Shown: positions 1 to 64,000 of the stretch, piece after piece
How the letters are laid out: each line of letters starts with the position of its first letter
Position numbering within the stretch: position 1 is the first letter of the stretch
NCBI RefSeq assembly: GCF_006345805.1
Contig: NC_043011.1
Coordinates: 64,554,464 to 64,618,463, forward strand
Length of the DNA: 64,000 nt
Direction: 5' to 3'
Origin: Octopus sinensis
Taxonomy: Eukaryota
Notes under the pieces: model-generated
What the model saw: the letters and a program-made list of their open reading frames with translations, nothing else
Databases searched by the model: none
What the model was told of the DNA's origin: nothing
Program-made: the position numbers and the translations under genes

Positions 1-1400
1 TAGCCACACACATCGTGACTGACAGTTTCAATAACGTTAACTGGTCAATTACCGAAATATCTAATCTTCACAGAAATATACGAAGACTATTGACAGTGCA
101 TAGAATGTACCACCCTAAGGCAGATACAGAACGACTTTATCTGCCATTAAAAAGAGAGGCCGTGGACTTTTACAACAAGATATAACAATGAAGATTGCTT
201 CAATTGGCCTAGACACCTACCTGAAAATCTGTGAGGACTGGATTTAAAAACTTGTCTCAAAACATGAAAACAAGAACGGATCACTTTCAGTAATAAAACA
301 GGCAAAGGAATATCTAAGTGAATTCCGAATACGACAAATTTCAGAATTAGACATACAAGAAACAAGCACAGAAAAAGCAAAGCGGATGAAAACACGTGCT
401 AAAACTGCGGCCTTAGATATTCTGAATAATATATGGCAAGAAAACCCTCTCTATGGCAAATACTCAAAGAGAGCCTATAATGCAGATGTTGACAAAGCCC
501 TGACCCACCAATGGCTAATGGCCTCTAACTTAAAATCTTAAACAGAAGGGTTATTATAACAGCTAAAGATCAAAGTCTACCAACAAGAAACTACCAGGCC
601 AACATATTAAAGAACGGCAGTAGTCCAACATGTCGTGTATGTCAACAACGGAATGAAACCATTTATCTTGTTGCATCCAAATCCAGTCTTCTAGCGCCTA
701 CAGAGTACCTCAATAGCCATGATAGAGCTGCACAAAATAATCACTGGGTAATTTGCAAGAAACTGGATTTGCCACATGAAAAGAACTGGTAGGAACACAA
801 AACACCCAAGCGCTTGAAAATGACCACATCTCACTCTTCTGGAACTTCACCTTTCAAACTGATAGAAAGATAGATTCAAATAGGCCAGACATCATATTGA
901 AATACTTCAGACAAAGAACAAGCCACCTCATTGATATTACTGTCCCAATCGATATAACCGTATCTGTCAAGACCTACCAAAACTGAGCAAATATAAAGAA
1001 CTTGATATAGAAATCAGCAAAATGTGGAACCTGAAGACTAGAACAACACCTGTTGTCATAGGTGCCCTGGGAATGATAGCAAAAGGGGCTGATTGCTACC
1101 TAACACAGATACCAGGAAACCCCAAAATGGCAGAAATTCAAAAGATAGTGCTCATGGGAAGTGCTCATATCCTACGCAAAATACTTTCTATGTAATCTCA
1201 AGGTTGAAAACAAACATAATTCTCGGTTTTTTTTTGACATTCACTAGCAAAACACAAAAAAAAATAAAACAAATATATGCCACATTAGGCATAACAACAT
1301 CATGAACTTCCAAGATGTTGTCTCTTGAGTTTTCTGGGTGAGACTTGGAACCACTTGAACAAATATAAAGCAAAAGTCAAACGTAGAATGAAAAATAAAT
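1..1400 (+). mobile_element. R4/Dong-like non-LTR retrotransposon (family 1), decayed 3' part
   Basis: Zinc-knuckle-like CRVCQQRNETI, REL motif RPDIIL..LIDITVP, C-terminal AHILRKILSM*, a 3' UTR and an (AAT)n tail. Contains stops and frameshifts. Confidence 0.9.
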
Positions 1401-1508
1401 TATAATAATAATAATAACGACAATAATAATAAAAAAATAATAATTATAATATTAATAAAAAAAAATAATAATAATAATGATAATAATAATGATGATAATC
1501 ATAAGGAA

Positions 1509-1563
<55 letters not shown>

Positions 1564-1574
1564 TTATGCAAATA

Positions 1575-2400
1575 TAAGAGAGTGTCTACTAAATAGATCC
1601 GCAATGGTCTCAACCACCAAGAATTGTTCCCATGGAGATTTAGCACAACTATGAACGTTAACGAGCAGGAAAAATAAAAATAACAAAAATGTAGATTCAT
1701 TCTAGACATTTCTCTCGCTGTTAATGGATTATGCACTGTTACTTACATAATAGTACTGCAGCTCTTCAGTAGAATTTGTCGTGAATACAATTTACTGAAC
1801 CGCACGCCAGGTTTTGACATAAAGAGAAACACTGACGTGTATCAGTCTATTATATTATGATACGAATGCCCTCGTTATAGAGCGCAAAAAATACCCGGAA
1901 ACAAATACTGCATAAATAATTTACTTCAGTATAATTAAAATGAAAAATAAGAATGAAAAAATTGTATATTAATTTAATAATAACATCAATTTAACACCAA
2001 GTGGTTTAGCGCATAAAAACCGGGGATAATTAAAAATTAATAGACAAATATAAGAGGGTGTCCACTATGTGGTCGCTTTGCGCTAAAGTTAGATCCGCAA
2101 TGGTCTCAACCATCAAGATTTGTTCCCAAGGAGAATTAGCAAATCTATGATCGTAAACGATCAGGACAAATGAAAAATATCAAAAATGTAGATTCATTCT
2201 AGACATTTGTTTCGATGTTAATGGAATATGCAATTTTACTTACATGGTAAAACTGCAGGTCTTCAGTAGAATTTGTCGAAGTGGCTTAGCGAATAAAATC
2301 CTGGGATACAGTAAAAATTAATACACAAATATAAGAATATATTTCTTTACTTTTCTAAAGGTGTACCACTTACTAGCGTTTTTGTATTTTGATTTTTGTT
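1575..2400. repeat. Repeat family H in partial tandem units (related to the 57.5-59.2 kb array)
   Basis: 1590-1790 is repeated at 2090-2278. The head motif aagtgg(t/c)ttagcg recurs at ~1999 and ~2279. Alignable along its length with the reverse complement of the 535-bp unit. Confidence 0.75.
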
Positions 2401-2414
2401 CTTTTTTAGAGATC

Positions 2415-2480
<66 letters not shown>

Positions 2481-2494
2481 GAATTATATAATTA

Positions 2495-3095
<601 letters not shown>

Positions 3096-3171
3096 ATTAA
3101 TAATGAAAATTATAGAAGTGATACTGATATAAGTGAATAATGATTGACAAAAAATGTTCTTCGATTTCAAG

Positions 3172-3271
3172 GTTACGTCGCAGCACATTTCTGCTATGTT
3201 ACAGCGATAACAACATGTCGTGATTCTATGATAAAATATCCTTTAAGAAACCCGGATCTACACTATTGCGA
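3172..3271 (+). CDS. Copy A coding exon 2 (G)YVAAHFCYVTAITTCRDSMIKYPLRNPDLHYC(D)
   Basis: Acceptor ttcttcgatttcaag|GT, donor TGCGA|gtaact, 100 nt and open. Paralog of 33920-34019. Confidence 0.8.
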
Positions 3272-3504
3272 GTAACTATGCTTGTTTTCGACGATTATTT
3301 CTCTTATTTTTCTACATTAATTTATAATTAATAATAATTGAACTTTTCCTGTAGGTTGTAATATTATGCCTTGCTCTTCATATTAATTTGACATAATGTG
3401 TTTGGGTGTGCTTTTGTGCGTATGTGTATATATATATATATATTTATTTATATGTATTTATGTGTGTGTGCGTTTGTGCGTGTATATATATATTCTGATT
3501 TTGA

Positions 3505-3560
3505 TTTTGATTTTTCCAGTTTCAGCTAATGAGCTGTGGCCATGATGGGGCACCGCCATT
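3505..3560 (-). mobile_element. 3' tip of CR1-like LINE (absent from copy B)
   Basis: The reverse complement aatggcggtgccccatcatggccacagctcattagctgaaac matches the 3' end at ~39903-39945. Confidence 0.75.
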
Positions 3561-5410
3561 ATATATATATATATATCTATATATATATATATATATATGT
3601 ATATGAAAATCTTGAATATACATAAGTGAAAAATAAAATAATACTTCAATAATTAAATACTTTAAAATGAAAAAAAACACAAAAGGCTATTGCAAGTTAT
3701 TAAATTGTAATCAAATAAAGAAATGTTTCAAATATAGACAAACTCTTTAAATACTTATATTTAATAAATATACCTGTTTTGTATCTATAAATTTTTATAT
3801 ATGAATCTATAACAAAATTGACTAATATCAAATAATATAATACCTAATTAACTTAAATTTAGTATTACAAATGCATAATCCACCTATATATCAATATATT
3901 ATGTAGCATATTATAATTTATATATATATATATATAAATATAATATCGAGAATAATATGTTTCCTATCAAACCCAAATTAAAGAAAGGTGCTAAAATATT
4001 AGAACCATAGGACAATACACTATGAAAATGTATAATCACAATAACCAGTCCTCTGCCAAACCATTCATTAACAATAACAATAATAAAACTACCAAAGTCG
4101 AAATAATAGCAAGAACTAACTAATATTCATAATCGAACTAAATTACTAAGTTCAACGATTCTGTTAATCTATCTACATTTTCAAATGATAAACTTCTAAT
4201 TAATCAACTCAATCGATTCCATTCATGAAAAATACTATCAAAAATTTGAAATAGTACAATAAACCCAAATCCATTATATAAACTCGCTATTTTAATATCC
4301 ATGTTTAATATCTATAGATTTAATATTTCACACGATAAAATAGTTAATCATATACGTTATATTACAATAAAAACTAGTTTATTTAAAAATAATACTACTT
4401 AATGAAAATATTATCTAATTATTATAAAACATGTATTCTAACAATATTAATTCTCAAATTAAATAATATGTAAAACGTAAAATCTTTTATAACAATTAAA
4501 CATTGGACGTAAAAAAGACTATCAAGAAACTATTAATATATAAAAATATTACATCAAACAATAATAATATCAACAATAATAATAATTTCAAACACACAAC
4601 GGTTCAATATTCAAATGAAATAGAGAAACGATAAAATTCAGACTTAGCTTTTGCGAAGAATGAAGAGTAACTGATTTTTAAAAGAAATAAATAGTTAACG
4701 CGTTTATAAATAATCGCGTAGATACATTGTGCAAAGAAGGTGAAGAAATCCTCAATGAACCTGGCGAAACTTTGCAAAATAAAACATTCCTAAATATCGT
4801 TTATAAAGTTTTTCGCGTGGAATTCAATAAATACTCGATGAACGTGGCGAAATTATTATCAACGAAAAATACAAAAACACGAAAAAACTTAGTCTCATAT
4901 TCTAAATAATTTGAGAAAATCACAACTTATGGAGAAACTAATATAAAGACACCCAAATAAATATAACAAACACCTATTATTATATCAATAACAAAATAAA
5001 CCCCTGTTAAACAATGACCCCCCTAAAAAACACAAATCCAACGTAAAGGAGAAAAAAACATTACTGTGTTAATTTGAGATAATCACTAGATTATAAACGT
5101 AAATAATAATACTTAGCGTCTATAAGAACTCGTGGAGACGTTGCAAGGGAAAATAGAACATAACTATTAATGAAAAAGGCTAAAAGAAAATTATTAATGG
5201 AATACGGGAATTATCTAAACTTCATGAATCAAATAAAATTAATAAAAGTAGTAATAGTAAAATAGTACATGAAGAATTACTTGTTCATCATCACTACACG
5301 GATCCTATAACAAGCCATACCTGATTATAAATATTATTATCATTAAAATTATATTAATTAACATAATAATTAACGTTATTAATATCATTATAAATAATTA
5401 CCATCACTAG

Positions 5411-5460
5411 GTGTATGGAAAACACTGGGCAAGAAACGGACGAAAATTTGAAGAAAGAAG
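5411..5460 (+). mobile_element. Last 50 nt of an R4/Dong-like family 4 3' UTR at a deletion junction
   Basis: ggtgtatggaaaacactgggcaagaaacgg matches 42003-42056 and 45903-45957. Confidence 0.85.
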
Positions 5461-5501
5461 GAAAAATAATAATAATGATGATGATTATAATAATAATAAT
5501 G

Positions 5502-5549
<48 letters not shown>

Positions 5550-5557
5550 GTAATAAA

Positions 5558-5589
<32 letters not shown>

Positions 5590-5697
5590 TAACAATAAAA
5601 ATAATTATAGTAATAATAATAATATTAATAATAACAATAATAGGCAAAATATTAATAATAGTAATAATAATAATAATATTAATAATAAAAAGAATAA

Positions 5698-5728
<31 letters not shown>

Positions 5729-5875
5729 AATAACAATAACAATAACAATAATAATAATATTAACAATAACAATAACAATGATAATAATAATAATAATAAT
5801 AACAATAACAATAGCAATAATAATAATAATAATAACAATAACAATAACAATCACAATAATAATAATAATAATAAC

Positions 5876-5913
<38 letters not shown>

Positions 5914-5996
5914 TGATGATGATGTTGATGATGATGATGATGATGATAATGATAATAATAATAATAATAATGTCAATAATAATAATGGTGATGATG

Positions 5997-6041
<45 letters not shown>

Positions 6042-6076
6042 TTAATAATAATAATTATAATAATAGTAATAATAAT

Positions 6077-6124
<48 letters not shown>

Positions 6125-6133
6125 TATAATAAA

Positions 6134-6204
<71 letters not shown>

Positions 6205-6442
6205 TAATAAAAATAATAATGATAATAATAATAATGATGATGATGATGTTGATGATGATGATGATGATGATAATGATAATAATAATAATAATAATAATGT
6301 CAATAATAATAATGGTGATGATGATAATAATAATAATAATAATAATATTAATAATAATAATAATAATAATATTAATAATAATAATAGTAATAATAATAAT
6401 AATAATATTAATAATAATAATTATAATAATAGTAATAATAAT

Positions 6443-6487
<45 letters not shown>

Positions 6488-6505
6488 TATAATAAAAATA
6501 ATAAC

Positions 6506-6573
<68 letters not shown>

Positions 6574-6595
6574 TAATAAGAAGAAGAATAATATG
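5461..6595. repeat. 1.1-kb (AAT)n-derived tract containing a ~320-bp internal duplication
   Basis: The GAT-rich interruption gatgatgatgttgatgat...gtcaataataataatggtgatg occurs at ~5910-6000 and ~6235-6325. Confidence 0.95.
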
Positions 6596-8855
6596 GTTGA
6601 TATATCTAACAGGAATGCAGAAAAAGGTGGCTGAAAAATTTAACAACATACTGGCAGTGCCACAGATAATGCCTGAATGGCTCACGAAGTGGAAAACCAT
6701 CTTTAATTCCTTAATCCACTGAGAGGGCAAAAACAGAAAAATTAAAAATCCTAACCTGTCTCCCTACAACGTACAAAGCATTCACTGCAGAAATATGACA
6801 AATATTAAACAAGCACCTAGACGATAAAAACCTGTTTCCAGAAGAGCAGAAAATGTGCCGAAACGGCTCATATGGCTGTACAGATCAACTAATGATCAAT
6901 TTAGCCATCAAATAATGATTAATAAAGCCATAACTGAAGACAGCCACAGAAAGAAGAAAGGTCTCAGTATGGCCTGGATTGACTAAAGAAAGGCGTTTGA
7001 TAGGAATCCCCACACATGGATCCTTGAAAATCTACCCTTGAACAAAGGAGCACCAACAATTATAAAATTCATTGGACACTCTATGAATAAATGGGAAACA
7101 GAGCTACGGCTCCAAACAAAAGAGGGACTCATGAAAACCAAAGCCATCCTGATTTGAAGAGGAATATTCCAGGGAGACACGCTCTCTCCACTTCCTTTCT
7201 GCTTGGCACTGTCACCTCTATCTGATATACTAAATAGAACTGGATGTGGATATAAATGTTACGTCAAAACGATCAGCCACCATTTATATATGGATGACCT
7301 AAATCTATACGCTGCAAATGACAAACAGCTGGAAACACTATTAAAGACAGTTCATGGATTTACCAAAGAAATAGATATGAAATTTGGATTAGAAAAATGC
7401 GCCAAAGTAACCATGGAAAGAGGAAAACTAGTTAAGAGTAACAACATCACACTAGATAAAACCAATGAAATAAAAGAATTAGACCAAAGCCAAACTTACA
7501 AATACTTAGGTATCCATGAACTAGATAAGACACAACACACACAAATGAAAGAGAAAATAAAAAAAGAATATCATAGACGAGTTAGATCAATACTAAAAAC
7601 AGAGCTCAATGCTAAAAACAAGATAATAGGTATCAACACTTTAGTCGTCCCAGTTCTGTTACAACGAAAAAATTCTTAACTGTACACTAAATCATCTGAC
7701 CAAAATAGATAGGAAATCAAGAAAAATAATGACAGGATCTAGGATGCATCACACAAAATCTGACATAGAAAGGCTGTTTATACAACGTATAGATTGTGGT
7801 AGAGGCCCGATACAGCTGGAAAACTAATATAAAATAACCACCATAGGACTGCAAAAATATCTACTTCAGACTGCAAAAATACCTACTTCAGAACTGATAC
7901 AAATATCGGCAAAACACGAGCTAAGCAAGAAACTGTTCTCTGCATTTAAGGAAGCTGTCAAACACAAACACGTAATCATACCACCTAACAAATATGAAGA
8001 AGAAGAAGAAGAAGATGAAGAAACAACAAAAGCTATAAAACAAATAAAATCCAAACTAAAACTAAAACAGCAAAGAACCCTGATATATCGATGTCAAGAA
8101 AATATAATTCATGGTAAATTCTGGACTAAACCAAATGCAAAAGCTCAGGACTCAACGCAGAAACAGAGGGATTTTTAATTGCAGCAAAAGACCAAAGCCT
8201 CCCCTCCAGAAATTACCAAACAAATATAATGAAAAGAAATATTACAAGTAACTGCAGAATATGTGGAGATGGACAAGAAACAATAAATCATATTATCTCC
8301 GGCTGCCCAGTCCTGGCTAAGAAGAAATATATTCACAGACATGACAGAATTGGAACCTACATACACTGGAAGCTATGCCAACATTATGGAATAACAACAG
8401 AAAAAAGATGGTATAGGCACACACCAGAAATTCTGAAAGAAAACGAGAAAGCAACCATACTCTGGGATATGCCGATACACACAGATAGAGACATTAAGGC
8501 AAACAGACTAGATATAATTGTCAGAGATCATGAAGAAAAAAATGCTTTCTAATTAATGTATCAATACCAACAGATGACAACGTGTCTCTAAAAGAAATGG
8601 AGAAACTCTCAAAATATAAAGACCTGGAAATAGAGGTAACCAGAATGTGGAATCTAAAAGCAGAAACAATTCCTATCATAGTAGGTGCATTAGGCATGAT
8701 AAAAAAAATGTTCAGACAAATACATAACAAAAATACCAGGACTTACAAACACTTATAACATACATAAATTTGCACTACTAGGCACTGCACACATCCTACG
8801 CAGAATACTTTCCATACAATAACCATCACAGCATCACAACAAATCACAGCACATA
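6596..8855 (+). mobile_element. R4/Dong-like LINE (family 2), 5'-truncated and decayed
   Basis: RT motifs GIFQGDTLSP and HHLYMDDLNLY, CCHC CRICGDGQETINHIISGC, REL NRLDIIVRD. Confidence 0.92.
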
Positions 8856-9219
8856 CTACTACGTCATCATCGACCACCAAATTAAATCAAACCAAGATTG
8901 TCCTTGCAGATATTGAAATCTGACGGAAAGAAAATCGGAAAATATGCTGCCAAGCACTTTTGCCTAGCATGCAAACTATTCCCCGCCCTTCGTAGCAGAA
9001 ATAATATCAGCGATTTATAAAGTTAAAATTTCTTTGATCGACACTGTTAGACTACATAAACAATATCCACAGAATATACAATATTGGCAGCTGTTTTGAA
9101 AAGGTATTGTATATAACATATATTGTGATTTTATATTAAATACGTTAAAAATTATATATGAAATATTTTAGATATATCACATTTTAACTTTATCTGGCAA
9201 TCTGCTATTTTTCTTTTAG

Positions 9220-9401
9220 TCGATTAAAAGCTTTCAAGGATTGTTACAAGAGGAAAGTGTCTTCGTGTGCGTCAAAGAATGAAATATCTCAGAATCAATT
9301 TTGGAATTTATTGCGAGTTAAGGATTCCATCGCTTGTTACCGAGGCAAAGATTCTCAGTGTGTTTCTGCGATCAGACAAATTATTTACAAAAGTTTCTGT
9401 G
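9220..9401 (+). CDS. Copy A coding exon 3 (D)RLKAFKDCYKRKVSSCASKNEISQNQFWNLLRVKDSIACYRGKDSQCVSAIRQIIYKSFC(G)
   Basis: Acceptor tttttcttttag|T, donor TGTG|gtatga, 182 nt and open. All 5 Cys conserved with copy B. Confidence 0.88.
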
Positions 9402-9590
9402 GTATGACATTTTAATTAGTTACAATATAATTTCGAGAAATGTTGTATAAGTTGGAATCTCATGCAGTAATAATAATTGCACTGGGAAAGGCTTCGAGTT
9501 TTCAATAAGTGTAAATATTAGCTGAAAATAAAATCGTATTTAAGAATACTTACGCAGTTAGCCATTAGAATAATCACAGCAACTGAAATT

Positions 9591-10325
9591 ATTATTTTTT
9601 ATTCATTTATTTTACTTTATTTTATTTAGTTTCAGCTCACGAGCTTTGGCCATGCTGGTGCACCGCCATTTGGTGTTGCTACATGATTTTACTTCATTAA
9701 TGCTTTTTGCAAATGCTATCCGGTGCATGTGAAAGTTCGATGCATCTGCCCTCATCTGCACCTCCTGCAATGAAGTTGGTTCATCTGGGACACCTGACAA
9801 GAAGAGATCCAGTTTAATTTTAAAAACATCTTCTTCCACCCCATGCAGGTCTCGCAGGTTCTTCGGGAGGATATTGAATGGTTGTGGGCCTCTGAAGCCC
9901 AGGCTATCACAGTATCTTGTCCTACATTTTGATGACAAACTTGGAGTCATTGGCAATATGCAATGGCGCCCAGTTCTGGCATTTGCGTAACTCTCGATGC
10001 CAAAGTTTGGGACCAGTCCTTCCAGGATCTTCCAGATGTATATTATGGCATATCTCTCTAGCCTACACTCTTAGGAATAGAGTTGCAATCACTTGAGTCT
10101 TTCCTAATAGCTTATATGCTGCACAGAGGCTATCTTCTTCGTGTAACTTCGTTGGATCGCCTCAAGTTCTGTGATTAAATTGACACTGGATGGTGACCAT
10201 AGCTGAGAGCAATAGTCAAAGTGGCTTGGGACAAGTGTCCTCCGGTCGACCATCATGGTTTCCAGGTCTCTTGTTCTAAAGGTTCTAAGAATCCATCATG
10301 GGCAGCCGCCTACATTTCATTGCCA
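9591..10325 (-). mobile_element. CR1-like LINE 3' fragment inserted in intron 3 of copy A only
   Basis: Reverse-complement match to 39260-39960. The empty site in copy B is at 56221-56226. Confidence 0.9.
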
Positions 10326-10824
10326 TCATCACAGTTTTATAAAGTAATTGTCATTAAGCGATAATATAACAAATTCTCGCATTAGGTTTTTGAGATTTAA
10401 TGGGGCATTGTTTGGAAAGCCAGTCCTCAGCAAATAATCGAAAATTAACTGAAACCCAAACTTTCTATTAAATCTAGCATTTAAATATAGCCCCAATCCT
10501 CCGCATTTAAAGTTCTTGCGTGCTGGTAGGAAGTGATGGAATGCCGCGTCAGCTGATACCCGTGTGTTTCACGTAAGGATTTTATAAATTTTATATCTAT
10601 ATATTTATTTGTTTTTTTTTTGTTTGTCAGTTTCACAACACATCAAATATTTGAGTTTTATGTTGAAACATGAAGAAATTTAAAGATCATTCCACGCAAT
10701 ATAGGATCCAATAAACCTATCTAGAATTAGGTAATATCAGTGAAATATTGCATCGATCTCATTCTAATTGTGTTATATTAAGACTCTGACACCGACTTCC
10801 AAACACATCATGAAGACGTCACAA

Positions 10825-11175
10825 TGACGGTAGAACAATCTAGATTATCAACGTTCATACACCTAAAGAGGTATTCTCTAAGAAATAGTAGTTTATGGTG
10901 AAAATACTCTATCGTAAGACGTAGTGAGGCACTGGTATCACCTTTTCAGGTTTGGTGAGAAATCGGTTGAAGCTACATTGATTCCTGGACGACCATATAC
11001 AACCATAGGTGACGACACCATTTATAAAATGGAAGACACCATTTCTGAAGTATTGGCGACTTAATTCTCGGGAATTCCTCCAAGAAGTGTTCATAAATGT
11101 AAGAATGTAGGATCCATGGACAACTAATCACGTCCATTTGCATTTGCGGAGGGCGCCTGCATGATGGATTTTCCT
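10825..11175 (+). pseudogene. Decayed mariner-type transposase N-terminal (HTH) fragment
   Basis: The frame ...FGEKSVEATLIPGRPYTTIGDDTIYKMEDTI resembles mariner F.SG..S.ED..RSGRP.T..T.E.I..V. Clearer in the paralog at 60597-60950. Confidence 0.6.
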
Positions 11176-11370
11176 GATACTGATATGTGTATATATACAT
11201 ATAGATATATTTACGTACAAACACACACACACATATATATATTCGCTCCGACATTCGAAACTCGATTACTATGATCACATCATTTTTTTATTTTCTCAAA
11301 ATAAAAACATATATATATACGTATATATGTATACACAAACACACATACACACACTCACACACACACACAT

Positions 11371-11419
<49 letters not shown>

Positions 11420-11508
11420 AGTCCTGTGAAACACAAATATCTAACGTATATTTCTACTTTCCCTTAGTTTTATAATAATTTTACACCATATTATTTCTTT
11501 TTCTGCAG

Positions 11509-11552
11509 GACCTCACTGGGATGAAAGTAAGAATCTTCAGAAATACGACTGA
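11509..11552 (+). CDS. Copy A terminal coding exon (G)PHWDESKNLQKYD*
   Basis: Acceptor tatttctttttctgcag|GA, phase match to exon 3, TGA at 11550-11552. AATAAA at ~11815. Confidence 0.85.
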
Positions 11553-11928
11553 GCCACTGTACCTTCAGTTTATGAGTATGGTTTCAATGAATACCATTAG
11601 AGTAACACAGCTGAAATATCACGTGCTTTTCGGTTAATACTGCCTATAATATCACAATGAAGCAGATATGTATCACTTTAATAATCCTCGCACTGGCGAT
11701 TAGAACTTCACCTTTGTAAAAGACTGATGGTAAATATCTTTAAAACGAATCCTAATTAACTGTGCAATATCATGGCAGATCTTAATGAAAATTTGTGAAA
11801 ACGATCCAGTAGGCAATAAAATACGATTTCGTTACTAAAACATTCATATGACTATTATTACATTTTATGTGTTCATACATGATGCAAATCATTGCAAAGT
11901 ACGTGTACAAACACATACACACACACTC

Positions 11929-11984
<56 letters not shown>

Positions 11985-12019
11985 AAGGGTGAAAAGGAAC
12001 ACACGAGTTGATATATATG

Positions 12020-12163
12020 AAAAAACAAGTCAAAAATAGAAAATGCTAAAATAATTTTATAGTGAACATGTCAGTACCGGTTTCGAAAAGGTCTCGAAAT
12101 GACCGAAACCGGTACTGAAATGTTCACTGTAAAATTATTTTAGCATTTTCTATTTTTGACTTG

Positions 12164-12169
<6 letters not shown>
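12020..12169. repeat. Near-perfect hairpin with ~66-bp arms and an 18-nt loop, inside (TA)n
   Basis: 12020-12085 is the reverse complement of 12104-12169 with about 2 mismatches. Absent at the equivalent site in copy B. Confidence 0.92.
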
Positions 12170-12231
<62 letters not shown>

Positions 12232-12439
12232 TTAGGGAGTAAATCGAAACTTACAGAGAAAAATGTGATTTGCCTAATAATGGTTTTATCTCTAATTTAA
12301 TATTATATATATATATTTATATATATAAGATAAAATGAGGCTGCCATGCGTTGTACACCGAATATTATCAAAACAAGTTTAACAGCAACGCCGGATAACA
12401 ATCAATATCCAGAAAAACTAAATTACGAATACTTATTTC

Positions 12440-12630
12440 TTTATTGCCCACAGATACGACAAACAAGGACCCAGGAAGGGATTAAGTCGATTATATAGAT
12501 CCCAGTAATTAACCGGTACTTCTTTATTCGTCCCCGAAATGATGTAGTTCAAAGTCGACTCTGGCGGAATTTCAACTCATAACGTAACATTAGACGTAAT
12601 TCCACTAGGCATAACAAATATTGCCTGAGA
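12440..12630 (-). mobile_element. tRNA-derived SINE (second family), decayed
   Basis: The reverse complement has a B-box-like gagttgaaattcc followed by gtcgactttgaactacatcatttcgggg. Mostly deleted in copy B (~62255-62300). Confidence 0.6.
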
Positions 12631-12800
12631 GTAAACAAAAACGAGACGGAAGAACGAGCGAATTACATTCAGGTTCTGAATATCATTTTCAATTAAGTAG
12701 ATATATTGCAATTACCACAATTATCTACATTAGAAATACTTCTTTTATTTTAACTAATATTCTAACATATATGTATGAACGCACACACATATATAATGCA

Positions 12801-12912
<112 letters not shown>

Positions 12913-13494
12913 TATATGTGTGGGGGGTTGTATGTATATATCTATATATGCGTGTATGTATATGTATATATTATCGTATATATCTGTTTGTGTGTGTGTG
13001 AAATTTGCTGAAGAACAAATGATGAAGACAAGTGTATAGACAGCAGAGAGGTATATTCGTTTTAACTTCGGCAAAGCGAGGAAATCTTTTATGTTTCGAG
13101 CCTACGTTCTTCGAGATAGTAGTTAATCAAATACATCCTCATAGACATACGTCTATAACATTATCTGCAAAAAATTCATGATGCATTTACAATGATTGGA
13201 GAAAGTGTTTTCACATACAAATGAAATACCTTTCAAAATCTGTGAACCGATTGTTAATAACTCCCTATGGGATACTTCATATATATTATTTTATATCCAG
13301 TGAGTATTTGGGGGTTGAGTGTTTTCATTTGTCGAATTTTCGAAAGCACAGATATATTAGGGCTAATACATAATACGGAAATTGTATTTGTAATGATATT
13401 AACCCTAAAGGGCTACGTGTATCTATACCCCAGTGTCAATATCTTAGTATGCGCTGCTCTCTCACAATGATGCCGATGATGATGATTATAAGGA

Positions 13495-13657
13495 AGCAAA
13501 CAAGAAGAAGAAGAAGAAGAAGAAGAAAAAGAAGAAGAAGAAGAAGAAGAATGAGAGGAAGAACAAGAAAAAGAAAAAGAAGAAGAAGAAGAAGAAGAAG
13601 AAAAAGAAGAAGAAGAAGAAGAAGAAGAAGAAGAAGGAGAAGAAGAAGGAGAAGATG
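13495..13657. repeat. (GAA)n microsatellite (paralog at ~63025-63205)
   Basis: Direct inspection. Confidence 0.95.
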
Positions 13658-14015
13658 AAGAATGATAATAATTATATTAAATGGGGATATCACGACCATT
13701 TCGGTCGAAGAAAATTAAGATCTTATGGGAATGTTCAAGAAATTAGAAAAGTTATCTCTTATATATACACAAAAAAAATGGAGAAATACACCTTAATCAA
13801 TAATCAACTACCAGATAAGGTGTATTTCTCCATTTTCTTATTTTGTATTATCAATTTGTGGTAAAACATTTTAACTTTGCCCATATAATACGATAAATGA
13901 ATTAATTGCATCGCAATTGATAACATTTATGTATAAACGTTGTGGGGTGCTTTACTCGCAGTATATTGGATATATGTAATCCCAAGGTGGGTTGCACTGA
14001 CAACTCCTATCTCAA

Positions 14016-14081
<66 letters not shown>

Positions 14082-14103
14082 CATATATATACATATATAA
14101 ATT

Positions 14104-14164
<61 letters not shown>

Positions 14165-14229
14165 AACCAATACATGTGGAAAACTCTCATATTAAGTCAG
14201 AAAATGAAAGCACAAATATAAAAACATAA

Positions 14230-14850
14230 TTATTCCCTCGTCTCCAACAAACCTATTAATGACAAGCTCCAAACTCGTTGTTAAAACCTTGCCCAAAATC
14301 TTATATAATCTGCATTTAGCTGAGTTATAGGGCAAACATTTTCAGTTTTGTACCCCTTGTAAGGGTTTTTCCGTAGCAAAACCACCACAAAACGGCTCAC
14401 AGCACTGTGAATTCCCCCCTTGGCTGACAGTTTTAGTAGACATCGGCCAACAGAATGCTCCGTACCATTCAACTAATTGCCACTGTAATTCCGCACAATT
14501 CTACTTGGTCCTCGTTATTATGAGCTCGTGACAGCTTTTCAAATCCTGACCTGATATTTTGTTTCCACCTATAACCTCTACTATCAAGCGGCATTTGGTC
14601 CATCCCGTTTAAGCATGCGCGCACTAGCTTTGACACAGTAACCTTTGTGATAGTTATTGAAGAATAGGTCAAGGACCAATCTGACCGTTAGTATGTTAAA
14701 CGGTATGCCTTTCCTAAGGGCCACTTCTGGAATCCTAACTAGGTCTACCTCTATCCTACATTTCTCTAATTCTATTTCCTTACTAATACCTACTGCCTTT
14801 ACTGTAATAGACTTCCTCGTGGCTATCTACCAACGAGAGAACCCGTAGAC
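14230..14850 (-). mobile_element. Decayed L1/Tx1-like LINE fragment
   Basis: VVVLLRKNPYKG..ENVCPITQLNADY(K)ILGKVLTTSLELVINRFVGDE resembles the Tx1-type RT segment LL.K....I.N.RPITLLNAD.KIL.KVL..RL. The upstream part is more weakly ORF1-like. Confidence 0.65.
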
Positions 14851-16362
14851 TCACGATGGAATGCTTTGCTAATAGGGTCTCTGAAAACTTGGTACACCGG
14901 AAGAGAAGCATTCAGCTTCCTGTATCCAGAAGCATGTCTATTTATCCAAATATATATAACGATCGTATATTTAAAACAATTTCGAACCTTGTAGACGATG
15001 ATTTTGAAAATGGAACACTTAAACTACTTCTATTTATAGGCCAACAAAATAGTCTGTCTAGATAAGATCTGTATAATAAGATGCAGTTTATTCATGTCCA
15101 AATCGGCGCATTCAGGTAATCCAGTCGGTACCTGGAAGCGAACTGGAAGTGACCCAGCAAGATTGTGAGAAATTTATACCCACCTCTTCTACCGTATTTA
15201 CAGTGAACCTCAATAAAAGGAAATTGCAAGTGACATAGATTATTTAGTAGGGGAAATGAAACACTCACACGTAATTTTAGCAAGCGAAGTACATTATTTG
15301 ACTGAATTCTCTCAGTGATTAACTAGCTCAGAAATGTCGCTGGCACTTCAAAAGTTTTACTTAAAAATTACCAGCAGGTTTCGGAATTTAATCTTGTTCC
15401 AAACATATACTTCAGTCGCCTCATGTAGATTTTAGACGGAATAAAAATATAAGAGAAGTATTAACCTCTATTTCTGACTACGCGAAAACTAACATTGGAG
15501 TGTCTGTATGCTGTACACTAAAAAATTGACACAAGAGAAGACAGCCCTGCTCATTGTGGAGCAATATGTGATTAGTCGATTCCGTCAGGAAACATAGCAG
15601 AAATGTTACGATTTGAATGGTGCGTGGTACCTGTAAAATATCACATTTGGAGTACTCAGAAGAATGCATAATACAAAACTTGAGTCCTATTGTTTAAGCA
15701 ATAGAACAATTAAACTAAACATTTAATTGGAAACATATGAGAGGCCAAAAACAATAACAGTAGTACAATATTTTGGATCAAACGGGGGTAATTTTGAAGG
15801 AGAATTGTAAGTGCATATTCTCAGAAAATATTCTTAATCTGTTATACATTCAGTCCTCAAAATGCAGGAAGAGAAATATATTTGTGAGATATTAACACGA
15901 CGCCCTGGAGACATGAATAAAATGACAGTAGAATTTCCTCATATTTAAAAAACAAAACAAATTATTTGTTTGCGTAATCTTTCTCTTCGTGTTGTTAATT
16001 CTTTTCGTGTTTGTCTCTTTCGGTGTTTTTATTTTTGCTTTTTTAAAACTTTAAACTTTGAAGACTGATTATTTCATTGTATCAACGTGGAAACGCTGGT
16101 TGCTTCGTTCAAATTTTGGTTACGAATTCCTATAATTTTGAATTTCTATTTGTCACTTTTCATTTGGAACTCGACAAGGATTGTCTAATTGTCGAAGTAT
16201 TGTTCAACCAATAAAACCTCTGATACAGTCGCATCGTGACCATCGTATTGTCTACATACGTTTGTATGATTAGTTATGACAAATCTTTTAAAATATATTC
16301 ATGATATTGATGGCGATGGAAATAAAAATAATACTAATACTACTACTAATAATAATAATAAT

Positions 16363-17660
16363 AAGGCGGAGTACTCGCGCGGATTGAGTCTGATTCTTAA
16401 GTCGAAATAAAATGGACGGAATCAGATCGAAGCTATCGACACCAGAGCGGTTTTACTCCTAAGATATAGAGTAGAAGTAAACGCATGGACACAAGAGGAA
16501 CTAAACAGCCGAGAAAGGCTAGAAATTTTTAACCTGATATGAGAATCTCCACCCAAAATGTGATACACACAGGATTATTTACCAAGTAAAAGTGAGAAAG
16601 AGTACTTATTGGGAGCGAGTGCAGCATAAATCTCTCAAAGGATGAAAGGCAATGTCGAACCTTGCAGAATTTGAAGCTATGTAAAAACAATGCCACAGAG
16701 CAGCTATTATTAGAAGGAAGAAGATCAGGCTTGTACAGGATGAATGATTGCAAAGATAAAACATTCTACAAGAAATTGAAAACGAATGAAACTGAAAATA
16801 TTTCGGTGAGAAAAGAATGCATGAACAATTTCATAGAGATGTTGAAGATACGATAGACAGAGTAAAAAATGGCTTAGGATGAATAAATGTGATTTAAAAT
16901 CGCAAACGGTGGCTCTTATCTCTGATGTGTTCGCACTAATCTGCGCTGCCCAAGAGCAAGCACTAAGAACAAACTACATAAAATACAGAATGTACAATAC
17001 TGCAGAAAGATATAAGAGCAGAATCTGTAGACAAAACTGGTAAACCGTATGGCATATTACCAGCCAGTGTACGCCACTAGCCGAGAAGGAATATAAGAGA
17101 CGCCACGACAATGTAGCCAAGCCAGTCAATTTGACATTTTGAAACAAGTCTGGAGTTGACAAAGCAAAAGCTTGATACGACCACAAACCTAAAGGCAACG
17201 TCGAAAGTATAGATGCAAAAATCGTATGGGATTTCATGATTCAATGTGACCATGAGATACAGAATTTTAAGCCGGAAATAGTCTTAATTGAGAAAGGAAA
17301 CAATCTATGCTTATTAAAACATATAGCATGCCCAGCTGATACCGACGTATTCGATAAGTAAGACATAAAGGTCGAGAGATATGATAGGTTGGCTTGAGAA
17401 GTGAAGCAGTTCTGGTGGAGGTAGCAGTAGTATCAATAATTGTTGGTGCCCTAGGAAGAGTGAGCAAAAATCGCGAGAACTACGTGGAAGAAATGGGGGC
17501 TGCAATACGGGTGGAAACCGTGCAGAAAACAGCACTGCTTGCAAACGCTCGAATTCTCCGGAAGTTGCCCGAAAAATAAGGTGTTACATTAGTTCACTTG
17601 TAGCGAACAGCTAAGACTGTAAAACATTTCCAATGTTTGAAGTTATGCAAAGTCTTCTGG
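16363..17660 (+). mobile_element. R4/Dong-like REL LINE (family 5), 5'-truncated, followed by (TAC)n
   Basis: L(S)LILKSK.NGRNQIEAIDT, AAQEQALRTNYIKY, KPEIVLIEK..CLL, SIIVGALGRVSK. Starts directly after an (AAT)n run. Confidence 0.8.
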
Positions 17661-17664
17661 TACT

Positions 17665-17683
17665 AAAACTACTACAACTGCTG

Positions 17684-17764
<81 letters not shown>

Positions 17765-17895
17765 ATACTAATACTACCACTACTACAACTACTACTGCTA
17801 CTGCTGCTACTACTACTACTACTACTTCTAATATTACAATTAATACTACTACTATTAATACTAATACTACTATTACAACCATTACTACTACTAAC
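17665..17895. repeat. (TAC)n microsatellite
   Basis: Direct inspection. Confidence 0.95.
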
Positions 17896-18489
17896 AATAA
17901 ATTATGGATGACAGGATTGGCGGTGGAATAAGGATAAGTAAGACCAGGTTTTAGAAAAGATAAGGAACATAAGAGATGCTGTCCAAACAAAAGAATATCT
18001 TAAGTGAAAAGAAGAACAGCATTACCATTGAGGATGGAACAATTGTTATACTGACATTTTTATGTCAGAATAATACACGATATTTTATGAGGAACACTCA
18101 GTCATTTAAATATATGTTAGAAATTATGGAAATTACATATATTAGTTTACAACGTAGTAAAAAATTGCTCCTTTAATGAGTTACTGAACATCTGTTGTCT
18201 CGGGTTCTTATTTTCTTTTTGAAATATAAATGTTGCACTGATATATGATCATTAAACAAGTGCGTGGTGTTGAATGATTCCGTACAAAGTAAGTAGAAGT
18301 ATTTTCAAAACGTCTCGTTTTTCCATCTCTGATTTTACTTTTGATCTTGTATGTAAAATAAAGCATTTCCCACGTTCTTCGAAGTGTCCCACCAACGAGG
18401 GTATCGATGTTAGATGTGTCAAAACGAGTGTCGTGCATAATAATTCAAATTCCCGTATATTCCACATTCTGTATTACAGTGTATATATG

Positions 18490-18570
<81 letters not shown>

Positions 18571-18880
18571 TTATATATATGTTTGTGTGTGTGTGTGTTT
18601 TGTATTTATATGTGTGTGTGAGTGTGTATATACAAGATAGAGAGAGAATCTGTATCTCTAAGCTGATACCACATATTTTGTCCGTGGTCTTTTTCTAATG
18701 TATAAGGCTCCTCAGAGAGATGTACCACCTCATTGATAGGCATCATCATCAACATGTCTTTCCTTTGCTTGTTTAGACCATAATCATAGTGTGAACCATC
18801 TGGAATATTTCAATTACGTAGTTTTCATTACGTCATTAAAGTGAAATGTTACCAAAATAAATATGTTTGTATATATGTGA

Positions 18881-18921
<41 letters not shown>

Positions 18922-18951
18922 TTGAGTTGTGGGGTATCGCGCGAGTGGAAT

Positions 18952-20726
18952 TATATATGAAAGAATGTTTGAAAATGCAATTTAAAAGATGTTTATTTAC
19001 TTAACCGGTTACACTCTTTGGTAAAAGATTGTCAAAAGTAACATTGAATATTATGGGTTCAAAAACAGTTTTTTACATGATTGTCACATTGAATATTATG
19101 AATTCAAAAATGTTTTTTTATACATAAATGTCACATTACATGTATAAATATAGTGTTTGGTAACAGAGATATGTTAAGCGCATAAAAAAGTTCAATAGTA
19201 TGATGAGAATATTTGGAAAACTTGGCAGAAAAGAATAAAACAAATATATTATTGGAAATTTGGTTGCGTTAATTATTGGTTGTCGCAAATTGTCACATAA
19301 CATGTATATATATACAGTCTTTGGTAGAAAGGACATGTTAAAGACATAAGGAAGTGTAATAGTTTGGTGAGAAAGCTTGTAATATTGACAGAGAAAATTA
19401 AAATGGATATGTTAGACATCTCAGAATATTTTGAAATGAAGGCGAGAATTTGTTTTTACTGACCTGTTTGTTTTAGGAGAAAAGTTGAATTGAGAGAAAA
19501 AAAGAGGTGTACCCAGTTTGGTTTATGGTTCCCCTTCAAGCATCAAAGATTTTGGGGTTATCGGGAGGTGAGTATGCGGGTGTGAATAGATGTGTCCGTG
19601 TGCCTGCTGGCCAGACGGCGTCTGTTTGTAACATACATATATACACACACACACAACACACACACACACACATAGTATACAAACACACACCACATTCACA
19701 CAACACACACACACAGAACACACACATACACAACGCATCCACATATATAATATACACACACAGCACACACATATAACATGTATTTATATATAATATACAC
19801 ACATATATAACACACATACACACACAACACACACACACACACAACACACGCACACATACATACATAATATAAATATCACACAAATACACCTAGCATATAT
19901 ATGCATACAATACACATACACAGCATGTATATAATACACATACACAATATATGCATGCAATATACATACTCAATACATACATATAATATATATATATATA
20001 GACAATGCATATACATATATACATATATACATATAAATAGTGTTTACATACATATACATAGATATACTACATATACACACAATATATCTATTCACACCCG
20101 CATACTCACCTCCCGATAACCCCAAAATCATTGATGCTTGAAGGGGAACCATAAACCAAACTGTGTACACATCTTTTTTTCTCTCAATTCAACTTTTCTC
20201 CTAAAACAAACAGGTCAGTAAAAACAAATTCTCGCCTTCATTTCAAAATATTCTGAGATGTCTAAAATATCCATTTTAATTTTCTCTGTCAATATTACAA
20301 GCTTTCTCACCAAACTATTACACTTCCTTATGTCTTTAACATGTCCTTTCTACCAAAGACTGTATATATATACATGTAACGTGACAATTTGCGACAACCA
20401 ATAATTAACGCAACCAAATTTCCAATAATATATTTGTTTTATTCTTTTCTGCCAAGTTTTCCAAATATTCTCATCACGCTATTGAACTTTTTTATGCGCT
20501 TAACATATCTCTGTTACCAAACACTATATTTATACATGTAATGTGACATTTATGTATAAAAAAACATTTTTGAATTCATAATATTCAATGTGACAATTAT
20601 GTAAAATACTTTTTTTGAACCCATAATATTCAATGTTACTTTTGACAATCTTTTACCAAAGAGTGAAACCGGTTAAGTAAATAAACATCTTTTAAATTGC
20701 ATTTTCAGAACTTCTTTCATATATAT
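18952..20726. mobile_element. Foldback-like element with ~640-bp inverted arms around a CA/TA-rich spacer
   Basis: 18952-19591 is the reverse complement of 20086-20726 at high identity, with TA dinucleotide runs at both ends. No coding capacity seen. Confidence 0.8.
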
Positions 20727-21549
20727 ATATATGTATAGGTTTATTGATAGATATATAGATAGATTGATTGACATCTATATATGCTTATATATTAAGAAAT
20801 ATACATACATATATGTATGTTAATATATTTATTTACCAGTGTAAATATCTATCGGTCTATGTGCCTCTTTCTCACACTCTCAATACATATATAAATATAT
20901 ATATACACACATACATAAGTATGTAGATATGTGTACACACAAATATATATACAATATAAGTATTCATGTACGTGTATACATATTTACTTATTTATGAACG
21001 TTTTTCCTATATATACACATACACACACAATCACAGACACAAACACACAATTTTATATAAGTATATATATATTTATACACACATATATAAACAATTATAT
21101 ATAAATGTATATATACAAAGCCTTCGACATAGTAACAGTTATGTATACATTTTCAACAGACACTACTCTCATTCCATAAACATACGTTTACATGTACATA
21201 CACATGTACACACGCGCAGACACGTCTACATACATTGAATAAATGCATACATGCATGCATACATATATACATGCATACATTCATACATATATATACACAT
21301 ACGTACATACATGCATACATTGATACTTACATACATATATATATACATGCATACATACATATGTGTATACATACCTACATAAATGATGGCTGCCCCTCCT
21401 TCGAGTATGGCTATTGCACGAAGCTTAACTTTTATTGGTACAGTGATTGAATGTGACTTTTTTCCCAGCTTAAATATATATAATGCCTTGTACAGAATTG
21501 GCAACTAAAACCTTTACCGGTAATAGCCGTCTGTAGTTGTAGCTGGTCT

Positions 21550-21865
21550 TCATGTACCTTTGCGTTTCGTTTAAGTCCTCCTGCCGAATTACACTCTCTT
21601 CAGCATGCCCGACAGATATGATTCATATAGTGTGTAACACAACCACCAGTGGCCTTGTTGTTAATCACATGTCTCGCTTTATGACTACGAAGATGACTCT
21701 TGCGTCCAGCTTTACTGAGGCAGGGTCTTCCTCAAACACTGCATGTCAGCATCATAAGAAAAACCCTTCCCATCTGGAATTGTAACAGCGATGCCCTTCC
21801 TTACTTTCTCATGTGCAACTCGAGATTTCTCAAAAGTGGCTGTCCCCTCGTGCACAATCCTTTTC
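21550..21865 (-). mobile_element. RTE/BovB-like LINE 3' coding fragment
   Basis: SRWKRIVHEGTATFEKSRVAHEKVRKG...MQCLRK resembles the RTE C-terminus with a degraded zinc finger. Confidence 0.6.
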
Positions 21866-22244
21866 CACCTGCTATACATGCATACATACATACGAGTAAA
21901 AACATGTATACACACGTACAAAAGTTCTCACGTGCATCATAAAATGCACACATACATGATTAGCTGCATGCATTCATATATACGTACGTATGTAAGTACC
22001 TATATAAGCACATATATATCATGAAATAACTATTATTTTCTCAGATGCAGTACGAAGATTTTTCAGTGTAAATGATGTGCATTAAAAAGGTTTTGACACA
22101 AAATTTCAGCTTTGAAGTGAAACTAACGATTTTTGTGAGTTCTTAAATGTCTTACAACCATCTTCCATGTTGCAGCAGTTTTTGCTTCGGCATACGATTT
22201 TAGATCAAGTCACTTCCTATGCAAATACATCTCTCCATATTTAT

Positions 22245-23270
22245 ATATCACCTTGATCACTTTTACCGACCAATCCGTCAGGCGTCCATTTGACACCGCT
22301 GGTCGCAGCACGCTGTCCACTCCTCTCTAGATCACGCCTTTCTCATTAACGTGATCCAAATCGTCCTCCTTAAATCGCAACTCCACCGCCGTGGACGTCT
22401 TCCGCGTGGTTTTTACCGCTCGCGCGGGTACCACTCGTAAACTGCGTGGTCCCACCGATTATCGGTGAGCCGGGTGACGTGTCCAGCAAATCTATATTTG
22501 CTGCGTGTATATTCTGCGATGCCATTTCTCACGGCGGACGTCTTTCTGATGATCTCGCTACTGATGTGCTCTCTCAACGAGATACAAAGAATTGAGCTTT
22601 CCATGGCTCTTTGAGCGGTTACCAGTCACTGCTCTTTTCTCTTTGTTGTATCCCATCCTTCACAGCCATATAACATTGCAGGTATAACTGTACTGTTGAT
22701 GAGGTTGGTGCCGGCAGTCCTGTCCATCCTTCCCTTGAACACATCCCTTATACCATTGAACGCCATCCTTCCGGCCCTTACTCTCCGTGAGATCTTCTTT
22801 TCGATATCTCGGCACATATTCACTTCTTGTCCCAGGTAGACATATACTTTTGCATCCTCTATTTCATCACTGCCGATCACCATTCGCCCTGTTGGTACGT
22901 TGTCTGACCGCATGAACTTTGCTTGCATGCGGTTCATCTTGAGACCTACTGCAGAACTTTTGATGTCGAGCTCCGTCAGCATGGTCTGAATCTGATCCGT
23001 ATTTTCAGCGATGAGTACGATGTCGTCAGCGGAAGCAAAGTGGATGAGGAGCTCTCCATTGATGTTGACACCTCCCTGCCAGTCGATGCTTCTGATGATC
23101 TGTTCGAGACGTGCGGTGAAAAGTTTTTAGGAGATTGTATCTCCTTGCTTCACTCCTTTCTCCACCGGCAATCGTACGGTTGAAGACAGTAGAGCTATGC
23201 CGGTGGTGCATCCAGGATTCGCTTTCCTGAGCAGCTGCGCATATTGCTCTTCGAGTCCTTGCCTCCGCAA
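22245..23270 (-). mobile_element. RTE-1-like LINE, RT to 3' end
   Basis: GVKQGDTISxK, FA(S)ADDIVLIAE, YVYLGQ, PAMLYGCEGW, KYRFAGHVTRLTDNRW..VYEWYPR, short aagtgatcaag tail. Confidence 0.88.
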
Positions 23271-23624
23271 TGCAGAGGCAAATATATAGGGAGAGTTTAC
23301 GAAAAAAAACCAAAATACGAAGACAGGTGGTGTACAAAAAAAATCATATATATTAGTATAACGCTCAGGAATAGAAAAAAGTATTTAACGTTTCGAGCCT
23401 ACGCTCTTCTACAGAAAGGGACACAGAAAAAAACAAGGAGAGAAAATATTGTGAGTTGTGGCTAACAATCAATCATATATATTGTCGTCGACATGGTGAA
23501 GCATTATGAGCGTTGCCTTTCTACGATCTGCACCATACACTAGCTGAAACAATCAATAAATTCTATAACGCCAGCCAAAGTCGTTAAAACATTTTATATA
23601 CAGAGGACATCAATTCATGTAAAT

Positions 23625-24190
23625 ATGCAACAGCTATTTATGGTGCGGTTGACGGAGAAGAAGCTCTTAGGAGATACCCTGAAAGAGGCTCTAATCTGCG
23701 AGAATACACGAGCAGCATAGGCTAATTTGCTGCAGCAGAATCCAGGCATTTGTACGGACGCGACGTCAGGCGAGTCGTTTAAAGCTAGTCGGGGATGGTT
23801 TTAGAATATTAAAAAGCCAACCGTCATTCACATCCTGGTCATGCATGGTGAGGTAGCGAGAGTGGATATGAAGGTAGCTGAGTGTTACCTGAAGACGTCT
23901 GCCGGAATTAATACAGCCGACTGATACATCCGCCAGCAAGGCTTTAACTGTGACGAGACAGGAAATATTGTAAGAAGATACGCAGGACTTGTTTAGGAGC
24001 AAAGGAGAGGAGGGTGCCAGTGCACAAACCCATGAGGCGTAAGCTAACCCATGCAGTATGCACCAATATGGACGGTGGTGACAAGATTAAACCGCAGCTC
24101 GTTTATCGTAGAGAATAAAACCAAAGCGCCTTTAAATCCCATCAGATTCTGAGTCATGTGAAGGGAAATCCCAAGGGGGTGGGGAGTCAT
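23625..24190 (+). pseudogene. Tigger/pogo (TIGD1-like) transposase relic
   Basis: MQQLFMVRLTEKKLLGD...SFKASRGWF*NIKK...MHGEVA...QQGFNCDETG...HKPMRRKLT..CTN...KIKPQLVY: CENP-B HTH and the start of the DDE domain, with stops. Confidence 0.9.
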
Positions 24191-25169
24191 CAGGCTGTTC
24201 TTTGTGGAATGAGTGAATTTGGTTTTTCTTTATGTCTATCACTCTAAACTCCTGTATATTTTCTATTCTTCCACTTCATTCTTTGCTCTCATCTGTTTAT
24301 TTTTCTCCAACACCCTTCTATAATTTGTTCATTCTCCCTTCTCTGCACATTTATTCTATTTTCTTTGGGAATTTCTCCCGGATGTCACCCATTACTATTC
24401 TTCTTGGCCTAACGTCAGTTAATGATTGCATTCATAATTATTGATAATATGTGTGTTTACTACGCTATATTACCATGTAACGAAAGAAATATATACGTAA
24501 CTAAAGTGACGAATGTGTAATGCTAGAAATAGGAATCAAAACAAGTAAATAGCTTCAGGGCAGAATCTTAACAAACTTACAAGTGAGTGATGTTCTCGCC
24601 ACCTTTGTCGTTATACCCAAAATATCGACAGTTTCCCATTTTTATTCTCAATGCAAATTAACGCGAATCGGTGGCTCACATCGCACCAAGGTTTAAAACC
24701 ATCTCAACTTGTCAATTCCTAAGATTTTCGCTGAAACAATACGATGATCCCATACACGGTAAATTTGAAAATTTTAAAGAACATTAGGGGCTAATAAATA
24801 ATTTTCAACATAATATCAGAAATATATACATGATTTAACTTGAAAATATACGTGGATTTTTTATAGGATAAAAATCAAAATTATAGATAATATAGGTGGT
24901 TACTTAGTTGTTTCCTAGGTGAAGAAAGAAATAAGTACGTATCCAAACATACCTTACGCTATCATATATACATAGAGTCATCCGTGCATTTAAATATTTT
25001 CGAAAGTTGAACTTTATACGTCTTGTACTTGAACTAATTTTAATGGATACTTACTTTTAATATTTTTACTTTTGGAATTTAAAGTACGTTGCATATATTA
25101 CAATATATTAAAAGTTATATAGAATAGTTAGTGTACTAAACAATGTATGTATACTATCCATATAATATA

Positions 25170-25590
25170 GGCGCATGAGTGGCTGTGTATTAAGTAGCTT
25201 GCTTACCAACCACATGGTTGCGGGTTCAATCCCACAGCTTGGCACCTTGGGCAAGTGGCTTCTACTATAGCCTCGGGCCGACCAAAGCCTTGTGAGTGGA
25301 TTTGGTAGAGGGAACCTGAAAGGAACTCGTCGTATTTATGTGGATATAAATATATATAAATGTGCGTATGTGTGTGTATGTTTGTGTGTCTGTGTTTCTC
25401 CCACTAGCATTGCTTGACAACCGATGCTGGTGTGTTTATGTCCCCGTTACCTAGCGGTTCGGCAAAATAAACTGATAGAATCAGTACTGGGCTTACAAAG
25501 AATAAGTCCCGGGGTCGAGTTGCTCGACTTAAGACGGTGCTCCAGCATGGCCACAGTCAACTGACTGAAACAAGTAAAAGAGTATAAGAG
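25170..25590 (+). mobile_element. tRNA-derived SINE, full length, with a CR1-type 3' tail
   Basis: A-box tggctgtgtatt, B-box gggttcaatccc, CORE-like ggcaccttgggcaagt, internal (TG)n, and tail cggtgctccagcatggccacagtc..tgactgaaac. Confidence 0.9.
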
Positions 25591-27527
25591 AGAGCGATAT
25601 GAATTTTCCTGTCTAGTTATTCAGATTTCCATATGGTTTTGGGAATTATTTTACTAATCCATTTCCAAACCTGTTCCACACGCCTGATCTTAGTATTTAT
25701 AAAGGCCTTTATGTAAGTAGCCCTTCTAATTAAGTGCAACTAAGAAACAATAATATCATGTTTGGATTAACCCTAAAAACAATTAAAAGTAATATTATAC
25801 CTCTTCGTTTATAATTAATAAATAGTTATCATGTCCAAAAAAATCAATAATGCTTTAGAGAACGTCATGTAAAAATCTTTAGACATGCTAACTTAGGAAA
25901 TAAACCATTTTATAGTTTAAATAATTGAATTATTATACATTTTCTATAAATCTTCTCTTTTGATATTTAATAGGTATATATATATTTCATCATGATTTTT
26001 GTGATTAAGCTTTTTTATTTCTTTTCAATTGCGTTTTACCCTACCTGAACGTTCTATTATTTTATAAATAATACATTTTATGAAATAAATCTAATATTTG
26101 TACACCTAGAAAATCTTACTTAGCCTACATATAACAGTACGGCTATCATCTCAGCTCATAATAAACTGCTTAGGTTATACTTTAATTAATATATAGTTAG
26201 CATGTTCTTTAGACTTAGTATACCTTTATTAAATACCAGTAATTGCCAATGATCAATCTTCAGAGACCATCTTATGAGTTAAGATTTAAGTATATAAAAG
26301 AAATAAATATTAAATTATTTCTATGTAATTGTTTTCCTCATTCTATTGTGGTAAATTTTGGTATATACTAAAAAGTCTTCAAACATTTTATCCTTTTGGT
26401 TATAATATTCTTCTTAATAATCTTGATAAGCCTCAATTTTAAATTTACACAATATAGCAATATAGTTTTAAAGTATTCAACTTTAGTTCCCCATGATAAT
26501 ATTTCCCCTGGTTTTACTAAAGTCTCGCTCATTTAATTGATAACGAAATATTTTCCTTTATCAAATCTCATTATGTTTCTTCAAAGTAATCTTGACAATT
26601 ATATGACTATACCCACTATGATTTCTGTCAACTCCCTCAACCCCTTTCCTAACAGAAACTGCTTCGTTTTCCTTTGCTTTAGATTTCGTTATACAAAGAT
26701 TTGATATACAAAACTATAAATTAAAACTGACTACAAAAAACAGTGACAAGATAGATCTCTAACAAGATTTTTTTCCTGATAACTTGATAGCTTTAAAGCC
26801 GAAGTGAAGACAGAATGATCGTCGTCGCTCTCCTTTCCATCTTGGAGGATTTTGTTAAAATTATCCTAATGTGTCCTTCTGTTTTAATTTAATTAAATTC
26901 TATGTAATTTTGCAGCAGAGGATTGCTCTGCATTTAAATGGATGTTATGGTTGAGTTGTTCAATTAAATGGAGTGGCTTCAATCGATTGTACTGCATTAT
27001 CGCAGGATATCCTGTTGCTAAATTTTGATTTCAATGACCTTATTTGGAAATGTAAGGATAATACCGTACTAAACTGTAGAGATGCGACGCGCGTTACTCC
27101 CCAACATCCGAAACTCAGAGTTTTATAATTGCTACCGCATAAGTGTCACATTTTACAAACACATATATATAGTGTGTGTATTGGTATATGTGTGCCGCGA
27201 AAGAAAGGCGTTTCAGGTAGATTGTAATAGATGTATGAAGAGCATTCGATGTTATCCACTTCCAAAAAGTTTCAACGCCAGGGAATACGAAGGCAAAACT
27301 AGAATATGTGGATATTTCTATTCAAATATAATGCGCAAAAATTCCACTTACTAATATTTAATTACACATTATTTAAATAATTCTTTATTTGCCGATAACA
27401 TCTAAGAAAAATTGTTGCCTTTAATAGACGAGGGAAACATGACACATCAGGTGAGGTTGTATGTATCTAAAGTGCTTTAAAATTAAAATCTTAACAGTTG
27501 CCATTGTGTTTGACACGAATAACAACG

Positions 27528-27570
27528 ATGAAATATGTTCTACTACTTCTCCTTTTAATTCTCCTGCAAG
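27528..27570 (+). CDS. Copy B coding exon 1: signal peptide of a secreted 8-Cys protein (MKYVLLLLLLILLQ + G)
   Basis: ATG at 27528, basic n-region and Leu-rich h-region, then a canonical donor CAAG|GTAAGT at 27570/27571. The phase 1 end joins exon 33920 to give ...LLQ-G-YVAA. Confidence 0.85.
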
Positions 27571-28062
27571 GTAAGTAAAATCCATATCATTTCACTTCAT
27601 CTCGCAACGAGTGAGGTATCCATTATCTCTCAATACGTATATATGTATACCCGTCTCTCTACCTCCTTCCCCACCTCTCTCCCTCTCTCTCTCTCTCCAT
27701 TTATATATATATATGTATCACCGTGATCGTCGTGACTGACCAGGCTATCGGATGCTTCTATACATCGCTTATCACCATGCGCTTCGCAATGTTTTTATTT
27801 CAATGACGCCATCCCGATAGATAAGAGAGAAGGCCAACAGAAAAAAGAGCGAGAGAGCTTTGTGGCGAAAGAGAACAGGAGGGATAGCCACCACCTCCTG
27901 CCGTAGCCGTCTCCGCATACAAACGCGCGCACACACACACACACACCCACACTCACACAAACACATTCATATATATATAGACACATATATATAGATAGAT
28001 AGATAGGTATAACAAATACATATATTTTTTATCTATGAACTTATACGCATGTATATATATAC

Positions 28063-28124
<62 letters not shown>

Positions 28125-28699
28125 GTTTATATATTTGTTGTGCAAGATTTGTTACGTGAGGTCGTGTGTGGAAACAGATATTGTTATATTTCGGAATGGT
28201 CATTTTGCCAGTTTAGCAAATAAAAACACACGCACTATATATTTGGTGTTATATTGCTTCAGTTTTATTTATTTTTTACATTAATCTTAATCTTATTTCG
28301 GCTAGAGTTCTTTCGTGAAACTCCTGTGACCGCATGAGTGGTCCTTTTTTTCTTCATTCTTATTTGTTTCTCTCCTTACTCAACCGTAAGCCATTTTGTA
28401 TTTCTATTGAATGTTTTTATTTGCGCATGCTTATATCTCTATGTGTGTCTACGTTCATTCAGTGTGCGTATGTGTGGGGGATGCCTGTAATATTTGTATC
28501 TTCTGTTTATATACGTTCATGTAATTTGTTTTTGTTGTTGATTTTGTTTATTCTTGTTTTGTTCACGTGTTTACATCCACTTATTATTATCATTACATAT
28601 GCTTGTATGTATGTATAACATCAATACTAGTAATAATAATAATTGAAAAAAAAGAAACAAATCTAATATAGTTATTTTTATAGTTATGTATTTCTATAT

Positions 28700-30500
28700 A
28701 GTAAGATAGAAAAGAAAATAGGGAAGGCCAACTCTTGGTATGATAGCCATAAATACCAGAGTGTCATGTTCTTTGACACCACCCCAGGAGGTGAACTGGC
28801 GTACCGCTTTAGAAGGACATCAATATAAATGAAGAAGCTGTAATAAAGCTCTAAATAAATTGAAAACAAACTCAGCCACTGGTCCCGATGGATTCCCAAT
28901 AATCCTTCTAAAAGTATGTAAGAGAGTCCTAGCAAGACCACTGCAGTTCCTCTTTCAGAGCTTCCTTGCAACTGGCAAACTTCCAAGAAAACTGAAGGAA
29001 GGAAAATATGCCCTATTCGTAAAGGAGGCAGCAGAGCGGAGGCCAAGAACTACAGACCTATCTCTCTGACCTCACACATCAGCAAGGTCATGAACGAATA
29101 GTCAGAAGGAAACTATTCACCTTCCTTGACGAAAATGACTTGCTGCCTGACACCCAACCTGGTTTCCGACTAGGAAGAAGCTGCCTAACTCAGCTCCTAC
29201 AACACTATGGCTGGGTGCTGAAACGACTGCTCAACAACTCAAATGTGGAAGTGATATATTTCGACTCCGCAAAGGCCTTTGATAAAGTCGATCATGGAAT
29301 GATATGTCACAAACAGCGTGATCTTGGCATAGTAGGTAAATTGGGAGAATGGCTTCATGTCTTTCTGAAGGATAGAAGCCATTATGTAGTAGCCAATGGG
29401 GCCACTTCAATTAACACGCAAATAGTGAGCGGTGTTCCGCAGGGCACTGTTTTGGGACCACTACTGTTCATAATGGCCTTCACTGACATGCCCTCATCCA
29501 CGCTGCGAGCCATGACCACAGGTTATGCAGATGATACAAAAGTTTCACAGGCAATACAGAACCCTGAAGACACTAAGCACCTGCAACGTGACCTGGACAA
29601 AATATACTAGTGGGCTGATAAGAATAGCATGCAGTTCAATGCTGAAAAGTTTCAAGCTTTATGCTATCAGCATGCAAAACTAAATGCAAAACCTAATATA
29701 TTCACTGGACTTGGAGGGATTGCAATTCCAGAGGCACAATCAAATCGAGACCTGGGTATTTACATGTGCATGTTGCTAAATTGGCAATGAAATGTAGGCG
29801 GTTGACCAGATGGATTCTTAGAACCTTTAGAACAAAAGACCAGAAAACCATGATGGTCCTCTAGAGGACACTTGTCCTAAGCCACTTTGACTATTGCTCT
29901 CAGCTATGGTCACCATCCAGTGTCAAGTTAATCACAGAACATAAGGCGATCCAACGAGGCTACACGAAGAAGATAGACTCTCTGTAGCATATAAGCTACT
30001 GGGAAAGTCTCAAGAGATTAAAACACTATTCCTTAGAGCGTAGGCGAGAAAGATATGCCATAATATACATCTGGAAGATCCTAGAAGGACTTGTCCCAAA
30101 CTTTGGAATGGAGAGTTACACAAATACCAGAACTGGGCGCCACTGCATAGTGCCAAAGACTCCAAATTTTCCCCCAAGATGTAGGACAAGATACTGAGAT
30201 AGCCTGGGCTTCCGAGATCCACAGCTCTTCAAAATCTCCCAAAGAACCTGAGAGACCTGCATGGGGTGGATGCGGATGTCTTTAAAAAAAAAACTGGATC
30301 TCTTCCTTTCAGGTGTCCCAGATGTACCAACTTCACGGCAGGAGGTGCAGATGAGGGCAGCTGCATTGAACTCTCTTATGCACCAAATGGCAATTGCTAA
30401 AAAAGCATTCATGATGTAAAATCATGTAGCAACACTTAATGGCGGTGCACCAGCATGTCCACACCTCGTGACCTGAAACTAGATAAAATAAAAAAAATAT
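28700..30500 (+). mobile_element. CR1-like LINE, RT and 3' end, decayed
   Basis: GPDGFP, QPGFRLGRSC, AKAFDKVDH, SGVPQGTVLGPLLF, YADD, ERRRERY, A-rich tail. Lies in intron 1 of copy B. Confidence 0.92.
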
Positions 30501-30596
30501 AAAATAAAAAAAATATATATATTTATATATTTATATATATATGTATATTATTATATTATTATAGTATAAATATGTATATATATATATATATGTATA

Positions 30597-30640
<44 letters not shown>

Positions 30641-30979
30641 TACATATATATATATATATTTCTATATATATATATATATATATGTATATGTATATATATG
30701 TGTATGTGTATAAAGATATATATTTATATACATAGTAACAGGGAGGATATTTAAAACTCATAAATGTATTAATCAAGATAAAGTGGTTCAATATATCATA
30801 TTTTCTAGCGATATTTCTTCAATGAATATATGAGAAAAATATCGAAAACAGTTAAGCAGTATTATCTACTCAAACAGAATATTCTAATTTATAATAATCG
30901 ATATCTAATTAATGAATATGCTAATTAATAGATAACTTAATTCTTTACAATTGGATATCTCTGTTTTGTATCTCGATAA

Positions 30980-31049
30980 AATTACTGATTATAATAATAA
31001 TAAAATTAATAATAGTAATAATAATATTATTAATAATAATAATAATAAT

Positions 31050-31097
<48 letters not shown>

Positions 31098-31103
31098 TAT
31101 AAT

Positions 31104-31158
<55 letters not shown>

Positions 31159-31175
31159 GTAGTAATAATAATAAT

Positions 31176-31239
<64 letters not shown>

Positions 31240-31240
31240 T
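30980..31240. repeat. (AAT)n tract at the 5' junction of a family 1 LINE
   Basis: Direct inspection. Confidence 0.95.
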
Positions 31241-32850
31241 GAACTGCTAACAGAACTGTACAATGATGTTTTGCAACACCCTAGTAGGATGACTCCTTGG
31301 CTAGTTAATGGGTTAACATCCTATGGTTTTTTAATTGACCACAGCATATTCCCTAATGAAGAGAATGGATGTAAACGTGGATCCTACGGTTCGTAAAAAT
31401 CAACTATTCATCAAAAAGATGATATTAGAAGATTTTCACACACGACATAAAAACATATCAATAGCCTGGGCAGACTATAAAAAGGGTTTTGATAGCCTAC
31501 CACATAGCTGGATAAAGAAATACCTGGAAATGTATAAAATAACACCTACTATGCGAAACGTCTTGGTTGTAAGTATGAGATCATGGAGAACTACACTAAT
31601 TGTGAACAGTGACAATGAATCTCTAAATGCTGGTGATATAAAAGTTTTATGTGGCATTTTCAAGTGTGACTCACTATAACAACTACTAAGATGTTTAGTC
31701 TTGATGCCCCTCTCAAAACTGCTCAATGACGCGCAGTACGATATAAAATGTTTCATAAAAATATAAATCATCTCCTTTACATGGATGATTGAAAGCTCTT
31801 TGCAAAAAATGACCAACAACTCAATAGCTTACTAGAGATTTTTGAATAATTCAGTGTTGACATCAGAATGCAATTTCGACTCGATAAAGGTGCAAAAGCT
31901 ACCTTTATCAAAGGAAAAATGACAGAAACATCTAACGTAATACTTGACCAGCAGAATGTCATACAAGAATTAGACCCAGGGAGACCTACAACTACCTGTG
32001 GGTAATTGAAGGGGATGGAATAAGGCATTCAGTGATGAAGGAAAGGATCAGTAGCGAATGTTATTACAGCGTAAGAGCAATACTCAAGACAGAGCTGAAT
32101 GCGAGAAACAGGATCGAAGTGATCAATGCATTAGCCACACACGTCGTGACTGACAGTTTCAATATCGTTAACTGGTCAATTACAGAAATATGTAATATTG
32201 ACAGAAAAATACGAAAACTGTTGACAATGCTTAGAATGAACCACTCTAAGGAAGATACAGAACGACTTTAACTGCCAAGAAAAGAGGGAGGCCGTGGACT
32301 TTTACAACTGGATATAACAATTAAAATTGCTTCAATTGGCCTCGCCACCTACCTGAAAAACTGTGAGGACTGAATGTTAAAACTTGTCTCAAAAAAATGA
32401 AAACAAGAGCGCATCACACTCAGTAACAAAACAGGCAAAGGAATACCTAAGTGAATTCCGAATACAACAAATATCGGAATTAGACATACAAGAAACAAGC
32501 ACAGAAAAAGCTAAGCGCATGAAAACCCGTGCTAAATCGGCGGCCATATATATTGTCTGTTAACTGACACGAAAAAGACCTCTCTATGGCAAATACCCAA
32601 AGAGAGCGAATAATGCCGATGTTGACAAAACACTTACCCAGCAATGGCTAATGGCATCTGGCTTAAAATCTGAAACAGAAGCGTTTATCATAGCAGCTCA
32701 AGATCAATATCTACCAACAAGAAACTACCAGGCCAACATATTAAAAACGGCAGTAGTCCAACGTGTCGTGTATGCCAGCAACAAAATGAAACCATTGATC
32801 ATGTTGCATCCAAGTCCAGTCTTCTAGCGCCTACAGAGTACCTCAATAGG
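31240..32850 (+). mobile_element. R4/Dong-like LINE family 1 (paralog of 1-720), 3' end deleted
   Basis: AWADYKKGFDSLPH, HLLYMD, RAILKTELNARNRIEVINALA. Breaks off at 32850 into repeat family H. Confidence 0.9.
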
Positions 32851-32854
32851 CATG

Positions 32855-33417
32855 GTCGCGCTTGCGCTAAAAATAGATCCGCAATGGTCTCAAACACCAA
32901 GAATTGTTCACAACGAGAATTAGCACATCTATGAACGTTAGCGAGCGGGACAAATAAAAAATATCAAAAATGTAGATTAATTATAGACATGTCTTTCGCT
33001 GTTAATGGATTATGCAATGTTACTTACATAATAGTACTGCAGCTCTTCAGTAGAATTTGTCGTGAATACAATTTACTGAACCGCACGCCAGGTTTTGACA
33101 TAAAGACAAACACTGACGTGTATCAGTCTATTATATTATGATACGAATGCCCTCGTTATAGAGCGCAAAAAATACCCGGAAACAAATACTGCATAAATAA
33201 TTTACTTCAGTATAATTAAAATGAAAAATAAGAGTGAAAAATGTGTATATTAATTTAATAATAACATCAATTTAACACCAAGTGGTTTAGCGCATAAAAT
33301 CCTGGAATGCAGTAAAAATTAATACACAAACATAAGAATATATTTCTTTCCTTTTCTGAACGTGTACCACTTACTAGCGTTTTTGTTTTTTCATGTTTGT
33401 TCTTCTTTAGAGATTTA

Positions 33418-33420
<3 letters not shown>
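32855..33420. repeat. Repeat family H (paralog of 1575-2400, collapsed to about one unit)
   Basis: Sequence match to 1590-2030, then to 2290-2410. Confidence 0.75.
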
Positions 33421-33497
<77 letters not shown>

Positions 33498-33519
33498 TTA
33501 TATACATCATTTACATCAT

Positions 33520-33845
33520 TTACATTTGACGGATATTTGTTCTCGTTCCTAAGATATTTTACGATGATATTATTATTACTATTCAGGTCACTGCCTGGAA
33601 TCGAAATCGGAATCTTGCGGTGAAGAGCGCGGGCTACTAAACCCGTGATTCCGAGGTTGATTCCAGACAAAGCGCATAGTAATGATAATAATATAAATAA
33701 AAAAAAAAAAAAATAATAACAACAACAACGACATCGTAAACTACATTAGGAATGAGATATGAAGTTCGACATTGCCCCAAAAGCCCTGTTGAAGGCTGGA
33801 GTGTATATCAGCCGATCGTTTGGTGACAAATATCCGTCAAATATA
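33520..33845. mobile_element. Inverted SINE pair (paralog of 2495-3095)
   Basis: atttgacggatatttg (~33523) versus caaatatccgtcaaat (~33827). B-box remnant gatttcgattcc on the minus strand. Confidence 0.7.
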
Positions 33846-33919
33846 TTAATAATGAAAATTATAGAAGTGATACTGATATAAGTGAATAATGATTGACATA
33901 AATGTTCTTCGATTTGAAG

Positions 33920-34019
33920 GTTATGTCGCAGCACATTTCTGCTATGTTACAGCGGTAACAATATGTCCTGATTCTATGAGCAAATATCCTTTAAGAAACC
34001 CGGATCCCCAATATTGCGA
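33920..34019 (+). CDS. Copy B coding exon 2 (G)YVAAHFCYVTAVTICPDSMSKYPLRNPDPQYC(D)
   Basis: Acceptor ttcttcgatttgaag|GT and donor TGCGA|gtaact. 100 nt, phase 1 to phase 2, open. Same length and frame as paralog 3172-3271. The AAG acceptor is weaker than CAG or TAG. Confidence 0.8.
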
Positions 34020-34189
34020 GTAACTATGCTTGTTTTCAACGATTACTTATATTTTCCTACCTTAATTTATAATTAATAATACTTGAACTTTTCCTATATT
34101 TTGTGATATGATGCCTTGCTCTTTATATTAATTAGACATAATAGGTGTGTGTGCGTTTCTGCGTATGTGTGTATATGTATGTATGTATG

Positions 34190-34263
<74 letters not shown>

Positions 34264-34289
34264 TATATATGTATATGAAAATCGTGAAT

Positions 34290-35660
<1,371 letters not shown>

Positions 35661-35687
35661 TTTGGTTGGCGTATATTTAGGATTTAA

Positions 35688-35730
<43 letters not shown>

Positions 35731-35765
35731 TATATATATATAATATATATATATATAAATATAAC

Positions 35766-35890
<125 letters not shown>

Positions 35891-38052
35891 AGCTTAAGTT
35901 GACCCGATCTACGCGCAGGTAAGTGTGTGTTTGCTACTTTCTGTTGCTTCCCTTCTTTTTTTATCACCACATTCTCCCTTTTTTTTTCTCTCTTACTTTC
36001 CCCCTCTGTTCATCTTACTTTCTCTCGGATTCTCCCTCGCTTTCTCTTACTCTCTATCTTTCTCTATCGATCTCTCCCCATTTATTAATAACCAAAGATC
36101 TTGAGAAAGTTGAGAAACAAAATATTTTGAAAGATCAATCATAAAAATCAGTCAGTGACAACGGAAACATCTGCTTCAAGGCATACAGCAAAACTCTAAC
36201 ATTTTAAAGGGACAGACGAACTTGTGAACTGAATAATAGTAAAAAAATAATTTCGTAAACCAAAGTTTGAAGGGATAGAATCTGAGGATAGTAGAGTCAC
36301 TATGGCTGGCATTTCTTAACGACGGACAGCAACGTAGTGGCAGTTTAACGGCTGGTGTAAACTTTTCTATATACACTTTGTATATATACATTATATATAC
36401 ATATTTATATATAGAACACACACACATCCACATATATAAATAAACCCAATAAATATCTTATTCATAATATTTGTTCTCATGATTGTGTGGTGGTCGTAGC
36501 AATGGTAATTCTCTCTATGAATGCAGACATACGTAGAGAGAGATTGTGTGAAAGCGCTGTCAAAGGCGGGGAGGGGGTTAGATATAGGACTCTATGTAAC
36601 GACGTTATAAATAATAGGGGTGGATATTATCAGTTTTTCTTAGTAAATTTAAAAAGAACGAAGAGCTCATTTACATGTAATTTATAAAATATGAATACTT
36701 ACTTTTTGTAATGGACAGTTAAAGCATTGATAAAATGTGCTTTAAGTATAGCTTAGAAAAATGGAAGACAGCAAATGAGGGATTATGTTAAGGATTTTAA
36801 TATTTTCAGTAAAGCAAAATGTTAAAAAATAAATTTTAAGAACGGAAAGTTATCACCAGAAGGCAAACGAATAGCCCGTATTAGAAATAATTTTATTTTG
36901 GGTAAAAAGTTTATTTAGTACTCAGAAAATTACCCGAGCATGTGCCTCGCTCTTTTGCAATTTCCTCACTCTAGCTCGGTGTTTTCATAAGTTGGAGCTC
37001 TTACGCATAGCTATATTGAAAAGCAAATCTGAAAAATGAAATATTTGGAAACCTACAGTTGATTTGGTTTAGAATCAGAAAACGAATAAAATAGTTAAGA
37101 TGTAAATATTTCAAAACTGGAAAAGTTTTCAAATTTACAGAAAAAACTTTTGTTAACGACGGTCGGCTTCAGCTTACAAATAAATTCTTTTTATCCACGC
37201 AAAAATAAATAATATCTGTTACCTTTCAGAAAGACCCGTGTTAGGAATATTTAAAATTTTGCGGCTGTCATTAAGAGACGCGTTGGAGAAGAAAGAGAGA
37301 CGGTGGAGGTGCCAAACGTCTATATATAGAGAGAAAAAATGGAGAGAAGGGGGAAACGAGAAAGTTCGAGGAAGAAAAGGTGATATATAAAAGAGAGGAC
37401 TGAAAAATGAAATAAGATGATTTGTTTTAAGAGAAAGATTCTCATGATTGTGTGGTGGTTGTGGCGATGATAATTCTCTTTATGAATGCAGACAGACGTA
37501 GAGAGAGAGAGAGAGAGTAACAGCGCTGGCGAAGGAAAGATAGTAGACGCTATCAAAGGATGTTATAGAGAGAAAGTGAAAGGAAGGGAGGAGAGAGAGA
37601 GAGAGAGTGACAGTGCTGGCGAAGGAAAGATAGTAGATGCTATCAAATGACGTTATAGATAGACAGTGAAAGGAAGGGAGGAGAGAGAGAGAGATGGAGG
37701 ATGACAGGCAGACAATAGAATCCGATGGCGGCGACGGATATATAATAGACGCTGTGAAACGACAGTAAATATAGAATGTGGTGGGAACGAAGGAAAAAGA
37801 GTGAGTGATGGAGAAAGACAGATACATAAAAGAATGAGAGTTGACTTGTCAAAGTGCGTTTTTGACCCTAGCAACGGCACCTTTTAAGATGAGGCTTTCT
37901 AACTAGCCCACACGAATCCTCATCTCATGTTACATGTTCCTGTAAATATTTGAGTCAATCCGACGGGATCTAGTGGCCTTTAATCCGTTCTCAATGCCAA
38001 AACCAGACAAACAAACAAACTTTTCGCATTTCAGAATTATAATATATGTGTG

Positions 38053-38101
<49 letters not shown>

Positions 38102-38492
38102 TATTTATTTAATTTTTTGATGCTCTATTTTGTTTTTTACCTGTTGAGCGACTCTGTTTATATTGGAAGTGTTTTCTCTAATAATATAATCATTTCTTAT
38201 ATATAGTAGCGAAACACGTGTCCTTTTTCTAACTATTATATATATATATATATTACATTATTTTTGTAACTTACATAATCTTTACTTTTCATTGTTATTT
38301 GAATTTTAAATATTTCTATTATATGTAATTTTCTAGATGATGTAATTTAATTATTCATTTTGAATTGATAAAAGGTGGTTGTTTTTCTAATATTTTATAT
38401 ATATATTATTTTGTGTGGAATTTCATTCAGTATTTCTAAATTGAATTCTTTTTCCTTGTACGTCTGAAATTTATTCCCTCAAATGATAATAA

Positions 38493-38596
<104 letters not shown>

Positions 38597-38609
38597 AATA
38601 AATCCAAAC

Positions 38610-39960
38610 TTCCGACCAGGAAGAAGCTGCTTAACTCAGCTCCTACAACACTATGACTGGGTGCTGAAACTACTGCTCAACCACTCAAATGTAGAAGTGG
38701 TATATCTCGAATTTGCAAAGACCTTTGATAAAGTCGATCAAGGAATGATATGTCACTAACTGCGTGATCTTGGCATAGTTGGAAAATTAGGAGAATGGCT
38801 TCATGACTTTCTGAAGGATAGAAATCAAGTGGTAGGTGCCAATAGGGTCACTTCCATTAACACGCAAATAGTGAGAGGTGTCCGCAGGGCACTGTTTTGG
38901 GACCTCTACTGTTCATAATGGCCCTCTCAGACATGTCCTCAGCCACGCAGAGAGCCACGATCACAAGTTACGCAGATGATACAAACGTTTCACAGGCAAT
39001 ACAGAACCCTGAAGACACTAAGCACCTGCAATGTGAGCTGGACAAAATATACAAGTGGACTGAAAAGAATAGCATGCAGTTCAATGCTGGAAAGTTTCAA
39101 GCTTTATGCTATCAGCATGCAAAACTGAATGCAATACCCAATGAATACACAGGACCGGGAGGGATTGCAATCCCAGAGGCACAATCAGAGCGTGACCTGG
39201 GTATTCACATGAGTGATAACGCAACCATTCATGTACATGTTGCTAAACTGGCAATGAAATGTAGACGGCTGGCCGGATGGATTCTTAGAACCTTTAAAAC
39301 AAGAGAACAAGAAACCATGATGGTCCTGTGGAAGACACTTGTCCTAAGCCACTTTGACTATTGCTCTCAGCTATGGTCACCATCCAGTGTCAAGTTGATC
39401 ACAGAACGTGATGCGATCCAACGAAGCTACACGAAGAAGATAGCCTCTGTTCAGCATATAAGCTACTGGGAAAGACTCAAGAGATTAAAACTCTATTCCC
39501 TGGAGCGTAGGCGAGAAAGATATGCCATAATATATATCTGGAAGATCCTAGAAGGACTTGTCCCAAACTTTGGCATCGAGAGTTACACAAATGCCACAAC
39601 CGGGCGCCACTGCGTATTACCAAGGGCTCCAAATTTGCCATCATGATGTAGGACAAGATACTGTGATAGCCTGGGCTTCCGAGATCCACAGCTCTTCAAT
39701 ATCCTCCCGAAGAACCTGAGGGACCTGCATGGTTTAAATGCGGATGTCTTTAAAGTGAGACTGGATCTCTTCCTGTCAGGTGTCCCGGATGAACCAACTT
39801 CACGGCAGGAGGTGCAGATGAGGGCAGCTGCATCGAACTCCATCATGCACCAAGTGGCAGTTGCTAAATAGCATTCGTGAGGTAAAATCATGTAGCAAAC
39901 CAAATGGCGGTGCCCCAGCATGGCCACGGCTCATGAGCTGAAACTTAAAAAAATCAAAAT
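38610..39960 (+). mobile_element. CR1-like LINE, RT to 3' end
   Basis: ORF 38897-39646 has GPLLF, YADD and LKLYSLERRRERY. 3' end aatggcggtgccccagcatggccacggctcatgagctgaaac. Confidence 0.93.
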
Positions 39961-40495
39961 CAAATCAAATCATATACACAAGCAGCTAAGCGTGGATTCA
40001 CCCGGTTTGTTTGGATGATGTAGCTATGATCGTTTTCGGTTAAGCATAATCTATGACATCCTTACTCAAACTAATCATTTTGGTCCATGTTTTGATTGGA
40101 ATCTCCGAGCGTAAGAAAAATTTCTGACTCTCCCCACCTTATCAAAAACTGCTTCAGGAGTTGTAAGTATGAATTTGTACGTGGTCTTTTTCTGAGAGCT
40201 ATTCTTTTGGACCTCTGAATAATTATTAAAATATTGATTCAATTATGACCATAGAAAGTAATTATACTTTAATCCCTATTTTTGTAAGCAGTTGTATCCC
40301 AAAATTTTATTTCCAGAGAGAATAAGTTGAAGGAAGATGTATGAAATAGACGTGTGTGTGTGTGTATGTATGCATGCGTGCTTGCACAAGTGTATGAGAG
40401 AGAGAGAAGGAGGTGAGAAAGAGTAAATTAGTGAAGGTGTCGTGATGTTTCCCGTCTTTTAAGGTACACTAATAATAATAATAATAATAATAGTG

Positions 40496-40546
<51 letters not shown>

Positions 40547-40587
40547 TAATAATAATAATAATAATAATAATAATTAATAAAAATAAA

Positions 40588-40633
<46 letters not shown>

Positions 40634-40667
40634 TTAATAAAAATAATAATAATAATAATAATAATAA

Positions 40668-40800
<133 letters not shown>

Positions 40801-41643
40801 GATAGAGCTGCACAATATATTCACTGGGTAATCTGTAAAAACCTGGATTTGCCCCATGAAAAAAACTGGTGGGAACACAAACCACACCCAGTGCTTGAAA
40901 ATGACCACATCTCACTCCTCTGGAACTTCACCATTCAAACTGACAGGAAGATAGATGCAAATAGGCCAGACATCATATTGAAAAAATTCAAACAAAGAAC
41001 ATGCCTCCTCATTGATATGACTGTCCCAATCGATATAAACGTATCTGTCAAGACCTACCAAAAACTGAGCAAATATAAAGATCTTGAAATAGAAATCAGC
41101 AAAATGTGGAAGCTGAAGACTAAAACAATACCTGTTGTCATAGGTGCCCTGGGAATGATAGCAAAAGGGGCTGATAGCTACCTAACTCAGATACCAGGAA
41201 ACCCAAAAATGGCAGAAGTTTAAAAGATAGTGCTCATGGGAACTGCTCATATCCTACGCAAAATACTCTCTATGTAATCTCAAGGTTTAAAACAAACATA
41301 ATTTTCGGTTTAAAAAAAAAAAAACCTTTTTTTTTAGACATTCATTAGTACAACATCCCCACCCCCCAAATATATGGCACACTAGGCATAACAACAACAT
41401 GAACTTCCAACCCTGTTGTCTCTTGAGGTCTCTGGGTGAGACTTGGAGCCAAATTGTACAAATATAAAGCAAAAGTCAAACATAGAATAATAATAATAAT
41501 AATAAAAATAAAAATAATAATGATACAAAAAAAGATATATTGCACACTAGGCATAGTGACAACGTGAACTTCCAACCTGGTGTCTCTTGAGGTTTCTGGG
41601 TGAGACTTGGGATCAACATGTACAAACATAAAGCAAAAGTCAA

Positions 41644-41660
<17 letters not shown>
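40801..41660 (+). mobile_element. R4/Dong-like family 1 3' end with a duplicated 3' UTR, after (AAT)n at 40455-40800
   Basis: ORF 40849-41223 has RPDIILK..LLIDMTVP..KLSKYKDL. The UTR motif cacactaggcata..gaacttccaac occurs at ~41380 and ~41545. Confidence 0.9.
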
Positions 41661-41676
<16 letters not shown>

Positions 41677-41777
41677 AATAATAATAAAAAATATATTAAT
41701 AGTAATAATAATAATACCAAAAATAATAATAATAATGATAATAATAATTAAAAAATAATAGTAATAATAATAATAAT

Positions 41778-42056
41778 AAAGGTACTGAAACATATTTGAA
41801 TATGATTCCAGGCCTACCATCCCTACAGGAAGTGCAAAAAATCTTATAAATTGCAACGGCTCATGTAATGAGAAGAGCATTATCGCTGTAAAAACAACAT
41901 CCATTCATGAATGAATTTATATATTAATTTTTAAATATATATTTAATCTGTAAATTTGTGTGTGTAACCTGGGAATGCATACAATGAGCTTCTCTGGCCT
42001 AGGTGTATGGAAAACACTCGGCAAGAAATGGAAGAAAATTTGAAGAAAGAAGGAAA
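41778..42056 (+). mobile_element. R4/Dong-like family 4 3' end
   Basis: GTETYLNMIPGLPSLQEVQK..AHVMRRALSL* followed by UTR and (AAT)n. Confidence 0.85.
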
Positions 42057-42108
42057 AGTAATAATAATGATGATGATAATAATAATAATATTAATAAGAA
42101 TAATAATG

Positions 42109-42144
<36 letters not shown>

Positions 42145-42175
42145 GTAATAATAATAATAATAACAATAAAATAAT

Positions 42176-42211
<36 letters not shown>

Positions 42212-42457
42212 TAAAAAATACTAATAATAGTAAAAGAACAATAAAACTATTAATAATAATAATAATAATAATAATACTAATAAAAATATTAATAATAATA
42301 AAAAAATAATAATAATATTAATAATAGTAATAATAAAAATATAATAATAATATTAATAATAATAATAATAAAAATATTAATAATAGTAATAATAATCAAA
42401 ATAATAATAATAATACTAATAATACTAATAATAATATTAATAGTAAAAATATTAATA

Positions 42458-42527
<70 letters not shown>

Positions 42528-42555
42528 TATTAATAATAGTAATAATAAATTTACC

Positions 42556-45593
<3,038 letters not shown>

Positions 45594-45682
45594 TATTAAT
45601 AATAATAAAAACAATAATAACAAAAATAATAATAATAAAGATAATAATATTAAAAAAAATAATAGTAATAATAATAATAATA

Positions 45683-47050
45683 AAGGTACTGAAACATATT
45701 TGAATATGATTCCAGGCCTACCATCCCTACAGGAAGTGCAAAAATCTTATTAACTGTAACGGCTCATGTAATGAGAAGAGCATTATCGCTCTAACAACAA
45801 CATCCATCCATGAATTTTTTTATTTATTAATTTTTAAATATATATTTAATCTGAATTTTCGTGTGAAATCTGGGAATACATACGCTGAGCTTCTCTGCTA
45901 TAGGTGCATGGAAAACACTCGGCGAGAAACGGAAGAAAATTTGAAGAAAGAAGGAAAATTAATAATAATGATGATGATGATAATAATAATAATAATAAGA
46001 AGAAGAAGAATAGTAATTATGATAATAATAATAATAATACGGTTCAAATATCTAACAGGAATGCACAAAAAGCTGGCTGAAAACTTTAATAACTTACTGG
46101 CAGAGCCAGTGAAAATGCCTGAATGACTCACGAACGGTAAAACCATCTTAATTCCCAAATCCAATAAGAAAGCAAAACCAGAAAAATTAAAACACCTAAC
46201 CTGTCTCCCTACAATGTACAAAGCATTCACTGCAGTAATATGACGAATATTGAACAAGCACCTGGACGATAAAAATCTGTATCCAGAACAGAAATGTGCC
46301 GCGAATGTTCATATGATTGTAAAGATCAACTAATGACCAATTTAGCCATAACTGAAGGCAGCCATAGAAACAAGAAAGGCTTCAGTATGGCCTGGATTGA
46401 CTACAGAAAGGCGTTTGATAGCATCCCCCACACATGGATCCTCGAAATTCTAGCCATGAACAAAGTTGCACCAAAAATATAAAATACATAGGACACGCTA
46501 TGAATAAATGGCAAACAGTGCTACAGCTCCAAACAAAAGAGGGACTCATGAAAACCAAAACCATCCCCATTAGAAGAGGAATATTCCAGGGAGACACACT
46601 CTCTGCACTCCTTTTCTGCTTGGTACTGTCACCTATATCTGATATGCTAAATAGAACTGGATGCGGATATAAATGTTACGCCAAAACGATCAATCACCAT
46701 CTATGTATGCATAAACTAAAACTATACGCTACAAATGACACAAAGCTGGAAACATTATTAAAGAGATTTCATGGATTGACCAAAGAAATAGATATGAAAT
46801 TTGGATTAGAAAAATGCGCCAAAGTAACACTGAAAAGTGGAAAGCTAGTTACGATTAGCAACATCACACTAGATAAAACCAATGAAATAAGAGAAGTAGA
46901 CCAAAGCCAAATTTAGAAATACTTAAGAATCCATGAACTAGATAAGACAAAACACACAAAAATGTAATAAAAAATAAAAAAAGAATATTATAGACGAGTT
47001 AGATCAATACTAAAATCAGAGCTCAATGCTAAAAACAAGATAATAGGTTT
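45683..47050 (+). mobile_element. Family 4 3' end (45683-45957), (AAT)n, then a family 2 RT fragment (46040-47050)
   Basis: 45620-45985 duplicates 41700-42075. The family 2 truncation point (FKYLTGMHKK) is the same as at 6596. Confidence 0.88.
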
Positions 47051-47083
47051 TAAGACTATTACAATAAAAGTAATGTTATTATT

Positions 47084-47140
<57 letters not shown>

Positions 47141-47253
47141 GATGTCAATAATAATAATAATAAAAATAATCATAATAATAAGAATAAAGATAATAATAAT
47201 AAAAATATTAATATTAATAATAATAATATTAATAATAATAATAAAAATAATAA

Positions 47254-47301
<48 letters not shown>

Positions 47302-47337
47302 GAAGAAGAAGAAGAAGAAGAATAATTATAATAATAA

Positions 47338-47368
<31 letters not shown>

Positions 47369-47370
47369 AA

Positions 47371-47438
<68 letters not shown>

Positions 47439-47479
47439 TTAATAATAATAATATCGTTTTATCGTTATGTCTTTTACTA

Positions 47480-48840
47480 GTCAATTACAGATATACGTAA
47501 TCTAGACAGAAAAATACGAAAACTGTTGACAATGCATATAATGCACTACCCTAAGGCAGATACAAATCGACTTTATGTGCCAAAAAAAAGAGGGAGGCCG
47601 TGGACGTTTACAACTGGCAATAACAATGAAGATTGCTGCAATTGTCCTACACACCTACCGGAAAAACTCTGAGAATTGAATGTTAAAACTTGCTTCAAAA
47701 CATGAATACAAGAAAGCATCATACTCAGTAATAAAACAGGCAAAGGAATATGTAAGTGAATTCCGAACACAACACATTTCGGAATTACAGATAGACATAC
47801 AAAGAACAAGCACAGAAAAAGGTAGGCGCATGAAAACCCGCGCTAAATCTGCGGCCTTAGATGTTCTGGTTAATAAATGGCAAGAGAAACCTCTCTATAG
47901 CAAATACTAAAAGAGAACGAATATTACAGATGTTGACAAAGCCCTCACACATAAATGGCTAAAGGCCTCTGGCTTAAAATCTGAAACAGAAGGGTTTATC
48001 ATAGCAGCTGAAGATCAATGCCTACCAACAAGAAAGTACCTGGCCAACATTTTAAAGAACGGTAGTAGCCCAACATGTCGTGTATACCGAAAAAAAATGG
48101 AACCATTGACCATGTTGTCTCAAAATGCAGTCTTCTAGCGCCTACAGAGTATCTCAACAGGCATGATTGAGCAGCACAATATATTCACTGGGTAATTTGC
48201 AAGAACTTTGATTTGTTCCATAAAAAAAACTAGCGGAAATACAAACCACCGCCAGTACTTGAAAATGCGCACATCTCACTCCTCTGGAACTTCACCATTC
48301 AAACTGACAGAAAAATAGATGCAAATAGGCCAGACATCATATTGAAAGACTTCAGACAAGAACATGCCTCCTCATTGAAATGACTGTCGCCATCGATATA
48401 AACGTATATGTCAAGACCTACCAAAAACTGAGCAAATATAAAGATCTTGAAATAGAAATCAGCAAAATGTGGAACCTGAAATCTAAGACAATACCTGTTG
48501 TCATAGGTGCCCTGGGAATGATAGCAACTGGGGCGGATTGCTACTTAACTGAGATACCAGGAAACCCCAAAATGGCAGAAATTCAAAAGATAGTGCTCAT
48601 GGGAACTGCTCATATCCTACGCAAAATATTTTATATGTAATCTCAAGGTTTAAAACAAACATAATTCTCGATATTTTGTAGACATTCAATAGTAAAACAC
48701 CGAAAACAAAAATAAAACAATTATATGGCACACTAGGCATAACAAAACATGAACTTCCAACCTGTTGTCTCTTTAGGTCTCCGGGTGAGACTTGGAGAAA
48801 ACTTGTACAAATGTAAAGCAAAAGTCAAACATAGAATAAT
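47480..48840 (+). mobile_element. R4/Dong-like family 1, 3' part
   Basis: Homologous to 40-1400 and ends in (AAT)n. Confidence 0.9.
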
Positions 48841-48858
48841 AAAAATAATATTAACGAC

Positions 48859-48913
<55 letters not shown>

Positions 48914-49559
48914 TAACTTCTCTATTCACAAATAATACAGAACAGCCCTTCCTTAATTTTTCTCAAGCCTAATAGTAGTAAACATCTGAACATTTTTTGA
49001 CCGATAGGACCCCACCTAAAAAAAAAAGAAAAGAAAAAATATCACTGATGGTGATGATGATGATAATAATGATAGTAATAGTGCTGATAATCTACCTATC
49101 TATCTACACACACACACACTCAAAGAGTTCAACCAACACAAACCTCACCTGCGCTCTACTGTTAACCAAATATGAAAGTATTATTTGACAGGCAAGAACT
49201 CTGGCGTTGAAGACAGTCAGCCAGCCAACCACCAAGCCAGCCAACGAGACAGACAGACACTACTGTGATGGTGATAATGATAAAAAAACAAAAATAACAA
49301 TAATAAGATACTGCTGTGACTACACATAAAACAATACCATTGATGATGATGGTGGTGATGGTGATGGTGATGATGATAACGATGATGGTAATGGTGGTGA
49401 TAATGATGATAGTGATAGTAATGGTGATGATAACAATAATAAGCCGACTACGGCTGCTATAATGGTACGATTATAAATGTAACGGCAATGATGGCCGTCT
49501 CCCCACGAGCCAATCAAAGCTAAAAATTGATAACATTATCGTAGCACCAAAATGATTTT

Positions 49560-52500
49560 GGAAACTAAAAGGAAAACTAAATCAGTATACCAAATCGCTT
49601 GTCCTATGGTTAATCTGGAAGCGCGTCCCCCAGGGAAGAGTTAGCCTGGGATCGAAAAGTCATCAACTGGCACAAACTCTTCTCCGAATACGGACATGGA
49701 TGGTCACTTGAACGGGAAATCCCCCAACTCAAGCCCTCCAAGTTCACCACCACAACCACCACAGAAAGAAAAATGTAAGCGGAACAAATGGACCCGAGAA
49801 GAGTATAAAGAAGTAATATACGCTTATTACTATGCATTAGGTAGGCCATCTCAAGAGGGACAGACCGCAGACTCTTACAGTATATGGAGAACACGGAATC
49901 AAGACAGTAGGCCCTATTTGGACGAGAACAAATTAGCAAATGTGAGGAGGGATATCCTTAGAAATAACAGACTCACAGACAGTGAAATAAGCGCGATCAA
50001 GCACGCAACGGAAAATGACATAAATATAAGACACAAAGGAAATGAAGAATCAGATGAACAGTATAGCCCGCCACGAGGCTTAATTGAAAGACTGCCATCT
50101 GACCAAAGTACGCAAAGGCCTGAAGATACAAGAAATTCTATTGTACCTGTTAAAGATAGCCAGGAAAACGAAAAAACAACAGTAACTGAAGATCTCGCAT
50201 ATGCTGAAGAACACAGAGAGTCTATGGCAGAAATGAGGCAGAAAATCCTGAATACGCTTTAAGTTGTAAGACATACAAGTATGAATGATAGAGAACCACT
50301 TCATAAACTCTCAAATACAAACCAAAATAAAAAACAAATCCAAATTGGCAACTATTTAACAAATGAAATAATACGAGAATTAAAACCTGATTTTACTGAG
50401 TTAAATGAAATTATTTACGCTTCCTCTAGGGCAATTGAAACGAGCTGTATGCCCCCGAAAAAACAAAGAAAACAAAACCTGGGAAGAAATCAAACCTGGA
50501 GAAGTAAAATTGAAAAAGAGATTGAATTTATCAGAGGGGAAATATCAATATTAAATTAACTAATATGTGGAAATGATGTAAGATCCAGAACAGGAAGAAG
50601 GATGAAGAGAAAATTTGGCTCCTCACCAAGAGAAGAACTGATATCAATGAAAGAAACGCTGAAACAAAAAGTCCAACCAAAAGCCCAAAGAATACGAAGA
50701 TTTGAGAAAAGAAACAAGTTTTACAAGCAAAATAAGCTGTTCACATACAATGCCAAAAACTTCTACAGAGAACTAGGGAAGGAGAAAGTAACCGTTAAAG
50801 ACCCCCCTCCCATGGAAGAAGTTCAAAACTTTTGGAAAAAGAATTGGAGTGACAAGAAGACGTACAACATAAATGCAGACTGGATTATACAAACTGAAGG
50901 ATCCTACCAAAATTTACAACAACAAGCATGGGAAGACATCACAATAGCAGACCTAAGAAAGGCACTCACGAAGGCCCATAATTGGAAATCCCCCGGTAAA
51001 GATAGGGTGCCGAATTTCTGGCTCGCAACGCTCCCATGCGCACACGGTAAGCTAGTTCAGCTGCTCAATGGAATTGTGAGAGACCCAAAGAAAACACCAG
51101 AATGGTTAGCAAGTGGTATTACTTACCTACTCCCAAAGAATAACGAAACCAACCTTCAAAAAAATATCGGCCTATAACCTGTCTATCCACCACGTATAAA
51201 ATCCTAACATCTATCCTGGCGGAGAAAACATATGCATTCATGGAGAAGAACGATACTTTCCCCATCGAACAAAAAGTGTGCCGCCGAGGCTCTTACGGAT
51301 GCAAAGATCAACTGCTAATCAATCGTATGATCCTTGAGAACTGTCACAAAAAGCGCAGAAATCTCAGCTCCGCATGGATTGACTATAAAAAGGCCTTCGA
51401 CAGTATACCGCATCCATCGATCTTGAGATCGCTGGACATCTTCAAAATTTCCCCTGTGATTTCAAACTTCCTGAAGCACAATATGTCGTTGTGGAATACG
51501 AATCTCCAATTATACCACTCTAATGGAGTACTTGCCTCAGAAAATATAAACATCAACTGTGGAATTTTTCAAGGTGACTCACTTTCACCTTTAATATTCC
51601 GCATAGTACTAATACCCCTTACAAGTGAATTAAACAGAACAGGGTATGGGTATAAAATTGCCAATAAAAAAATAAGCAATCTATTTTATATGGATGATTT
51701 AAAACTTTATGGTAAAGACAATAATGAACTTGAAGGTCTATTGCGCACCGTGAAAGCATTCAGCAATGACATCGGGAAGGAGTTTGGACTTGAGAAGTGT
51801 GCCAAGGCCACTTTCCAGAAAGGGAAAGTGAAGACCACAAATTCAGTGGTGTTAGATGTTGACACAGTCATAAGAGAGCTTGAGCAAGAACAAACATACA
51901 AATATTTAGGGATAAATGAAGGCTCTGGTATTCAGCTTGCAAGCACTAAAGAGAAGATCAGGAAGGAATGTTATAGGAAAGTTCGTGCAGTCCTGAAATC
52001 TGAACTAAATGCACGTAACAAGGTGTTAGCTATAAATTCTTTAGCAGTTCCAGTTGTTACTTATAGCTACAATGTGTTGAACTGGAATATGAGTGAAGTA
52101 AATAATATAGATAGGAAAATACGCAAGCTGCTGAGTTGTAATCGGATGCACCACCTAAAGGCAGACGTAGATCGTCTTTACCTTCCCAGAGCCCAAGGAG
52201 CTCGAACCTGATCAAATTTGAACTAGCTTACAAAACAACCACAATTGGACTGGCCAAATATCTCGAAATATCGAATGACTGGATGCTAAAGCTCGTGGAA
52301 AATCACGAGAGACGAGAGAAGCTTCATTCTATCATAAAGGAAAGCAATAAATTTTCTATTGATCTCGTGCAGGATACCCAAACTGAACAACCCGAGGGAA
52401 GTACGGCAACTATTGTTGCAAAGAAGGGGAAAATGATGGCAACGAAAAAAGCACACCAGCATTTGGCTGATAGGTGGGAGGAGAAAACTTTGCATGGCAA

Positions 52501-53405
52501 ATATGTGACCGGCAGCAAACAAGCTGATGTTGACTAGAAGCAAACCCATCAGTGGCTACGGAGCTCAGGGCTAAAAGCAGAGAGCGAAGGTTTCATCCTG
52601 GCTGCTCAAGATGAAAGCCTATTAACCCGGAACTACCAGGCCAATGTGATGAAAAATGGAGCAGACCCAAAATACCGATTCTGCAACGACATGATTGAAA
52701 CAGTGGACCACCTAATCTCTGGATGTAAAGTCTTAGCACCAGTGGAGTATAAATTAAGACATGACAGAGTTGGCCAATATCTCCACTGGCTAATAAGTCG
52801 GCATTACAATATCAAAACTGGCGACAAGTGGTATAATCACCACCCTGAGGCTGTAACTGAAGGAGAAAATGTAACCATTCTGTGGGAGTTTCCAGTACGT
52901 ACAGACCTAACCATCAAGGCCAATAAACCAGATATTGTTGTGAAAGACCAAAACAATAAAGTTTGCTTATTGATCGACATGAGCATACCCTGTGATCATA
53001 ATATCTCAGCGAAAGAGTTTGACAAGCTCAGAAAATATAAAGACATATTCAGTGAAATTGAGAAAATGTGGCATCTCAAGGCGGTTACAATACCAGTGAT
53101 CGTAGGAGCACTAGGAATGATCAAGAAGGGAACCGAAAATTATATGAGATTGATCCCTGGCTTACCATCCCTGCAAGAAGTGCAAATGATTGTCTTAACT
53201 GGTACATCACGCGTATTGAGTAGAGCATTTTCGATGTGAGAACTGTTGCTGCTCATGTATTTTAATTTAACTTAAAATAAAATAAAAAAATAAATAAAAA
53301 AAAATGAACGAACTATTGAGTTAGGTTTAATGGCCTACCAATGTTTCTTTGCCCTAGGTGTCGGGAAGACACTCGGCAAGAAATGGAAGAAAATTTGAAA
53401 GAAGA
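49560..53405 (+). mobile_element. Near full-length R4/Dong-like LINE (family 3), broken into 6 ORF pieces
   Basis: N-terminal RNKWTREEYKEVIYAYY; RT DYKKAFDSIPH, GIFQGDSLSP, FYMDDLKLY; zinc-knuckle-like RFCNDMIETVDHLISGC; REL KPDIVVKD..LIDMSIP..KYKD; 3' UTR and (AAT)n. The 5' boundary is approximate. Confidence 0.93.
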
Positions 53406-53444
53406 AAAAAAAATAATAATAATAATGATAATTATAATAATATA

Positions 53445-55378
53445 GTGTGGCATGGATCGACTACAGAAAGGCGTTTGATAGCATCCCCCACACATGGATC
53501 CTCGAAACACTAGCCATTAGCAAAGTTGCACCAACTAAAATAAAATATATTGGACAATCTATGAATGAATGGCAAACAGTGCTACAGCTCCAAACAAAAC
53601 GGGGACTCATGAAAAACCAAAGACATCCCCATTGGAAGAGGAATATTCCAGGGAGACACACTCTCTGCACTCCTTTTCTGCTTGGTACTGTCACCTATAT
53701 CTGATATGCTAAACAGAACAAGATGTGGATATAAATGTTACGGCAAAACGATCAGCCACCTTTTATATATGGATGACCTAAAACTATACGCTGCAAATGA
53801 CAAACAGCAGGTAACAATATTAAAGACAGTTCATGGATTTACCAAAGAAATAGATATGAAATTTGGATTAGAAAAATGCGCCAAAGTAACCATGAAAAGA
53901 GGAAAACTAGTTAAGAGTAACAACATCACACTAGATAAAACCAATGAAATAAAAAAAATTAGACCAAAGCCAAACTTACAAATACTTAGGAATCCATGAA
54001 CTAGATAAGACACAACACACAAAAATGAAATAAAAAATAAAAAAAGAATATTATAGACAAGTTAGTTCAGTACTAAAATCAGAGCTCAATGCTAAAACAT
54101 AATAATAGGTTTTAACACTTTAGCCGTCCCAGTTATAAGTTACAGCTACAATATCCTTAAATTGACACTAAATGAACTGACCAAAATAGATAGGAAACAA
54201 GTAAAATAATGACAGGATCTAGGATGCACCAAACAAAATCTGACTTAGAAAGGTTATATATATAGCGTATAGAAGTTTGTAGAGGTCTTAAACAGCTGGA
54301 AAACGACTATTTAATAATCACCATATAACAACAAATATATCTACTTCAGAAGTAAGAAACTGATTCAAATTGCGGCGAAACACGTGCAAAACAAAAAACC
54401 GTTCTCAGTATTTAAGGAAGCTGACACATGCAAACAAGAAATCATTCCACCATAAATATGAAGAAGAAGAAGATGAAGAATCAACAAAAGCTATAAAATA
54501 AATGAAATCCAAACTAAAACTAGAACAGCAAAGAACCATGATAAATCGATGGCAAGGAAAGCCCCTTCATTGCAAATGCTGGACTAAACTAAATGCAAAA
54601 GAAATAGACAAAGAAAAATCCCAGCAGTGGTTGAGAATCTCAGGACTCAAAGCAGAGACAGGGTGATTTTTTAATTGCAGCGCAAGAATAAAGCCTCCCC
54701 ACCAGAAATTACCAAAAACACGTAATGTAAAGAAATATAAAAAGTAACTGCAGAATATGTTGAGATGGACAAGAAACAATAAATCATATTATCTCTGGCT
54801 GCCCAATCCTGGCTAAGAAGTAATATACTCACCGAAACGAATGATTTGGGACCTACATACACTGGAAGCTATGCCAACATTATGGAATAACAACAGAAAA
54901 AGAATGGTATAGGCACATACCAGAAAAGGTCACAGAAAACGAGAAAGCAACCATACTCTGGGATATGCAGATACACACAAATAGAGAAATTTCGGCCAAC
55001 AGACCAGATATAGTTGTCAGAGATCATGAAGAAAAAAATGCTTTCTAATTGATTTATCAATACCAGCAGATGTCAACGTGTCTCTAAAAGAAATGGAGAA
55101 ACTTTCAAAATACAAAGACCTGGAAATGGAGGTAGCCAGAATGTGGAATCGAAAAACAGAAACAATTCCTATCATAGTAGGTGCCTTAGGCATGATAAAA
55201 AAATATTCAGACAAATACATAACAAAAGCACCAGGACTTACAAACACATATAACATACGGAAAATTGCACTACTAGGCACTGCACACATCCTACCCAGAA
55301 TACTTTCCATACAATAACCATCAGAGCATCACAACAAATCACAGCACAAAACCAAGGCACACAGAGCTGCGCTTGGTA
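53445..55378 (+). mobile_element. R4/Dong-like family 2, 5'-truncated, immediately upstream of exon 3
   Basis: AWIDYRKAFDSIPH, YMDD, REL motifs. Positional counterpart of 6960-8855. Confidence 0.92.
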
Positions 55379-55853
55379 TGGCTTTCTAGGCATGGAGGAT
55401 CAATCTTTGTATTTATCGAGCATCTTCACTGTGCTGCATCTTACAGGGACCATTCATTGTTACAGAAATAATTGATAAATTAGGCACAATGTCGAGGGAA
55501 GGTGATAGCCGATAACATTAGAAATTTACTACTACGTCATCATCGACCACCAAATTAAAACAAGCAAAGATTGTCCTAGCAGATATTGAAATCTGACGGA
55601 AAGAAACGGACAATATGCTGCCAAGCACTTTTGCCTAGCATGCAAACTATTCCCCGCCCTTCGTAGCAGAAATAATATCAGCGATTAATAAAGTGAAAAT
55701 TCTTTGATCGACACTGTTAGACTACATAAACAATATCCACAGAATGTACAATATTGGCAGCTGTTTTCAAAAGGTATTGTATATAACATATATTGTGATT
55801 TTATATTGAATACGTTAAACAATATATATGGCAATCTCCTATTTTTCTTTTAG

Positions 55854-56035
55854 TCGATTAAAAGCTTTCATGGTTTGTTACATGAGGAGAGTGTCTTCGT
55901 GTGCGTCAAAGATTAAAACATCTGAGAATCAATTTTGGAATTTATTGCGAGTTAAGGATTCCATCGCTTGTTTCGAAGGAGAAGATTCTCAGTGTGTTTC
56001 AGCGATCAAAGAAATTGCTTACAAACGACTCTGTG
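55854..56035 (+). CDS. Copy B coding exon 3 (D)RLKAFMVCYMRRVSSCASKIKTSENQFWNLLRVKDSIACFEGEDSQCVSAIKEIAYKRLC(G)
   Basis: Acceptor tttttcttttag|T and donor TGTG|gtatga. 182 nt, phase 2 to phase 1, 60 open codons with 5 Cys. Overlaps ORF 55828-56049. Open in both paralogs. Confidence 0.88.
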
Positions 56036-56952
56036 GTATGACATTTTAATTAGTTACAATATAATTTCGAGAAATGTTGTATAAGAGGGAATCTCATTCA
56101 GTAATAATAATTGCATTGGGAAAGGACTCGAGTTTTCAGTAAGTGTAAATATTAGCTGAAAATAAAATCGTATTTAAGAATACTTACGCAGTTAGCCATT
56201 AGAATAATAACAGCAACTGAACTTATCATCACAGTTTTATAAAGTAAATGTCGTTAAGCGATAAGGTAACACATACTCGCATTAGGTATTTGAAATTTAA
56301 TGAGGCATTATTTGGAAAGCCAGTCCTCAGCTAATAATCGAAAACTAACGAACCCCAAACTTTCTATTAAATCTAGTATATAGGTATATGTTGGATCGTA
56401 AATGCCCCAAGCCTGTTGGTGGGAAGTGATGGAATGCCGCGTCAGCTGATGCCCGTGTGTTTCACGTAAGGATGTTATAAATTTTATATCTATATAAGTA
56501 TTCGTTATTTTGTTTGTCAGTTTCAAAACACATCAAATATTTGAGTTTTATGTTGAAACATGAAGAAATTTAAAGATCACTCCACGCAATACATAATCCA
56601 AAAAACCTATCTAGATTTAAGTAATATCAGTGAAATATTGCATCGATCTCATTCTAATTGTGTTATATTAAGACTCTGACACCGACTTCCAACACATCAT
56701 GAAGACTGCAATATCAGACGAATAATAGAATATATCTACTTACAGTGCTTGTTATGTATGTTTGTGATTGTAAGTAATATATGTAGTTGGAATTTACAGG
56801 AAAACGAAACGGGAAGAGAGGTGAATATAAAGAAAGCAGGTGTATTAATTTTATACTACGGAAGGAGAGAAAGGCTTTTGGCTATGTAATTTCTGTGATG
56901 TTTATATCACAAAGGATATCAAAGATTTTGGAAGGAACGCCCTATATGTATG

Positions 56953-57039
<87 letters not shown>

Positions 57040-57041
57040 AT

Positions 57042-57450
57042 ACTCTTTACTCTTTACTTGTTTCAGTCATTTGACTGCGGCCATGCTGGAGCACGGCCTT
57101 TTAGTCAAGAAAATCGTCCCCGAGACTTATTCCTTGCAAGCCCAGTACTTATTCTATCGATCTCTTTTGCCGAACCGCTAAGTGACGAGGACGTAAACAT
57201 ATCAGCATCGGTTGTCAAGCAATGCTAGGGGGACAATCACAGACACACAAACACACACACATACAAACATGTGTGTCTACATACATGCAACAGTCTTAAT
57301 TCAGTTTCCGTCTACCAAATCCACTCACAAGGCATTGGTCTGCCCGGGGATATAGCAGAAGACACTTGCCCAAGATGCCACGCAGTGGGACTGAAACCGG
57401 AACCACGTGGTCGGTTAGCAAGCTACCTACCACATAGCCACTCCTGTGCC
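57042..57450 (-). mobile_element. tRNA-derived SINE (same family as 25170-25590)
   Basis: The reverse complement reads ggcacaggagtggctatgtgg..ggtttcagtccc..ggcatcttgggcaagtg..gtgctccagcatggccgcagtcaaatgactgaaac. Confidence 0.9.
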
Positions 57451-57462
57451 TATGTATATGTA

Positions 57463-57516
<54 letters not shown>

Positions 57517-57523
<7 letters not shown>

Positions 57524-59160
57524 AATATAAGAGAGTGGTCACTATATGGCTCACTCTAGCACCAGTTAATCCAAAAGGTTTCAACCACTGCAGTATTTGT
57601 TTTCCGTGAAACTTTGGCGCGCTGTTAGTTGGGGCATTTGAATTATAACGTCGGATGTAATCAATTGAACCACACGCGTATTTATCGTTATGGTAAAATC
57701 TGGCGTGTGATTGAGTGCATTTCATCCAGATAGTTTTGGCTGACGAGCTACAAGTGGATTTTTTTGTAAGTAAAATTACATTTAATTCATTAATAGCGAA
57801 ACAATTGTCCCAAAATAATCTGTATTTTTGTTATTCTTTATTTGCCCTGTCCGTGTGAGCTAACAATCGTACTGACTTTCATGGGAAACATGTATCTTTG
57901 TGGTTGAAACCTTTTGGATTAACTGGTGCTAGAGTGAGCCATATAGTGACCACTCTCTTATATTTATTTTGTAAAAATATTATAATATATTATAAAATAT
58001 TATAATAATCCAGGTTTCTCGGAGCACTAGGCCACTTGGTGTTGAATAGATATACTATTAAATTAATATCTAATTCTCTCACCCTTATTAATTAATTATA
58101 ATTATGCTGCATTTATTTCTTAATGCAGTATTTGTTTTCCGTGAAAGTTTGGCGCGCTGTTAGTTGGGGCATTTGAATTATAACGTCAGATGTAATCAAT
58201 TGAACCACACGCGTATTTATCGTTATGGTAAAATCTGGCGTGTGATTGAGTGCATTTCATCCAGATAGTTTTGGCTGACGAGCTACAAGTGGATTTTTTG
58301 TAAGTAAAATTACATTTAATTCATTAATAGCGAAACAATTGTCCCAAAATAATCTGTATTTTTGTTATTCTTTATTTGCCCTGTCCGTGTGAGCTAACAA
58401 TCGTACTGACTTTCATGGGAAACATGTATCTTTGTGGTTGAAACCTTTTGGATTAACTGGTGCTAGAGTGAGCCATATAGTGACCACTCTCTTATATTTA
58501 TTTTGTAAAAATATTATAATATATTATAAAATATTATAATAATCCAGGTTTCTCGGAGCACTAGGCCACTTGGTGTTGAATAGATATACTATTAAATTAA
58601 TATCTAATTCTCTCACCCTTATTAATTAATTATAATTATGCTGCATTTATTTCTTAATGCAGTATTTGTTTTCCGTGAAAGTTTGGCGCGCTGTTAGTTG
58701 GGGCATTTGAATTATAACGTCGGATGTAATCAATTGAACCACACGCGTATTTATCGTTATGGTAAAATCTGGCGTGTGATTGAGTGCATTTCATCCAGAT
58801 AGTTTTGGCTGACGAGCTACAAGTGGATTTTTTTGTAAGTAAAATTACATTTAATTCATTAATAGCGAAACAATTGTCCCAAAATAATCTGTATTTTTGT
58901 TATTCTTTATTTGCCCTGTCCGTGTGAGCTAACAATCGTACTGACTTTCATGGGAAACATGTATCTTTGTGGTTGAAACCTTTTGGATTAACTGGTGCTA
59001 GAGTGAGCCATATAGTGACCACTCTCTTATATTTATTTTGTAAAAATATTATAATATATTATAAAATATTATAATAATCCAGGTTTCTCGGAGCACTAGG
59101 CCACTTGGTGTTGAATAGATATACTATTAAATTAATATCTAATTCTCTCACCCTTATTAA

Positions 59161-59165
<5 letters not shown>
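57517..59165. repeat. Tandem array of three ~535-bp units plus an inverted 72-bp cap, flanked by (TA)n
   Basis: tgcagtatttg starts at 57589, 58124 and 58658, and the units are almost identical. 57517-57588 is an exact reverse complement of ~57900-57970. Confidence 0.95.
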
Positions 59166-59244
<79 letters not shown>

Positions 59245-59248
<4 letters not shown>

Positions 59249-60403
59249 ACGAGGGGACCCCCGTCAAACGAAAGCTGTTACGGAATCCCTCACACAGGCC
59301 CGTTCGATGCAGCGAATGTTCGCCACGGAACTCGGAGAGGAGAGAGAGATACAACAACAACAGCAGCAGCAGCACAGAGGCAATCGAGAGAGACATAAAG
59401 AGGCAAGGCAATCGGCTACGTTAACAACTAGTTTATATGACTATTACAATTGTTACAACATCAATTACATATCAAGATACATCAAAGCATTTAAACATGC
59501 AGATACAATATAACAGTCCGGAGTCAACAGTCCTGTTTGAAAACACATTAAAGGCATATACAATGTTCGTAGACAAATAAGTTCACGTTACAAATCAATG
59601 TTCAATTCACAACAGTTCACATTGTTCTTTTAAATTCTTTTCAACAACTCTGTACACAATGTCTTTACACATTTCAATACATCGATTCTTTTTTTACTGT
59701 CTCATTTCTTCTTTCCCTTTTTTTTTGTAACACGTATCAATACAATTCTTTTTACATAAATACCACAACTCTTTCCTTCTTTTTCTTCACATATCAAAAC
59801 ATAATTAAATTCAAACAAAACTTTACCGGACGTTCCTTTTCCGTCTGCCACACTTTCAGACAGTCACTACTGTGATTGCCAAGCCCTCTCGCTGCAGTCT
59901 CTTAGCTCTTAACCATCCCTGTCTTTCATCTGTCACATTAGAGAACAACCTGTTGCTTGCTCTGTCCTCGACTGACTCGTCTCTAGCAGAGTTTCCGGCC
60001 AACTGTTCGCCCTGAATCCCAAATCCTAACTGCTAAAACCTCCTGCTCTGTCACCACTCCCAATCTCTCCTCGCTCTGTCGCAATCACTCTCTCCCTCTC
60101 TCTCAGCTCTGCAATACTCTCTGCCCGTCTTCCTCTGCCCCTCATCCTCTCTCACTCGACTGTATCTCTCATGACAAGCCCCCCAGATTCCTTAATCTGT
60201 CTTCCTCGCTACTTTCCTCCTCCTCTTCTTCACTGTCACTAGATTCTTCCTTCTTTAAGGGGTGTTTAGAACGAATTTTAGTTCACCTGAAAGGGGTTTC
60301 AGGTCTACCCAGAACCAATCAATCCACCTGAATCTGACAGGACAATGGATATATTCCAAAGTAGGTCGCAGCCAACTGACCTTAGATTGAACCATTCATA
60401 GCA
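59245..60403. mobile_element. Putative solo LTR, 1.16 kb, inserted in (TA)n
   Basis: TG(TTAC)...(ATAG)CA termini with atat on both sides, GC-richer than the flanks, and no ORF with retroelement motifs. Confidence 0.55.
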
Positions 60404-60596
60404 ATATATATATATATATATATTTACATGTGTGAGTGATCATTGAAAATTCTTTCCTCACTCACTTCCAATTATTGCAGGAAACGGGACTTGTACAATT
60501 ATAATCATACATGTCTCTACATGTCACGTTGTAGAGAACTATGAGCAGTTTTCCACAAATCTACTTTTGCGGCTGTTGAAGTGACGAAAATGTTAT

Positions 60597-60950
60597 AATG
60601 ACGGTAGAACAATCTAGATCATCAACGTTCTTACACCTAAAGAGATATTCTCTAAGAAATAGAAGTTTATGGTGAAAATGCTCTATCGTTACACTTAGTG
60701 AGGCACTGGCATCACCATTTCCAGTTTGGTGAGAAATCGGTTGAAGCTACAGTGATTCCTGGACAACCATATACAACCACAGGTGACGACCCCATTAATA
60801 AAATGGAAGATACAATTTCTGAAGTATTGGCGACTTAATTCTCGGCAATTCCTCCAAGAAGTGTTCATAAATGTAAGAATGTACGATCCATGGAAAACTG
60901 ATCACGGCCATTTGCATTTGCGGAAGGCGCCTATATGATGGATTACCCTG
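60597..60950 (+). pseudogene. Decayed mariner-type transposase N-terminal fragment (paralog of 10825-11175)
   Basis: EIEVYGENALSLHLVRHWHHHFQFGEKSVEATVIPGQPYTTTGDDPINKMEDTI resembles mariner EVYGE.A.S...V..W...F..G..S.ED..R.GRP. Confidence 0.65.
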
Positions 60951-61099
60951 ATACTGATATGTGTATATATACATATAGATATATTTACATAAACACACAC
61001 ACACACACACACTCACAAACACACACATTTATATATTCGCTGCGACATCTGAAACTCGTTTACAATGACCACATCATTTTATTATTTTCTCAATATTAA

Positions 61100-61170
<71 letters not shown>

Positions 61171-61265
61171 TGTGATTTATAATTCAAGAGCAAGTATCTA
61201 ACATATATTTCTATTTTCCCTTAGTATTATAATAATTTTACACCATATTATTTCTTTTTCTGCAG

Positions 61266-61309
61266 GACGTCACTGGGATGAAAATAACAATATCCGGAAA
61301 TACGACTGA
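61266..61309 (+). CDS. Copy B terminal coding exon (G)RHWDENNNIRKYD*
   Basis: Strong acceptor tatttctttttctgcag|GA, phase 1 matching exon 3, TGA at 61307-61309. AATAAA downstream at ~61414 and ~61570. Confidence 0.85.
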
Positions 61310-61700
61310 GCCACAGTACCTTCTGTTTATGAGTATGGTTTTAATGAATACCATTAGAGTAACACAGCTAAAATATCACATCGCGTTTCGGCTAATACTG
61401 CCTATGATCTCACAATAAAGCAGAGAAATATCACTTTAATAATACTTGCACTGACGATTAGAACTTCGCCTTTGTAAGACTGATGGTAAATAAATTTAAA
61501 ACGAATCCTAATTAACTGTGCAATATCATGGCGGATCTTAATGCAAATTTGTGAAAACGATCCAGCAGGCAATAAAATACGAATTCGTTACTCAAACTTT
61601 CGTATAATTATTGTTACATTTTATGTGTCCATACATGTCGCATATCACTGCAAAGCGCGTGCACAAACACATACACACACACTCATATTCATATATATAT

Positions 61701-61925
<225 letters not shown>

Positions 61926-62154
61926 CTATATATATATAATTTATATAATATATATACATATATATGTAATATGTATTATATATATATATAATATACATAT
62001 ATATATATATATAATATATATATAATATAGATATATATATATATATATATAATATATATAATATATATATAATATTAGGGAGTAAATCCAAACTTACAGG
62101 GAAAAATGAGATTTGCCTAATAGTGGTTTTATCTCTAAATTAATATAATATTTA

Positions 62155-62228
<74 letters not shown>

Positions 62229-62364
62229 ATAAAAAGAGGCTGTCATGCGTTGTATTCGAACTCATAACGTAACAGTAGACGTAATACCGCTAGGCATAGC
62301 TGATATTCTCGAATATATGTATAAACGCACACACATATATAATGCATATACACACACACACCCA

Positions 62365-62398
<34 letters not shown>

Positions 62399-63568
62399 AT
62401 ATATGCATATACCTGTAGGGGTTGTATGTATATATCTATATATGTATAACTATCTCTATGCGCTAGTATGTATATGTATATATTATCGTATATATCTGTT
62501 TGTTTGTGTGTGTGTAAAATTTACAGAAAACAAATCATGAAGACAAGTGTATAGACACTAGAGAGGTATATTCGTTTTAACTTCGGCAAGGCGAGGAAAT
62601 CTTTTACGTTTCGAGCCTACGTTCTTCGAGATAGTAGTTAATCAAATACATCCTCATAGACATACGTCTATAACATTATCTGCCAAAAATTCATGATGCA
62701 ATTACAATGATTAGAGAAAGTGCAATCTCATACTGATGAAAAATCTTTCAAAATCTGTGAACCGATTGTTAATAACTCCCTATGGGATACTTCATATATA
62801 TTTTTTTTATATCCAGTGAGTATTTGGGGGTTGAGTGTTTTCATTTGTCGGATTTTTAAAAGCACAGATATATTAGGGCTAATACATAATACGGAAATTG
62901 TATTTTGTAATGATATTAACCCTAAAGGGCTACGTGTATCTATACCCCAGTGTCAATTTGTTGGTATGCGCTGCTCTCTCACAATGATGGCGATGATGAT
63001 GATGATAAGGAGACAAACAAGTAGAAGATGAAGAAGAAAAGGAAGAAGAAGAAGAAGAAGAAGAAGAAGAAAAGGAAGAAGAAGAAGAAGAAGAAGAAGA
63101 AGAAGAAGAAGAAGAAGAAGAAGAAGAAGAAGAACAAGAACAAGAACAAGAACAAGAAGAACAAGAAGAACAAGAAGAATAAGAAGAAGAAAAGGAGAAG
63201 ATGAAGAATGATAATAATTATTATAAATGGGGATATCACGAGCATTTCAGTCGAAGAAACGTAAGATCTTATGGGAATGTTCAAGAAATTAGAAACGTTA
63301 TCTCTTATATATATACAAAATAAGGAAATGGAGAAATACACCTTAATCAATAATCAACTACCAGATAAGGTGTATTTCTCCATTTTCTTATTTTGTATTA
63401 TTAATTTGTGGTAAAACAATTTACCTTTGCCCATATAATACAATAAATGAATTAATTGCATCGCAATTGTTAACATTTATGTATTAACTTTGTTGGGTGC
63501 TTTCCTAGCACTATATTGTAAATATGTTATCCCATGGAGTGTTGCACTTACAACCCCTATCTCAATTC

Positions 63569-63623
<55 letters not shown>

Positions 63624-63698
63624 ATATATATTTACATTTATAAATATATATATATATATCCATATATATATATATTTGAAGAATAGAGGTATATATAT

Positions 63699-63794
<96 letters not shown>

Positions 63795-63869
63795 TTGTAT
63801 CCAATCCATGTGGAAAGCTCTCATATTAATGCTGCAAATGAAAGCACAAATATAAAAATACAAATATTC

Positions 63870-64000
63870 CCTGAATTTCTCTGCTTTACATAGCGGATAT
63901 CTACTCGTTGTGAACACCTTGCGCAACTCTTTATAATCTGCTTTCAACTGAGTTATAGTCCAAACTTTTTCAATTCTGTACTCTTGTACGTGTTCTTCCG
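63870..64000 (-). mobile_element. L1/Tx1-like RT fragment (paralog of 14230-14365)
   Basis: [18 protein letters not shown] aligns to PITQLNADY.ILGKVLTT. Confidence 0.55.

Follow-up and report, generated by a model that had tools for sequence, protein, structure and literature searches.

Tandem copies of a predicted secreted eight-cysteine gene in Octopus sinensis: a retained scaffold and a dN/dS near 1

The window analysed here (the whole 64,000-nucleotide stretch of Octopus sinensis DNA) holds a small cysteine-rich gene in two tandem copies, designated A and B, that have kept the same exon structure and cysteine scaffold and differ at a quarter of their amino acids, with an overall dN/dS (omega) near 1. 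According to the reading that we prefer, the gene was copied within a segmental duplication and both copies would have been retained as coding genes. Purifying selection would hold the cysteines, the tryptophans and the hydrophobic core, and exposed, mostly charged or polar positions would be replaced at no less than the local neutral rate. A replacement rate moderately above neutral would then mean that the protein, an extracellular ligand or a binding protein, is under diversifying selection at its surface. We give this reading as a whole, a retained secreted pair with a conserved core and a surface replaced moderately faster than neutral, a probability of roughly 0.45.

Gene structure and segmental duplication

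Exon 2 of copy A (3172-3271, 100 nt; feature coordinates refer to the + strand throughout) is bounded by an AG acceptor and a GT donor present in both copies. A split codon is completed by the first 2 nt of the exon, and the rest codes for the last part of the signal peptide and for cysteines 1 to 3. Five further cysteines are encoded by exon 3 (9220-9401, 182 nt), which includes a 15-residue stretch invariant between the copies, NQFWNLLRVKDSIAC. The coding part of exon 4 (11509-11552) ends in a TGA codon at 11550-11552, and an AATAAA polyadenylation signal (11815-11820) lies approximately 265 nt 3' of the stop. In copy B, exons 2 and 3 and the coding part of exon 4, including the TGA stop, occupy 33920-34019, 55854-56035, and 61266-61309, respectively, and the polyadenylation signal is conserved at 61571-61576. 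The reading frame begins 2 nt into exon 2 and runs through 107 codons plus TGA across exons 2 to 4; the first-pass annotation had counted 108 shared codons.

The best score in a scan for an ATG followed by a phase-1 donor identified the coding part of exon 1 of copy B (27528-27570). It codes for MKYVLLLLLLILLQ, a classic signal peptide, and supplies the first base of the split Gly codon. Its donor, AAG/GTAAGT, is perfect, and its phase fits exon 2. Since this exon was found and codes for a classic signal peptide, we regard the locus as a real four-exon animal gene for a 122-aa precursor that is predicted to be secreted. Exon 1 of copy A lies outside the window, and the integrity of that copy thus refers to exons 2 to 4. 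A comparison of A 1-3171 with copy B yielded no convincing candidate for a conserved exon 1. An ATG at 33889, in frame just 5' of exon 2 of copy B, was rejected as it is out of frame in copy A.

The mature protein is approximately 103 aa long and basic, with a net charge of +8 in copy A and +4 in copy B; the charge-lowering changes in B listed by the first-pass annotation are all present. Its eight cysteines, enough for four disulfides, are arranged as C-x7-C-x16-C-x8-C-x7-C-x22-C-x7-C-x12-C, which to our knowledge matches no known framework. AlphaFold modeled the translation of exon 3 alone as three helices at low confidence (pLDDT 59.6), too low for the model to be used in a fold search. The mature protein probably adopts a helical disulfide fold.

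The two neighbouring genes had been described as tandem paralogs, and they are colinear copies of one segmental duplication. Copy A of the duplication (1-14373) runs past the start of the window, and copy B (32132-64000) runs past its end. They align in colinear blastn blocks with 78-94% identity and in the same orientation, through introns and flanks. Intron 2 of copy A contains a LINE (reverse-transcriptase) fragment (6514-8856; blastn and Pfam RVT_1), and a LINE is found at the matching place in copy B (53444-55348). Since it is present at corresponding positions, this insertion predates the duplication. Searches with a LINE reverse transcriptase gave ENA contigs with no more than 69% identity as the best matches, apart from a 92% match to one short metagenome contig; the repeat content tentatively suggested a cephalopod mollusc. 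Additional transposon insertions have enlarged the introns of copy B, where the gene span from exon 2 to the stop is 27.4 kb as opposed to 8.4 kb in copy A. The event is a tandem segmental duplication, not a retrocopy; it covers at least 14 kb, and its copies are spaced about 30 kb apart. Rfam and tRNA scans of the 64-kb window gave no match. What the analysis adds is a full gene model, with the exon for the signal peptide, together with the extent of the duplicated segment.

Replacement and synonymous divergence

The copies differ at 9/100 nt in exon 2, 21/182 nt in exon 3, and 6/44 nt in exon 4. Our recount reproduced the exon 3 figure as well as the 27 amino acid replacements (6, 16, and 5 in exons 2, 3, and 4, respectively) and the three codons with synonymous changes only (Y1, G75, and S82) reported from the first reading. 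The 21 differences in exon 3 translate into 16 replacements and 2 synonymous changes, and the 6 in exon 4 into 5 replacements. Changes at codon positions 1, 2, and 3 number 10, 17, and 9, the second position being the highest, and 13 of the 27 replacements alter charge. All 8 cysteines, both tryptophans, the exon lengths, the AG/GT splice sites, and the TGA stop are identical in both copies.

These counts had been taken as a strong signature of positive selection, an interpretation that our analysis supports in part. Pairwise dN/dS was 1.15 (NG86), 1.27 (YN00), 1.20 (maximum likelihood), and 1.55 (LWL85); these estimates and the divergence tests below rest on two sequences. With our own codon model, the point estimate of omega was 1.2-1.4 with a profile interval of about 0.5-3.5. 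Values of 0.3 or less were rejected, and a likelihood-ratio test against omega = 1 gave p = 0.42-0.68. Fisher's test on sites gave p = 0.39. dS was approximately 0.10 (from about 6.5 changes), as high as dN. No method applied to the gene pair returned a dN/dS significantly above 1. With 36 substitutions placed at random according to the mutation spectrum of the introns, the expected number of replacement codons was 26.1 ± 2.4 and that of synonymous-only codons was 6.2 ± 2.3; three or fewer of the latter occurred with a probability of 0.12. Thus, as it stands, the raw 27:3 ratio of replacement to synonymous codons is close to the neutral 26:6. Because a dN/dS of about 1.2 is indistinguishable from 1, the signal is only suggestive, and positive selection on the gene pair is plausible, not proven.

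Exon divergence, constraint, and competing explanations

In the full alignment, exons differed at 36 of 326 nt (11.0%), compared with 7.8% for non-coding DNA outside transposons and 9.0% for non-coding DNA overall. The expectation for exons corrected for base composition was 26.6-30.2 differences versus the 36 observed (P = 0.05-0.17). The contrast was sharper around exon 3, where 21/182 differences (11.5%) compare with 23/524 (4.4%) in its flanks, a 2.6-fold ratio (Fisher p = 0.001) greater than that in all 93 non-coding control windows. The low-divergence flanks lie at 8854-9219 on the 5' side (13/327 aligned nt differ) and at 9402-9595 on the 3' side (9/188 nt differ); for the latter, the 188-nt scope of the earlier count held and its approximately 8 differences became 9. 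The claim that exons diverge faster than introns therefore stands for exon 3 against its flanks (p = 0.001) and is marginal for the whole gene (P = 0.05-0.17). One low-divergence intron flank can inflate such an impression.

Blocks of non-coding DNA had diverged by anything between 4% and 20% (chi-square test of heterogeneity among blocks, p = 1e-13), and 9% of 182-nt non-coding windows contained at least 21 differences. Because of this strong over-dispersion, P values based on introns are too optimistic. This applies to the contrast of exon 3 with its flanks, to the comparison of replacements with the intron rate in a model without constraint (P = 0.04-0.14), and to a model in which the scaffold was fixed and the remaining codons evolved at the intron rate. 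Under the latter, 16-18 replacements were expected versus the 27 observed (P = 0.003-0.017). The exon 3 contrast and this excess of replacements speak for more than drift.

The alternative that fares best posits that both genes are functional and that their surface is unconstrained (omega about 1), the disulfides and the hydrophobic core being conserved with no adaptation. Regional variation in rate, CpG content, and sampling noise would then account for the excess over introns. An omega of 1.2 is inseparable from 1, and even from 0.6, and the 27:3 ratio agrees with neutrality. The marginal exon excess and the over-dispersed non-coding divergence fit as well, as does the CpG share of exons, which is about twice that of introns, with CpG sites differing at approximately 18-20%. 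However, if some 10% of codons are frozen and the others neutral, omega should fall below 1 overall and the replacements should number the 16-18 given above, not 27; moreover, no control window shows a contrast as extreme as that of exon 3 with its flanks. We consider this alternative a real contender that falls short of being probable.

A second alternative, compatible with a neutral surface and also with the decay of one copy, is that exon 3 is not fast and that its flanks were slowed by patchy gene conversion or by conserved intronic regulatory sequence. At 4.4%, the flanks are well under the non-coding mean of 7.8-9.0%. Other near-identical patches exist, such as A 1737-2018 (4 differences in 282 nt, P = 2e-6), and runs of 126, 98, and 89 nt are identical between the copies. 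However, a conversion tract spanning 8854-9595 would have homogenised exon 3 too, and two tracts ending at both exon borders appear contrived unless selection purged conversions of the exon. On balance, slowed flanks strike us as a possible but doubtful explanation.

One of the copies might instead be a young pseudogene that drifts neutrally, has acquired no disabling mutation yet, and carries most of the differences on its lineage. Copy A is the likelier candidate because its exon 1, located outside the window, is unseen. A gene-wide omega of about 1 and the predominance of changes at second codon positions would be expected of such a copy. Against this, the reading frame together with the 8 cysteines and both tryptophans would be kept with a probability of 0.003 under neutral substitution, and the lack of indels in 326 nt has a probability of 0.11. 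The frame, the splice sites (all six dinucleotide pairs), the scaffold, and the polyadenylation signal are intact in copy A (exons 2 to 4) and in copy B. Replacements also tend to avoid sites where both copies have a hydrophobic residue (5/27 versus 40/80, p = 0.006). The fixed cysteine scaffold proposed on first reading is thus borne out by the retention test and by the non-random placement of replacements. Given the retention of the scaffold and the avoidance of hydrophobic positions, pure decay of the gene pair appears unlikely, and we give the pseudogene explanation little credence.

That the exons are chance open frames within duplicated non-coding DNA would suit the finding of zero homologues in the databases searched but is highly improbable, given that three frames join in phase via canonical splice sites in both copies, the signal-peptide exon is a textbook one with a perfect donor, the polyadenylation signal is conserved, indels are absent, and replacements are placed non-randomly.

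Family assignment and biological meaning

A Pfam search gave no real match; HTH_92 (E = 0.18) was judged spurious. PDB sequence matches were at chance level (E = 0.33), and a word-index protein search returned zero candidates. A 60-residue profile of exon 3, built from the two sequences and sensitive only to fairly close relatives, was run with HMMER against 1.84 billion representatives. It produced a single match, P0001, a bacterial repeat adhesin in which one 14-residue motif was matched six times, and this match was rejected as spurious. Metagenome DNA was scanned with back-translated conserved motifs. The first motif scan found no match, and a further one found at least 120 chance matches in bacterial contigs, none of which tblastn confirmed. 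A literature search on octopus cysteine-rich tandem families returned nothing relevant.

The Pfam, PDB, word-index, and HMMER searches revealed no relative in recognised toxin, immune, or gamete-recognition families. The insect odorant-binding protein family (Pfam PBP_GOBP) gave no match at E ≤ 10, and its six-cysteine spacing contrasts with the eight cysteines found here. The eight-cysteine motif of the plant nsLTP type (C...C...CC...CXC...C...C) is absent, neither CC nor CXC being present. Judged by its sequence, the fast-evolving gene pair is real and, within the databases searched, an orphan. Since no homologue was obtained, a toxin, gamete, or immune role for the pair stays a matter of pure analogy.

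Mammalian beta-defensins have six cysteines, a beta-sheet fold, and two exons. Their clusters resemble the octopus pair in the tandem arrangement, the fast mature-peptide exon, the fixed cysteine scaffold, and the shifts in net charge between paralogs; the octopus gene differs in its eight cysteines, predicted helices, and four exons, and homology was not detected. The conotoxin superfamilies of cone snails combine a conserved signal sequence with a hypervariable mature region, a fixed cysteine framework, and long introns. The octopus pair shares a signal sequence, a variable mature region, a cysteine framework, and long introns with conotoxins and other molluscan secreted cysteine-rich peptides. 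Unlike in conotoxins, its mature protein has about 100 aa, and the signal peptide is seen in copy B only. Insect odorant-binding proteins and Aplysia attractin belong to the extracellular carriers or pheromones that are small, secreted, rich in helices, and stabilised by several disulfides, and such proteins are often tandem and fast-evolving. The pair resembles them in all these respects, its helices and secretion being predicted, but differs in the number and spacing of cysteines.

Coding regions with "accelerated evolution" are known from snake-venom multigene families, namely three-finger toxins and PLA2 isozymes (PMC2474615, PMC6062510). Like these families (PMC2474615, PMC6062510), the octopus genes are tandem duplicates for small, secreted, disulfide-rich proteins that keep their cysteine framework, with exon divergence equal to or above intron divergence and dN close to or above dS. 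Pfam and PDB searches gave no sequence or family relationship to them, and the octopus pair shows a marginal exon excess and a dN/dS that does not significantly exceed 1. Unlike three-finger toxins and PLA2, the octopus protein probably has a helical fold.

The replacements in the octopus pair may be adaptive, and a toxin, pheromone, or immune role is conceivable. Tentatively, and with less confidence than we place in the retained pair with its moderately accelerated surface, the genes may represent an undescribed, lineage-restricted family of secreted four-disulfide helical proteins under diversifying selection at the surface, strong enough for a coding exon to have diverged at about 2.6 times the pace of its own introns after a recent duplication or conversion. 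If so, a co-evolving extracellular interaction would be implied, for example with a prey or predator target, or in the recognition of mates or pathogens. Should diversifying selection be confirmed, the pair would offer a compact example of how an arms race or a recognition system outside the cell shapes an orphan family of secreted proteins, with a split between scaffold and surface clear enough to map and test.

Structure of the duplicated gene

Self-comparison of the window, which is AT-rich animal DNA dense in transposons, showed that segment A (1-14373) is colinear with segment B (32132-64000) on the same strand, with 78-94% identity per block. The interval flagged earlier as a tandem paralog (3172-11552) is one half of this large duplication. 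Homology extends through introns and flanks and past both window ends, and a LINE reverse-transcriptase fragment (Pfam RVT_1) occupies the corresponding intron 2 site in both copies (A 6514-8856, B 53444-55348). Together these features mark a DNA-level tandem segmental duplication younger than the LINE insertion, not a retrocopy. The introns of B have since gained many more repeats, and the distance from exon 2 to the stop is 27.4 kb in B versus 8.4 kb in A.

All exons lie on the forward strand, with boundaries moved by one base relative to the first-pass annotation. Exon 2 spans A 3172-3271 and B 33920-34019, exon 3 spans A 9220-9401 and B 55854-56035, and exon 4, up to the TGA, spans A 11509-11552 and B 61266-61309. 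The AG/GT splice sites are all identical, and an AATAAA ~265 nt past the stop is kept in both copies. The reading frame opens 2 nt into exon 2 and therefore requires a preceding exon whose end is in phase 1. When the sequence upstream of B was scanned for open frames that start with ATG and run into a phase-1 GT donor, one candidate for the coding part of exon 1 stood out, at 27528-27570; it encodes MKYVLLLLLLILLQ plus one base and ends in a perfect donor (AAG/GTAAGT). Spliced to exon 2, this segment yields a precursor of 122 aa that begins with a predicted, textbook signal peptide, for which we infer cleavage near VAA/HF. The mature protein is basic, ~103 aa long, with 8 cysteines at spacings of 7, 16, 8, 7, 22, 7 and 12; AlphaFold, run on the exon-3 part alone, predicted a three-helix model of low confidence (pLDDT 59.6). 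Because A 1 aligns with B 32132, the equivalent exon 1 of A falls upstream of window base 1, and the earlier comparison therefore covered exons 2-4 only. No alternative exon 1 conserved between the copies was found in A 1-3171. In B, the 31 nt that precede exon 2 (33889-33919) open with an in-frame ATG (unspliced reading MIDINVLRFEG-YVAAHF...), but a 1-nt indel puts it out of frame in A, so this start is probably unused.

The eight-cysteine protein had no match in Pfam, no candidates in a word-index search of 5.8 billion proteins, no real match among PDB sequences and no true relative in two metagenome DNA scans. HMMER with a 60-residue exon-3 profile, able to detect only fairly close relatives, matched a single spurious repeat protein among 1.84 billion representatives. 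The pair is thus provisionally classed as an orphan, relative to databases that seem to lack the source genome. Its likeness to toxin-type accelerated evolution (PMC2474615, PMC6062510) is one of pattern only.

Repeats around the two copies

Intron 2 of A contains ~1.1 kb of (AAT)n-type microsatellite with interspersed GAT runs (5440-6580), which produces artefactual ORFs of >400 aa in several frames. A module of (AAT)n plus LINE fragment occurs once in A (5407-8856) and three times in intron 2 of B (41999-45402, 45901-47057 and 53354-55348). The A module shares more identity with a non-syntenic B copy (89.0%) than with its syntenic counterpart (85.9%), which suggests internal duplication or conversion within the B intron. 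The same intron holds a long LINE-like element (49696-53239) that retains sizeable ORFs of 188, 191, 323 (RVT_1) and 197 aa; part of the product of its reverse-transcriptase ORF is matched at 92% identity by a protein encoded on a short metagenome contig. Intron 3 of B, but not that of A, holds a tandem array (57589-59169) of 535-bp units that are 99.5% identical to one another. In inverted orientation, the unit is related (~67% identity) to the element at 1603-2244, within which lies the ultra-conserved block found upstream of exon 2. The intergenic region separating the gene copies holds a 640-bp inverted repeat (18952-19591 and 20086-20725; 97.7% identity, arms ~500 bp apart). Introns of both copies also carry a short SINE-like repeat (3500-3560, 9610-9670 and 39903-39984), whose core reads TTTCAGCT.A.GAGCT.TGGCCATG.TGG.GCACCGCCAT. 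Next to it, at A 9593-10325, is a transposon fragment with no counterpart at the corresponding B site, and this insertion therefore post-dates the duplication.

Divergence of exons and non-coding DNA

The first-pass annotation had reported a strong positive-selection signature, resting on 27 amino-acid replacements (6, 16 and 5 in exons 2, 3 and 4) versus 3 synonymous-only codons. We reproduced these counts, the nucleotide differences by exon (9, 21 and 6), and the retention of 8/8 Cys, 2/2 Trp and the stop; the 188 intron nt downstream of exon 3 carry 9 differences. The charge changes it named were also found, net charge being +8 in A versus +4 in B. However, 27:3 is near the neutral expectation. 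Non-synonymous sites make up ~80% of the total (S=64, N=257) and double-hit codons mask synonymous steps (Sd=6.5, Nd=29.5), so the raw ratio is not a signature of positive selection. When 36 substitutions were simulated with the intron mutation spectrum, 26.1 replacement and 6.2 synonymous-only codons resulted, and 3 or fewer of the latter had P=0.12. Estimates of dN/dS were 1.15 (NG86), 1.20 (ML, Biopython), 1.27 (YN00), 1.55 (LWL85) and 1.2-1.4 (our GY94-type pairwise model). In our model, omega had a profile interval of ~0.5-3.5 and did not differ significantly from 1 (2dlnL 0.2-0.65, p=0.42-0.68); dN/dS between these two sequences is not significantly >1. Values of omega <=0.3 were rejected, so the pair is clearly not under ordinary purifying selection.

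That exons diverge faster than introns held for exon 3 against its own flanks, but for the whole gene the support was marginal. Across the whole colinear alignment, after masking of simple repeats, divergence was 11.0% (36/326) in exons and 8.96% (685/7644) in non-coding DNA, or 7.8% (364/4653) outside transposons. Exons are higher in G+C, and the G+C-corrected expectation was 26.6-30.2 differences versus the 36 observed (P=0.05-0.17). Allowing for CpG gave a similar answer (at non-CpG sites, 10.0% in exons versus 7.2% in non-coding DNA). Exon 3 carries 21/182 differences versus 23/524 in its flanks in the same block (Fisher p=0.001), a contrast (+0.071) larger than in all 93 overlapping non-coding control windows (maximum 0.065). 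Non-coding divergence is nevertheless very patchy, from 4.4% to 20% per block (chi-square p=1e-13), and 21 or more differences are seen in 9% of non-coding windows of 182 nt. With near-identical patches elsewhere, the low divergence of the flanks could be explained just as readily by gene conversion or by constraint on the intron as by acceleration of the exon.

One non-coding intron 1 block (A 1737-2018, B ~33018-33300) differs at 4 of 282 nt (P=2e-6 at the 7.8% background) and includes identical stretches of 89 and 126 nt. It lacks an ORF, and RNA folding gives a z-score of only -2 on either strand; a conserved regulatory element and a gene-conversion tract are both possible readings.

Possible selection on the two copies

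The placement of the replacements is evidence that both copies are maintained: they avoid positions hydrophobic in both copies (5/27 replaced sites versus 40/80 others, p=0.006), and 13/27 alter charge. Five stretches are unchanged, the longest being NQFWNLLRVKDSIAC. Such a pattern is that of a folded protein whose core is conserved and whose surface varies. With the scaffold fixed and the remainder drifting at the intron rate, 16-18 replacements were expected versus 27 observed (P=0.003-0.017); without scaffold conditioning, P was 0.04-0.14. Since non-coding divergence is over-dispersed, this excess is suggestive rather than proof. We give diversifying selection on the pair a probability of about 45%. 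A simple relaxation of surface constraint, with no adaptive change, would have omega near 1 on its side and the scaffold-conditioned excess against it, and is a somewhat weaker contender. Decay of one copy is improbable: omega near 1 would suit it, but under unconstrained substitution, keeping the stop codon with no premature stop had P=0.064, keeping all 8 Cys had P=0.062, and keeping reading frame, Cys and Trp together had P=0.003, while the non-coding indel rate (33 events in 4937 nt) predicts 2.2 in the 326 exon nt, where none occurred (P=0.11).

The observation behind the first-pass annotation therefore stands, and its interpretation is supported in part, with omega ~1. A and B are copies of a real gene, duplicated in tandem, for a small, predicted secreted eight-cysteine protein. 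Its scaffold is conserved, and the other residues evolve at a near-neutral or possibly higher rate. Gene pairs of this type are common in animal genomes, and the present one is therefore of modest interest, which would increase if site-model or polymorphism tests confirmed selection.
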